Source of the DNA: Cyanophora paradoxa CCMP329
Lineage: Eukaryota; Plantae; Glaucophyta
Direction: 5' to 3'
Assembly (NCBI GenBank): GCA_004431415.1
Contig: QPMI01000275.1
Coordinates: 1-64,000 of the forward strand
Length of the DNA stretch: 64,000 bases
Shown here: piece after piece, positions 1-64,000 of the stretch
Numbering within the stretch: position 1 is the first letter of the stretch
Layout of the letters: each line of letters begins with the position of its first letter
Translations under genes and position numbers: made by a program
Notes under the pieces: generated by a model
The model's database searches: none
Told to the model about the DNA's origin: nothing
What the model saw: only the letters and a program-made list of their open reading frames with translations

Positions 1-3000
1 GCGCACGGTTGAGGTCGCAGTCGTGAGGTCGAGGCGGCGCTCGATGCCGTCCGCCGCGTCCGCCTCCATCGCCAGGATCAGCTGCTTGGCGCCCTCCGGC
101 CCGCTGCGCGACGGCCGCCGTGAGGACAAGGGGGGAGGGAGGGGGGGAGGGGGGGGGGGACGGGGCATTTCTGCTCTAGATTGGATGCTTCTGATCTATG
201 CTGTACTTGTACGGGCCCGGAGAAGGCGCCGGGGGCTCACATGGGGTTCGCCGCGAGGTTGAGCTCCACCAGCGACTCGTTCGCCTGCTTGTTCGCCTGA
301 GGGAGAGAGGCGCGAGCCGAAGAGGCTCGGAGAGGCGGCGCTGGCGCACGGCGAAGGCGTGGCGGAGGCGGCGCAGGAGCGGCCCTGGAGCCTGCCGGCA
401 GCGCGAGGCCCCCAGGATCAGGAAGCGTTGAGAGGAAGAGAGCTTAGATAAGGATTCAGATCGAGAGAGGAGCTTAGAATGAGGATTAGTTTAGAGAAGG
501 AGCTTGGGGTTGGGGCGCCTGTTGTGGAGAGGTCGAGGACTGAAGGCCTCGTTGTCGCGGAGGCGGGCCAGGGCCTGGCCTCCACGTCCGAGAGCCCGTT
601 CCACGCCAGGTTCAGCGAGGTTAAGCCCTCGTTGCTGCCGAGCGACCTGTGTAGGGTGAGGAGAGGAGAGGAGGGAGGTGTGGAGAGGGATAGGATGGGG
701 CCACGCGAGGAGGGCGGCGGCGAGATGGCCTAAGTGGCTTAGGTGTGGCTTAGAGAAGAGTTGAGAGGGCGGGGCGGGGGCGGGGGCGGGGGCGGGGCGA
801 GGGGGCGGGCGCACGCGAGGAGGGCGGCGGCGGCGCGGCGCGGATCTTGTTCCAGGAGAGGTCCAGCTCCTGGAGGGTCCCGTTCTGCAGCAGGGCCCGC
901 GCCAGCGCCAGCGCCCCCGTCTCGTTCACCCTGCCAGAGTGAGGCGGGCCGGCGCCGATCGCGAGGCGGCGGCGACGGCGGCGGCGGGGATGGATGACTG
1001 GCGCTGGAAAAGAGGCAGAACCGGAGGTTCTAGGGGACCCAAAGGTTCTAGGTTCTAGGAGCTCAGAGGATGGCCTGGAGCGGGACGGGCGCCCTAGACG
1101 CGTACAGGCCGACCGCGCGGCGCGCGGGGGCGTGCGGGCGGGCGCACTGGTTGCGGAGAGGTCGAGGGCCGTGAGGACGTGTTGGCGTAGAGGCCCCGCA
1201 CAGCGTCCGCACCGCCGCCCCGTCAGCTGCCCCCGCCCCCGTCAGCCTCTACGGAATGGAAGGAAGGAAGAAAGAATCCGCGTGTGGAATGTATGCGCAG
1301 AAGCCGGCGCCGGCACGCCCTCGCGCGCGTTCTCGATGGAATGGAGGCCTAGGAAGGGCCCCAATGAATGTGGATGGAGGCGGGGAAATAGGTCCTTCGC
1401 GGGTGTGGCGGGCGCCAGCTAGGCGAGCCGCGTGGAAGGCGCGTGTGGGAGCTAGCTTGAGCTTAAGAGGGTGGGAAGCTGCCTTGTTCTCGGTGAGCTT
1501 GAGGGTGGCGAGGCGGCAGCCGGGTGGAGAGGCGGCGGCGAGGGCGCCGCAGCCCTCCGTCCCAGCTGGTTCGACGAGAGGTCCAGCACCGGATGTGCGG
1601 GTTCACCCGCAGCGCCTGCGCCGGCTCCCTCGCTAGATGGCTGGAGACGGGCCGAGAGGCGGGGTGGGCGGGTTCTTCAGGAGCGACGCCTCAGGGTTGC
1701 GGGCGGGCGGGCGGGGGCGGACGCGACGGCCTCACGGGCGGTGCTCTAGAGACGCCCTCGGCACGCTCAGGGCGGGGCGGAGCGGGGAGGCGGGCGGAGG
1801 GGCCTCCTCTAGGGCCCCCTTCTAGGGGCGGGGCGGGGGCGGGACCCGATGGCCCGGGCACTTCTTTCAATGTTCTAGAGACGCCTCGGCATGCCTAGGC
1901 GGGTCGGGCCGGGGGCGGGGGCGTGCCTCTGCGATGGCGACGGAGCCCTCGGTGCCGATGCGGTTCTCCCGCAGCCGCAGCTCCTCCACCTGCCGGGGGC
2001 CAAGGCCAGGGCCAGGGCCGCCGTCAGCCAACGACGAACAAGCGTCCTAATGACTTATTGGTTTATCATCAACCTTGGCGGCGCCGTCCTTTATCAAAAG
2101 GGTTCGTAAAAGGGCTCCCATTGACGCGGGGCCCCTGCAAGGCTGAGGCGCGGCGGACCTTTGCGGCGCCGTCCTGGACGCTGTGGCGACGGCGCGGGAC
2201 ATGGCGTCCCCAGCGAGAAGTGCGACAGGTCCAGCTGATCCGCGTCCTGCGGGGAGAGGGGGAGGCTGAGGCGCGCAGAGGGCACTCTCTTCTGGCGGGC
2301 CGGGGCACCTGCTGGCCGGCCGAGAGGGACGCCGGCGGGCTCGCCGTCCCGGGCTGCCCTGCGACCGCGCCCGCGCCCGCGGCGGCGACCGAGAGCGGGG
2401 CGAGGCCGCCGAGCCGCGCTCCAGGTTCACAGCGATCGCCATCGGCGTCAGCCGCATCTGAGGTGAGAGGTGAGAGGGCTGTCGATCTCTAAGGCTGTGA
2501 GAGGTCAGAGGCCGGGCGGGCGAGCCTCGGAGCACTTGTTGACGAAGCGGGCGGCGACGAGCTCGCCCGTCGTCTCCGCCCCGCCACCGCCTCCGCCAGC
2601 GCCGCCTCCTCCGACCGGCTAAGGGATGGTTAGGGGTACAGAGTTACGGGGGGGGGTGGAGCGCACGGTCCGGATGTTCGTCTGCAGGTCGCGGCTCTTC
2701 TGGTACAGCTTCGCGAACGCCTTCCGGTCCGGCGGCCGCAGCTGGCCCAGCTGCGCGTACCCCGCTGAGAGGGCGCCCGGGGGGAGGGGGGGGGTAGGAG
2801 GTGGAGGGGGGTACTACCTCGCTGCGGGAGGTGCTGAGGATGCTGCGGGTCGTGTGCTGTGCCCCATCGCCCTCGGCGCCTGCGAACGCAGCGGCTCGTT
2901 CCCCGACGGGGGGCGGGCGGGGGGGAGGTTGGAGGGAAAGGTACCGGAGGCGGTGCGGGAGAGGGAACGCAGCGTCCCGCCGCCGCCGCCGCCGCTGCAG

Positions 3001-3925
3001 AAGAGTGAGCAGAGGCGGGGGGGTACGGCGCAGGAGCGGGAAAGGGGGGGTACGGCGCCGGACCTCTCGCCGGAGCTGGAGTCGGAGTCCCACTGGGAGG
3101 GGGCGCTGGGCGGGCGCGCCCACGTCGCCGTGCGGCCGAGGGCGGGCCGGCTCCCCGATCGGCTCCCACCCAGCCCTGCGCGCGCCCCGGCGTCGGCCGC
3201 GCCGGCGGGGCGCGGCGCGGCTGCAGACGCACCGAAGCGGAAGCTCTGGCGCGTGCCGAGGCGGGCGAGGCGGCGCGGTGCGTCTGGCCCCGCCGGGCTC
3301 GTCCGGCCCGCCGTGCCGGCGCCGCCGCTTGTGCCGGTCCTTCCGCCGCGTCTTTGCCGGCGCCGCCGCGAGCGCCGCGGCCAGGTCCGCGTCATCGTCC
3401 CGCGCCTCCAGCGCCGCCTCCGCCGCGAGCTGCCGGTGCGTGCGGTCGCCCGGCGCGTTGAAGTAGCCGACGAAGGCCGCCCCGCCGAGCACGTCGTCCT
3501 TCGGGAGCCACTGCGGGAGCGCGGGGGCGCTGCGCGCGTGCGCGACGCTCGAGCCGTGCTGCCGCTGGAGCTCCTTGAGCCGCCGGTACGCGAAGAACTG
3601 GCTGCTCCGCAGCATGCTCTCCTCCAGCGCGGCCGCCGATTTGGACTGCGCATGCGCCCCGGCTCTTAAGGCACGCGGCGGAGGCGGGGCGAGCCGCTCG
3701 CAGCACAGCGCAGCGCACCTGCATGAGCGGAGGCGGGAGCGGCTCGGGCGGCTTCACCGATGCAGCCGCGCCGGTCACCGCGCGCTCGGGCAGCGCCGGC
3801 TTGGTGGGCGTCCAGTCGCGGAAGAGGAGCGCGGAGGAGGCAGGCTCCAGGTCGAGCGACAGGCCCACGCGCTTCTCGTGCCTCCGCCTCACCGCCGCCG
3901 GCGGGGATGCCGCACGGGCGGCCAT
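1..3925 (-). CDS. Multi-exon RNI-like leucine-rich-repeat protein (LRRC74/NLRC3-type repeats); 3' end runs off the left edge of the window
   Basis: Minus-strand exons encode typical RI-type LRRs: DQLDLSHFSLG (~2210-2240), VEELRLRENRIGTEG (~1945-1990), LQNGTLQELDLSWNKI (~845-890), SLGSNEGLTSLNLAWNGLSDVE (~580-645), NESLVELNLAANP (~243-280). Putative start MAARAASP at 3925. The exon chain is only partly resolved. Confidence 0.65.
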
Positions 3926-4202
3926 GCTGAGCTAAACCGGGACGCTGCCCGGCGGGCGCTCCCGATGGGCTAGGCGAACTATGCTGAGCTCTTAGCTAAT
4001 GGAAACAAGGCGCGGGCATGCCGGCGCGCCGCCGCCCTCGCAACCTCGTGCCGCTCGGCTGATCACCTGCCACTGCTACCCCAGATCCCAAGAGGCCTCG
4101 TTGCGTCTATCCCGATGCGCGGCTGCGGTCTCGCAAGTTCGGCTTCGAAATCGTAGTCGTACCCGGCCACAGCCGCTCCCCCCCTTAATCTCCTACGCTC
4201 TG

Positions 4203-5570
4203 ATGTCGTCGCCGGTGCGAGCTCGGCGCGCGTGAAAAGCGTGCGCTCACTGACACATCGCGCAGATGACCGAGTCGCAGGTCCATCCCCGGGCGCGCTT
4301 GACCTTTCCGCTTGGTCGACGCTCGAGCTCGACGCTCCCTTGCAATTGACCCCGCGCAGATGCGCCAGTTCGCGGGGGAGGAGAATGTGGAACGAGTGAA
4401 GGCTGGCATTCGCCAGACGCAGGACGCGGGCGCGCGGATCAAGGAGTCGGCTTTCGCCACCGCCCGCCGCGCCGGCGATCTTGCCACAGACGTCGCGCAA
4501 ACGGCCGCGACGTGCGCTCGGCGCGGACGCCTCTCGTTGTGCGCGGGGGCGCCCGGGCGAGGCCCGCATGCGCAGGAAGGCGGGCGAGGTCTCCCGCGGG
4601 CTGATCTCCGCTGCCAACGACCGCGCGAAGACGACCGCTGAGGGCGTCCGCAAAGGATTCCGCGAGGAGCTCGAGGCGCCGCCCAAGGAGGTGCGATCCG
4701 CTCCCTCGGCCCGCCGCCGAAGCTGATCGTGGCGTAGGGACGTGTCTGGGGCCTTGTACGTAAACGCGCGCGCCGGGCGTGCGCGTGTGCGCTCTCTTTC
4801 CGTCTCATTCGCGACGCGGCGCCAGGGCACGTCCGCGCTGGTCTGGCTTGGCGCGATCGGCCTGGCGGCCCTCCTCGCCCCGCTCCTCTTCGGCGGGCTC
4901 GCCGGTCCGCCCGCCCGCCCGCCCGCCTGCCCGCGCGCGTCTGCCCGAGTCGGAATCCGAGCCTTGCGCCTGCTTCTGTGCCTGCGCCCGCGCCTTCAGC
5001 CGCCTCCGTCTTCTTCTGGGGCCTGACCGGCATCACCGCCCTCGGCCTGGGTCCGCCCCCCCCGCCGGCTTCCCACGGCGGCCCGTACGCGCGCTGACCT
5101 TGCGCGCCCGCAGGGGCCGGCGCGCTCATCTTCGGCGCGGCGGCGCTGGCGGCCGGGCTCGCGCTCCCCGTCGCCACCGGAGGCGTCCTCTTCGCTGGCG
5201 TACCCATCGGCGGCGCCCTCCTCGCCTGGAGCGTCGCGAAGGTCCGTATCCCCCTCCATCTTCGCCCCTCGACGCCGGCGCCGCCCGCCCACGAGAGCGC
5301 AGAACGCGTACCGCCGCTTCTACGGGTACGAGTCGTTTCGCGACGAGTCGGACCGCTGAGCGCCCCACGCGCCGGCTCAGCGGCGCGGGCCGCGGCCGTC
5401 GCCGCGCCCCGCGGCAGCAGCCCCGGGAGCGCTGGCGCGGCGCCCTGCGCTCCGTCGCCCGCGCCCTCCACGGGCGCCTCTTCCCGCCGCCCGACGCCGA
5501 CGCCGACCCCGCGGCCTCGAGCTCCGCCCCTCTCTGCGCAACGCTGAACGGGCCGGAGCTGTCCTGGTGA
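4203..5570 (+). CDS. Hypothetical multi-exon protein with an amphipathic helical region and a hydrophobic segment
   Basis: GT..CAG-bounded exons read MSSP|MTESQ|MRQFAGEENVERVKAGIRQTQDAGARIKESAF...|AGEVSRGLISAANDRAKTTAEGVRKGFREELEAPPKE|GTSALVWLGAIGLAALLAPLLFGGLA. No family recognised; start and stop are uncertain. Confidence 0.4.
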
Positions 5571-6167
5571 CCGCTAAATTCAAATACACTGTACATTTAA
5601 TTTGGGCCTCTATTCTGAGCGATGGCTATGCCGAGCCTCGTGCAGAATTGCACGGCTGGCGCGCGCCGGCGCGCGCCGGCCGCGGCCAGCAGATCTAATC
5701 GCGGAGCCGGAACAGATCTTCTGCATGCTAGTCAGGGACATTCAGCTAGCCGCGGCGCTAACAGACTAGTACTAGTACTAGTGATCCGCCAAACCGGGCG
5801 GGCGATGTTCATGCACCTACCCCCCCGGGCTCGACCCCCCCCCACTTCGCTGCACACGTATACGTAACTCTCGTCATTGGCGACTTGAGCAACTTGAGCG
5901 CTTCGAGCTCAGAAACGCATGCACACGCACGCAATGCCACGCATATGCATGCGCACAGCGCGCAATCAGCGACGCACAAAAGCCTCAGCGGGAGGAGCCA
6001 GCTCACATTCGGATTCGCTCCATCTTCGCAGATCGAAGAAGCACAACTCAGCGCGTGCAGCACTCGACCCCGCCGAGATCTAGAACGCTTCTCTTGTCGA
6101 CCGCCTTAGCTTCCTTTTCTCAGCTTTGTGCCGCGTGCACCCTCGAGCTCAGCGTTCAAATACAACC

Positions 6168-7110
6168 ATGACCGGCGCAAAGGTCCTCGTTGTCTTCTAC
6201 TCCACTTACGGCCACCTCTGGAAGATGGCCGAGGTGCTTTGCTGCAGATCGAAGCGCGCGCGCGCTTGTGCGCGTAGCTAATCTGCAGCTGGCTATGCCC
6301 CGCACGTGCAGGCCGTTGCGGACGGAGCGCGGAAGGCCGGCGCCACCGTGACCCTGAAGCGAGTGCCGGAGACCCTGCCTAAGGAGGTCCTGGACAAGAT
6401 GGGCGCGACCGCCGCACAGCAGGCGTTCGCTCACATCCCCGTCGCCGATCCGAAGGAGCTCGACCAGTACGACGTGCGCATGCGCTTGTCAGCCATTCCC
6501 GGCCGCGTCGCTTTGCCCGACACGTGCAACCGCGCAGGCAATCATCATCGGCACTCCGACCCGCTTCGGTGCGTTCGCTCTCTCCAGAGACCAGCCCGGC
6601 TCCATATCTGAGTCTCTTCGCTTCGCAGGGAGCATGTGCGGGCAGATGCGCGCGTTCTGGGACGCCACCGGCGGGCTGGTGTGCACTGTGCAATACCCTC
6701 TGCCCGGTGCCCTCGAGCTCGCATCTCACCCCTCCCGTCTCGCAGTGGGCTTCGGGCGCTCTGGTCGGCAAGGTCGGCGGCGTGTTCGTTGGCACCGCGA
6801 CCCAGCACGGCGGCCAGGTGCGGCTTCCCGCCGCCCCCTCCTGCCCCCGCCCCGGCGAACGCCCCGGGCGCAGGAGTCGACGATCCTGTCGACGCACACG
6901 ACGCTGCTGCACCACGGCATGGTCATCGTCGGCCTGCCGTACGCCTTCACCGGCCAGATGGGCGTCGAGGAGGTCAAGGGCGGCTCCCCGTACGGCGCCT
7001 CGACGATCGCCGGCGGGCAGGGCGAGCGCCAGCCGTCGGCGGTCGAGCTCGACGGCGCCCGCTTCCAGGGCAAGCACACCGCCGAGATCGCCGCCAAGCT
7101 GCGCAAGTAG
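6168..7110 (+). CDS. wrbA: WrbA-family flavodoxin-like NAD(P)H:quinone oxidoreductase, 6 exons
   Basis: Spliced product: [22 protein letters not shown]|[23 protein letters not shown]...ELDQYD|[11 protein letters not shown]|[16 protein letters not shown]|[24 protein letters not shown]|[23 protein letters not shown]...[12 protein letters not shown]...[21 protein letters not shown]. WrbA motifs are present and there are five GT-AG introns. Confidence 0.95.
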
Positions 7111-7353
7111 AGCGGCACGCGACGGCCTCGCGAGCCTTAGCTTCATGTACTTACGTTATCGAGAAAAGCCAATTGCAACCCTTCCCGGCCCTGCTTTACC
7201 CCCTGGCATGTTTCGGATGTACTGCTTCGCACAGCTGCAGTGTTCGTCCATATTATTGTTATGAATAACGCAAATCAACCTTCAGAAATGCGCGGGGACG
7301 TGACCCGCCCGGCGCCCGGCCCCGCATGCACTTTAATTTACCGGCCCGGCCTA

Positions 7354-7408
7354 GGCGGCGATCTCAGCGGTGTGCTTGCCCTGGAAGCGGGCGCCGTCAA
7401 GCTCGACC
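7354..7408 (-). repeat. 55-bp inverted copy of the wrbA 3' coding end (7041-7095)
   Basis: The reverse complement of 7354-7408 matches 7041-7095 with 2 mismatches. Confidence 0.95.
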
Positions 7409-7424
7409 TTCGTTTTCTAAGAGT

Positions 7425-7594
7425 CTAGATCTCGCGCCAGGGACCCTAGGCCTGGTAAGCGCGGGCGCACGGCCGCGGGCGCATGCGCAGGCATATGCAT
7501 GCGCACGGGCCGGGCCGGGGGCAGTACTAGTGCGGGTGGCGATTTCGTCGGAAACAGATAGCCTTGCATATGGCTGGTCTATACCGGGCAACAT
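7425..7594 (-). pseudogene. 5' fragment of the small Zn-motif gene at 43502, truncated at a duplication breakpoint
   Basis: Reads MLPGIDQPYARLSVSDEIATRTS|GPWREI*, versus MLPGVDHPWLTVFDEIAARTAS|GPWRENTK... at 43502. Homology stops at ~7430. Confidence 0.7.
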
Positions 7595-7925
7595 CGACTC
7601 CGCGGGCTAGTTAATTCCCCTAACGCGATCCGCGCCCGCGGCCGCGGCCGGCCGCGGCCGGCGATCCCGGGCGCCCGCGGCGCGCGCGTACGGCCGCGGC
7701 AAAACATCACAAACAACGGCAAGCCAGCGGCCTTGGGGTCGATCTGCAGTCTGCGGCCTCGATCCGGTTCGGCTCCGCTCGGCACAGTTCCGGCAACCCG
7801 TACCCCCCGCCAGCCGCGAACCGCTTTTTTGTCCTCGAAATGAGCGCATCCCGCACCCGCCAGCGAGGCCGTCGTATGCGCCGCGTACCTGTGTTGCGAT
7901 GCTGCGCCCCGCACGCCCCGCTATC

Positions 7926-10900
7926 ATGGGGCGCCTCCGCCTGCTCCTCGCGCTCCTCGCGCTGCTCAGCCCGGCCCGAAGCGGTGAGCCCCTGGTGCTG
8001 TCCAGGTTTGGGCGTTCTCGATGGCTGACTCGCAGGGGCCGCAGCGTGCCCGCCGGCGAGCTCGGTCACGGCGCTGGGGCCGAACGCGGGAGAGGTGAGC
8101 CCGGGCTCGCTGCAGGCGGAACTGGCGGTGGCGCTCGGGGCGGACCTCGACGTCGAGTTCCGATTCCTCCCCCTCGACCCCAGCGTGCGCGCCCCGCGGC
8201 CCGCGGCAAGCCGCGAGGCCGCAGCTAACGCGGCGGGGCGGGCGGGGCGCGCAGGTGCCACTCGATGTGCACTTCGTGAGCGACCGGTCGAACGGGGGCG
8301 ACTGGGCGGGCGGCGGGGCGCTGGCGGGGCGCCTCGCGGCCGACTGGAGCGCCCTCGCGGCCGCCCACGGCGACCTGCGCTTCGGCCTCGCCGCCTGCGT
8401 GCGCCCGCCGCACGCCCGCCGCCGCACGCACGCGGCGCCGACGGCGGCGGCAGAGCGGAGCGGCGCTGGAGGCGGTGTTCGGCCTGCGGCCCTTCGGCGG
8501 GGCGGCGGAGGTGGCGCAGGCGGCCGCCGCCGTGGCGCCGGCGGCGGCCCGTGCAGCGCCGACCCCGCAGACGTCCTCAGGTGCCGCCCGGCGCCCGGCG
8601 CGGAGCAGTCTGCCGGCCGCCGCTGACGCCGCGCAGCGAGGCGGCGCGCGCGCCGTGGCGGGCGGGGCCCGCCGCCTCCTCGTCATCCGATTCGACGGCT
8701 TTCCCGGCGCGGTGCGGCCCGCCGGAGCCCGCCCGCGCGGCGCCTGGCCGTGCTGACCCCGCGGCAGGCCGGCGCGGCGGCGTGTGCGCGGCGCGGGGCG
8801 CGGCGGGGCGCTGCGGGGCGCGGCTGAGGGGCCGGGGCGCAGGGGCGGCGGGGGCGGAGGGGCTGCGGGCGCGGGCGTGTGGCCGGTGGTGCTGGCGGCG
8901 GGGCCGGGCGGGGCCGCCGCCGTGGGCTTCGGGTCGGCGGCGGGCCGCTGGAGGCGGCCGGCGAGGTGGGGCGCTGCTGGCGGCGGTGGCGGCCACGCGC
9001 GGCGCGCCCGGCGCCGGCGTCGCCGTCCGTGTCGCCAGTGATCCGCGCGGCATCGCCCTCGCCTCGCCGGCCCGTCCGCCGCCCCGCCCGCCCCGGGGCG
9101 CCGCCCTGACAGCGGCGGCAGGCGGGCGGGCGGCGGGGGCGGGCCGCTGGTGCTGGACGCGGCGCCGGCGGGGCGGCCTTCCGCGTGACGCTCGGCCTGC
9201 GGGGCGCGGCGCTCGGCGGCGCGCCGCCGCTGTGGGCCGCGGGGCCGCCCCCGCCGAGGCCCTCCTCGTCGTCGGCGGGCCCTTCGCCCCCAACGCCGTC
9301 CGCCCCCCGCGCCCCGCGCCCCGCGCCTTTAAGTGCGGCGGGCACAGACGGTGCGGGTGCGGGCGACGGCGGCGCTCGACACGAGCTGCAGCGAGGAGGC
9401 GGTGCCCCTGCGGCGCGGGGGCGCCCCGGGCGTCCCCGGCGTCTGCGAGCTTCCCCTCCGCAACTGGTGCGAGCGAGTCGGCTCCCATTGCACCCCAGCA
9501 ACCTAACCATATCCTTCTCTTCAGGTGCGTGGACGGCCGCTTCCAGCCGGCGATGGGGAACGTGCTCCTCGCGGCGGGCTGCCTGCGGGACAACAACACG
9601 GGGCTCACCTCCGCCGACAAGCGCTTCCTCCCCTCCGACGTGCGCTTTCTAACGCCGTCTTAATCTTAACGCTTTGGAGCTGAATCCTGAACGCCCCGAG
9701 CCTTGCGCTTCTGTTATATATCTTTACGCCGTGCGGGGCAGCTGGTCTTCTCTTCTACCCCGGGCGCCTTCTCGGGATCCATCGCCAAGGAGACAGGTGG
9801 GGCCCGAGCCGGCTAAGCCCCGCCCTCGTCGCCACCCGGCGGAATGCCGCCCGGCAGGCCCGCTCGACGTCTACAAGACGGCGTCGGTGTCGGGGTTCCC
9901 CCGCCTGGCGGTGGTCCGGACGGCGGGGACGGCGGCGGGGGCGGCCGGGTCGATGTTCTTCGCGCAGCGCGTCCCCTTCCGCCGCGGCTTCCAGGCCCGC
10001 CCGCCCGCCCGCCCGCCCGCCCGCCCGGGGCCGCGCCGGCGGCCTGACGGCGCGCGCGCAGGTCGTCTTCAACTACACAATGATCGCCGAGACCGTCTCC
10101 TCCGTGCGCCCGCCCGCCCCGCCCGCCTCCGCCCCGCGCAGCCGTGGCCGAGCGGGCGGCAGCCGACGAGCGGGACGCGGCGGATCGCACCGATGCCGGC
10201 GGACCTCTGCGCGGGGGTCGCCCTCGTGCTGCACGGCAACGCGGCGGCGGGCAGCTCGGGCCGGCGGGCCGGCGTCGGCTACGGCGGCGTGCCGCGGAGC
10301 GTGGCGGTGGAGCTCGACTGCGGGCGGGACGCGGCGGCCGGCGACCCCGACGCCAACCACGCGAGCGTGCACCTTAACGGCGACCCCGCCGAGGGCCCCG
10401 CCCTCGCCCGGGCCTCCTGGGAGCCGGCGCCGTACCCCGGCTTCCCGCTGCGGGCCGCCGCCTCGGGGGCGCCGGCCCTGCAGGACACGCCGGCGGGGGA
10501 CTACCCGGGGCCCCACGCCGGCGTCGCCGACGGCGCCCTCGTCGCCCCGTTCCGCTGGACCGTGCGCGCGTTCTCCTATTCGTCTCTTCTTTGTTATGAC
10601 CAGATATGACCGCCTTCTTCAGGTGCCTTTCTTCAACTGGATGCCGAACGAGGAAGTGCTCCTCGTGACGCAGAGCTTCACCCCTTTCCGATGCGGCTAC
10701 CAGCTCGCCGGCAACCAGGCCCGTTAGCCACCCCGCGGCCCTTGCTCGGGTTTCGTTCTTGGCGGCTGACGGGCGCGGGGCGCAGGTGGTGGTGACGTAC
10801 CACGCGGTGGGGGGCGTGCTGACGGTCGACTTCAACGGGCGGCGCCTCCTCGCCGCCCCCGTCGACCTTGAGGCCGCCCTCGGCTGTCCGCCCCCGCCCG

Positions 10901-13900
10901 CCCGCCCGCCCGCCCGCCCGCCCGCCCCGCCGCGCTTGACGGGCCGCAGCGCCGGCGGACGGGGCGATGTACGTCGGCCTCACGGCCGCCGTCCGCGGCA
11001 CGGCCGACGCGAGCCGCGCGGGGACCACGTTCGCCGTCGACGCCACCCACTTCTCCGTCCTGTCGGGCGGTCCAAGCCGCCCGCCACCCGCCGTCCGCCC
11101 GTCTCTTCCCCCCTTTCTGACTAGGCGCCCCTTTCTTTTTCGGCGCAGGCAATTACTACGACGAGGCGGTGGACCCTCGGCCCTTCAACCTCGCGCCCCC
11201 CGTCGACGTCGTCCGCGGCCCGGCCGGCCCCGTCGCCGCCGGCGCGCCCGTCACCCTCACCGTCGCCCGCTCCCTTCTCTACCGGGTCCGTCCTTGCAAA
11301 TCTTTTATGATTACACGGTCTCTTCTAACTTTTCTTGTTTTCGTCTTCTTAGGGCGCCGACTGGAGCTGGTCGACTCCCTCGGACGGCGATGGAAGCGCG
11401 CCGTCCCTCACGTACCGCTGCGTCGAAAGCTGCGCGCCGGGGGCGCCCTCGGCCCCTCAGCGGGCGGCGCTCTCGGCCTCCCCCGGCGCCCGCGGGGCCT
11501 ACTCGGCCGACCTCGGCGCCCTCCCGCCCGGACGCTACCAGGCGCTTACCGCCGACTCCGCCGCCGAGTTCGAAGTCGCCGCCGGTCCGAACCTGAGCCT
11601 CACCTCACCTGAGCTCTGCCTGAGCTTCACCTGAACTCCGCCTTCGCCCAGGGGGCCGGCCGAGCGCGGCGGAGAGCTACGCTTTCCTTTCGGAGGCGCC
11701 GAAGGCCGCGACGTCCGTACCCCGGGTGCGATCGATTGAATGTAAAGTGGAGCTGCCCGGATTCGAACCGACGCCGCTCGCTCTGCAGCGCATTGCGTTT
11801 GGTGTGGTGTGGCGGGACGCGGCGGGGGGCCTCGCGGCGCCCGACCCCTCCGCCCTCGCCGCCGCCCTCGAGGCCGACGGCGGCGGCCCGGCCCCGCCCC
11901 TCGCCGGCCCCCGCGCCTCCTCCCCTCCGGCCTCTACGAGGTACCCCCGCCCGCCCCGCGCCCGCGCCGCCCTGACGCCCGCGGCGGGTCGCGGCGGCGC
12001 TCCTGCGGGCGGCTTCGCGCTGCGGCTGAGCTACGGCGGCGCCGCGCTGCCCCGGGCCCCCTCCGCTTCTCCGTCGCCCCTACCCCTCCCCCTCCCTTCC
12101 CCTCCCCTCCGCGAGCCCCTCCCCTCCCATCCCCGGCGCCTCCTCGCCCCCGTCCCGACCCCCACCCCCGGCCCTCCCCGACCCCGCCCCCGGCTGGGAG
12201 GGCGCGCGCCCGTCGCTGGTCGCGTGCGGCGGCCCCGCGCCGCGCGCCCTCCCCGCGGCCGCCCCCAACTGCTCCTTCCCCGCCGGCGCCCCCGACCAGG
12301 CGCTCTGGGTCGCCCTCGCACCCCCCGAGGGAGTGTTCCCCCCTGCCGGCGCGGCGCCGGCTCTGCTCGCGGACGTCTCGTGCCACCCGCCTGAGCGGTC
12401 CCTCGTGAATCTTACACGCTTTTCTGTGTTCGAGGATGCGCCGCCGCCCTGGCCTCTCTACTGGGTACGCGTTCCTCTTCGTTCGCTTAAGCGTCCGCCC
12501 CCTTCCGACCCCCCCGCAGCTGGCACTCAACGCGACGGCGGCGGGCGCCTGCAACGCGACCGTCGGCGGCGCCGCCGGAGCGCCCCGCGGAGTTTTCTCG
12601 ATTACTGTCCTCCCCGGTCCGCCCCGCCGTCCCTTAGATTTCAGGCGGGGCGCCGCCTGAGGGGGCGGCAGGCGCCGTGGACGCGCTGCGGTCGCGGCTG
12701 GAGGGGGGCGGGCCGGCCGCGCTGCCCCTCCTCCTCGCCGGCCCCGACGCCAACGCGTGCGCCCCGCCGCCGGCCCCGCGCGCCCCGCGCCCCTCAGCGG
12801 CCCGCAGGACGCTCCGCTTCTGCGCCGCCGACGCGTACGGCAACGCCGTCGCCCGCCGCTCGCCCCGCCGCTCGCCGCCGTGCTCGTCAACGCCTCCGCG
12901 GCGCGCCGCTGGCGGTGCCGGCGGAGGCGGAGGCGGCCGGCGGCTGCGCGCGGCTGCGCGTGCGGGCGCCGCGGGGCAGTACGCGCTGGAGCTGCGGCTC
13001 GGGGGCGCGCCGCTGCGGGCGCCGTGGCTGCCGCGCGGCGCCAGCGTCTTCGTGGACGGGCCGCCGTGCAGCACGCCGGCCCTCCTCTGCCCGACTGGTC
13101 CTGCGCCCCCGACCCCGCCGCCTGCGCCACCCGCCGCCTCTGCTTCGACGGCTCCGAGGCGGCCGACGGGCGCCCGTGCCCCGCGTGCGCGCCCCGCCGC
13201 CGGCCCCGCGCGGCCCGCCCGCTGACGGCGGCCGCAGCCGCCGTGGCTGCGGGCGGTGCGGGCGGCGGATTTGCCGCTCGTGTTCGGGCGCGGGCGACGG
13301 CGGAGGCGACGGCGGCCGACGCCTCCGGCGAGCCCCTCGCGCGCGTCGCTCTCTTCGGCGGCGGCGCAGCGGCGGCGGAGGCGGGGCGGCAGGGGCGGAG
13401 GCGATGGGGCCGGGGACGAGGCGCCGTTCGGGGCGCTGCGGGTGGGCCCCGGGCGGGGGCCGGGCCGGGGCGGCTCTCGGCGGCGGTGGCGCTGGCGCTG
13501 GCGGCGGCGGAGGGCGCGCCGCGCGGCCTCACCGGCGCGCTGCTCGCGCCGGCCCTCGGGCCCGTCGAAGTCGCCCTCCGCGCCGCCGTCCCGCCCGACG
13601 TGCGCCGCCCCGCCCCCGCCCTCGCGCCGCGCCGCGGGCGCTGAGTGGGCGGCAGGCGCGGGGGCGTGCGTGGCGCGGTGGAACGCGAGCAGCGGGGCGT
13701 GGGTGTGCGTGCCCGGCGGGACCCGCTTCGAGCCGGACGCGGCGGGGCGGCGCGGCGGGCGGCGCGGGCGCTGGCGCCGGGCTGGCGCGTCGGGTGGTTC
13801 GCGGCGGCCGTGACCCTCGCGGAGCCCCTCACGCTCGCCCTCGTCGCGCTGCCCGCCCCGGGCCCAGCCCGCCCCCGCCCCCGTCCCCGTCCCCGTCCCC

Positions 13901-14686
13901 GGCCGAGACCCCTTTCCTGTCCCCGTCACCGACCCCGTCACCATCCCCGTCTCCGGCCGCGGGGCCCTTGCCGTCGCCCGGCGCGGGGAATGGGACGGAG
14001 GCGCGGAACGCGAGCGGCCCGCGGCCGTGCGCGGGCGGCGCCGGCGCGAATCCCACCACCGACTGCGGCGCCGGCGACCCTCCGCCTCTGCAGGGTCCGC
14101 GCGCACTCGTTTTGCTTCGTTTGTTTCGCGAGCGGCCGCCGCAGCGGACGTGCGCGCATCGGAGCCGGCGACGCCGGGCGGCGGCGGCGGCGGGGCGGCG
14201 GCGGGCGGCGTGCTGGGCACAGCGGCGGCGGTGGCGGCGCTGGCGTGCGTGGCGGCGGCGCGGCGGCGGCGGGCGCGGCGGGCGCGGCGCGAGTACGAGA
14301 GCCTGCTGGTGCGCGGGCCGGGGCCGGGCGCGGGCGGGCGCGGGCGCAGGGCGGGCGCGAGCCGGGGCGGCGCAGCGGGAGGACCTGGACGCGGCGGCCG
14401 GCGGCGACGGGGCGGCCGAGGAGCACTGGGCCCCAACGCCCTCGCCGCCCGCGCCCGCCGCCCCGCGCCGGCAGAGGCGAGGGGGGCGGAGGGGGCGCGG
14501 GAGGGGCCGCCCGCCCCGTCCGAGGCGGGCGATCGCGAGGGGCCGGCGGGGGCGGCGGAGTGGGAGCCGAACCCATCGTACCCTTCCGGGGACGGCGGCG
14601 GGGAGGGCGGGGAGGGCTCCTGGGAGGGCAACCCGTCCTACCCGCCCCGCGCGGGGACCGCTACCCCTCGGGAAGCCCCGTCCTGA
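7926..14686 (+). CDS. Single-pass type I receptor, copy A: signal peptide, integrin-beta-like hybrid/vWA region, L-type (legume) lectin-like domain, filamin/Ig-like repeats, (SP)n stalk, TM helix, tail with two NPxY motifs
   Basis: Signal MGRLRLLLALLALLSPARS. vWA-like strands VPLDVHFVSDRS, DLRFGLAA and WRAGARRLLVIRFDG. Lectin motifs AGSMFFAQRV, GVALVLHG and GVGYGGVPRSVAVELDCGRDAAAGDPDANHASVH. Filamin-like GGFALRLSYGG and [26 protein letters not shown] stalk; TM GGVLGTAAAVAALACVAAA followed by RRRR; tail WEPNPSY...WEGNPSY. Some homopolymer frameshifts. Confidence 0.8.
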
Positions 14687-15144
14687 TCGTGGCCCGGCCT
14701 CTATCCAGACTCCAGCTGCAGATCTAGAGGCTAGCGCTTGATCTGGAATTGAAACTCTGTGACCCCATATGCATGGCCAGCCCCTGACGCCGACCCGGGC
14801 CCTCTGCATGCACCCTAGGCCTCATCGATCAGAGATTTCCGTCCTCAAAGAGGCGATCCGTCCTTCCCGCATCGCCCATTGACCGTATACCCTCTCCACA
14901 CCCAGTCGTACTAATGTATAATTATGTAACCAGCAATCTAATATCACGCTTTTGTGCACATGTGAATGTTTTCATTACGGTACATATATACGACGTAGCG
15001 CTTTTCTGCACAGAAAGAATATTATATATAATTATCGTACATGGCCATAGGCCTGAGAACTCGAAAACGCCGTCTCTACAAAAACGAAAGTGCGAAAAAG
15101 ATGTTGCATTTGATTTATCGATGGGCGGATTAGCGATCGTTGCA

Positions 15145-17264
15145 TTACTGCTGGCGGACGAATTCGAAGGCGCCCGTAAGAACGACGCCGAAGACTGCAG
15201 CGATGAAACTGACGGCGGCCGCGAAGGGAGCCATCGGCACTGCTGCCGAGAAGTACGGGACCGACGCCGGCGCCGGCGCCGCTGCGGCGGTCCACGTGAA
15301 CGCGTTCGCGAGCGTGAAGGCTCGGAAACTGTTCTTGTCCGAGCTGATCCGCAGGTCGAAGCCCTGCCCGACGTCGAAGCCGGCGTTCGTCGCCTGAAGG
15401 AGGGCGCGCCCCGAGGTCGAAGTGGACACCTGACAGGAAGCAAGCGCAGGGGCGCCTGCCGAAACGCCATCGATATCAGTCCCAAATCAAAATCCGAATT
15501 CAAAGATATCGATATAGAAGCGCACGGAAACGAATGATGGTTCGCGAGACGACGCGGGGGTTGACTGCTGGGCACGCGCGGCCCCCGGGGCTGATGATAA
15601 TGATTGTAATCGGTTCCCCTTCGGGGAAGCCGTCCCCGACAATGTCGACGTCACCTCCCTCCTGCGCACGCCCACCGCGTCAGCGATCGTGGTCTTGTGC
15701 ATGATCGCGATTCGATTTAAATTTCAGATCACTGTAGCTAGTTAGCTTGCATGCCTTCGATGTTTGAATGACCGGCTTATCGAGGCGAGCTGTGTTGCTC
15801 GCATCGAAGACGAGACGAATGTTAGAGGATGCGCCAACGCCTTGTACAATAACCTGGGTGATTGTCTGCGCGCCCGCGGGTTTCGGCGTGATGAATCTAA
15901 AGCAAATCATGACTCTACAGATCTAGAAAAGCAGACGCGTATACAAATGAAATGCGCCCACCGCCTGGAATGGGGCGACGTCTGGAGCCGCGGTTGGCGT
16001 CGGCTTCGGCGCGGATGCCGCAGGGGACGGGGACGGCGTTGGGGCGTCGGGGGCCGTTCCGGGCGTGGAAGGCGAGGGAGAGGGCGTGGCTTGGGCGGAT
16101 CCGGGGCTCGTCGGCGAGGGGCTGGCCATGGACGACGTCGACGGGGAATTCGAAGGCGTCGGGGCCGATAGCTCGGATGGCGAGGGGCTGGGGCTCGGGC
16201 TCGCGCTGGGGCTGGGGCTGGGGCTCGAGCTCGGGCTGGGGCTGGGGCTGGGGCTGGGGCTGGGGCTCGCGCTGGGGCTGGGGCTGGGGCTGGGGCTGGG
16301 GCTGGGGCTGGGGCTGGGGCTGGGGCTGGGGCTCGGTGTCTCGCTGCGCGGTGGAACGAAATAATCAGCCCGGGCAATCGCAATTGCAAGCATCGCATCG
16401 AGACCGTTGACCTCGGCGACGGGGATGGGGACGGGCTGCAGTAATATTAATGTCAAAGATTCGGTGAGATTGGCGAAGGGGGCGCGCATTCACCTGGGCG
16501 AAGGAGAAGGGGTAGGGGTAATGGGATTCACGCATTTATTATTGACGGTATCCGCCACAAGAGGTTGGTTGCATTTGCAGATCGGTGTGCCGGCGCCGGA
16601 GTTTCCAAGGATGGCCCCATCCTCCGCACAGACGTTGACGCAATAGTTCGAGGAGTTGTAGACAGAGGTGACCATAGGCGAATTGCAGCAACAAAAATCG
16701 GTTGAACCCGCGGTATACTTCTGTCCGTTGGTGCAGACCCCAGAGCAGACTTCTCCTGGGGCCTTGTGGGAGATAGATTTGGCGGTGACAAAGTCGCGTG
16801 TGCGGGACCCGAGCTGCTGCTTCTGGGGGCGCGAGCTCGAGGTGGCACGCGTAGCACGTGGAGGAGCACCGGCACCTGCTGGCGTCCATGATTGATATCG
16901 ATAAAGTGATTAAATACTGATGATGTCATGACGGACCAAGGTTGGCTGTAAACGTGGCGATGCCTGCGACTGCTTGCAGTTCTGCGGGCTCATGCATTTG
17001 GCCAGACACGAACTCCGTCGACGTCGATTCTGAAGCGCATTTGGGGTGATGACCTATGAAAGCCGAGCCGCTCAAGCTTGCCAAAGTTGGGCTTTGCTGT
17101 TGGATATGCGCATGCCCTGCAGCCGCAACTGCACATGTACATGTTGAAAACCAGAGCATTCCAATGAACACCGCATTTGCGAGGACGACCGAAGCTGATG
17201 CAGCACACGACGCGTTGCTATTTGCTCGGCCGCGCGTGCATGCACAGATGTCGGCGATCCGCAT
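15145..17264 (-). CDS. Secreted or surface (Ser-Pro)n glycoprotein (HRGP-like) with a Cys-rich module and a hydrophobic C-terminus (TM or GPI signal)
   Basis: Hydrophobic N-terminal segment [24 protein letters not shown]. Cys-rich exons (CSGVCTNGQ; [10 protein letters not shown]...[21 protein letters not shown]). Long AGCCCC hexamer array encoding (SP)n at ~16180-16335. SGRALLQA motif, then [20 protein letters not shown] and a stop at 15145. Start codon uncertain. Confidence 0.7.
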
Positions 17265-17816
17265 GGTCGGCTTTGGCTTAAAGCTTGCTGCAGCTGGCGA
17301 GTGTCGACGTCGCGGCGTCGTCGCCGCCGTTGAACGTGTACGTATACGTATACGTTCGGTCGATCACGATTCGCGAGCGAGCAGCTTCCCAAGTTCAACT
17401 TGTTCAAGGCTTCACCAGGACTCCGGGACTCTCAGATTCTCAGTCCAAGGCTCCACGGCGGAGTCCACGCTCAAGCTCAAGGCCGGAGCGATGATCAACG
17501 TTAAGTAACGACTGTAACGATCGCGGTTGCCGGCGGTTGCAAATTGCGAAACGTCGCCGGCGACTCGCCGCGCGCGGCGCGACGGGTCTCTGGCACTCTC
17601 TGCGGCGAGTCTGCCCAAGGCGGCACGGCTGCAACTTTTTAATACTGCCTTTCGTGTAGATTTGCAGCAGCAAGAGTCCGCCAATCGCGAGGCTGTTAGC
17701 AACTCGGTGCGCCTTATGTGCAGATCTCTCTCTCTAGAGTCTAGAGCTGAGTCTGGCACTGCAGTAGGTACGTATACGTAGTACGTACGTATACTAGTAG
17801 TAGTCGTCGTATACGT

Positions 17817-18153
17817 AGTGGGACCTCTTAGTAGGTACGTACGTATACGTAGTGGGACCTCTTAGTACTGTACATGTAGGCGTAGTTTTTTAGCCGTGGT
17901 AAATAATTGCCGTAAATTGCCGATCGAGAGGCCGAATTCGGCAATTTAGCAACACGGCAATTGCTTGGGGGGTAGGTATTTGCTTAGCCCGCCATAGAGC
18001 AAAAATCTGGATTCGGCAATTTATTGCCACGGCAATTCCGGTTTCGGACCAATTCGGCAATTTTACTACGCGGCAATTTAACTACAGTACGTTTACGCCT
18101 ACAGTATGTACGCCTCCGGGAACTTTTGGAAGTGGGACCTCTTAGTAGGTACG
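17817..18153. repeat. Three copies of AGTGGGACCTCTTAGTA(GGTACG), the second and third separated by a MITE-like insert
   Basis: Copies start at ~17817, ~17851 and ~18131. Confidence 0.85.
17875..18103. mobile_element. MITE-like non-autonomous element (~230 bp)
   Basis: 10-bp terminal inverted repeat TGTAGGCGTA (17875-17884) / TACGCCTACA (18094-18103). Eight internal AATTGCCG/CGGCAATT motifs (two in one orientation, six in the other). AT-richer than the flanking genes, and non-coding. Confidence 0.5.
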
Positions 18154-18309
18154 CACCGCCGGTACCGGGTACTGCCGTGAATGGTCACCGCCGACTCACC
18201 GGGTCACGGTCCGGGTGTACTGCCCCTAGGCGCCGGTACACGAACGGTAAACGGCTAATCGAACGGTACACGTTCTTCGAATTTTTTTAATTTAACACAA
18301 TTGAATTTC

Positions 18310-19085
18310 GGCCGCGGCCGGAGTCGCCGCCGGACTCCAGCAGTGGACCGGCACTCGCCCCGGGTCGCCCGGCCCCGGCCCCCGAGTCGACGTCGGACCG
18401 GGAGTCCGGGACTCCGGGAGCAGCGTCCGACGGTCGTCGTCACGGCGTCGTCCGACGGTCGTCGCTGCAGGCTGCACTGCAGCAGCGAGTCCAGCGACCG
18501 GACCCAACTTCACCCAAGGCCCAAGGGCCAAGACTCCCGAGTCCGGGAGTTTCGCGGAAAAACTTTTGAAACTAACAGCACGTCACGACTCACGAGTCAC
18601 GACTCACGAGTCATGAATCATGATCACGTGCACGGCCGGGCCCCCTCAGGATCGCGTACGCGTGCACGTGAGAGTCACGTCCGTCACACTGCCCAAGTCA
18701 CAGGGGCCACCCGCGGCCGGCCGCGGCCCGCGGGCCAGTGTGACCACAGCCTCCAGGCCCTCCACTGGGCCACAGGGGCCCAGGGCCCAGGCTCCACACT
18801 GGCAGCCTGTGAGTCTGTGACCACAGCTGCAGTGACCGACGGTGCCACTGACCGTCGGACCGTCTTAGACGGTTAGACCGTGTCGGACGTGCACGGTGCA
18901 CTGCAGTCTGCACTGAGTGACTCTCAGAGTCTGCACAGACTGCACTGACTCTGCCACTGCCAGTGACTCTGCACTGAGTCTGCACTGACTCTGCACTGAG
19001 TCTGCAGTGCTGCCACTGGGCCGCGGCCCGCGCGCGGCCCGCGGCCCGCGCGGCCCGCGTAAGCATACGTATACGTATACGTAAG
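18310..19085. repeat. Low-complexity mosaic of short palindromes and their tandem expansions
   Basis: Dense GACTC/GAGTC, GTGCAC, CTGCAG, CCGCGG and TACGTA, plus the (GTCACGACTCACGA)-type and (CTGCACTGAnT)-type iterations. No credible ORF. Confidence 0.8.
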
Positions 19086-19086
19086 C

Positions 19087-22000
19087 ATGCATACGCGTGT
19101 AATCGTAACGCTGCAGCTGGTCTTTGGCCTGCTGTTGTTTGTCCAACCCTGCCGGCCTCTTGAGCTTGCAGCTGCGCATCCGGCTACAGCGGCATTCGTG
19201 CAGACGCAGGTGCATCAGAGAGAATGCGATATCAACCCGCAGTATCACGCAGACGTCGAGCTCGGTGGGGTGTCGGGCTCGGCAGGGCCTTCAGCATGCG
19301 CAGCTGGCGCCGCAGCGATAGCGTGCACAGCTGCAGATGCAGCTGCGACTCGCGCTATCGATATTGCTGAGGCTGCAACCGGCTGCGGTTCGGCAACGAC
19401 AACTCACGTGCACCCACAAATTTCAATCGAGGCACATGATGAATACGCATACGCACACGCAGACGCCGCGTTCGGCGCTGGCGCCAAAGACGAACACGAA
19501 CATGATCATGAGCAGGCGCACGCGGGAGCAATGGGGGAGCACGGAGGGCCGTACGACCACCCCGAGGTGCGTCGACGTCTCAGCTCGAGATTGTATGCCG
19601 CAGTGCATGCGTACAAGTAGAAACTCGTGCTTGATTGTGGACCGACTGACGCTGTTTCTTTCCGCAGTTGCTCAAAGACCTGCTCACCGCCGATGAAGTG
19701 AACTTCTTAATTGACTTGAGCGATCAACAAAAAGAACCGTATCTTTACCTGCATCCACAAGGTCCGCTTATTCTATGCGCGCGCACCTACGCGTAAAATT
19801 CGAGACACGAACGTCCGTAGAATTCAGGAATGGTAGCCGGCTACGGTCTGTTATCGAAAAGATTATTGACCGCCTCGGTCCTTCGTATTTGTATGAAGAC
19901 ATCCTCTCCGACGGCGTTCGCATTTTCTTGTGAGTTTTAAGGCCGGGCTTCGATGTGATCATTCAAGAACTGCCGATCGTGCTGCAGTACTAGTGCACTG
20001 CGCGCATGCGGCACGAGCACGTGCGCACCCCTCACACAGCTCGCAGATACGCCCCTGAAAATACCAGAACCGTATTTGCGAATGACTATCACAATGATGC
20101 GTGAGTAAATATAATTCTTAAAGCTTTGCTGCCAAATCGCAAATCTTTTAATTTCTAAAGACGAAGTTCTCTTTGCGTGCCCGGCCGCGCAGTTGCTGTT
20201 TGGATGACTGTGGGGAGTGGTACAAAAAGTGCGTATACGTATACACGACTAATTGAAAAACTAGAGGTCGAACGGTAGGATAGAAGCGAGGGATTTAGAT
20301 CCCTCGCGGGTGTGGCGGAGGCGCTAGGCGTGCTTCCGTTCAAGAAGCGGCGGCGTCCCCCGTTCTCGAGGCGCAGAAGAATGCGCGCACCTCGCGGGCG
20401 CTGTCGTACGTCAGTTCCCGTACAGAGAGAGGTACGTGCGCTCGCGCGCTGCCTCTTGGCTCTGTTTCTGCTCCGTGACGAGTCTCAGTGATTTGAGCGG
20501 AGCCGTCTTCAGCGGGATTTAGATCTCTGGATTTGGACAGAGTTTAGCCTAGAGGCTTTTGCCTGCGCGATGCAGGAGCTGCACTCACCGGGCGTGGCCG
20601 CGGTGAGGAGCTAAAGGCGCTGCCCGACAGCAATTTGATCGGGAGGCCAAGACAACGATTCCAGCAGGGAACGAGGCAGGACTCTGAAAAGCGAGTCAGC
20701 AGTGTCGGAAAAGAAGGAAAGAAGCCCGAACCGCGGCGGTGGGCGAACGATTGACGTGGAGGGGCTTGCCGCCGCCCAGGGCGTTGTCGATAGGCGGGGC
20801 ATTTCGCATCGTTCTGTGCGGTCGTAAGACTTGAGCGACGGCGCGGGCGGCGAGGTGTCGGCGTCTGGGCGCACGGAAGCGAAGTTCAAACGCGGCGAAT
20901 GTGCTTTTTGCAGCAGGGTACGTGACTTTTATAGGACCCGGGGGAGGAGACCCCAGGGGGGTACGCTGTTATGCGTGTTGCAATTTGGACCTTGCAAGTT
21001 GGGTACATGATTGTATTTTTAAAAAAAACAAACAACGCCGAGAAGGCTATTCTTTCGCGCGAGAAAGAGACAGCCGAGGCGCTGCGCGCGCGGCGGGGGG
21101 CGGCCGCGCGCGCTGCGCCGAGGCTGTGACCCACCACTAACCCAGCGGAGATTTCCGCTCGGCCGCGGCCTGCGAGATTCTCAGTACCAGAGGTAAGGCA
21201 CGGAAATGAACGGGTTGCGTACGCGTTCAAGCGGAGCTGGAGGCTCCGTCCGATTAGCCCGACCTGCTGGCGACTGAGTGAGTAGTCGCAGCAGGCCGTG
21301 GCCGCCTTCGTATTTTCGAAGAATGCGGCAAGAATGCGGCTAGCGCTGACGCAATGTCTAGATCTGTTACAGGGTTTGGAAGGCGTGCACGGGGAGGGCG
21401 AACCCAGGGCGAAGGGTGGCGCCGAGCACTGTTGGAATGGGCAGATCCGATGTGCATCAGATCAAGGGCCGACGCCAGGACGGCAAAGAGAAGAGTAAAG
21501 CTCTGAAGATGAAGAGAGCGTGCAGGAGCATGCAAGTGCGCATGCAAGAAGTGAGCCGACTCGGAGATTGACTCGGAGTGAGCTGAAGCGAGGTGCACCG
21601 CGGAGGTGGAGAGAGAGACAAGGAGAAGCAAGATGAAAGGAATGTGCTCGTGCGGGGGATGAGCTTCAGCTCGGGTGCTGCGCCACTCGGGAATCAGTTG
21701 GCGAGCGTCGAACGCGCGTCTGGAGGCGCGTACCTGGTAAGCGAGCATATAGCTGCTGTTCTGCGGGCAGAGAAAGATCAGGAATCTAGCTCGGGAAGAG
21801 CAAGAGCGCAGAGCACGCACGCGCTACTGGAATGAGCCGGTCCGATGCGCATCAGATCGAGGGCCGACGCCAGGACGGCAAAGAGAAGAGTAAAGCTCTG
21901 TAGATGAAGAGAGCGTGGCCTGCAGGAGCATGCAAGTGCGCATGTAAGAAGTGAGCCGACTCAGAGATTGACTCGGAGTGAGCTGAAGCGAGGTGCACCG

Positions 22001-25000
22001 CGGAGGCGGAGAGAGAAACAAGGAGAAGCCATCCAAAAAGGAAGATGAAAGGAATGTGCTCGTGTGGGGGATGAGCTTCAGCTCGGGTGCTGCGCCACTC
22101 GGGAATCAGTTGGCGAGCGTCGAACGCGCGTCTGGAGGCGCGTACCTGGTAAGCGAGCATATAGCTGCTGTTCTGCGGGCAGAGAAAGATCAGGAATCTA
22201 GCTCGGGAAGAGCAAGAGCGCAGAGCACGCACGTGCTGGGCGGGCGTAAGAGCCACGAGCTGCAGCTGCAAGAACCCCGTCATGGACGCTTCTGCGAGGA
22301 GGAGCAGATTCTGAGCTTAGAGAGAGACCGACGGTCAGCAAGATCGCAGCGTACGATCCCAGGATCGCGGCGCCGATGCAGGGCGTGGAGGTCAATCGTT
22401 AGAGCCGCGCCGTTCTGGACGCTTCTGCGGCGCGGAGCAGCGGCAGTCCTTAAGACCTCGGAAAGATCGCAGTTTTAGAAGCACGCACGCACGATTCGAG
22501 GATCGCGGGCGCTGCCGGACACGCTGTGTCCTTGGTGTTGGCGCGCGGAGGGCGCCCTGCTTTGCTGCATTTGATGGAGCTGCTCAAAGGACAGCTGCAG
22601 GCCGGTTAGAACGTGAAGTTTCGGGCGAGGGCGGGCAGGCACACGATGAACGTGGCTGACGCGGCGGTGGAGGCCGATCCTGCTTGAGCTTCGCGGCTGA
22701 TGCCGGGGAGATGTTATCGTTGGAGCTTGCAGATGAGCATGGGCAAGTGATCATGAGCTGGCAGGACGATGCGCCGCCACCAGTCGATGTAATGGTTGGA
22801 AGCGCGAGAGCGCAGAGTTGAGGTTGAAGCGGCTTTGTTTTGAATAGATTGCTCGTCACGGAAGTTCAGAATCGAAGAGCCAGAGGCTGAACGCGGTAAA
22901 GATTAGATTGAGGTGCAGAATCGACCGAGGACGAAGTCCACGGGAATGGAACGGAAGAACACCTTATTCGACCGAAGACGAAGTCTTCGGGACGCCTACG
23001 CGCGTGGACAGTGCACCGGAGATGTCGAGGAGAGCTCATCGCCTGAGGGTAGTCCCTGCCCGTCAGGCTCGCAGTCGCTCGTCTCATGTATGGCGCGCGT
23101 AGGATAGAAGCGAGGGATTTAGATCCCTCGCGGGTGTGGCGGAGGCGCTAGGCGTGCTTCCGTTCAAGAAGCGGCGGCGTCCCCCGTTCTCGAGGCGCAG
23201 AAGAATGCGCGCACCTCGCGGGCGCTGTCGTACGTCAGTTCCCGTACAGAGAGAGGTACGTGCGCTCGCGCGCTGCCTCTTGGCTCTGTTTCTGCTCCGT
23301 GACGAGTCTCAGTGATTTGAGCGGAGCCGTCTTCAGCGGGATTTAGATCTCTGGATTTGGACAGAGTTTAGCCTAGAGGCTTTTGCCTGCGCGATGCAGG
23401 AGCTGCACTCACCGGGCGTGGCCGCGGTGAGGAGCTAAAGGCGCTGCCCGACAGCAATTTGATCGGGAGGCCAAGACAACGATTCCAGCAGGGAACGAGG
23501 CAGGACTCTGAAAAGCGAGTCAGCAGTGTCGGAAAAGAAGGAAAGAAGCCCGAACCGCGGCGGTGGGCGAACGATTGACGTGGAGGGGCTTGCCGCCGCC
23601 CAGGGCGTTGTCGATAGGCGGGGCATTTCGCATCGTTCTGTGCGGTCGTAAGACTTGAGCGACGGCGCGGGCGGCGAGGTGTCGGCGTCTGGGCGCACGG
23701 AAGCGAAGTTCAAACGCGGCGAATGTGCTTTTTGCAGCAGGGTACGTGACTTTTATAGGACCGGGGGAGGAGACCCCAGGGGGTACGCTGTTATGCGTGT
23801 TGCAATTTGGACCTTGCAAGTTGGGTACATGATTGTATTTTTAAAAAACAAACAACGCCGAGAAGGCTATTCTTTCGCGCGAGAAAGAGACAGCCGAGGC
23901 GCTGCGCGCGCGGCGGGGGGCGGCCGCGCGCGCTGCGCCGAGGCTGTGACCCACCACTAACCCAGCGGAGATTTCCGCTCGGCCGCGGCCTGCGAGATTC
24001 TCAGTACCAGAGGTAAGGCACGGAAATGAACGGGTTGCGTACGCGTTCAAGCGGAGCTGGAGGCTCCGTCCGATTAGCCCGACCTGCTGGCGACTGAGTG
24101 AGTAGTCGCAGCAGGCCGTGGCCGCCTTCGTATTTTGGATGACTGTTTGGATGACTGTGGGGAGTGGTACAAAAAGTGCGTATACGTATACACGACTAAT
24201 TGAAAAACTAGAGGTCGAACGCTAAGCTAAGCAATGATCAATTCGTACATTTTGTAGGTACAACGATGGGCGCCAGCGGCGGTCGGGGATGGTGGTCTGG
24301 CTCAACAGCGGCTCGGAATACGAGGGCGGCTTCACCGAGTTCGTGGTCCGCGATCGCGATCGCCGGCGCCGTCGTCCCCGGCCCCGGCCCGCGGCCGCGG
24401 GCCAGGTCCACGCTGCTCCGAATGATGCTTGGGGCTCCGGCCCATCTGCAAAGTAGAATCTCGGATTCGAGATCAAGGGACCGCCTGGCTGGGGTATAAA
24501 GTTCGACTTGCTACAGAAGGACTCTCTGTTCTGGTACATCAAACTTCTTACAGTGATACGTTCAGCTTCTTGTCTTGCCTTTGAATCTGGAGCAGCCACG
24601 ATTTCGCCGTCCACCGCGCCGGCCAGACGATCCGCGGCCAGAGGAGGTTCGTGGGTATCGAAGCTACAGCCGGTCAGGCTGGTTTATGCGAGACGAAAAA
24701 CGTATACTCTTTGCTCAAAAAATTCCGCGCATGTGCAGAGTAATGACCATTTTTATCAACGCACCTTACACGTGGATGGAGTCACGGGAAATAAAGGGCC
24801 CACAAGGCTACAACAGCACCCTCGCAAACGAGCTACGAGAGAAGTTTCAGCGTGCTAGCGTTAACGTTCACGATCGCGATCAAGCGGAGTCGGATCCGGA
24901 GTCAGTGCGGGTACCGGATTCGAAGACGGATTCCGATGCGCATTACTTGGATTTCGGGTCTGTGCGGCCAGAGGTGGGCTAGCTATAGCGCTGTTTCACA

Positions 25001-26196
25001 CGTGCAACTCGGAAAATGCGTGCGGAAATTCAAACGCGCTCCGATCCGCGCAGATCTGGCCGCTACTTAGCCAGGAGCAAGTGAGCCATCTGAATGCTGT
25101 CTTTTATCAAGAAGACGACGGCGATAAGACTCTCTACAGGAAAGACGTGAACCCTCACGGTGCATCCAGAAATATTCGTAATCAATTGCAAATGCGTTCG
25201 AATCGCCTCGTCCGTTTGAATAGCATTTAATGCGTTGCTATACAGACCCGCATGAACGTGCTGACGCTGGTTTGATTCGCACGGTTCCGGTCCGCATGTG
25301 CGCAGATGGTCTTTTAGACCACATTGTACGAGACGTATTCGAGACGATCTTGCGAAAACTGGGGCCTTCCTACTCATACAATGATCTCTTCACCGCCAGG
25401 TTTTACTCGTGTGTAATCCTATATATATATATGTATGGCTAGGCCTCGAACTGCCATCTAGACTGTCATGCAATATATTTACTGCGGCATTCGCGATCGT
25501 AGGCGTCGACCCCCTGCGACGGGACCACCTGCGCCGCCCTTTTGCAAAGAAGAAATTCACATTGACGCGTGTTGCTCGGACGAGTGCGGTGAATGGTACA
25601 GAACGTGAGCTCTTTTACTGATATATACCTGTAGGATGCGAGTACTGCCGAGGTTTCTAAACGTGAGGCTCTGGGTTGAACGCAGTCACGGCCGCGGCCG
25701 GCAGCGGAGGAGCCAGGTCATTGTGTGGCTGAACAACGGTTTCGAGTACGAAGGGGGGCACTCTTCCTTCGACGTGAGTTACTTGAACCTGCGATTCTTT
25801 GCGGGAACTCAAATTCAAAACGTTAGCTAATGAAAGCGGCCTGCACGCGCCCGGCCAGAACATGGGCCTCCACGTCAAGGGGGCCGCGGGGACGGCGCTC
25901 AAGTTCGACCTTCTGTCGAACGGCACTCTCCTCTGCGACGACTACGCGGTCCATCAGGAGAGGCCCGTGACGCAAGGACTGAAACGGTCCGCAACGTTAA
26001 CGCGTCCAGTGGCAATGCGCCTACTTAATTCGCTTCAATTATATTTGCGGCGCTGATTAATATTTCGTCTCTTCGAATTCGAAATCCCCCGTCGCCGCGC
26101 AGCATGATGCTCGTGTGGCTGCTCGCGCCACTGGAGTGGATGGAAACACTGGAGGGGCCGGCAGGATACGACCGTTCCTTCGCCCTCACGCACTGA
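19087..26196 (+). CDS. Secreted tandem two-domain 2-oxoglutarate/Fe(II) dioxygenase, prolyl-4-hydroxylase-like; one intron holds a 3.9-kb insertion
   Basis: Signal MHTRVIVTLQLVFGLLLFVQPCRP and a His-rich linker. Domain 1: DLLTADEVNFLI, YHND (HxD, ~20090), RQRRSGMVVWLNSGSEYEGGFTEF (~24270-24340), DFAVHRAGQTIRGQR. Domain 2: PLLSQEQVSHL, IHID (~25558), RQRRSQVIVWLNNGFEYEGGHSSF, DYAVHQERPVTQGLK. Stop at 26194-26196. Confidence 0.8.
20196..20274. repeat. Left copy of the 79-bp target-site duplication (right copy 24143-24221)
   Basis: CTGTTTGGATGACTGTGGGGAGTGG...AACTAGAGGTCGAACG occurs identically on both sides of the insertion. Confidence 0.95.
20451..20556 (-). ncRNA. Candidate imperfect type III hammerhead-ribozyme-like motif (second copy 23275-23380)
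   Basis: Minus strand: CUCUG-UC ... CUGAAGA (20512-20506) - stem GCUCCG/CGGAGC - GAAA-CAGAG, with stem III extended by GCCUCU/AGAGGC. Stem I is weak and the base of stem II is non-canonical. Confidence 0.3.
21445..22233. repeat. Internal tandem duplication (~380-390-bp unit x2) within the insertion spacer
   Basis: ~21445-21821 and ~21841-22233 are near-identical, with a few substitutions and small indels. Confidence 0.9.
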
Positions 26197-26304
26197 CTCC
26201 CTAGGCCTGATTATGAGTTCGATAGCATGGGATATATAGGCTGCAGCTGCAGCTGTACGTATACATGTACGTATACGTGTACATCCGAACCCGACGAGGG
26301 CGAG

Positions 26305-26553
26305 GGCGGAGGGCCCCTGGGGGGGCAGCCCGCGACCGTCCTTCCCGCCCCGCGCGGGGGCCGCATCCCCTCGGAGCTCTCAGATTGTCCCCGTCCTGAG
26401 TGTCATCGCTTCGGGGCAGCTGCAGTCCATCCGTCCCCTCGGGAGGCCCCTTCCGTCAGCAATCGCCTTTCCCTCGGGCGGCCCCGTCCGTCCGGCTCCA
26501 GATCTAGACTCTAGAGGCTAGCGCTCCGGATCCGTCGTGACTCGTGAATTGAA
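26305..26553 (+). pseudogene. Degenerate relic of the 3' end and 3' flank of receptor copy A (~14610-14755)
   Basis: GGAGGGCCCCTGGGGGGGCA..CCGTCCTTCCCGCCCCGCGCGGGGGCCGC..CCCCTCGG..CCCCGTCCTGA and TCTAGAGGCTAGCGCT..GAATTGAA align with the receptor A terminus. Confidence 0.65.
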
Positions 26554-27113
26554 CCTTTCGAATGAAGCTCTGTTCCTATATCTATACCGCACCTGGCCTG
26601 TGCTGAATTGTGCACGTGATCGATATCGATTGCAAACATAAAAGTAGTAGTACTAGTACTAGTACAAAGACGTCGATGCCGCAGTGCGTCCTGTCTATTG
26701 CGACGCGTCCGACGGTCCTAAATGTTAAATGTATAAGGCGTCCTGCTCGTGATCATGATCACTGAGGCAGCGCACACTAGTAATGCAACGTTAACGCTAA
26801 CTGTACAGATATCTTGCAATTGCGAGTCAAATCACGAGGGAACACGGAGTCTGAGAGATCTAGAGAGTCAGGTGACCTTCGATATCGGTCAGATGACTGG
26901 TCAAGTGACCCAGTGAGAAGGGAGCGGATGTCTGATCATGGCATCGTGGTCAGTGACGGCGGCTGCTGCACCTCAGGCCTCGTCTCAGAGTCTGGATCGG
27001 AGCTGCAGCTGATCGGTATCTGGTCCCGAATCTCGAAGTCCGCAGCAGCTATAGCTAGACCAAACGCGCGCTAGCGAGCGTTCCAGGCAGCGGCGGCGCC
27101 CGGCCGGCGAAGG

Positions 27114-27982
27114 ATGCCGAGCCCTTTGACCGCGTTCCTCATTGCGGGGGCGGCTCCGCCCGCCACCCTCTTTAGCCTCGCGTTCCTCGACTGGGCGGCC
27201 GAGAGCCACGCCGAGCGGCCCGACCCCGGCGCCGCCGCGCGCACGCTCTTCCTCTTCGCGTGCGGCGTGTCGGCCGCCGTCGCCGCGCCCCTCGTCGGCG
27301 CTGTGGCCGCCGCGGAGGCCGCCGCGGTCAACGCCGTCGGATTCCGTGCGTAGAAGCGCGCGCCACGCGCGGCCTCTGAATTCGAATATTCACTGAGTCG
27401 ACGTCATCTCTCTGAATCTGTGCAGCGGTCTTCATTCCGGCTGCGCTCTGCGCGGCGGGAGCCGAGGCGGCGAGCCCTGGGGCGGTCGACCGGGCCGGCT
27501 GCTGGATCCGCGCCCTGCCCGCCCGCCTCGCGGCCCTCGCGGCCTGGGGCTGGGCCCGGTTGCAATTGGCCGCGGCCCGTGCGCGGCGGGACGACGGCGG
27601 GTTCATTCTGGTCGGGGCGGGGCCCGGCGGGGCCGACGTCGAGCTGCCGCCCCTCGGACCCGAGCCCGAGCCCGGGGCCGAGCCCGGGGCCACCTCGGCC
27701 CCTGGGACCCTCCCGTGGCCAGCCGACTCGATCGCGAGCTCGGAGCTCGAGTGTTCGGCTGCGGCGGCAGGCGAGGAAGTGGCTGCTGCTGCGGTTGCAA
27801 TTGACGGCGGGGAGGCGGGGAGCAGTTTCTTCGGAGGCGGGCCCCCGGCGCCGGCCGGCGGCCTGGATCCGGATGGCGACGTCGACCTGGATCGTTATTT
27901 CACTGCCGTCCTGGACAACCTGGGGGCGGCCCGCCGCGGCCTAGCGCCCCGAGCGGGGCTGCAGTCTGTCGGGGGGTTGTAG
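27114..27982 (+). CDS. Hypothetical two-exon membrane protein with an acidic C-terminal region
   Basis: ORF 27114 (hydrophobic: AFLIAGAAPPATLFSLAFLDW; LFLFACGVSAAVAAPLVGAVAA) splices through a GTGCGT..TGCAG intron (~27346-27425) in frame into the ORF ending at 27982. Confidence 0.55.
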
Positions 27983-28706
27983 CGTGATATGTTGAATGCA
28001 CGCTTAATTATAAGGACCCGGGCCCGGCGGCTTGCGCATGCAATTGATCATGAGCTCGAGACCCTCTGTTTGAATTTCTGCACATATATAATCGATATCG
28101 AGATCTCATGATCAGCATACATCTAGATTTATGATCTAGAAGATCTTCATCCGATGATCAGCTCGCTAGAGCCAAACTCTCGAACGCGCTGATTTCGCAA
28201 TTTAGTGACCATGCATGCATATGATAATGATCATGATCAGTCATCGGGAAGGCAGTAATTATTATTCATTGAACGGAATGCATATGTGTTCTAGGCCTAA
28301 TATTGTACACTGCAGCTGTGACATCGCATCTATTTCTTGAGAGACTGCGTTCGAAGAAATACGAAAATACGAGAGAAGAGCGCCGTCGCCCTTCCACTTG
28401 TACATGGACACTGTCACATTGAATTTAGATATAGTTCTTGAGAGACTACAGGTCATGGAAATGACGCATACGTACTCTGCGCTTCAAAATTTAAATGCTC
28501 TAGGTCTAGATGTAGTGATTACATATGACTCGCTATAAAAATCGAATGCGAGCCGCGCGGCTCGACTTCTACAAGTACAGTGGCGAAAGAGCTGATATGA
28601 ATAAGCTGAAGAATCAGATATCGATGGACACCGCTTAAAAAGGGGATTCATCTCGCGGGCCTGTAGCTATAACCAGCTACGTATTAGAATTTCGAGCGAG
28701 GCCGGC

Positions 28707-31700
28707 CTAGAACGCGAAGCGCTGGTCGGCCTTGAACCCGAGCTTGTCGAGGTTGGGGATGCACGCGAGGTTGATCATGGGGGCCGGCCCGCACATGAAG
28801 ACCAGCGCGTCGTCGCCCGCCGCCGGCATGTGCGCCCTGCACGCATGCCAGAGCCAGATCAGACCAGCAAACGACAAAGTAAACGATATCTTAATATATA
28901 AGACGCACGCGAGCATGGCGTGGTCGATGAAGCCGGTGGAGTAGGGCCAGGGCTTGCCGCCCTCCGGGGCGCGGTCGACGGTGTACCAGACGCGCACGCG
29001 CCCCGGGTGCGCCGCCGCCATCGCGTCCAGCTCGGAGCGCAGCAGGATGTCTGCGGGGCATGCCTCCGGAGTGAGAAACGAGAAGCGAGGAGGAGGAGGA
29101 GGAGGAGGAGCTTAAGCTGCTTAATAGAAAGCTTATGTCTGCTTAAGCGAGAAGAGGAGCTTTTGTCTGCGGGGGCGGCGGCGGCGGGATCCCGCAGCGA
29201 GAAACGATAAGTGAGGCGAGGCTTAAGCTGCTTATTGAAGCTGCTTTAATTTCATGAGATCAAAGCGCTGCGCTGTGCTGACCGGCCTCGGTCTGGTTGC
29301 CGTAGAGGAGGAAGATCTCGGTGCGGTCCTCGGGGTCCGCCAGCATCGCCTTGGCCACCTGAGGCGAGGCGAGACGAGCGTAAGCTTAAAGAAAGGCGCT
29401 TCAAATAAGAGAAGCGTAGGGACCTGGTACATGGGGGTGATGCCGGTGCCGCCGGCGATCATCCCGACGCGCCTCGCCGAGTGCGGCTTGTCCTCGATCT
29501 CGAAGCGCCCGCGGCCCTTGTACGTGATCTCGCCCGTCGGTCCCTTCACGTCCACCGTGTCCCCGATCGCGAGCGACTCGAGGTGCTGCGAGAAGGCGCC
29601 GCCCTCGGGGAAGCGCGGGTTCGCGTTCTTGAAGTAGACCTGTACATGTGTTAATAAAAAGAAGATTTAAAGGAGACGGATCTCTGTGTTTTTCAATGGT
29701 CCCGGACCTTGACGACGAGGTCGAAGTAGCCCTTGACCTCGTCCGCCGTGGTCGGCGTGTACGCGCGCATGACCGGCTTGCCGTTGACCTGCGGCCGAGG
29801 CGGGGGGCGATCAGAAACGCTCTACTTGGCCGCACGAACGAAAAGCTAAACCTACTAAACCTAGAACTAATCAAAAGCTTATTAAGGGCGCACGGTGGCG
29901 GAGAGGAACATGTGCTGGCCGACGGGGAGGCCGAGGACGTGGTCCGGCGAGGGCAGCGCGAAGCGGAAGCGCCGCGTGTCGTGGCTCAGCACCACCTGAA
30001 AATTTAAGCAAGTCAGTCAACAAGTCATACAAGAGGGCGGGCGCGGGCGCGCGCGCGGGCGCGGGCGCGCCTTCTCGATGAGCTTGACGGCGACCTTCTT
30101 CTTAGGGTCCAGCGTCACCGGCGAGGAGGACCCCGAGGCCGAGGAGGACGAGGCCGGGGCGGCCGAGGCGGAGGAGGAGGCGGGGGCGGCCGCGCCGCGC
30201 AACCAGGTGGGGAGCGCCGGGCACTGCGGGCACGGGCGAGGCTCGGTTGGCGAACGGAGGAGATCTAGAGCTCGGTGGGGAAGGGTGGGTACCTTGGGGT
30301 TGGGGAGGTAGTCGCCGTCGACGTTGCCGACGTACCAGTCGACGAGCATGTCCCACGCCTTCTTGCTGTGGATCGCCTCGAACTCCTCCGTCGTGTCCGT
30401 GCCTGGGCTCCAGTTCAGTTGTTGGCTCGGATCAAATCGATCGGGCCGGCTTAGTGAGCTTTGAACTAAATGAATATAGGCACCGGCGTTGATGGTGATG
30501 GACTTGGCGCCTCCCGGGTGCTCCTTGAGGAACTTGGTGCAGTCGTACACCTGATTACAGAAGATAAGAAGCGTTAGTTGAAGGATGATAAATAGAGCCA
30601 GCTAGATAGTTAAATAGGTAGATAGATATGTGTGCACCTTGTTTGAGACGATGATCCAGCAGTCCTCGGGCGTGTTGTGCTTCTCAATCTGCCGCGGAGA
30701 AGACGCGTCAAATCAAGGGGGCGGAACAGTACTAAGGGGCGGCTCGCCCACCTCGGCCATGGTCAGCTTGTGCGCAGAGGCGGCGGGGGCGGCGGCGGGG
30801 GCGGAGGCGGCGGCGGGGGCGGCGGCGGGGGCGGCGGGAGCGGCAGGGGCGGCAGGGGCGGAGGAGGGGAGGGGCTGCGGGGCCGAGGCGGCGGGGCTCT
30901 TGGGGTCCGGGTGGCGGAGCATCCAGCCGCCCGGCTGGTTGCCGGCCTGCGTCGGGTGCTCGAACCAGACCGCCAGCTCCCCGCTCGCCGTCCGCGTCGG
31001 GTGGACCTGCCTCGCAAGTTAAGCTAAGGCTTCTAAGAGAATCAATTGGAGATCCTTCTAATAAATCAGTATAAGAACCTTGACGCGGAAGTAGGCGTTG
31101 TTGCCCATGCCCATGAGGTTCCAGGTCACGCGCTCCGGCTGCCCGTTGTTCGACTCGTCCCACGCCCGAACCTGCGAACGAAGGGGCGGCGTCAGAGGGG
31201 CGCGGGCGCTGCGAACGAAGGGCCGGGGCGGCCCGGACCATCAGCTCGCGGCAGCGGAGTAGGACGAGGGGGTCCGCCTCGTGCTCCCAGAGGACCCAGC
31301 ACCAGTGGCGCCCCTTGCGGTTCGGCTTCTCGTGCGCGTTGACCTTGGCGTGCTCCCACGTCGCCCCGTCGTCCAGGCTCACCTCCACGCGCGTCACCCG
31401 CCGGCCCCCGCCCGTGTAGGCGTACCCCGCGAGCCGCAGCGGGCCCGGCTGCCCGCCGAACGAGACGAGGTCGCCGTGGGCCGGCGCCCAGAAGGCCGAG
31501 TTGATGTTCAGCTCGTTGAAGATGTAGTCGGGCTTGTACCACCAGCCTGAGCAGCAAAGAAACATAATCTTCAGCCGAGGACCTCGACGCGTTCGCATCG
31601 GAGAGATTAAAGCGCACCCTCGGCGTTCGCCTTCTCCGAGTCGACGTGCGGCGGCATGATCCGGTTGTCGAAGAAGTGATCTGAGATCGAGACCGGAAGG

Positions 31701-32853
31701 ATGGATCTTATAAGCGGCAGATCCAAATACAAAGGTGGAAAAGCTAAAGCGCACAGTAGTTCTGCGTCTCGTCGCCCGAGACGTGGATGGAGCAGAGCCA
31801 CTTGACCATGCGGCCGCCGATCCAGCCCGGGATGATGATGCGGATGGGGTACCCGTGGTCCGGGTGCAGGATCTCCCCGTTCTGCTTGTACGCAAGGATC
31901 ACGTCGCAGTCCTGAGGGGAGTACACGCTCGTCAGGGGAGGGGAGGGGGGTAGGGACAGAATCGAGGGGGGCGGGGAGGGGGGTACCGCACCGGATCCAT
32001 GGCCATGTGGATCGGGATCTGGGTGCCGTAGGTGCCGTCCGAGCCCTTCGGGAGCTGCGGGGGAGACGGGGTACATGAGTTTCGGGGGGTGCGGGGTACA
32101 CGAGTTTCCCCGCGGCCGCGGGGGCGAGCCGTGGCCGGCGCACCTCGGCGCGGGGCCCGGCAAAGTGGACCCAGCGGGCGTTCGTCTCGTCGATGCCGCA
32201 GGCGCGGAGGACGTCGCAGAGGCGCGCGCCCGTCCACACGTTCGTGCTTACGCCCGAAGAGCCCCAGTTGAAGCCCTGCGCGCACGCGGGCGCCCGCCCG
32301 AGTCAGCGCGAGCTCGCGCGCGAGATCGAAAGGGGGACGGCGCGGGGGCGGGCGCACGATCGTCTGCTTGACCATGTTCTCCTCCTTGCGGCGGTTGCCG
32401 GCGCAGACGAGCGTGACCGGGAGCGAGTGCTCGGGCAGAGCCGCGAGGTCGTCCATAGAGAACGAGCGCGGCGCGGCCAGGAGCCCCGTCACGTCGACGC
32501 GGTGCGTCGCCCAGTCCAGACGCGGCACCTGCGCGGCCACGATATGAGCTGATGCCTGAGCCGACGCTGAGCTGGGGCGAGCGCACGGCGCCGTGGTTCC
32601 GGACGTAGTGGAGCGGGACGGAGGTGATGAATCCGTCCTCGCGCAGGGCGTGGACGGGCGCCTCGCAGTTGAACGGGTGGCGCCCCGTGAGGCGCACGAG
32701 CTCCGGGTGGCGCCCCACCCACTCGTCGGGCGTGCCCACGTCGCGCGCGTCAACCGGCAGCTGCCGCGGCGCCCGCGGCGGCTTCGCGCTCGCCGCGAAG
32801 GCCGCGTCGGTGGCGAGCGGCATGGCGGGCATCTCGTTCGGGAGCGGCGGCAT
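28707..32853 (-). CDS. NIA: Assimilatory nitrate reductase (Moco, dimerisation, cytochrome b5, FAD and NAD(P)H domains), many exons
   Basis: [32 protein letters not shown]; LHYVRNHG; [14 protein letters not shown] (Moco Cys); [25 protein letters not shown]; b5 FLKEHPGG and EFEAIHS; [38 protein letters not shown]. Stop at 28707. Confidence 0.97.
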
Positions 32854-33396
32854 CGCTGTCGCTGGCGCGGCGGTGCGCGGCGGAACGCCGTGCGGTGCTG
32901 CTGCTAGAGGCTGAGGTTTCGCGCGCCCGAGCGGCGGCGGAGGCGGCTGGCTGCTGCGCGTCGGGCTGGGCGCTACGGCTAAGGCGACAGCGAGGCTAGC
33001 GGTGCAACCTATGGTGAAGGCAGCTCTCTTCGCGAATGACGCCGATCGGCGCGCCGAAGCACCCGAGGCATCCCGCTCCTTGCTGCTGGCCCTGGCTGAG
33101 AGAGGAGGCAAAGGGGCAAAGCTGGGGCAACCTCCACTCGCGAACCGGCGGACGGGGGGAGGAAGGAGGGGGGGAGGAGGCCGAGGGCGAACGAAGGCGG
33201 GGGGAGAAGCCCGACTGGGTGCCTCGGAAGGCCAACAGCAAGGAAAGCACCCTGGAAGGCCAACAGCATGGCTCCCTTCGGCGAGGGACCACCCAGCTGC
33301 AGCATACTGTAGCAGCATTCGCGCCTTAACGCTCGCTCAATCCTCACCGAGCGCGCCGCCCCTAGAGCCTGCTGTCGCCCGCCCTGAGCGACGTCA
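32854..33396. promoter_or_regulatory. Putative bidirectional promoter shared by nitrate reductase and NRT2
   Basis: 543 bp lie between the divergent ATGs. The region contains an exact 15-bp direct repeat GGAAGGCCAACAGCA (33226-33240 and 33254-33268). Confidence 0.6.
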
Positions 33397-35701
33397 ATGG
33401 CGCCAAACGCAGTAGCGCTCCCCACAATTGTCACAGTAGACAGCTTGGAGCCGCAGCTGAAGCCGAAAGGGACGATGGCGCCCGAAGTCGACGCCGGCCT
33501 GTACTCCGGCGGCCTTCCAGCACCAGCCGCAGCTGCCGAGCCGAAGAAGTATAAGCTCCCGACCAATGCCGATGGCAAGGCCACCACGTACAACCTCCTC
33601 TCCTTCGCCCAGCCACACAGTGAGCCCACGGCCGCGCTGCCCGTACGCGTCGGCGCCGCGATGCCGACGCTGACCGGGCCGCCCGCAGTGCGCGCGCTGT
33701 GGTGGGAGACGATCGCTTTCTTCGTGTGCTTCAACGCGTGGTTTGCCATCCCTGCGGTCAGCCCCTCGCCCCGGCCCGCACCTGCCGGCGCCCGCGCCGC
33801 GGCCGCTGACGGGCGGCGCCGCAGATGGCGACGACGATCCGCAAGGACATGGGCTTCACGCCGGCGCAGATGGCCGACGCCAACTCGATCGGCGTCGCCG
33901 GGACCATCCTGTCCCGCATCGTGATGGGCGTCGTCTGCGACAAGGCGAGCCGCCGCCCGCCCCGCCCCGCCCCGCCCCGCCCCGCCTCGGCGGGCCTGAC
34001 CGGCGCTGCAGTTCGGGCCGCGCTACGGGCAGGGCTTCGTTCTCTTCTTCGGCGGCATTCCCGTCGCGCTCGCCGGCCTCGCCACGTCGTACAGCGGCTA
34101 CGTCGCCGTCCGCTGGTTCATCTCCTTCGTGCGCCCCCCGCGCCCGCCGCCCGCCGCCCTCCGAGGCTCACGCTTGCTGCCCGCAGATCGGCGCCGCCTT
34201 CGTGCCGACGCAGTACCACAGTGCGCCGGGCGCCGCGCCGCGCTGCCGGCGGCCGCAGCCGCGGGGCGCTGACGCGGCGGCGCGCAGTGTCATTCATGTT
34301 CGCGAAGAACGTGGTGGGCGAGGTGAACGCGCTCTCGGCCGGCTGGGGCAACATGGGCGGCGGCACCACGCACCTCCTCATGCCCGTCATCATGAACTCA
34401 TTCTCCAACTACGGCTACACCCCGCACATGTGCGCCGCGCCCCGGCCGCACCGCGCTCGGCCCGGCCGACGCTCCGTGCGGCGCAGGCAGTGGCGCCTGA
34501 CGATGATCATCCCCGGCGTGGTGGCGATCGTGACGGGCATCTGCGTGATCCTGTTCACGCGCGACCTGCCGGAGGGGAACTACCGCGAACTGCAGAAGAA
34601 GGGCCTTAAGCAGAAGGTCGACACGAAGGCGGCGGTCAAGATCGCGCTGTCGGACTACCGCACCTACATCTTCGCCCTCAACTACGCCGTCTGCTTCGGC
34701 ATCGAACTCACCATCGACAGGTCAGGCGCCCGCGCCTCGCCCCGCCCGCCCTCCCGCCGCGCGGCGCTGACGCCGGCGGGCGCGCAGCACGTTTCCCGAG
34801 TTCTACGCGGACCACTTCAAGTTCGACAAGGTGCAGGCGGGGGCGGCGGCGTCGGCGTTCGGCCTCATGAACATCTTCTCGCGCTGGTCCGGCGGCAAGC
34901 TCTCCGACATCTGCGCCAAGCGCTGGGGCATGCGCGGCCGCCTCTGGCTCATGTGGCTTGGCATCGTCTTGGAGGGCGTCTTCCTCGTCATCTTCGCCCG
35001 GATGGAGAACGTCGTCGCCTCGTTCTTCTTCATGCTCATCTTCTCGTACTGGTGCCAGGTGCGGACCGCCCCCGCCCCCGCCCCTGCGCGGCGCTGTGGT
35101 CGCGGCGCGCCGACGCGCGGGGCGGCAGATGTCGTGCGGGACGACGTTCGGCTGCGTGCCGTACCTCAACCCCAAGGGCCTGGGCGCGGCGTCGGGCCTG
35201 ATCGGGGCGGGGGGCAACGCCGGGGCCATCTTGACGCTGCAGCTCTTCAAGCCGCTGAGCTACATGGACGCGTACACGGTCCTCGGCTGCTTCGTCTTCA
35301 TCGTCCCCTTCTCGCTCGCCTTCGTCAGCTACCCCGAGCTCGGCGGCGCCTCGATGTGGAACTCGGGCGGCTTCGTCCGCGGCCGCCCCGAGGTGCCCCA
35401 CGCGCCCATCGACGCGTCGAGCGTCGCCGGGTCCTCGGTGCACATGAACGGCGAGTGGAGCATAGCCAAGGGCGACGTGTGGAGCACGCACTCGGGCGCC
35501 GCGTTTATGTCCTCGCCCGACGGCGTGGCCCTCAACCACCGCGCCGGGTTCCCCGCCGCCGGCGATTCGGTCCGCAAGGGAACCGTGTACCCCGCGGCGG
35601 CCGACGCGCCGGCCCACGGACAGCCGCCGGCCGCGCCCGTTGCGATGTCGGCGCCGGTCGCCGCCGCGCCCGCCGCGATGGCGGCGCCTTCGCTCCAATA
35701 G
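33397..35701 (+). CDS. NRT2: High-affinity nitrate/nitrite transporter (MFS, NNP family), copy A
   Basis: YKLPTNADGKATTYNLLSFAQPHMRA; GVVCDKFGPRYG; nitrate signature AGWGNMGGG; YAVCFGIELTID; FGLMNIFSRWSGGKLSD; WGMRGRLW; GLIGAGGNAGA. Confidence 0.97.
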
Positions 35702-36361
35702 GCCCTCGCTCCGGCTTCGGGGCCCGCCTTGTGTTAATTTTAAGCTTCCTTCGGGCTTGTATCATAATGTAGAGTACGTTTCTCGCTCCTCGCTTTGAAT
35801 TTCCTTGTGTCACAGATCAGCCATGTATTATCAGTTATCATAGATAGCTATAGTTTCAGTTTGCAATTCTCATTTAATGCTCTCTTTTCGGAATTCAGTC
35901 CTACGCCGCTCCGAGTCGGCGCCCTCCAATCCTCTGGGCTCTGCACATGCAGCTGCAAGTCCCGGGAGCCATCTGTGCCTGAGCGCATTTCTGCACTCGC
36001 CTCTTTCAACATTAATGTATAAATATCTGGATAGCTAGCTATCGATGCAGGAGTCAGCCTGACAGGGAGTTGCCTGTACCTTAGCTCGATGTTCGTAGTT
36101 ATGTAAGTCGGCCGGGCATTAGGGGCAGTCATCTCGCTTTTTCAGTGTCAGATTCGAATTCGAAGTACGTGTCCGGTCCCCATGAATGCATTATACCTCT
36201 TTGGCTCTGGGATTTCTCGGTCTTATGATCGCGATCAGCCCGCGGCGCCGGGGCGCTGCGGCAAGCTGGCAGGGCGCGCATATATACGCAGAACTAGTTC
36301 TAGCTTCGAATCGTGCACGTGAGGCTCGAGCTTTGAGGCTCGCCCCGGGATCCGCGGCTCC

Positions 36362-39300
36362 TCAGGACGGGGCCTCCAGAGGGGTCGCGGCCCCCGCGGG
36401 GGGCGGGTAGGACGGGTTGCCCTCCCAGGAGCCCTCCCCGTCCTCGCCGCCGCCGGCCCCGGAGGGGTACGACGGGTTCGGCTCCCACTCCGGCGCCCCC
36501 GCCGGCCCATCGCGATCGCCGGCCTCGGACGGGGCGGGTGGCCCCTCCCGCGCCGCCGCCCCCGCCGCCTCCCCCGCCTCGCGATCGGCCGCCGCGGGGC
36601 GGCGGGCGCGGGCGGCGAGGGCGTTGGGGGCCCAGTGCTCCTCGTCCGCCCCGTCGCCGCCGGCCGCCGCGTCCAGGTCCTCCCGCTGCGCCGCCCCCGC
36701 TCGCGCCCGCCCCGCGCCCCGCCCCGGCCCCGCGCGCGCCCCCGGCCCGCGCACCAGCAGGCTCTCGTACTCGCGCCGCGCCCGCCGCGCCCGCCGCCGC
36801 CGCGCCGCCGCCACACACGCCACCGCCGCCACCGCCGCCGCCGCGCCCAGCACGCCGCCCGCCGCCGCCCCGCCGCCGCCGCCGCCGCCCCGTGCCGCCG
36901 ACTCCGACACGCGCACGTCCGCTGCAGGGGCCGCTCGCGAAACACACGAAGCGAAACGAGCGCGCGCGGACCGTGCAGGGGCGGAGGGTCGCTGGCACCG
37001 CAGTCGGTGGAATTCGCGCCGGCGCCGCCCGCGCACGGGCCGCTCGCGTTCCGCGCCTCCGTCCCGTTCGCCGCGCCAGGCGACGGCGAGGGCCCCGCGG
37101 CCAGGGACGGCTCCGAGGACGGGGATGGTGACGGGGAAGGGGGCGGGGACGGGGAAGGGGTCTCGGCCGGGGGCGGGGACGGGGACGGGGACGGGGACGG
37201 GGTTGGGCTGGGCCCCGGGGCGGGCGGCGCGACGAGGGCGAGCGTGAGGGGCTCCGCGAGGGTCACGGCCGCCGCGAACCACCCGACGCGCCAGCCCGGC
37301 GCCAGCGCCCGCGCCGCCCGCCGCGCCGCCCCCGCCGCGTCCGGCTCGAAGCGGGTCCCGCCGGGCACGCACACCCACGCCCCGCTGCTCGCGTTCCACC
37401 GCGCCACGCACGCCCCCGCCGCCTGCCGCCCACTCAGCGCCCGCGGCGCGGCGCGAGGGGCGGGGGCGTGGACGGGGGCGGCACACGTCGGGCGGGGCGG
37501 CGGCGCGGAGGGCGACTTCGACGGGCCCGAGGGCCGGCGCGAGCAGCGCGCCCGTGAGGCCGCGCGGCGCGCCCTCCGCCGCCGCCAGCGCCAGCGCCAC
37601 CGCCGCCGAGAGCCGCCCCGCCCCGCCTCCCGCCCCGGGCCCACCCGCAGCGCCCCGAACGGCGCCTCGTCCCCGGCCCCCATCGCCTCCGCCCCCGCCG
37701 CCTCCGCCTCTGCCGCCTCCGCCGCCTCTGCCGCCTCTGCCGCCGCAGCGCCGCCGAAGAGAGCGACGCGTGCGAGGGGCTCGCCGGAGGCGTCGGCCGC
37801 CGCCGCCTGCGCCGTCGCCCCGCGCCCGAACACGAGCGGCAGCTCCGCCGCCCGCACCGCCCGCAGCCACGGCGGCTGCGGCCGGCGTCAGCGGGGCGGG
37901 CCGCGCGGGGCCGGCGGCGGGGCGCGCACGCGGGGGCACGGGCGCCCGTCGGCCGCCTCGGAGCCGTCGAAGCAGAGGCGGCGGGCGGCGCAGGCGGCGG
38001 GGTCGGGGGCGCAGGACCAGTCGGGGCAGAGGAGGGCCGGCGCGCTGCACGGCGGCCCGTCCACGAAGACGCTGGGGCCGCGCGGCAGCCACGGCGCCCG
38101 CAGCGGCGCGCCCCGAGCCGCAGCTCCAGCGCGTACTGCCCCGCGGCGCCCGCACGAGCAGCTGCGTGCAGCCGCCGGCCGCCTCCGCCTCCGCCGGCAC
38201 CGCCAGCGTCGCGCCGCCGGAGGCGTTGACGAGCGCGGCGGCGAGCGGCGGGGCGAGCGGCGGGGCGACGGCGTTGCCGAACGCGTCGGCCGCGCAGAAG
38301 CGGAGCGTCCTGCGGGGCCGCTGAGGGGCGCGGGGCGCGCGGGGCCGGCGGCGGGGCTTACGCGTTGGCGTCGGGGCCGGCGAGGAGGATGGGCAGCGCG
38401 GCCGGCCCGCCCCCCTCCAGCCGCGACCGCAGCGCGTCCACGGGGCCTGCCGCCCCCTCAGGCGGGCCGCCAGTGCGCTCGGGAGGGGCGGCGGGCCGTA
38501 CCGGGGAGGACAGTAATCGAGAAAACTCCGAGGGGCGCTCCGGCGGCGCCGCCGACGGTCGCGTTGCAGGCGCCCGCCGCCGTCGCGTTGAGCGACAGCT
38601 GCGGGGGGCCGGTGTCAGGAGGGGTGGCCTCCTGGACGAACGGAGGGAAACGCGTACCCGGAAGAGGGGTAAGGACAGACGAGGCGAGTCCACAACGAAG
38701 ATCCGCGTGAGGTTGATGAGGGACCGCTCGGGCGGGTGGCAGGAGACGTCCGCGTGCAGAGCCGGCGCCGCGTCGGCCGGGGGGAGCATTCCCTCGGGGG
38801 GTACAAGGGCGACCCAGAGCGCCTGGTCGGGGGCGCCGGCGGGGAAGGAGCAGTTGGGGGCCGCCGCGGGGAGGGCCCGCGGCGCGGGGCCGCCGCACGC
38901 GACCAGCAACAAGCGCGCGCCCTCCCAGCCGGGGGCGGGGTCGGGGAGGGGCCGGGGTGGGGGACGGGGACGGGGGCGTGGAGGGCGCCGGGGAGGGGAG
39001 GGGGAGGGGCTGGCGGAGGGGAGGGGGACGGGGAGGGGAGGGGGTAGGGGCCACGGAGAACCGGAGGGGGCCCGGGGGCAGCTCGGCGCCGCCGTAGCTC
39101 AGCCGCAGCGCGAAGCCGCCCGCCGGCATCGCCGCCGCGACCCGCCGCGGGCGTCAGGGCGGCTGAGGGCGGGGTGCGGGGCGGGCGGGGGTACCTCGTA
39201 GAGGCCGGAAGGGAGGAGGCGCGGGGGGCCGGCGAGGGGCGGGGCGGGGCCGCCGCCGTCGGCCTCGAGGGCGGCGGCGAGGGCGGAGGGGTCGGGCGCC

Positions 39301-42300
39301 GCGGGGCCGCCCGCCGCGTCCCGCCAAACCACACCGAACGCGATGCGCTGCAGAGCGAACGGCGTCAGAATGAAGAAATTGAGCCCGTTACGGCATCAAG
39401 TGCTAGTTTCACTTTGAACTACATCTTACGCGTAGAAGCCGACGCACCGCGGGGCCAGGGACGAACGACGCGGCCGCGAGGAAGGCGCCGGAGGCTTCCG
39501 CGCTGGGTCCCGCTGCGGCCGAGGGGGCGTGAGCGAGGGCCGGGGGGGAAGGCCGGAGGCCCCCGGGGGGGTACCGTGCGCGACGGCGAAGGTGGCCGAG
39601 GAGTTGGCGCTGATCGCCTCGTAAAGGCCCGGCGCGAGGGCGCCGAGGTGGGCCGAGTAGGCCCCGCGGGCCCCCGAGGGCGAGAGCGCCGCCCGCTGAG
39701 GGGCGGAGGGCGCCCCCGGCGCGCAGCTTTCGACGCAGCGGTACGTGAGGAACGGGGTTGCCCCGTCGACGGCGGGTACTGGAAAGCTCCAGGTCCAGCC
39801 GCTCCCCTTCAGAGCAAAGTGAGGGGAAGCGAAAAGGATGAAAATGGGGCGGCGAGCGGTGCAGCGCACCCGGTAGAGAAGGGAGCGGGCGACGGTGAGG
39901 GTGACGGGCGCGCCGGCGGCGACGGGGCCGGGCGGGCCGCGGACGACGTCGGTGGGGGGCTGGAAGTTCGGGGGGTACGGGAACCGCATCTGCTCGAAGT
40001 AGTGTCCTGCGGCGGGCTGAGAGAGAAGGCGGGGTAGCGTGATTGGAAGCGGGAGGCAGAGGGGACCTGCGGTTAGGACGGAGAAGTGGGTCGCGTCGAC
40101 GGCGAAGGTGGTCCCCGCGCGGCTCGCGTCGGGCGTGCCGCGGACGGCGGCGGTGAGGCCGACGTACATCGCCCCGTCCGCCGGCGCTGCGGCCCGTCAG
40201 GCGCGGCGGGGCGGGGCGGGCGGGCGGGCGGGCGGGCGGGGCGGACAGCCGAGGGCGGCCTCCAGGTCGATTGGGGCGGCGAGGAGGCGCCGCCCGTTGA
40301 AGTCCACCGTCAGCACGCCCCCCACCGCGTGGTACGTCACCACCACCTGCGCCCACGCGCCCGTCAGCCGCCAAGAATGAAACCCGAGCGAGGGCCGCGG
40401 GGTGGCTAACGGGCCTGGTTGCCGGCGAGCTGGTAGCGGCACGGGCTCCGGGCCTCGCTGTAGGTGCTCCACAGAAAGTCGCCCATCGCCGAGCGCGTCA
40501 CGTCGTACCGTCCCGCCTGCGCGCGGGGCGCTCGAGGCTAGGCGGGCGGGTCGGGCAGAGGCAGGAGCAAAGCGGCGCGCACCGCCGACACGAAAGGGGC
40601 GACGAGGGCGCCGTCGGCGACGCCGGCGTCGGGCCCCGGGTAGTCCCCCGCCGGCGTGTCCGGAAGGGCCGGCGCCCCCGAGGCGGCGGCCCGCAGCGGG
40701 AAGCCGGGGTACGGCGCGGGCTCCCACGAGGCGCGGGCGAGGGCGGGGCCCTCGGCGGGGTCCCCGTTAAGGTGCACGCTCGCGTGGTTGGCGTCGGGGT
40801 CGCCGGCCGCCGCGTCCCGCCCGCAGTCGAGCTCGACGGCCACGCTCCGCGGCACGCCGCCGTAGCCGACGCCGGCGCCGCCGGCCCCGAGCTGCGCCGC
40901 CGCCGCGTTGCCGTGCAGCACGAGGGCGACCCCCGCGCAGAGGTCCGCCGGCATCGGTGCGATCCGCCGCGTCCCGCTCGTCGGCTGCCGCGCGCTCGGC
41001 CGCGGCTACGCGGGGCGGGGCGGGGCGGGGCGGGCGGGCGCACCGAGGAGACCGTCTCGGCGATCATTGTGTAGTTGAAGACGACCTGTGCGCGCGCCGT
41101 CAGGCCGCCGGCGAGGCCCCGGCGGCCCGGGGCGGGCGGGCGGGCGGGCCTGGAAGCCGCGGCGGAAGGGGACGCGCTGCGCGAAGAACATCGACCCGGC
41201 CGCCCCCGCCGCCGTCCCCGCCGTCCGGACAACCGCCACTCGAGCGAGCCCGGGATCCGACCCGGAGCCGTACACGTCCAAGGCGCCTGAGGCGAGATTT
41301 CGTCCGAATTCGATCGCTTTTCGAACTGAGATTTGATCGCCGCGCACCGGTCTGACTCGCGATGGGCCCCGAAAAGGCGCCGGGGGTAGAGGAGAAAACG
41401 AGATCCTGGAGCTACCCAACGAGTTACAGGGGTACATGTCCAGGCCTCCGGGGGGGTTCATGCTCACGGCGGGGGCCAGGGAGGTGTTGGAGAAGGGGCG
41501 GAAGCAGCCCGTGGAGTAGCGGACGTTGGCGAGGGGGGGTACCGCGTGCGGCACGCACCAGAGGCGGCTGTGTAGCGTGCGCCGGCAGCCGCCGCGCTGG
41601 CCCGGGTTCCAGCCGCCCCGCAGGGGCACGGCCTCCTCGCTGCAGGCCGTGTCGAGCGCCGCCGTCGCCCGCACCCGCACCGTCTGCGCCCGGCGCACTT
41701 AGGGGCGCGGGGCGCGGGTCGCGGGGGGCGGGGGGCGGACGGCGTTGGGGCGAAGGGCCCGCCGGCGACGAGGAGGGCCTCGGCGGGGCGGCCCCCGCGG
41801 CCCACAGCGGCGGCGCGCCGGCGAGCGCCGCGCCCCGCAGGCCGAGCGTCACGCGGAAGGCCGCCCCGCCGGCGCCGCGTCCAGCAGCAGCGGCCCGCCC
41901 CCCGCCGCCCGCCCCGCCTGCCGCCGCTGTCAGGGCGGCGCCCCGGGGCGGGGCGGGGCGGGCGGGGGCGGCGGACGGGGCCGGCGAGGGCGACGGCGAT
42001 GCCGCGCGGGTCGCTGGCGACGCGGACGGCGACGCCGGCGCCGGGCGCGCCGCGCGTGGCCGCCACTGCCGCCAGCAGCGCCCCCGCCTCGCCCGCCCCT
42101 CCAGCGGCCCCGCCGCCGACCCGAAGCCCCACGGCGGCGGCCCCGCCCCGGGCCCCGCCGCCATCACCACCGGCCACACGCCCCGCGCCCGCAACCCCTC
42201 CGCCCCCGCCCCCCTGCGCCCCGGCCCCCTCAGCCCCGCCCCGCCGCGCCCCGCCGCGCCCCGCGCCGCGCACACGCCGCCGCGCCGGCCTGCCGCGGGG

Positions 42301-43132
42301 TCAGTGCGGCCAGGCGCCGCACGGGCGGGCGCCGGCGGGCCGCACCGTGCCGGGGAAGCCGTCGAATCGGATGACGAGGAGGCGGCGGGCCCCCGCCCGC
42401 CACGGCGCGCGCGCCGCCTCGCTGCGCGGCGTCAGCGGCGGCCGGCAGACTGCTCCGCGCCGGGCGCCGGGCGGCACCTGAGGACGTCTGCGGGGTCGGC
42501 GCTGCACGGGGCCGCCGCCGGCGCAACGGCGGCGGCCGCCTGCGCCACCTCCGCCGCCCCGCCGAAGGGCCGCAGGCCGAACACCGTCTCCAGCGCCTCT
42601 CCGCTCTGCCGTCGCCGTCGGCGCCGCGCGCGGGGCGGGCGTGCGGGCGGCGGGCGCACGCAGGCGGCGAGGCCGAAGCGCAGGTCGCCGTGGGCGGCGG
42701 CGAGGGCGCTCCAGTCGGCCGCGAGGCGCCCCGCCAGCGCCCCGCCGCCCGCCCAGTCGCCCGCGTTCGACCGGTCGCTCACGAAGTGCACATCGAGCGG
42801 CACCTGCGCGCCCCGCCCGCCCCGCCGCGTTAGCTGCGGCCTCGCCGCTGGCCGCCGGCCGCGGGGCGCGCACGGTGGGGTCGAGGGGGAGGAATCGGAA
42901 CTCGACGTCGAGGTCCGCCCCGAGCGCCACCGCCAGCTCCGCCTGCAGCGAGCCCGGGCTCACCTCTCCCGCGTCCGGCCCCACCACCGTGACCGAGCTC
43001 GCCGGCGGGCACGCTGCGGCCCCTTCGAGTCAGCCATCGAGGCCGCCCAAACCTGGGCAGCACCAAAGGCTCACCGCTCCGTGCAGGGCTGAGCAGCGCG
43101 AGGAGCGCGAGGAGCAGGCGGAGGCGCCCCAT
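36362..43132 (-). CDS. Single-pass type I receptor, copy B (inverted paralogue of 7926-14686)
   Basis: Same exon order and motifs as copy A: MGRLRLLLALLALLSPARS, VPLDVHFVSDRS, WRAGARRLLVIRFDG, GVGYGGVPRSVAVELDC, (SP)n, TM, RREYESLL, WEPNPSY, WEGNPSY. Confidence 0.8.
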
Positions 43133-43501
43133 GATAGCGGGGCGTGCGGGGCGCAACATCGCAACACAGGTACGCGGCGCATGCGGGGGCCTCGCTGGCG
43201 GGGCCGGGATGCGCTCATTTCGAGGACAAAAAAGCGGTTCGCGCCGAACTTCGCGGCTGGCGGGGGGTACGGGTTGCCGGAACTGTGCCGAGCGGAGCCG
43301 AACCAGAGACCGACGATCCATCGACCCCAAGGACAACAAGCGTCCCGGCCGAGCCGATGGATCGGGCGACCGATGAGGTGCGCCTTGCGGGCCCTTGCAG
43401 CGTATGCGATGTTTTGCCGCTGCCATACGCGCCGCGGGCGCCTGGGATCGCCGGCCGGCCGCGGGCGCGGATCGCGCTAGGGGAGCTAGCCCGCGGAGTC
43501 G

Positions 43502-44390
43502 ATGTTACCGGGTGTAGATCATCCATGGCTAACGGTTTTCGATGAAATCGCCGCCCGCACTGCCTCCGTGCCTGCGCCCGTGCGCTGATTCTCTCGCCGC
43601 GCTTACCAGGGACCCTGGCGCGAGAACACGAAGCTCAGGAAAGCAACGGCGCAGCTTGCAAAGCTCAATGTAGAGAACAATGTGCGCGGGCATACGCGTG
43701 CCGGGTTGAAGCGCCGCGCTAGATCGAGAGCGCCGCCGCCCGACCACAGAGGCATTGCAACTGACCTGAAGCTTGCCCGCCGCGCGCGCAGGACCTGCGG
43801 GAAGAGCTGGAGGTGGCCTTGTCGAAGCTGCGGCGCGCGAGGAGGCGGATCGCGCAGCTGGAGCGGAGCCTGCAGAGCAACGGGGCGGGCTCGCCCCCGC
43901 GCCCCGCCTCGAGCGAGCCCCGGGCGCTCTCCCTCGCCGGCTCGCGGCCCGTGGCCGCGCCCGATCCGTTCGACGAGGACGGCCGCTTCACGCTCCCGGG
44001 CTCGGGGCGGTACCATCGCTCCCGCTGCTGCCACCTGCGGGGGCGGCCGGAGGACCCGGATCGCTCGCCCTTCCGCCCCGACGAGATCCGCCGCTTCCCC
44101 TCCGAGCCGTTCGTCGAGAAGGCCGGGTACAGCCCCTGCCTCATCTGCCACGCGTACCGGTGCGCCCTCTTTCGGAGGAGGAGAAGAATTTGATCCGAGT
44201 CCGAACTCGAATTTGATCGCGGGGGCGCGCTCGCGCTCGCAGGCCGCGGGTGACCCCGGGCGGCCTATTCGTGTACTACTCCTGGGCGGACCCGTCGGCC
44301 CCGCAGGGGTACGGGAAGGAGGACGGGGACGTGTACGCCGCCCCGCGGAGCCTCCTGCACCCCGCCCCCGCCGCCATGCCCCTCTTCTAA
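43502..44390 (+). CDS. Small coiled-coil protein with a C-terminal His/Cys metal-binding motif (Ada-like YH..C...GY.PC..C); 3' exons uncertain
   Basis: MLPGVDHPWLTVFDEIAARTAS|GPWRENTKLRKATAQLAKLNVENN|DLREELEVALSKLRRARRRIAQLERSLQ...GSGRYHRSRCCHL...EKAGYSPCLICH. Head-to-head with receptor copy B. Confidence 0.55.
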
Positions 44391-45557
44391 ACCCCGGGGG
44401 GCCGCTTCTTCTACATGTAACCCATAGCTGTAGACCCACACCTCAGACTGCGCCCCCGCGGCCGGGCGCGGTAGCTGCCGGCGGTCCTCTTTTTCGGCCG
44501 CCGCGCGCGAGACACTGAGATTATAAGTAGAGCCGTGTGTGCAGCTGTAACCTTGCATGATATCACGATCATTGATATCCGATGATCATAGTATCGATTA
44601 TAATTAGCCTAGGTATCACTTATATTTCACGGCACTTGTTTATAGGGTACTTTTTTCTGCATTCAAACGTATACTGTGTGCGCATGCAGCTCGAGTTTTG
44701 TGCATTCTAATTCTGCAGTGCGTTCAATTTTTGGGAGGCTATTTTCCTAGATATCGATCGGAGCTTTACTTCTCAGGCGCCGATCACTTATAAGTTGTGT
44801 AGTCTGATTTGCTTTTCAAAGTTTAACTTGTGTAGTCTGATTTGCGCATGCCTTCATGATCAGCTGCAGATGACATAATATTGTTTCAAATTGCTAGATA
44901 TATATATATATATATACCCAACGTCGACGCGTATGTGCGCTCCTGCGTAGAATTGCGAGTTTTTCATTCTTAAGCTTCTTCAAGGCTTCGGTAGCCGCCG
45001 GCCGCCGGGCCTCGTCGATATCATCTTAACCTTTAGGGGCGCGCGTTTGCTGGCTCTTTATTCATCTCAGGGTGTTTATTGTGAGCTGTTATAACTTGGC
45101 AAGGGTATATATCTATTCTAGATCTATTTTCTGGTTAACGTTTGTGTATTAAGCCGTTGCCCCCGGCCCCGGCCACCTGCAGCTGCAGAGCCGACGTTTT
45201 TGCTTAGGCTTTCAAGTTTCAGATGGAGCTAGTATCTGTACGCACGTGCGTGCACGTGCAGATTCAGATAGAGTACTACGGTAAACCTTAGGTCTTCTCG
45301 TGCGGAGCCGCCTCAATGTCAATGAATGAAATCACTTCATTGGCGCTTGCAATTGAGTCGCGGGAGGGGCGCCCGATGACCGTCGGACAGGAGGGGCGAG
45401 GGACAAGCGAGGGGAATTCGAAGGGCCAAATTTAAACAAGCTAGCGGAGGGAAGGGCCAAATTTTTAAACAAGGGGACGGGCCAATTTTCCGGAGGGAAG
45501 GGGTATCGGAAATGTTGGCGAGGGGTACCGCGGGGGAGGCCGGGGCTCGCCCCGCGG

Positions 45558-47514
45558 TCACTCGGCCCAGGGCGGCCACCCCGCGGCGAACATCGCCTGG
45601 ACCGCCGCGCTGGTCGCCGGCTCGCACTCGTACCCGTGCCTGGACGCCACCACCTTCAGGCGTACCCCCCTTCGAAGTCCCCGGAGGACCTGTCGGGGGC
45701 GGTCGGGCGGCGGAGGCAACGGAGGCGCCGGCCGGGGGTACGCGGATCGGACCTCGTAGGGGCGCAGGGGGAATCCAGGCGGGTCCATGTCGTAAGCGAT
45801 GCGGAGGCGGCGGAGGGCGGGGAGGGCCAGGATCGCTTCCGCCTCGGCCTCGGTCAGGGGCCGGGCGACCTGCAGGTCCAGGTCCGCCAGAGTCCGCCGC
45901 GCGCCGGCCCCGGAGAGGAGCGCGGCGACCGCCGCCGGGCTCGCCCCGAAGCCTGCGGCGACGTCGATATCGATCAGCTCGCTCGCGCACAGAAGCAAAG
46001 CGAAGCGGGGCGGGGGGCGCGCACATCTAACGCGGAGCGCGAGCCTCTGGAGCCTGGGGAGGGCGTCCAGGGCGTCGCCCAGGGCGTGCATAGCCGGCTC
46101 CGTCAACTCCTCCGCGAGCTCAGAGTGCCCGTCGAAGTGCAGGGTCGCCTCCCGCAGGCCCGCGGCGCGCCCGAGGGCCAGGATATCCTCCGGCTCCAGC
46201 TGGCCGCAGCCGAGCTGCGAAGGAAGGGACCTCGAGCGAGGGGCGTACGGGTACGAGATTCGGGGCGGGGAACGGAGGCACCTCGAGCGCCAGGATCGTC
46301 TCCAGGCTCGGCATGCGGCTCAGCGCGGCCAGGGCGGCCCCCGTGAGCGAAGAACCCGAGGGACGGGCGTCCGCCGAGCGCCTCGGGAACTGGCCCGCCC
46401 TAGATCCGCAGTAGGGTGAGAGGACGGGCCGGGAGGGGCGCGGCGGGAGAGGGGACCGGTCACCTGAACGGCCCGCGTACGCAGTCGATGGCGATGCTGC
46501 GGAGGTCCCTCCCCGTGGCGCTGCCAGCGAGGGCCTCCACTGCTTCCGTGTACTCCCAGTGATTGGGCCACATAAGGGCCAGCTCCCTAAGGCGCGCGAG
46601 GGGCGCGAGGGCGGCCAGCACGCCCCGCGCGGAGTCCCGGTGCGGTCGGAAGCTGAGCGAGCGGAGGAGCGGGCAGGCGGCGGCGAGGGCGGCCGCTTCC
46701 TCCGGGCCGGCCCCGTCGTTGAGGTCGTCGAAGAAAAGGACGAGCGACTCCAGGCCGCCGAAGGGGGCGAGGGCGGCCCGCAGCTCGGCGGGCTCCGGCC
46801 ACGCCAGCGACGCCGACCAGCACGAGAACCACTTGTTGAGGCCGATGCTGAGGCTCTGCAGGCCGCTGGGCGCGCCCCCCGGCGGCGCCAGCGCCCGCAG
46901 CAAGTCGAGGAGGAAGTCTCGAAGGAAGCTGCGGTCGCGGAAGTAGCTGCAGGACGAGTCGTCGTCGTCTTCGGCCATGGCGTGGCCGTACGCTCGCACC
47001 AGCTCGACGGTAACCTGGGCGGGGCCTCCGCGGACGACGCCCGAGAGCACCGCGCACGCTGCTGCCAGCGCGCGCCGGTGGCTGTACTTCGTCGCACTGC
47101 CGGACACGAGCTCCAGCCTGAGCGAGACGCTGGCGCCGCCGCCGCAGCGCAGCGTTCCCTCCTCGAAGAGCGCCAGTGCGGCATCGCACGCGTACACGCT
47201 CTCGACGGAGGGCTTCGCCGGCTTGAGCCGGAGCTCGACGCAGGACCATTCCGTCTCCTCGACCACCTGCCGCCACCGCCTGCGATCCAGCGCGCTTAGC
47301 TACGCGCGGGAAGAGCAACGCCGCCGCGGAGCGGTGCGGACCTGCACACGCGGCGCAGCGGCCAGCTCGCCTGCACGCCGAGCGCTTTGAAGACGTCGCT
47401 CATAATCGCGTCTGGCAGGGCATCGAAAGGCCCCGCCGCTTGGGAGGCAGGAGCAACCTCTATTTGAATGCAGGCCCGCTTCGCTGCGCGCTCTTCCGAA
47501 AGTTCCGACGCCAT
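45558..47514 (-). CDS. F-box/LRR protein, paralogue 1
   Basis: F-box FDALPDAIMSDVFKALGVQASWPLRRVCR|RWRQVVEETEW, followed by LRR-like LQSLSIG, LAAACPLLRSLSF, LARLRELAL, LPRLQRLAL. Confidence 0.85.
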
Positions 47515-47768
47515 CGATAATCTCGATCTAAATCTGCAGCGGTCGCTGACAGATTCGCTGTGCTCAGCTGCGCATGCGTCGATCGTGTACGCATCAGCGG
47601 TCGACTGTATATGTACCCCCATCCCACAACTATCCCGTACCCCCCAACTGGCGTGTGCGTACCCCCCTGCACGACGTCGTACGCGTCGTCGTCGACGAGC
47701 TCGGACGCCCCCGTCGCTGCTCTTAAAGAACATCCATAGCACTTCTTGTTTGGGTTCAAGGTCTGAGA

Positions 47769-47772
<4 letters not shown>

Positions 47773-47811
<39 letters not shown>
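47773..47811. repeat. (AG)n microsatellite
   Basis: Uninterrupted AG run of ~39 bp. Confidence 0.95.
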
Positions 47812-47816
<5 letters not shown>

Positions 47817-47852
47817 GGTTAGAGATGAAGGGGCCGGGAAAGGGGGCTACAG

Positions 47853-50280
47853 CTACAGGGCAGGATCCAGGGGGAGGGGCGCGGCCTCGCCCCACTCGGG
47901 GGCCGGGGCGCCGTCGACGCCCTGGCCCTGGCCCGAGGGGCGGCAGCAGCACGGGGAGGAGCAGCAGACGCAGACGAGCGCCGCGCTGCACATCCCGCAG
48001 CACTGCGGGTCCGAGGCCACCCGGACGGCCGCGTCACGCAGGCACCCCAGGCACCCCGCAGTCTTCGTACCCCTCCCGCCGCCGCTGCCCTCGCACGCCT
48101 CGGGCCCGCACCCACCGCAGGTCTCCTCCGCAGCCGGCGGCGGCGGCGGGGCCTGCACGCCCCGGCTCAGAAGCAAGGGGGGGGGGAGCCAGGGAGGGGG
48201 CGTACCCCCCCGGGCCCGAAGAGATCAGCCCAGCCGCCCCGCGCGTCGTCGCCCCCCGGCGGCTGCGGGGCGCCCCTCAGCGGCCGCCGGCGCCCGCCGC
48301 CCCGCGCGCCCCGCCGTCGCCTGCCTTCAGAGCCGGGAACAGCGCGTAGACGTGCGCCCTCGCCGCCAGGTTGATCTGTACCCCCCGACTCAGGCTCGAA
48401 AGGGGCCCCGCGCGGAATCGACCCCGCACCGCGTCGATGACCCGCGCGTGCTCGGACATCGGCAGACCGTCCACGGATCGCTCCCGCCTGCCGCAGGCCA
48501 GGGATCGGCGGAGGCGGGTAGAGGAAGGGAAGGGGGGTACGCACTTCCCGGCGGCGCCGTCCACCGCGCCCTCGTACACCGCCGCGTCCACGAGGTGCTC
48601 CTCGATCTGAAGAAAGCGTACCCCCCGTTGGCCGGGGGTACGCGGATCGGCGGCGCGGGCCCGCTCGCCTTAGGCTGCATGAGGAGAGAGGGCGCCGGGA
48701 ACGGGTTCGGCGGCGGTCCTGCGGTACCCCCCTCAGGGCGTGCGCGGGGGTTCGAATCCGGAGGGGCCGCACCGCCGACGGCGAGGTGGGCAAGAACGTA
48801 GAGGCCCGCGCACACCGCGTAGCCCCCCCTGCGCGACAGTCGGACCTCGGCAGGGGGGGGGAAGGCTGGGGGGTACCAGTTTGAAACGCCCGCGACGATG
48901 AGTGAGTCCGTCGCGACTGCGCAGCGGATGCGCTCTCCGTGGTTCACGTGTTGCGCCACCTGGGGTACAGAAATCAGCGGGGACCTTCCTCTCCGGGGTA
49001 CGTAGTAAAGGAAAGGGGAGCGGGGTACGGCACCAGGTCGGAGACGCGGCCCATGCCGATCTCGTTGCCGCCGTCGCCGATGCCGCTCGTCCCGATGGGG
49101 TCCCACCCCTCCGCCGCCTGCCGCGACCGTACCCGTCCATTCAGCCCGCCGCGAAGCCCGCGCGGAGGGGTACGGGCCAAGTTCCACCGTACCCGCTGCT
49201 TCGCCAGAGTGAAGAGGCGGTCGGTTCGGCCGCAGTATTTCGTGATGTCCTCCCCCCGCATGTTGTAGCACCGCCCGTCGTGGGAGGGCCTGGGGCGGGG
49301 GTTCAGAGGGGGGAAAGGAGGCGAGGGGAGGGGGGTACAGTGCGCACCCGACGCGCTCGATGGATATGAGGTGGTCGATGTGCCGGGGGCGGCCCTTCTT
49401 CCCCGAGGGGGGGGAAGAGGCCTCGGACCTCCCGGCCGGCCGCGCCGGGAGCGCGTACCCGTTCTCCCGCGGGCTCCGCTTCCTCCCCCCGTCCCCTTCC
49501 CGGTCCCCCCCCGCCGCCGCCTCCGCCCCATCCTCGAGAGCCGGACCCGGCTCCGGGGCGTACAGCAGCCTCTCCACAAATTGATCCAGGGCGTCGCCCT
49601 CCACAAAGTTTGGGTCCCTGCCCGCCCGCCCGCCCGCGTCAGGCGAGGCGCGGCGCGGCGCGCGCGTGCCGCACTCAGGGCAGGGAAATATGGCGATGTC
49701 CTCGATCTTGCCCATCAGATCCATCTTTTCCGCACACGCCCGGACAACGGGCTCGTTCAGCCGGTCTGCGGGTCGTGTTGGGCCGGGCGGCCGGCCTGAG
49801 AGAGCATCGCAGGGGGCCGCCCGCGCGGCGCTCACCCGTAAACAGCGTCACCTTGCGGTTCAGACGGACCAGCGCGTTCGCCCTGCGCTCCGGATCCCGG
49901 TGAGCGGCGACGCTCTCCCGCGGCTAAGGGCGCAGACGTACATGGCCACGGCACCTGGCGGCCCGTCCCTGCAGACGCAACGTTGAGCAGAGGTCACGGT
50001 CAGACGGACGGACAGCCTCAGATCGGCGCGAACGCGCAAGGACTCGTACGCACGTTTCGCCCGCTCCGCACCGCCAGATGTAGAATCCTGTGACGATGCC
50101 GATGTGCTTGCTGCTGATCATCTGCCGGCAGGCGTTCTCGAACTCGCCGGGCCGCACGAGGTTTGTGATGCCGCGCTTGCCGGGGTCCGCCGAAATGATC
50201 CGCTCGATCTCCTCGAACGCGCTCGCAGGCGCCTCGGGCGCAGCATCCGGCGCCGTCGCAGCTTCTTCGCCGACCGTCAT
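47853..50280 (-). CDS. DUF4392 (D-glutamate cyclase-like C-terminal domain) protein with a Cys-rich C-terminal tail
   Basis: DPGKRGI, IGIVTGFY, ETDGPPGA, HLISIERVG, DGRCYNMRGEDI, GIGDGGNEIGMG, LIVAGVSNWGG, GAVDG and SVDGL motifs. The 3' exons join through a GC-AG intron (48324-48263) and a GT-AG intron to the Cys-rich ORF ending at 47853. Confidence 0.85.
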
Positions 50281-50319
50281 CGCCACAAATACCTGTACCC
50301 GGAGCTGACCAATGGAACC

Positions 50320-50349
50320 GAATTCGAATTCGAATTCGAATTCGAATTC
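50320..50349. repeat. (GAATTC)5 self-complementary microsatellite
   Basis: Five perfect tandem copies, ~40 bp upstream of the DUF4392 ATG. Confidence 0.95.
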
Positions 50350-50953
50350 GGAAAGCGGGCCGCCGGCGCCTGTCTAGCTCAAGGCTCAAGCATCGAACGC
50401 GAGCTCGGATCCGGACAAGCGAGCTCGGGTGAAGCGAAGCGTGCGCCAGGTGCATGCGCACGGCATCGACGTCGGATCAAATTTGCCGTCGGCGTCGGAT
50501 CAAATTTGCCGCTGACGGCAGTGATCATGAGCGGCGCAGCACGCGCTAGCTCGCTCGCGCTTGAGCTCGAGCTTGATCGAGCCATCTATAGCTGAGCGTC
50601 CGGATGCCGTACCCGATCGTGAATTCAATAAATGCACGGCGCGCCGCGGCGCGCGGTTAAACGTAGCAGACTGAACGAGGATCGATTTCGAGATACAAGA
50701 GAAGGGCAACATGTAATAAACTAGAATACAAATTTGACTGCGCATCTAGGACTGAGGCCTAGGGAGTACAAGCAGCTTGATGCTGCGTGGACGTTTCTAC
50801 AATTGAAAAAAGCGACACCTAGAGCTCCCGGAGCTAACTTAAGGGTGCCGATATGTCTGAAATGAAAGCAAGTACCTTTGTATGAGGACTAAATTAAGGG
50901 AGCGAAAAAAGCGAACTCGGAAGAGCAAAGACTAGACAGGAGGGATCACTTAA

Positions 50954-53266
50954 TTACAGGGAGTTGGCCGTGTTCGGAGCAAAGGTCACCGAGGGCGCGG
51001 CGACGACGGGCTGGGCGGGTGCCGCCCCCGAGGGGTAGGCGTCGCCCCTGCGAATCGAGTCGCCGGCCGCGGCAAAGCCGGCTCGGTGGTTGAGGGCGGG
51101 GCCGTCGGGCGTGGCGAGGAACGCGGCGCCCGAGTGCGTGCTCCACATCTCGCCCTTGGCCACGCTCCACTCGCCGCCGGGGTGCATGCTCGTCCCGGCC
51201 GACGTCGGCGCCGGCTCGATGGGCGCGTGGGGCACCTCGGGGCGGCCGCGGACGAAGCCGCCCGAGTTCCACATCGAGGCCCCGCCGAGCTCGGGGAAGC
51301 TGACGCAGGCGAGGGAGAAGGGGACGATGAAGACGAAGCAGCCGAGGACCGTGTACGCGTCCATGTAGCTCAGCGGCTTGAAGAGCTGCAGCGTCAAGAT
51401 GGCCCCCGCGTTGCCGCCCGCCCCGATCAGACCCGACGCCGCCCCCAGGCCCTTGGGGTTGAGGTACGGCACGCAGCCGAACGTCGTCCCGCACGACATC
51501 TGCCGCCCCGCGCGTCGGCGCGCCGCGATCGCAGCGCCGCGCAGGGGCGGGGGCGGGGGCGGTCCGCACCTGGCACCAGTACGAGAAGATGAGCATGAAG
51601 AAGAACGAGGCCACGACGTTCTCCATGCGGGCGAATATGACAAGGAAGATGCCCTCCAAGACGATGCCGAGCCACATGAGCCAGAGGCGGCCGCGCATGC
51701 CCCAGCGCTTGGCGCAGATGTCGGAGAACTTGCCGCCGGACCAGCGCGAGAAGATGTTCATGAGGCCGAACGCCGACGCCGCCGCCCCCGCCTGCACCTT
51801 GTCGAACTTGAAGTGGTCCGCGTAGAACTCGGGGAACGTGCTGCGCGCCCCCCGACGTCAGCGCCGCGCGGCGGGAGGGCGGGCGGGGCGAGGCGCGGGC
51901 GCCTGACCTGTCGATGGTGAGCTCGATGCCGAAGCAGACGGCGTAGTTGAGGGCGAAGATGTAGGTGCGGTAGTCCGACAGCGCGATCTTGACCGCCGCC
52001 TTCGTATCCACCTTGGGCTTGAGGCCCTTCTTCTCAAGGTCGCGGTAGTTCCCGTCCGGCAGGTCGCGGGTGAACAGGATCACGCAGATGCCCGTCACGA
52101 TCGCCACCACGCCGGGGATGATCATCGTCAGGCGCCACTGCCTGCGCCGCCCGGAGCGTCGGCCGGGCCGGGCGCGGTGCGGCCGGGGCGCGGCGCACAT
52201 GTGCGGGGTGTAGCCGTAGTTGGAGAACGAGTTCATGATGACGGGCATGAGGAGGTGCGTGGTGCCGCCGCCCATGTTGCCCCAGCCGGCCGAGAGCGCG
52301 TTCACCTCGCCCACCACGTTCTTCGCGAACATGAACGACACTGCGCGCCGCCGCGTCAGCGCACCGCGGCTGCGGCCGCAGGCGCGGCGCGGCGCCCGGC
52401 GCACTGTGGTACTGTGTCGGCACGAAGGCGGCGCCGATCTGCGGGCAGCGGGCGTGAGCCTCGGAGGGTGGTGGCGGGCGCGGGCGGGGGGCGCGGGCGG
52501 CGCACGAAGGAGATGAACCAGCGGACGGCGACGTATCCGCTGTACGACGTGGCGAGGCCGGCGAGCGCGACGGGAATGCCGCCGAAGAAGAGGACGAAGC
52601 CCTGCCCGTAGCGCGGCCCGAACTGCAGCGCCGGTCAGGCCCGGCGGGGCGGGGCGGGGCGGGGCGGGACGGGCGGCGGCGCGCCTTGTCGCAGACGACG
52701 CCCATCACGATGCGGGCCAGGATGGTGCCGGCGACGCCGATCGAGTTGGCGTCGGCCATCTGCGCCGGCGTGAAGCCCATGTCCTTGCGGATCGTCGTCG
52801 CCATCTGCGGCCCCGCCCGTCAGCGGCCGCGGCGCCGGCGGGCCCGGGCGTGGGCTGGGGAGAGGGGCTGACCGCAGGGATGGCAAACCACGCGTTGAAG
52901 CACACGAAGAAAGCGATCGTCTCCCACCAGAGCGCGCGCACTGCGGGCCGCACGGTCAGCGTCGGCATCGCGGCGGGCAGCGCGGCCGCGACCGCGGCGC
53001 GGGTTGGGGCGTCGAGCGCGGGGCTCACTATGCGGCTGGGCGAAGGAGAGGAGGTTGTACGTGGTGGCCTTGCCATCGGCATTGGTCGGCAGCTTGTACT
53101 TCTTCGGCTGAGTTGCGGCGGAGGGCATCGGCAGCTCTTGCACGTCGGAGCTGGAGGCGGAGGGAGAGTCTGAGATCTTCTTAACTTTCTCCTCGAACAT
53201 CGGCGGCCGCTGGCTCTCTACGTGCATCGCCGGCAGCTCGATCGGGGCACTCGCATTCGGCGCCAT
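50954..53266 (-). CDS. NRT2: High-affinity nitrate/nitrite transporter, copy B (inverted paralogue of 33397-35701)
   Basis: Same exon structure and motifs as copy A (AGWGNMGGG, WGMRGRLW, GAGGNAG). The N- and C-termini have diverged. Confidence 0.97.
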
Positions 53267-53700
53267 GCTGTGAACGCTAGGGCGCTCTACTCTGAGCTAG
53301 GAAGCCCTGCGCCTGAGGGACCGGTCCGATGTATGCGCACGATGGACTTCGACTTCGGCGCGAGAATGTGCGAGTGCTGGACTTCTGCCGGTAGTCGTTC
53401 TCGGACCCGGCTGCAGAAGCGACAAGAGTCGCGACTCGCGACTCGACGCTGGGGGCAGGCAGCTGTGCGGGCGGCAGCATCGCTTCAAAACTGCTCAGCT
53501 GCGACTCGGCAAAAGGGCGGCGACCCGAGCAAAAGCTTAAGGGCCGCGACTCGGTCGTTCCCGCTGGGCTTGCTGCTCCTCTGTCCCTTCAAGAACGAAG
53601 CTGACCGGGATCCGAACCCGCGGCCACCAGCTGGGGTACAGGCCAGCGCGACGGTGGCTCTGCCGGGAGCAGTGCAAGCAGTGCGACTTGAATCTGAACG

Positions 53701-55724
53701 ATGTCGGGAGGACGTGCCAAGAAGCGGGCCCGCGTCAAAGAACCAGAACCAGCAGCCGAGGCGGCGCAGCATGGCGCGGCTGCATCTGCATCAGCCGCGC
53801 AAGCGGCTGGAGTGCTAGACGCACTGCCGGACGCGTTGCTGGGAGACATCTTCAGGGCGCTGGGGCCGCGGGCGAGCTGGCCCCTGCGCGGCGTGTGCAG
53901 GTGCTTTTACCCCGCAGCCGCGCGCGCCGCGCGACGCACGCGCGGCCGCGGCTGGTTGCTTTCTCTTCGTAGCTAACTGTTCGAGGGCGCAGTCGATGGC
54001 AGCGCCTAGTCGAGGAGACGGATTGGGCCAGCGTCGAGCTGCAGATGGATGGCGGGAGAGCCGGCGACTGGGCGGCCGCGGGCGGCGTGCCCAAGCCGCG
54101 ACGCAAGGCCGCAGCGAGCGAACGAAGCGGCGAGCGCGCTTTCAGCCGCGTGTCAACGCTCCTCGAGGAGAGAAGGCTACGGCTCGTCGGCGGCGGCAGC
54201 GTCGCGCTCCGGGCGGAGCTCCCCCGCCGGGCGATCTCGGCTCCACAGAGTGGGAAGAAGGGCAGAGCCGCTGATGCCGAGCTAAAGCGGAGCCACCAGC
54301 TCGCAGCGGCGGCGGCCTGCCGGCTCCTGGCCGTCGCCGCGTCCAGCGGCGTCGGACCAGCGCCGGCGCGGCCGCGCGAGGTGGTCATCGAGCTCTCGAG
54401 AAGAGACGGGCTGCTCATTGGCGTCAACGACGACGTGGACTTCGTTCGCACCTTCCTGCTCGACTTGCTGCGGGCGCTGGCGCCGCCGGGGGACGTGCCC
54501 AGCGGCCTCCAGAGCCTCAGCGTCGGCTGCAACGTCGAGCCGGAGCGCTACAGCCGCCAGGAGTGGCTCCCGTGGCCCGCGCCCGCCGAGCTCCAGCCCG
54601 CCCTCGCCCCCTTCGGCCAGCTCCGCTCCCTCGACCTCTTCTTCGGGCCCCTCGACGAAGGGATCACGAAGGAGGCGGCGGCGGTCGTCGCGGCCGCCTG
54701 CCCGCTCCTCGCCTCGCTCAGCGTCCGCCCGAGGCCCATGGCAGTCGCGCCCGTGCTGGCGGCGCTGGCGCCGCTGGCGCACCTGCAAAACCTCGCAGTC
54801 CTCGTGGGCCACCCGCACATCTGCGACGCTGTCGCCTTCGGCATCGTGACCATCGCCGGCGGCGCCGCCGGCAAGAGCCTTAGGAGCCTCGCCTTCCTCC
54901 CCGAGACCGAAGTCTACGCGTGCGTTCCGTATTGAGCCCCGCGGATCAATCAAATCTCTGACGGCGGGCGCGCGGGGCCGGCAGGCAGGGCGCATTCCCG
55001 AGGCGCAAAGAGCGCATCAAGAACCACCTCTTCGAAGCCTCGGACGACGCCCTGCTCGCCCTCGGCAGCATGCCACACCTCGAATCCGTCAGAACGCTCT
55101 TCGTGCGCACGCACGCGCTCGAAGTCGATCGGCGCCTTGCGCTGTACCCCGCTGAACGAACCCCCCGCAGCTCACGTGCTCGGACGTGAAGAAGGCGGCC
55201 GTCCTCGCCCTGGGCCGCTCCGCGAGCCTCCGGGAGCTCCACGTCTTCCTCTACGCGAACGAAGTGAAGCACGCGCGGGCCCTGGCGGAGGCCCTCACCG
55301 CGCTGCCCCGCATCGAGCGGCTCTTCCTCGAGCTCTCCTGTGCGCCGCTCTCTCTTTCAAACTCTGCGCTTCGTTTCTCACACACGGGCGGGAGCAGGCA
55401 GCGACGCGGGTCCCGGGGCCCGCGACGCTCTTGCGTTCCTCCGGAGCGCCGGCGCGCGGCGCGCCCTGACGGACCTGCGCCTCATCGTCTACGAGCCGGT
55501 CTCTGAGGCCCTGGCGGAGGCCCTCGCCGCGCTGCCGGCCCTCCGCCGCCTCGAGGTGGCGGCGCACCCCGTCTGCTGGCCGGTCCAGGGGGCCCTTCCC
55601 CCCCGCCCCCGCGAGGTGCGCGCCCCGGGCCCCGCCTCCGCTCCCCTCGGCTCATGTGAGCCCACGTGTGCAGATCCTCGGCCGCCTGCGGCCGGACGTG
55701 GCTGTGACGGTATGCGCCTTTTAA
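53701..55724 (+). CDS. F-box/LRR protein, paralogue 2
   Basis: LDALPDALLGDIFRALGPRASWPLRGVCR|RWQRLVEETDW; LQSLSVG, AACPLLASLSV, LAHLQNLAV, LPRIERLFL. Stop TAA at 55722-55724. Confidence 0.85.
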
Positions 55725-56050
55725 CGAGACGGCGGGGGCGTGTGCGGTCTCGCGATTTCCCGCATCTTGCCGCCCTCCTCCCTTCTAGGCTACTCGCTAG
55801 GCCCTCTTTCTCGGGCTCGAGCTCGCTACATATACTCGCTTTTTGTGGACCTGAATCGCAAGGGGTCACTGAGGAGCCGGGGGCACCGCAGCACGGGTAC
55901 CGGTGGAGGGCGAGGGAGGAGAAGGGGAGGGGGGCAGGCTCGCGCGCTGCCAGAGGGTCGGAAACCAGGAGCCGGGAGCGAACTTCAAGCTTTGGTTGCG
56001 GAGAGCGCAGAGGGGCGGAGCGGGGCGGAAGGCGGGCGCCGCCGCCACCG

Positions 56051-58304
56051 CTATGCCGGCCCCGGGGGCAGCAGCCGGGAGCGGCCCCGGGGACCCGGGC
56101 CCAGGCCCAGGGCGCCCTCGGCGGCGAGGTGGGCGCTCTCGAAGGCGGCGCCGTCCATTCCCCCGTTCGAGAACTGCGCCTCGACCTGTACCCCCGCCCG
56201 CAAGCGCCCCCCGAGCAGCTGGCGGAGAGGTAGCCGTGAAGGGGGGCGGGCAAGCGAGGAGGGGGGGTACCGGGCACCTGGAAGGGGCGGGCGGAGGCGG
56301 GGGCGGGGGCGTCGAGGCGGGAGGCGAGGCGGAGGCGCCGCAGGGCCGGCAGCGCCGCGATGGCGGACGCCTCTGCCTCGGAGAGGGGCCGCCGGGGGGC
56401 CTCCAGCTCCAGGGCGGAGAGGGCCCGGCGCACGCCGGCGGCGCCGAGGAACGCCGCGATCTCCTCCCCGCTCGTCTCGAAGCCTGCGCGAGGGCAGGCG
56501 TCGACTCGACTTCGGAGGGCGGCGGCGGGGCCCTCGTCCAGCGCACAGGTCCAGGCCAGCGCGAGTGAGGCGAGGTTGGGCAGGCCCTCGATCGCCTCGG
56601 CGACGGCGCGCAGGGCGGGGGCGGGCCAGCTGGGGGCCGGCGCCAGCTCGAGCCGCGCCACGGCCCGCCGCGCGGCGGCGCCGCAGAGGAAGGCGGCGAC
56701 GTCGGCGGCCGGCGTTCCGGCGCGGGCGTCCAGGCGCAGCTGGAGCCTGACCAGCCGCGGCAGGCCGGACAGCGCCCCCGCCGCGGCGCGCAGGGCCTCC
56801 GCGGTGCGGGCGGCGTTGGCGCCGCCGACCAGCTCCAGGAAGACCTCGCAGAGGCCCCGCAAGGACGAAAGGGCCCCCGCGGCCTGCGCCGCGTCGTGGC
56901 GGTACGCGTTGATCTGCGGGCGCGTCGCGATCGCGCGTCGGCGCGAGCGAGCAGAGCGGAGCGGAGCGGAGCCCAGCCCATGCTAGCTAGCCCAAGACAC
57001 GTGCCGGCCTCAGCGCGGGGGCGGGGCGCGCGGGGCGAGCGCACCCGCAGCGGCGAAAAAGACTCGAGGCTGGGCATGCGGGCCAGGGCGGCGAGGCCCG
57101 GCGCGGCAAGGGCCGCGGCAAGGGCCGGGCGCGCGTCCGGCGACGGGTGCGGGAAGGACGACTCGGCCCCTCCGCCGCTGCGCAAGAAGTGAGGCAGAAG
57201 GAAGAAGAAGGAGGAGGGGGGACGCCCGCCGCGCACTCGAAGACGGACGAGTCGAAGAAGGCGAGGCTCCTGAGGCTCCGCCCGGCGGGCCCGTCCGCCA
57301 GCGCCGCGAGGCCGTCCTCGACGGGGCCGTCCGCCGGCTCGTGGAGGGCGGCGAGGCGCTCGAGCCGGGAGAGGGGCGACAGGGCCGCCAGCGCCGCCGA
57401 GGTCGACGCCCGGGCGCAGAGGGACCGGAGGAGCGGGCAGGCGGCGGCGAGGGCCGCCGCGCACTCGGCGGGGAGCGCGGCCGAGTTGCGGAACGAGAGG
57501 GTCAGGGAGCGGAGCTGGGCGAAGGGCGCGAGGGCGGCCCGCAGCTCGGCGGCCGGCGGCCACAGGAGCGGCGGCGGCCGCTGGCTGGGCGGCTCCGCGT
57601 GTACGCCGACGCTGAGGCTCTGCAGGGCGCTGGGGGCGCCCCCCGGCGGCGGCGCCAGCGCCCGCAGCGCTCCGAGCAGGCACAGGCGGAGGAACTCGCT
57701 GTCGCGCCCGAAGCCTTCGACTTCGTCGCCGGCGTCAGCGGACCCGAGAAACTCGACGACCACGTGACCCGGCTGCGCCGGGCCGCCGTGGCTGCGGGCG
57801 ACGGCCGCTAGCAGGCTGCACGTCGCCGCCGCCGTGCGCCGGTGGCCGTCCCGCGCCGCGCGGGAGCAGAACTCGGACAGCCACGGGCGGACTGCGACGC
57901 TGGCGCCCCCGCGGAGCCGCAGCCGCCTCCTCTCGAACAGGGCCGAAGCCGCCTCGAGGACACGATCGCAGGCTGCGCTGCACGCTTCGCTGAAGCGCAG
58001 CTCGAAGCTCGCCCACTCCGTCTCCTCCACCACGCGCCTCCATCGTCTGCGATGATCGCGTGCTAAGCTAGAGGCTGCGGCGAGGGGTTAAAGCGCACCT
58101 GCAGACGCCGCGCAGGGGCCAGCTCTCTCGCGGCCCGAGCGCCCTGAAGACGTCGCCCAGCAACGCGTCCGGCAGTGCGTCTAGCGCTCCTGCCGCTTGC
58201 AAAGGCGAGGCTGATGCGGATGCAGCCGCGCCATGCTGCGCCGCCTCGGCTGCTGGCTCCGGTTCTTCGACGCGGGCCCGCTTCTTGGCACGTCCTCCCG
58301 ACAT
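56051..58304 (-). CDS. F-box/LRR protein, paralogue 3
   Basis: LDALPDALLGDVFRALGPRESWPLRGVCR|RWRRVVEETEW; LQSLSVG, AACPLLRSLC, LPRLVRLQL, LPNLASLAL, LPALRRLRL. Confidence 0.85.
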
Positions 58305-58714
58305 CAGTCGCTGTTCATGAAAGATCTGCGGCTCTAGCTCGCGGTCAGCTAGCGTCGACGTCAGCGCGGGTCGGCGCGCTGGCGCCGCGCGCGCTGCAGT
58401 GCGCATGCGGGCGCGGGCGCACTTGTGGGGCGGGATCGCGCCGCCTGCGTCGTCAGAAGGCATCGATCGGCTGCGCCAGCTTTAGCGCGTAGCTTTCCGC
58501 TGCTTCGCCAGGGAGGGGTACGTATACGTTTGCTGACCTGCATCGATATCGCGCCTCGACCGACAGCCCAGGAACAGACCGGCGATCGCAAGCAAGCGAA
58601 CAGACGCGGGCGAGGTGCGAGAGGCCGCTCGACTCGCACGGCCCGCGCGGCTCATTGCGCGATTTCAACGCCCGCTGACCGCCGGGGCTGCAGACCTGCC
58701 GGGAGCAGCGAGCG

Positions 58715-61106
58715 ATGTCGGGCTCCTCGACGAGACGGCGTGCGGGGAAACGGGCCCGCGTCGAAGAGCCAGCTGCGCCCGCGTCGTCGTCCCCGCCAGC
58801 TGCGGCAGCTCCGACGATCGATACGTTGCCGGACGCGGTGATGAGCGACGTCTTCAAGGTCCTCGGACCGCGGGCGAGCTGGCCCCTGCGCGGCGTGTGC
58901 AGGTGCGCGCAGCGCGCCAGCTCGCCGCCGCTGTGCGTCTTAGCTAAACACGCGACGGATGGCAGGAGGTGGCGGCGGATACTGGAGGAGACGGAGTGGG
59001 CCAGCATCGATATCGATATCGACCTCAACACCGAAAACGCTTCCTACTTCTGCACCGCTCTGCCGGAAAGGAAGCTGCGGCTCAGCGACGGCGCGAGCGT
59101 CCGCTTCCGCTCGCGCCTCGAGAACGTTTGGTTCGATGGGGTGCACCAGAACAACCAGTTCAGAGTGACTGCGGCGTTGCGTCTCCTCGTCGCCATCGGA
59201 AGCAGCCGCAGCGGCCGGGCGCAGCCTCGGCGCGTGAGCGTCGAATTCGACGGCGAAGGCGAAGCATTCATCGACCACTACCCTTCCGCCAACGCCGACG
59301 TCGTCGCTTCGTTCTCCTCCTACCTGCTCGGCGTCCTGTGGGCGCTGGCGCCGCAGGACGGCGCCGCCAGCGGACTGGAGAGCCTCAGCGTCGGCTTCCA
59401 GTGGCGGCGCTCGCCCTGCGATCCCGAGGGCGATGAAGAGCCGGAGCTTGCAGATGTGCTCGACAAGCTGCCGGCCGGCGAGGCGCCGTGGCCGGCGGGC
59501 CCCGACCTGCAGGCCGGCCTTGCGCCCTTTCGCGGCCTGCTCTCCCTTGCCCTCGTCTTCGACGACGTCCTCATGGGCGTCAGCCGCGAGGCCGCGACGG
59601 TCATCGCCGCCACCTGCCCCCTCCTCCGCTCCGTCTCGGTCAGCCTCCGCCCCTTCCGCGAGTCGTCCAACGGAGTGCTGGCGGCGCTCGCCCGCCTCGC
59701 GCACCTCGAGGAGCTGGTCTTGGAGTGGCCTGACGGCGACGTATGCCCCCGCTCGCACGCGTTCGACGCAGAGGCCGGCCTCACGGCGCTCGCGGACGGC
59801 CCCGCCGGCCAGAGCCTGCGCCGCGTCGCCGCCCGGAGCCTACAAACGATCGCTGCCGCCAGCACAGCGCCCCCGCTGGCGTGCGCAATCCCGTCTGCAA
59901 TACGCCCGGCTCCCGTCTCGAGCCCGCTGACGCCCGCCCGCGCCGGGCGCGCGCAGACCCGTCGCGTTCCCGACTCGATACGAGGACTGCGACTTCGAGC
60001 CGATCGCGCTGAGCGACGGCGTCCTTTGCGCGCTGGGCCGCATGCCTCGCCTCGAGTACGTCGAAGGCCTGAGGGTCCGTCCGCCTGGAAGTCTCCGGCG
60101 CCGCCTCGCCGCCCCCGCCGTCTGAATCTTCGCAGATCCGCGCGGACGAGGCGGGGCGCGCCGCCGCCGTCGCGCTCGGCCGCCTCGCGGGCCTGCGGGA
60201 GGCGCGCCTGGTGTTCAGAGCCGACAGCGAGGGCCAGGCCCAAGCTAGTGCCGCCCTGCGCGCCCTGGCCGAGACCGTCGCTGCGCTCCCGCGCCTGGAG
60301 GTCCTCGGCATGAGTCTCTCGGGTGCGCAGAGCTGCGCTGCGCGCCCGCCCTACAGGCGCGCCCCCTCATCCGCGCGCTCTTCGGCGGCAGCGGGGATCT
60401 CGAGCACGGGATCGGATGCGATCGTCGAGTTCCTCGCCAGCGCCGGCGTGCGGCGCGCCCTCACCGGCGTCCGCGTCGCGTTTCGTATGCACGACCTGGC
60501 GCGCGCGCGCGAGTTCGCGGCGGCCCTCTCCGGCCTGCCCCGCCTCGCGCGGCTGAGCCTCTATCTCTCCGGTGAGACGAAGCTCCTCGCCTCGCGCCGC
60601 TCCCGCCGCGCGCTTAAGCTTACGCCGCGCCTTGCATGAAACGCAGGCCCTCCGGATCCGGACGCGGCGGCTCTGATCGGAAGCGCGCACGTCGCCGCTG
60701 TGCTTGGGAGCCCCGGCGCGCGGCGCGCCCTCACGACGCTGTAACTCTCCATCGGCCGGCCTCTGACGGAGGCCGACGCGGAGGCGATCTTGGCGCTCCC
60801 GGCCCTCGAGCGCCTCGAGCTGTTCCTCGCGCTGTACGGGAGCGCGCCTGCCGAGACTCCCGTCCCTCTCCACCCGTTCGAGGTGCCTTCCTGCCAGCCG
60901 GCCCCGCCCCGCCCCGTTAGCTTGCCTGGTCGCCCGCCCCGCCCCTACCGACCAACCGTACCCCCCGGCAGGTCCTTCGGCACGGCCTGCGCCCCGAGGT
61001 CGAGCTGGTCGCCCGCCTGTTCCTCCCGCTGGGGCCCGGGTGCGAGGCCGCGAAGGAGGCCGTGCGGGGTCTCTTCGCCGGCCGCCCGTCGTCTTGGGTG
61101 ATCTGA
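58715..61106 (+). CDS. F-box/LRR protein, paralogue 4
   Basis: IDTLPDAVMSDVFKVLGPRASWPLRGVCR|RWRRILEETEW; LESLSVG, ATCPLLRSVSV, LAHLEELVL, LPRLEVLGM, LPRLARLSL, LPALERLEL. Confidence 0.85.
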
Positions 61107-61426
61107 TACGATCCGACGGCCCCCCCCCCCCCCTTCTGACGGGCCCCTCCCGCTTTGCTCCCGCCCCTCCCCCCGCTCCTCTGTGCCCGCCCGAGGAGCC
61201 CCGCCTCGTACGCGTGTGATATCCATACACTCGAATGAGAGCGAGTCGGAAGCTCAAGCTTGGGCGAGGGAGCCGGGCCGGGGCCGGGGCCAGAAGCCGG
61301 CCGCGGGATCTGCCGCTGGCCCGACCGCAACTGCAGGCCGGGTTGGAGAGAACGGGACAGGGGCAAGCTTATAATGAAGCTAAAGCTTTAGCGCCCGCCG
61401 GCGACCGCCACCACCCGCCCGCCCAC

Positions 61427-61460
<34 letters not shown>

Positions 61461-62396
61461 AGGCCGCTGCCGATGTCCCGAAGGCAAGAGAGCTTCGGGG
61501 CCCGTCGGCCGCCGGCCCCCGAAGCGCGGGCCGGGGGTACCCGCATCGAGGGCGACGGTCCGATCCAGCCCGCAGAGCGCGCGGCGGCGGCCCGCGCGGG
61601 ACCCACCATCGGATTCGCCGTCCTCGGAAGGGGCGGGAGGAGAAACAACGGGGTCCTGGGGCGAAGGTCGGCGGCGGGGTGCGAGGGGGGTACAGGATTT
61701 TTCTATGATTACCCACGGGGTGCGGCACACCGTTCGAACGGGAATGACGCTGAGATTCCGAATATCGTATTCAAATCCTCGGGCCTCCGAGCCGCCGGGG
61801 TGGACGGGTACAGGGGGAAAACTGGCCGAGCCGAGCGTCAGGTGGCGCGAGGCTGCCAGAGGGCGGCGGGGCGGCCTTGGAAACGCACCTGGAGCATCGG
61901 AAGGAAGAGTACAGCCCCGTTGCAATATGCTTAGCGATGAGTGTCGTGGAGTTGGCTGAAGCGTCCGCGGGGCGGCGCAGAGCGGCGGAATGCGGGTTTG
62001 TTTTCAAGCTGAAGTCGTCAATGCACCGAGACACGTCTCAGGAACTGCGCATGCGCGGGACCGTATGAGAGCCCTGGCCTTGCGGGGGGGCAAGCTAAGC
62101 GCGCCCGCGCCGCCCGCGCCCGCTAAGCGACGGGCCCACCGGCCATAGCGACACGAGCATGTGCGGACCATCACCAGCAGAATAGGCCCGCCGCGAACCG
62201 GGCTCACGCGGCCTTGCGCGGCCTTGCGTGAGGGCAAGCGCACCCGCGCCGTCCGACGAGTCACGACGTAGACGGGCACGTCGACTCTACGTTGCGACAC
62301 GAGCATGCGCTGCACCTCGCGTAGCACGGTGTTGCATGCATATGGGGCCGGTTGGGGCCAGTTGGGTTTTTCCCGGGGTACGATTGCCGGCCAGCA

Positions 62397-62750
62397 TCGC
62401 CTCGACCGGCAGCCCAGGAACAGACCGGCGATCGCCAGCAAGCGAACAGACGCGGGCGAGGTGCGAGAGGCCGCTCGACTCGCACGGCCCGCGCGGCTCA
62501 TTGCGCGACTTCAACGCCCGCTGACCGCCGGGGCTGCAGACCTGCCGGCAGCCGCGAGCGATGTCGGGCTCCTCGACGAGACGGCGTGCGGGGAAACGGG
62601 CCCGCGTCGAAGAGCCAGCTGCGCCCGCGTCGTCGTCCCCGCCAGCTGCGGCAGCTCCGACGATCGATACGTTGCCGGACGCGGTGATGAGCGACATCTT
62701 CAAGGTCCTCGGGCCGCGGGCAAGCTGGCCCCTGCGCGGCGTTTGCAGGT
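62397..62750 (+). repeat. Near-identical direct copy of ~58550-58903 (upstream region plus F-box exon)
   Basis: The 5' flank and first exon ([62 protein letters not shown]) are shared. Similarity drops at the first intron. Confidence 0.9.
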
Positions 62751-64000
62751 CCGCGTCGCCCCGTCCCTAAGAGCCGCGCGCGGCGCTTCTCAGCTAAGCA
62801 TGCGGCGGATCACAGGCGGTGGCGAGGGCTGATCCAGGGCACGGAGTGGACGTGGTTCGAGCTGGGAGCACCGGTCAAGCGCAAACCTGGGACCGCGGCG
62901 AGCTCGAGCCGCGCGTACGGGAAGACCCGAAAGCAAGCCGGGCGCGCTGACGGCGAGCAAGCGTACAGCGCCGTGGCGGCGCTCTTCGACCGGCGAGTCC
63001 GCAAGCTGCGGCTCGCCGCGGGCGCCACCGTAGTGCTCAGGCCCGAGCTCGCCGAGTTCGGAGGCGTGAGGGCGGCGCGGCAGGGCCACCGGCGCACCGT
63101 CGCGGCGGCGTGCAGCCTCCTCGCGGCCATCACCCGCAGCCACAGCGGCCCCGCGCAGCCGGGCCACGTGATCGTCGAGCTCCGCGGCGTCGACGAGCTC
63201 TTCTCCTTCCGAGGGGAGTCCGACGAGTGCTTCCTGGAGGCGTACGTGCTGGGCGTCCTGCGGGCCCTGCGGCCGCCCGACGGCTCCGCCAGCGCCCTGG
63301 AGGGCCTCAGCATCGGCTTCACGTGCGACAGCAGCGACAGCGACATGTCCGACGAGCGCATGGCGTGGCCCGAGGCGGCCGGGCTGCGGGCCGCCCTCAC
63401 GCCCTTCGGCCGGCTGCGGGCCCTCGACCTCTTCGCGCGCAACTCGTTCGGCCTCATGCCGGACGACGCGGCCGCCCTCGCCGCCGCCTGCCCCCTCCTG
63501 AAGACGCTCCTCCTCGTCCCGAGCTTCGACTACGCCCCGCGGGTGCTGGCCGCCCTCGCGCCCCTCGCGCACCTCGAGGAGCTTGCCGTCGCCTGGCCGT
63601 CGGAAGAGGTCGCCCAGTCCTCGGGCGTCGGCGGCGGCCTCGCGGCCCTCGCCGGCGGCCCGGCCGGCAAGAGCCTCGCGCGGCTCGTCTTCTTCGAGGA
63701 GGCCGCCCTGTTCAGGTGAGCCCGAGCTTAGAACTTAGCTTGCACTTGGCTGGCTTCGAGCTTGCTGACGCTGCGGTGGTGCCAGGGGGCCCGGGGGCGA
63801 GTTCCCCCTCCCGTCGAGCTCCTCGGGCCTCCCGGACTTGGCCTACGCGCCCCTCGCGAGCGCCGACCTGCTCGCGCTGGGCCGCATGCCCCGCCTCGAG
63901 CTCTTCCTCCCCCTCTTCGTGCGCGCGAAGGCCCCTCGGAATCCGCATCTCCTGATGCAGTTCGTGCAGTTCGACCCGGACGCGGTGGAGCCCGAGGCGG
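62561..64000 (+). CDS. F-box/LRR protein, paralogue 5 (truncated by the window end)
   Basis: F-box exon followed by RWRGLIQGTEW; LEGLSIG, AACPLLKTLLL, LAHLEELAV, LGRMPRLE. Confidence 0.85.

Follow-up and report, generated by a model that had tools for sequence, protein, structure and literature searches.

In a stretch of 64,000 nucleotides of Cyanophora paradoxa CCMP329 (contig QPMI01000275.1, positions 1 to 64,000; hereafter the window), we found a spliced and transcribed gene for a receptor of about 1700 residues, composed of a signal peptide, a vWA head, a Cys module, an L-type lectin, spacers, a stalk, one membrane helix and an NPxY tail. On balance, we lean towards a stand-alone type I membrane receptor that works like SibA or the amoebozoan type II integrin beta (ITGB), and not as part of an alpha-beta integrin. 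The best reading of its role is that of an alpha-less glycan receptor of the Sib or type II ITGB kind, serving either capture and uptake or adhesion. The new element is the lineage, a glaucophyte: in the literature, we found no report of integrin-beta-like proteins in Archaeplastida, published reports of integrin beta concern Amorphea and a single CRuMs species, and neither integrin nor talin turned up when Plantae were searched, talin being not found in glaucophytes either (PMC4494055).

Table 1 Features of the receptor gene in window coordinates. Rows without a copy label refer to copy A; L081 and L094 are bacterial proteins named in the text.
Feature	Position	Strand	Remarks
Copy A, whole gene	7926-14686	+	
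Exon 1, signal peptide, copy A	7926..7983	+	3 differences from copy B, all synonymous
Exon 2: single Cys, then putative first hybrid half (VSPGSL... segment)	8045..8184	+	RNA contig 8044-8182; register with N-termini of L094 and L081, p=0.19
Exon 3: vWA strand A, incomplete MIDAS (D-R-S-N-G), helix 1, strand B	8255..8398	+	hhalign P=0.0042; profile z=4.2; p=0.008 against L094; spliced in RNA contig
Exon 4: vWA strand C, helix 2, D-P-A-D at D-x-P-E position	8454..8580	+	assembly frameshift near 8548
Exon 5: WRxGARRLLVxxxD, vWA strand D	8637..8711	+	motif also in bacterial proteins of VWA_4/Integrin_beta class; z=3.4
Exons 6-7: remaining vWA and start of putative second hybrid half	8768..9073	+	assigned from segment order alone, without significance
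Exons 8-9: putative second hybrid half ending in Cys, start of four-Cys module	9122..9466	+	RNA contig joins 9135-9297 to exon 9
Four-cysteine module	9411..9639	+	copies divergent, Cys spacing kept; copy-A exon 9525-9639 in RNA contigs without difference
L-type (legume/ConA-like) lectin, seven exons	9742..11071	+	PF18483, 7elv; copy-specific loop ~10550-10700
Beta-rich spacer repeats, likened to Ig/PKD or filamin solely from their motifs	11149..13060	+	Pro/Ser linker near 12070-12190
Short Cys-rich segment and membrane-proximal beta domain	13060..13860	+	spliced RNA contig 13429-13854; no Pfam match
Ser-Pro stalk, N-glycosylation sequons, two Cys	13861..14094	+	
Single membrane helix with G-x-x-x-G, then Arg run	14204..14260	+	hydropathy 1.95-2.1 over 19 residues, both copies
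EYESLL: overlapping YxxPhi and acidic dileucine sorting motifs	14291..14308	+	identical in copies A and B
Two W-x-x-NPSY motifs in tail	14561..14641	+	the six frames of the window contain four W..NPx[YF] matches in all, two per copy
Copy B	36362..43132	-	exon layout as in copy A; B-type letters present in RNA contigs

Sequence comparison confirmed that the gene exists in two copies, which are inverted and share 94.6% identity outside seven divergent patches of about 56% identity. The last exon of copy B is a single open frame from the membrane helix to the stop. The gene has 83% GC and an Ala/Gly-rich product, and the single-base frameshifts in its G/C runs stem from the assembly: DNA and RNA contigs restored a missing G or C at 8923, 10248/50, 10257, 12851, 12897 and 12972, as well as at 13089, 13178, 13405, 13450 and 13743, and 26 of the 36 single-base differences between the copies are located in runs of three or more. 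Since the reads correct the frameshifts, a pseudogene was ruled out. In the corresponding public model, tig00001177_g7358, about one third of the head is out of frame, which illustrates why genes of this kind escape detection.

The introns of the gene measure 47-77 nt; their donor is GT or GC, and they contain a branch motif of the CTRAC type. Contigs of RNA-type runs were spliced accordingly, with 8255-8398 joined to 8454-8577 on a contig that also includes 8121, and with 13429-13600 joined to 13658-13854. Another one includes 9384, 9524-9639, 9855-9986 and 10162-10548 and thus unites the last part of the head with the lectin. The comparison covered 6000 nt and excluded the last intron before the membrane exon; the individual RNA contigs are shorter than the whole gene and may be mosaics of copies A and B. 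The junction to the membrane exon lies within none of the RNA contigs compared.

The I-like (vWA) domain proposed in the preliminary description was upheld for the class comprising integrin betaI, Dictyostelium Sib and bacterial VWA_4, membership of which has fair support from hhalign, profile z scores and feature comparison. Alignment of the head with hhalign (P=0.0042) was in the correct register. In a feature (language-model) search, all ten best matches of the head fell into the vWA clan; upon skipping of the generic vWA families, Integrin_beta clusters occupied ranks 1, 3 and 10 (0.85), and they were still top-ranked with VWA_4 kept in the search, these matches being leads only in view of scores below 0.9 and fewer than 170 shared features. 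Bacterial proteins carrying the exon 5 motif match the VWA_4, vWA_SIBA-E and Integrin_beta profiles; in PDB, integrin beta chains match them best. The motif scan itself gave 78 matches, which is near chance; three of them are vWA proteins and were used only as seeds, so that the evidence from exon 5 is partly circular.

Searches of the spliced model proceeded exon by exon. Exons 4, 7, 8 and 9 scored at chance level in profile and shuffle comparisons, and an HMM built from 14-17 bacterial vWA domains did not raise the exons above noise in the six frames of the window. Sequence searches of Pfam, PHROGs, NCBIfam and PDB with the head, both whole and by exon, gave no match for the head itself, and the head pieces had no Pfam match to the integrin-beta profile PF00362. 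HMG-CoA synthase and flavoprotein rows in these searches were rejected as chance, as was L001, an S-layer protein matching by GGDWAGGG. The only homologue among 1.84 and 5.8 billion proteins was the gene's own public model, with none in other eukaryotes, and scans of plasmid, phage, viral and prokaryotic genomes yielded no match. As described before, the MIDAS is degenerate: the strand-D Asp is kept, while D-R-S-N-G/A lacks the third Ser of DxSxS, and the set of MIDAS DxSxS with E and D, ADMIDAS and SyMBS was not found in the head. The specificity loop is indeed absent. At the position of the PEGG motif, which had seemed absent, D-P-A-D replaces the D-x-P-E of integrins, so that an acidic residue may be kept there.

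The vWA domain had been described as inserted into a hybrid domain, and the head segments quoted for this are present in the given order at 8045-9466 in copy A and 43013-41560 in copy B. The same segment order occurs in two bacterial hybrid+vWA heads, WP_274249891.1 (L081) and WP_137195905.1 (L094), and four hybrid pieces find their best local matches at the expected places of one or the other, in order. This register, judged by eye, argues for the insertion, but the scores of the pieces do not exceed those of shuffles (Fisher p=0.94) and the AlphaFold single-sequence model of the head has a pLDDT of 36. In our reading, the vWA domain would probably be clasped in a hybrid sandwich. A PSI domain or EGF stalk gave no Pfam match; one Cys precedes the head and one four-Cys module follows it.

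The assignment of the L-type lectin was supported, with a match to Pfam Lectin_L-type_dom (PF18483) at E=1.2e-4, below the curated cut-off, and an alignment to the legume lectin 7elv (E=0.23) that pairs the GYGG, SVAVE-D and H motifs. Of the legume-lectin motifs, A-D-G, the G-Y-G-G loop, the V-E-x-D metal site and the His are present; the sugar-binding Asn is changed to Asp and A-D is displaced by three residues. In the conserved parts, copies A and B differ by 17 synonymous versus 6 non-synonymous codons, and purifying selection between the copies is weaker on the head than on this core (12:15 vs 17:6, p=0.047). The repeats behind the lectin, previously called filamin/Ig-like, are beta-rich. 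Their only profile match, PKD (E=0.055), lends slight support to the Ig-like part, but the Filamin profile (PF00630) had no match on the repeat pieces, which are broken by assembly errors. The first spacer domain gave an all-beta AlphaFold single-sequence model of low confidence (pLDDT 51), with no match in a fold search. The (SP)n stalk was found as described.

By hydropathy, both copies contain one membrane helix, in agreement with the preliminary description. The tail comprises 145 residues, with the two NPxY motifs 20 residues apart and resembling an internal repeat; none of 20,000 shuffles of the tail gave two motifs of the W-x-x-NPx[YF] type, and this doubled NPxY, which the preliminary description did not include, strengthens the integrin-like reading. 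The alpha-contact motif LLxxxHDRKE, which is missing in amoebozoan ITGB too, is not present; an Arg run followed by R-R-E-Y takes its place.

In the receptor that we favour, the lectin would bind glycans, be they microbial, viral, from other cells or from secreted mucilage, and the copy-specific patches may alter its bound target. The integrin-beta-like head at the tip could mediate protein contacts or oligomerisation, and its metal-dependent binding would be weak or absent. EYESLL would pass bound cargo to clathrin adaptors and the two NPxY motifs would engage a putative reader of the PTB/FERM type, leading to uptake, recycling or anchoring. AP2 and clathrin occur in the major eukaryotic branches, and PTB-based cargo adaptors are metazoan. 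In the simplest view, a lectin receptor would have gained the head by shuffling, either from the bacterial hybrid+vWA family, which is widespread, or from an old shared pool.

We consider it unlikely that the protein is a true, vertically inherited member of the integrin-beta family. In that case, a receptor predating the split of Amorphea and Archaeplastida would have given rise to the head, helix and double-NPxY tail as a unit, and lectin and Ig domains would have taken the place of the legs, as they have in type II ITGB. The top rank of the Integrin_beta clusters would agree with such descent, as would the Trp that twice precedes NPxY, the G-x-x-x-G of the helix and the R-R-E-Y behind it, which we take to resemble integrin-beta tails. 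Furthermore, Becker et al. argued that the archaeplastid ancestor possessed the integrin system, and they detected alpha-actinin in glaucophytes. Against it stand the lack of PSI and EGF repeats, the incomplete MIDAS, the long tail with its repeat-like NPxY pair, the lack of any other eukaryotic homologue in the protein searches, the occurrence of the same head in bacteria and a lineage without known talin. Equally doubtful is the corresponding view that a glaucophyte kept an ITGB-family receptor, with hybrid and betaI head, helix and double-NPxY tail, now turned into a diversifying glycan-recognition receptor with a talin-independent adaptor; if vertical descent were true, the beta subunit would date from the ancestor that Amorphea and Archaeplastida share. 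Since the same head also occurs in bacteria, derivation from integrin beta is not established.

Less likely still is a generic vWA domain without a hybrid domain, where the integrin-beta likeness of flanks and tail would be chance in an Ala/Gly-rich, GC-rich gene. The shuffle-level scores of the hybrid pieces, the lacking fold support and the weaker purifying selection on the head fit this; the ordered matches of these pieces to the two bacterial heads, the ranking of Integrin_beta above the retained VWA_4 and a doubled NPxY far above chance do not. An intracellular cargo-sorting lectin of the Golgi, endosome or mucocyst pathway, similar to ERGIC-53/VIP36 or a vacuolar sorting receptor and seldom at the surface, appears improbable. 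Although an L-type lectin with one helix, YxxPhi and acidic dileucine motifs would suit it, as would the mucocysts and active secretory system of the cell (PMC6704402), the very long ectodomain, the Ser-Pro stalk and the copy-specific variable patches better suit an exposed recognition protein, and the C-terminus has no KKxx or FF ER motifs. A transcribed receptor in a glaucophyte that combines an integrin-beta-class head with two NPxY motifs would mean either that the family is older or that the design of vWA head, one helix and NPxY tail was rebuilt from bacterial parts, as proposed for Sib. It also raises the question of the NPxY reader, neither talin nor PTB adaptors being known from this lineage.

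Among known systems, the prasinophyte beta-gralin SAP126 is likewise an algal ConA-like membrane receptor (PMC4494055) and the Acanthamoeba mannose-binding protein likewise a single-pass lectin with an NPxY tail (PMC12686525). An integrin-beta-like head is missing from both. Gralins have a type II membrane topology, and none were found in glaucophytes. Among the sequences compared, the nearest to the head are the bacterial hybrid+vWA surface proteins of Arthrobacter (WP_274249891.1) and Pseudorhodobacter (WP_137195905.1; VWA_4, PF25106), which share its compactness, segment order and lack of a specificity loop, but have intact DxSxS/DTTGS and GGDxPE motifs and sortase-type anchors, and neither lectin nor cytoplasmic NPxY tail. 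With animal and holozoan integrin beta (PF00362, PF17205), the receptor shares the betaI strand/helix order, two NPxY motifs each after a Trp and, putatively, the hybrid wrap, whereas PSI, EGF and beta-tail domains, the third DxSxS Ser and the specificity loop are absent, the tail is three times longer and the receptor is putatively alpha-less. Dictyostelium SibA-E (PF24909, vWA_SIBA-E) combine a vWA domain, one helix and two NPxY motifs without an alpha partner, and SibA is a receptor for adhesion and phagocytosis (PMC12686525). Unlike the Cyanophora protein, SibA has bacterial-type repeats, binds talin and lacks a lectin; the vWA_SIBA-E domain and such repeats had no Pfam match in the Cyanophora gene. 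The type II ITGB of Variosea, described only from Amoebozoa, are large membrane proteins of 1405-3641 aa (Kang et al., bioRxiv 10.1101/2020.04.29.069435). Compared by description, they resemble the receptor in the integrin-beta head, in variable MIDAS/ADMIDAS, in the GxxxG helix and, as to architecture only and with a weak Ig-like part here, in ConA-like LamG3 and Ig-like domains replacing the EGF legs; they differ in a mostly kept SyMBS and in having LamG3 instead of a legume-type lectin. With type II ITGB and SibA as precedents, the architecture is less unprecedented than the preliminary description had held.

The preliminary description had proposed two copies of the integrin-beta-like, lectin-bearing receptor, and the second copy was found in inverted orientation. 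The public model tig00001177_g7358.t1 of the glaucophyte Cyanophora paradoxa (EukProt EP00741 P007606), the sole protein retrieved from 1.84 billion representatives with the longest ORF of the head region, maps exactly onto window 7899-14683 in 28 pieces. Short introns with branch motifs and GT or GC donors interrupt the receptor gene; the comparison with read contigs covered copy A 7940-13939, the last intron lying beyond that range. Contigs from three RNA-type runs are spliced across receptor exons and carry copy-A and copy-B features, and thus both copies appear to be transcribed, with the proviso that single contigs may mix the copies. One contig runs from exon 9 through the lectin, placing head and lectin on the same contig, as anticipated; no joint of exons 5-6-7 was seen among the RNA contig matches listed. 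Since DNA and RNA contigs restore a single missing G or C at eleven places, the frameshifts in the receptor are assembly errors. Single-base differences between the copies are mostly losses in copy A (31/36) and mostly lie in runs (26/36). The assembly was built from PacBio reads, Illumina-corrected where coverage sufficed (PMC6704402). The public model carries these frameshifts and, because about one third of the head is out of frame there, the head is without annotation.

Receptor copies, RNA contigs, bacterial heads and divergent patches (window coordinates unless stated otherwise).
Feature	Position	Remark
Receptor copy B	43132-36362	inverted relative to copy A
RNA contig, spliced	receptor exons 2-3-4	B-type letters
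RNA contig, spliced	receptor exons 8-9	
RNA contig, spliced	receptor exon 9 through lectin	copy-A-only exon 9525-9639 included, unchanged
RNA contig, spliced	13429-13854	
Bacterial hybrid+vWA head	L081:1851-3215	WP_274249891.1, plasmid-borne
Bacterial hybrid+vWA head	L094:1321-2406	WP_137195905.1, plasmid-borne
Divergent patches	9411-9890, 10550-10700, 11057-11200, 11290-11400, 11535-11780, 12400-12490, 12590-12660	plus copy-B counterparts

Several inverted gene pairs occur in the window, among them an NRT2-like MFS transporter gene (33654-35601 and 51024-52975; 95-96% identical) with the nitrate signature AGWGNMGGG and a Pfam match to MFS_1. Upstream of the receptor, 55 nt from the 3' end of a WrbA-like gene recur in inverted orientation (7040-7095/7354-7408); this copy lies 260 nt downstream of that gene and directly precedes the upstream region of the receptor. 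Near-perfect direct repeats are found at 20275-24137 and 58552-62697, with spacings of ~2824 and ~3846 nt.

The two receptor copies differ mainly in seven sharply bounded patches, comprising 1294 nt of 56% identity and 64% GC, compared to 95% identity and 83% GC outside. The patches cover exons and introns alike and take in the Cys module as well as one loop and the end of the lectin, which fits gene conversion sparing or swapping recognition segments. At 9467-9524, copy A has an intron that copy B lacks. This intron opens with GTGCG, the five bases with which the following exon also begins, and has a far lower GC content than its neighbours; it represents a recent intron gain or loss. In 10156-10548, DNA and RNA contigs hold differing mixtures of copy-A and copy-B letters, for which chimeric contigs, the existence of a third copy, or conversion still under way between strains are alternatives.

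Behind the head, a four-Cys module differs in sequence between the copies and retains its Cys spacing. The L-type lectin that follows was correctly predicted: it matches PF18483 with E=1.2e-4 (below the curated cut-off), its motifs align with 7elv, and its conserved parts differ between the copies by 17 synonymous versus 6 non-synonymous codons. The spacer region is beta-rich, with PKD (E=0.055) as sole profile match. Its putative filamin label goes back to motif resemblance; the spacer pieces gave no Pfam match to Filamin, and a weak predicted model found no match in a fold search. The membrane-proximal segment (13656-13860 (+), 37423-37220 (-)) combines C-x-x-x-W-N...W with a closing F-A-A-A-V strand and gave no match in Pfam; it presumably recalls GPS/GAIN-B or ZU5-like sandwiches, minus the H-x-T/S cleavage triad. 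The expected (SP)n stalk precedes a single membrane helix with G-x-x-x-G and then an Arg run. A separate gene adjoining copy A also contains a long (Ser-Pro)n repeat (16184-16333 (-)). The cytoplasmic tail, 145 residues in a single frame in copy B, contains EYESLL, a YxxPhi and acidic dileucine motif at once, and two W-x-x-NPSY motifs, which occur nowhere else in a six-frame translation of the window outside the receptor tails and were obtained as a pair in 0/20000 shuffled tails.

The head, searched whole and by exon against sequence libraries (Pfam, PHROGs, NCBIfam, PDB), gave no match. Evidence of three independent kinds indicates a vWA domain of the integrin-beta class. For model residues 40-365, the best ten named clusters by language-model features, which have the level of leads, all belong to the vWA clan, VWA_4 and Integrin_beta among them (0.83-0.86); for residues 40-226, skipping generic vWA families, Integrin_beta clusters took ranks 1, 3 and 10 (0.85). 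A DNA scan of prokaryotic genomes with the exon-5 motif yielded three vWA proteins, one sharing ten identical residues, which match VWA_4, vWA_SIBA-E and Integrin_beta and, among solved structures, are closest to integrin beta chains. Against a profile of 14 related bacterial and viral domains, its seeds chosen without use of exon 3, exons 3-4 aligned in strand A, helix 1 and strand B (P=0.0042). Scored singly, exon 3 (z=4.2) and exon 5 (z=3.4, its motif having supplied seeds) fell in the right places, the remaining head exons being at chance level. As described before, the MIDAS is degenerate: Asp and the first Ser are present, the second Ser is Gly, and D-P-A-D replaces the D-x-P-E of integrins, the strand-D Asp being retained. 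The exon translations also lack a specificity loop, as had been suspected.

Of the proposal of an I-like domain inserted into a hybrid domain, the vWA part was supported; the hybrid part is the weaker one. The plasmid proteins of Arthrobacter and Pseudorhodobacter have a compact hybrid+vWA head with intact metal site and integrin beta as best PDB rows, making them useful tree outgroups. For pieces of exons 2, 7 and 8, the top local match lies where expected in one or the other (e.g. VSPGSLQAELAV on IAPETFSADLAL, FRVTLGL on FTVNIAV, LVAGG on LVDGG); shuffled versions of the pieces, which are rich in Ala and Gly, score equally well (combined p=0.94), and AlphaFold without alignment gave no usable fold. 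We regard a hybrid wrap around the vWA domain as probable.

Taken together, we lean towards a stand-alone glycan-capture receptor with an integrin-like head and a signalling/cargo tail. The lectin would capture glycans, with copy-specific patches altering specificity; the head at the tip may be a protein-contact module of little metal dependence; and the tail could pass signal or cargo to AP-type clathrin adaptors, which occur across eukaryotes, and to an NPxY reader, left unnamed because cargo adaptors of the PTB type are metazoan (PMC4824007) and glaucophytes yielded no talin (PMC4494055). That lectin and tail instead belong to an internal sorting lectin seems very improbable. A generic vWA domain resembling integrins by chance is improbable as well.

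A true integrin-beta orthologue, which the ranks of the Integrin_beta clusters might suggest, is unlikely. Searches of 1.84 and 5.8 billion proteins for orthologues in other organisms matched only the receptor's own public model, and no integrin-like protein of Cyanophora or other Archaeplastida was found in the openly accessible literature. The absence of orthologues favours a lineage-specific assembly; thin sampling of glaucophytes and defective gene models may also account for it. Compared to canonical integrin beta, the receptor fails on MIDAS, PSI and EGF legs, the last already noted as missing, and is therefore not filed as a member. In build, it is similar to the type II integrin beta of Variosea, with ConA-like and Ig domains and a variable MIDAS, and in its way of working it may be likened to SibA, the Dictyostelium adhesion receptor with vWA, two NPxY and no alpha chain (PMC12686525).

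Follow-up and report, generated by a model that had tools for sequence, protein, structure and literature searches.

A very young, non-coding partial tandem insertion with a 79-bp target-site duplication in an intron of Cyanophora paradoxa

An intron of a plus-strand gene of the glaucophyte Cyanophora paradoxa CCMP329 carries a 3,862-bp insert that consists of a 2,824-nt unit repeated head to tail 1.37 times and is bracketed by a duplicated stretch of host sequence. The locus lies within the first 64,000 nucleotides of contig QPMI01000275.1, the stretch of DNA that was analysed here (the window). The evidence supports a very young, essentially zero-age insertion of a non-coding mobile unit, in which a partial tandem is combined with a long target duplication. 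We consider it probable that the insert arose very recently by target-primed reverse transcription of a non-autonomous Cyanophora paradoxa retroelement, with the enzyme acting in trans. The initial annotation of the window had proposed a very young non-coding insertion of the target-primed type, and this proposal is supported by end repeats free of substitutions and by a duplication that matches at 79 of 79 positions.

Anatomy of the insertion and its host intron

The two end repeats (A) enclose a unique internal part (B) and are spaced 2,824 nt from start to start (Table 1). They differ by no substitution and by only four indel bases, all of them confined to three runs of a single base (CCC/CC at 20937, G6/G5 at 20956 and A8/A6 at 21021, left/right), in agreement with the earlier statement that only homopolymer lengths distinguish them. 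The claimed 79-bp duplication of host sequence on both sides of the insert was likewise found without a mismatch. Identities of 1 kb and 79 bp cannot be chance.

Table 1. Positions of features of the insertion, its target and a related relic within the window.
Feature	Position	Strand	Remarks
Relic, 57 nt	1372-1428	-	79% identical to left terminus (element nt 4-59, hairpin included)
Host intron	19930-24257	+	4,328 nt; ~381 nt minus the insert and second target copy
Target-site duplication, left copy	20196-20274		100% identical to 24143-24221
Left repeat A, 1,042 nt	20275-21316	-	Matches 23099-24136 save three homopolymer runs
Perfect 9-bp hairpin (GCGAGGGAT / ATCCCTCGC, loop of 4)	20286-20307	-	11 nt from left terminus
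TATA-box consensus TATAAAAG in left A	20926-20933	-	With its twin in right A, the element's only TATA consensus
Unique internal part B, 1,782 nt	21317-23098	-	Sequence comparison
Internal tandem duplication, two ~400-nt copies, 92-93% identical	21426-22237
Right repeat A, 1,038 nt	23099-24136	-	Matches left A save three homopolymer runs
TATA-box consensus TATAAAAG in upstream partial copy	23750-23757	-	Candidate promoter
12-bp bulged hairpin near right end of A	24083-24115		Second copy at 21263-21295
Right junction, 12-mer TTTGGATGACTG twice in tandem	24134-24157		First TTT common to element end
Target-site duplication, right copy	24143-24221		100% identical to 20196-20274

That the target is a host intron, as previously claimed, is borne out by a GTGAGT donor at 19930, by the acceptor TTTTGTAG at 24250-24257, by flanking exon frames (19715-19929 and 24258-24345) that are joined in phase, and by a tandem paralogue in which the same exon pair lies only ~170-280 nt apart. 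The paralogous exons (25224-25439 and 25609-25827) are 48-58% identical to the host-gene pair. Pfam searches of the single host exons, one exon at a time, gave no match.

The termini of the element are GTAGGATAG...CGTATTTT, and the right junction reads ...CGTATTTT GGATGA CTGTTTGGATGACTGTGGGG; therefore, the target 12-mer TTTGGATGACTG, which is present in its single-copy version at 20199-20210, occurs here twice consecutively. The TTT of this 12-mer overlaps the terminal TTTT of the element, and positions 24137-24142 (GGATGA) are extra filler. The overlap and the stuttered target described in the initial annotation were thus recovered as a 3-nt microhomology and a 12-nt stutter, the extra bases being derived from the target and not from the element. 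Strong hairpins are found at both element ends. The fold of the terminal 100 nt at the left end has a z-score of -2.98 on the minus strand and -1.46 on the plus strand, and the hairpin near the right end folds with z-scores of -5.5 and -2.4, respectively. The asymmetry of G-U wobbles in the terminal hairpins and the relic carries no strand information. Exact-pattern scans for the left terminus returned no match in prokaryotic genome, metagenome or viral contigs.

The longest ORF in the element spans 188 aa, and Pfam searches of nine element ORFs and one gene-model protein yielded noise only and no family. No reverse transcriptase was found in the 64-kb window, no inverted terminal repeats in the insert and no tRNA-like sequence in the element. 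TG..CA ends are absent, as the repeat starts and ends with the termini given above; the left repeat is not followed by a TGG-type PBS (CGAAGAATGCGG...) and the right repeat is not preceded by a polypurine tract (...ATGTATGGCGCGC), and neither feature is present in either of the orientations inspected. The earlier statement that the insert has no TG..CA termini, PBS, PPT, TIRs or recognisable ORF therefore holds on inspection. Neither end bears a poly(A) or simple-repeat tail, and the 30-40-bp element-derived tail that is a frequent, though not a universal, feature of Penelope-like elements is not present. Simple direct repeats with a 79-bp duplication also differ from the split or inverted repeats without duplication of DIRS/TOC1-type elements, and such a duplication is not expected of Helitrons, which have 5' TC...CTRR 3' ends at an A/T target.

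Copies of the family elsewhere in Cyanophora paradoxa

Word-based protein searches identified EukProt models matching an ORF of the element, namely tig00000144_g9112 and g9113, tig00001177_g7360.t1/.t2 and tig00000984_g6000. These gene models align block by block to A and B on the minus strand and are free of substitutions except for g6000, which differs from the element copy by a few substitutions and an insertion of 6 nt. Models g9112 and g9113 correspond to other units, because each of them requires a different 1-nt homopolymer change with respect to the insert copy; they are consecutive, and their exon layout fits a longer head-to-tail A-B-A-B-A array. Judged by their translations, spurious gene models on three contigs show that the family is multi-copy and that its nearly identical members are spread over at least three contigs. 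The element is not single-copy, and the earlier suggestion of recent activity is supported. A lies directly left of B in all copies seen via the gene models. Models starting inside B were considered as evidence of copies without the right-hand A, and this reading was dropped because tig00001177_g7360 fits the insert copy perfectly and could be the model of that very copy. In the published Cyanophora proteome, at least four gene models are translated from the element. The literature searched contained no description of the family, which is a clean new family, but green algae already provide examples of this style of insertion.

The relic listed in Table 1, which lies within an intron of a leucine-rich-repeat-like gene, scores 45.4 bits, compared with a mean of 28.2 (sd 2.7, maximum 39.7) over 300 dinucleotide shuffles, and probably represents an old and severely 5'-truncated member of this family or of a sister family.

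Proposed mechanism, template strand and enzyme donor

In the mechanism that we propose, the two strands would have been nicked 79 bp apart, the top strand after ...GGTCGAACG (20274) and the bottom strand opposite 20195/20196. The 3' end of the top strand would prime copying of a minus-strand RNA at its 3' terminus (...CUAUCCUAC, with the hairpin 11 nt upstream), and the reverse transcriptase would copy the whole unit, from 20275 to 23098, and continue for 1,038 nt more, with a second RNA as template or along an RNA longer than one unit that came from a tandem master copy, giving rise to a pseudo-LTR. The cDNA end ...TATTTT would anneal via TTT/AAA to the other target end and slip once between two CTG triplets, a single slip that would result in the 12-nt stutter, and fill-in of the staggered nicks would yield the 79-bp duplication. 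In this favoured minus-sense reading, the left A makes up the 3' third of the full-length unit and reaches the element's true 3' terminus at its left end, and the right A is the product of a partial second copying round, a pseudo-LTR upstream of the full unit. The TATA consensus in this upstream copy is a candidate promoter, from which a minus-strand transcript may cross the unit junction 23098/23099. Such a layout, with a truncated copy and possibly a promoter upstream of the full copy, would work in the same way as in Penelope-like elements and in MRC1, a non-coding element of Chlamydomonas that depends on them.

The enzyme may have been supplied by a Penelope-like element or by a LINE. A trait of Penelope-like elements that is present here is the partial tandem with a truncated copy preceding the full copy (1.37 units at a spacing of 2,824). 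Partial tandems, pseudo-LTRs, head-to-tail multicopies and the non-autonomous MRC1 serve as precedents (PMC8557442, PMC9940879). A LINE donor, with the element as a long SINE-like dependant, nicks placed far apart and the extra 0.37 unit added by template switching, is an alternative that we take to be possible though somewhat doubtful. Dualen LINEs of Chlamydomonas generate very long target duplications, which are explained by the distance between two nicks (PMC9977147), and 126-bp duplications of R9 LINEs are cited in the same article; moreover, the Penelope paper lists no glaucophyte, and no Penelope-like element has been reported from this group. However, partial tandems are stated to be absent from non-LTR insertions (PMC8557442), and neither end of the element has a poly(A) or simple-repeat tail; the absent poly(A) tail argues against L1-like LINEs. 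The target duplication was seen here at one length, 79 bp, beside one candidate truncated relic. A broader and more speculative proposal, which we regard as rather unlikely, is that the reverse-transcription machinery of Cyanophora routinely makes pseudo-LTR partial tandems together with very long target duplications, with the 2.8-kb family as an active dependant. If true, the machinery would belong either to an endonuclease-bearing Penelope-like lineage, the first in glaucophytes, or to a LINE making Penelope-style partial tandems.

Several weak lines of evidence favour a minus-strand template RNA primed at the left end, so that the stuttered right junction is probably the 5' junction and not a site of re-priming. 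The significant relic begins with nucleotide 4 of the left terminus; the minus strand carries the only TATA consensus of the element, located in A; all four gene models run in the minus direction; the irregular junction, with microhomology and extra bases, is on the right side; and the minus orientation is antisense to the host gene. Irregular junctions are usual at the 5' junctions of target-primed insertions, as in L1. Some of the arguments on orientation use ab initio gene models with micro-exons. Model g7360 has two isoforms that differ by a CAGCAG tandem acceptor at 21264-21269, and to our knowledge such isoforms are reported in a BRAKER1 annotation only where RNA-seq reads support them. 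BRAKER1 was used to produce the Cyanophora annotation (PMC6704402).

The initial annotation had spoken of a re-priming scar, which implies a plus-strand RNA primed at the right end, and this orientation is probably wrong. Here, the bottom-strand end ...CCAAA would act as primer at the right junction on an RNA ending ...CGUAUUUU; the unit would comprise 21317-24136, and the left A would be a 5'-truncated upstream copy with an arbitrary left end. We find this joint reading unlikely. The junction itself fits priming there equally well, as the TTT/AAA overlap lies exactly at the right junction, where the terminal UUUU would pair with target AAA; a hairpin followed by a U-run is found at the plus-strand 3' end, and the plus strand is purine-rich (positive GC and AT skew). 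Against this reading, the relic elsewhere begins at the supposedly arbitrary left end, no TATA consensus is found on the plus strand, every copy seen has A directly left of B, and the stutter would lie at the 3' junction, whereas 3' junctions are usually clean.

The remaining explanations concern the nature of the element itself. Retrozymes are non-coding, hammerhead-bearing retroelements with circular RNA. A retrozyme-like origin, by rolling-circle reverse transcription of circular RNA, had also been suggested and would agree with a non-coding unit of which more than one is copied head to tail; it fails because no hammerhead was found, and we judge it highly improbable. Searches for ribozymes, hammerhead included, gave no Rfam match at E<=10 and none at gathering score, the window contains no hammerhead core (CUGANGA-N7-17-GAAA), and a relic with a defined terminus argues against permuted ends. 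The target duplications made by LTR integrases measure 4-6 bp. We give very little credence to a non-autonomous LTR element in which A is the LTR and the cDNA was taken up at a staggered break with no integrase involved. Direct repeats of 1 kb in an A-B-A arrangement resemble such an element, and MRC1 was at first misread likewise (PMC9940879), but the insert has no TG..CA termini, PBS or PPT, its duplication is of 79 bp, and the A-B-A-B-A array with which g9112 and g9113 agree is not a structure that LTR elements produce when they insert. The chance is just as slight for a rolling-circle transposon acting at the level of DNA (Replitron- or Helitron-like) that continued past its terminator, or for an assembly artefact. 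Replitron-1 has variable duplications and a right-end hairpin, but Replitrons make short duplications, no Replitron proteins were found in glaucophytes, and short direct repeats mark Replitron ends (PMC10288648), whereas the termini of the element share no terminal repeat. Differences confined to homopolymer lengths are typical of PacBio RSII consensus error (PMC6704402), but an assembler error would not yield a target duplication bracketing an A-B-A insert.

Comparison with known systems

Transposable elements of glaucophytes are almost uncurated, and the Cyanophora genome paper reports 11.5% 'unknown repeats'. The locus described here is textbook-clean and displays enzyme activities at work in this genome, probably widely spaced nicks and copying beyond one unit. 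If the donor is found, the family could become a natural reporter for the origin of pseudo-LTRs and long target duplications; at present, it adds a further case to an insertion style that is already known.

With retrozymes the element has in common a non-coding unit and long direct repeats at both ends, but the defining hammerheads are absent and the duplication measures 79 bp as opposed to ~4 bp. Dualen LINEs are similar in that their target duplication is far above the usual length, with widely spaced nicks as the explanation (PMC9977147); however, they are coding and partial tandems have not been reported for them, whereas the Cyanophora element has no ORF of this kind. In layout, the element is close to MRC1 and further non-autonomous Penelope-like (Chlamys) elements of Chlamydomonas reinhardtii (PMC8557442, PMC9940879). 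In contrast to these, the target in Cyanophora is not a (CA)n or (C)n microsatellite, the element has neither a 30-40-bp tail nor a known autonomous partner, and its host is a glaucophyte, a group from which Penelope-like elements have not been reported. As in MRC1 and these other Chlamys elements, the unit is non-coding and a truncated copy lies before a full copy, probably with head-to-tail multicopies as well; both have internal tandem repeats and no hammerhead, are very young and active, and are readily mistaken for an LTR element.

Anatomy of the insertion and its host intron

The insert has the form A-B-A, in which two copies of a repeat (A) enclose a unique part (B). A host segment of 79 bp at 20196-20274 recurs at 24143-24221 with no mismatches (repeat search and self-BLAST), and the two A copies, when aligned globally, show no substitutions and four indel bases across three homopolymer runs. 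The initial annotation, made from the sequence alone, had described this layout, the 79-bp duplication and the homopolymer-only differences, all of which are confirmed. Part B contains its own tandem duplication (about 400 nt, 92-93% identical), which is older.

The left junction is clean, with ...GGTCGAACG followed by the element start GTAGGATAG. The right junction reads ...CGTATTTT-GGATGA-CTGTTTGGATGACTGTGGGG; here the target 12-mer TTTGGATGACTG is present twice in tandem and the first TTT is shared with the final bases of the element, which bears out the stutter and TTT overlap noted initially. A small hairpin, CTTCG-TATTTT-CGAAG (21305-21321), lies beside the A/B boundary and adjoins a CAAGAATGCGG repeat directly to the right of that boundary (21326-21339); at 24136, the corresponding hairpin position, the second copying round stopped within the loop.

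The proposed placement within an intron of a plus-strand gene is upheld by splice signals (GTGAGT after the exon end at 19929, TTTTGTAG before the exon start at 24258) and by the reading frames of the flanking exons, which join in phase. Without the insert, this intron would measure about 381 nt. The two exons are much closer together in a downstream tandem paralogue, whose intron carries a (TA)n run at 25420-25433. Pfam returned no family for the exons of host gene or paralogue, searched separately as single exons; the host motif WLNxGxEYEGG presumably resembles that of 2-oxoglutarate oxygenases. Elsewhere in the window, nitrate-reductase-like gene pieces, of which one is a Mo-co dimerisation domain (E 2e-27) and others are exons resembling the FAD/NAD-binding end, adjoin ORFs whose matches to the Major Facilitator Superfamily are weak and fall short of the Pfam cut-off; together these may form a nitrate-assimilation gene cluster.

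Features of the insertion, the window and the recovered gene models
Feature	Position	Strand	Length	Remarks
Repeat A, left copy	20275-21316		1,042 nt	repeat search and self-BLAST
Unique part B	21317-23098		1,782 nt	repeat search and self-BLAST
Repeat A, right copy	23099-24136		1,038 nt	repeat search and self-BLAST
Relic	1372-1428		57 nt	79% identical to left terminus of element, from element nt 4
Host gene exon pair	19650-19929 / 24258-24345	+		
Tandem paralogue exon pair	25224-25439 / 25609-25827			about 5.5 kb downstream; 48% and 58% identity to host exons
Region with nitrate-reductase-like pieces and weak MFS-like ORFs, part 1	28707-31895	-		
Region with nitrate-reductase-like pieces and weak MFS-like ORFs, part 2	33825-35201	+		
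Region with nitrate-reductase-like pieces and weak MFS-like ORFs, part 3	51427-52404	-		
tig00000144_g9112.t1	from A through B into A	minus strand of element		
tig00000144_g9113.t1	from A through B into A	minus strand of element		
tig00001177_g7360.t1 /.t2	B (22754) to A (20414)	minus strand of element		
tig00000984_g6000.t1	B to A (21140)	minus strand of element		

TG..CA ends, PBS and PPT are absent from the element in both orientations, the repeat search found no inverted terminal repeats, and no tRNA-like sequence was found. The longest ORF has 188 aa and Pfam searches of nine ORFs gave nothing above noise, in agreement with the absence of TG..CA ends, PBS, PPT, TIRs and a recognisable ORF reported initially; no reverse transcriptase is encoded within the window. 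In Rfam searches, 19500-25000 gave no family at E<=10 and the complete window gave none at gathering score; a motif search did not find the hammerhead core. We therefore reject the retrozyme-like option raised initially, as the ribozyme is missing; this result is compatible with a Penelope-type mechanism, since Naiad and most Chlamys elements also have no hammerheads (PMC8557442 / PMC9940879).

Gene models derived from the element

Copies were sought in the Cyanophora paradoxa protein set EukProt EP00741 with the mechanical ORFs of the element as bait (the 188-aa ORF, then its best match). Five proteins from four gene models were recovered, none with a Pfam domain, and all five map block by block onto the minus strand of the element. 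Three of the four models show no substitutions relative to the copy in the window over 0.8-1.1 kb of exon blocks, while g6000 shows a few substitutions and an insertion of 6 nt. To match either A copy of the window, g9112 and g9113 both need a 1-nt homopolymer change at the N-terminus, and not the same one, indicating that these are other units. The assembly was built from PacBio RSII reads (PMC6704402), so the homopolymer differences in general are just as likely to stem from consensus error as from true mutation.

Judged from these sequences, the family is very young and comprises at least four units on at least three contigs, so the unit is not single-copy and the earlier description as very young and recently active is supported. 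It was not found in the literature searched, in keeping with the suggestion of an undescribed family. On their shared contig the g9112 and g9113 models follow one another without overlap, and their exon positions would fit a head-to-tail array A-B-A-B-A. All four of these models, which belong to the published Cyanophora paradoxa proteome, are chains of micro-exons translated from the minus strand of a non-coding element; they represent errors of annotation or, at most, transcripts of the element.

Strand of the RNA template

The junctions alone are compatible with either strand as template. The model proposed initially has a plus-strand RNA with a UUUU terminus, on which the bottom-strand end ...CCAAA acts as primer. 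The mirror model assumes a minus-strand RNA with priming on the left; the completed cDNA, ending ...TATTTT, would anneal to the same AAA, closing the 5' junction. We consider the mirror model fairly probable because of six lines of evidence: a relic, a TATA box, the gene models, the irregular right junction, antisense placement and fold scores.

The relic scores 45.4 bits, a value that none of 300 dinucleotide shuffles reached (their mean was 28.2 and their maximum 39.7), and lies within an intron of an unrelated minus-strand leucine-rich-repeat-like gene (1-2400). It starts right at the terminus of the element, as expected of a severely 5'-truncated copy if the left end is the fixed 3' end; were the left end an arbitrary truncation point, this start would be a coincidence. 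An intron-like stretch of the same gene contains a long G-rich tract, GGGGGGAGGGAGGGGGGGAGGGGGGGGGGA, at 121-160.

The element has a single TATA-box consensus, TATAAAAG, which A carries on its minus strand. In the right-hand copy (at 23757, with a predicted start site about 30 nt downstream) some 650 nt separate it from the unit junction further downstream, recalling the Penelope / Chlamys-3 start site in the pseudo-LTR, a truncated copy in front of a full copy (PMC8557442). All four gene models follow the minus strand, implausible as these micro-exon chains are in themselves. What distinguishes the two g7360 isoforms is a CAGCAG tandem acceptor (21264-21269), and such a pair in a BRAKER1 annotation presumably reflects spliced RNA-seq reads. 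Microhomology with extra bases, the usual signature of a 5' junction (established for L1), occurs on the right side. A minus-sense element would run antisense to the host gene, as intronic retroelements more commonly do. The left and right terminal 100 nt fold better as minus-strand RNA (z of -2.98 and -5.5 relative to shuffles, against -1.46 and -2.4). In the mirror model the 12-nt stutter, initially taken as a re-priming scar, would instead have arisen from one slippage between two CTG triplets flanking TTTGGATGA while the cDNA end was extended on the target.

Proposed mechanism and possible enzyme donor

An integrase would give a duplication of 4-6 bp. A perfect 79-bp duplication around an insert points to two nicks on opposite strands, 79 bp apart and later filled in; spaced nicks followed by fill-in have been used to explain why LINEs and Penelope-like elements make duplications of variable length (PMC9977147). 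A head-to-tail insert of more than one unit implies that copying ran past the template end, either by a switch to another template or because the RNA was multimeric. What stands of the original interpretation is a young, mobile, non-coding insertion in the Penelope style, without the retrozyme option and probably with the opposite priming end.

The enzymes may have come from a Penelope-like element or from a LINE. The partial tandem, an arrangement reported not to be seen with non-LTR elements (PMC8557442), the absence of a poly(A) tail and probable intron retention favour a Penelope-like donor; against it, none has been reported from glaucophytes in the literature searched, the element has no 30-40-bp tail and its target is no microsatellite. 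A Replitron-type DNA element is unlikely: the duplications of Replitrons are short, their ends bear short direct repeats, and glaucophytes were found to have none (PMC10288648). DIRS/TOC1-type elements make no target duplication, in contrast to the 79 bp here, and an assembly artefact would not leave an A-B-A insert bracketed by duplicated target sequence.

The significance of the element would be greater if its donor were a LINE able to make pseudo-LTRs or a Penelope-like element, which would be the first in glaucophytes. A head-to-tail insert exceeding one unit, or pseudo-LTR, defines Penelope-like insertions and is also made by their non-coding dependants, including MRC1 of Chlamydomonas, which was long misread as an LTR element (PMC8557442, PMC9940879). 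The element described here resembles MRC1 and Penelope-like insertions in this respect.
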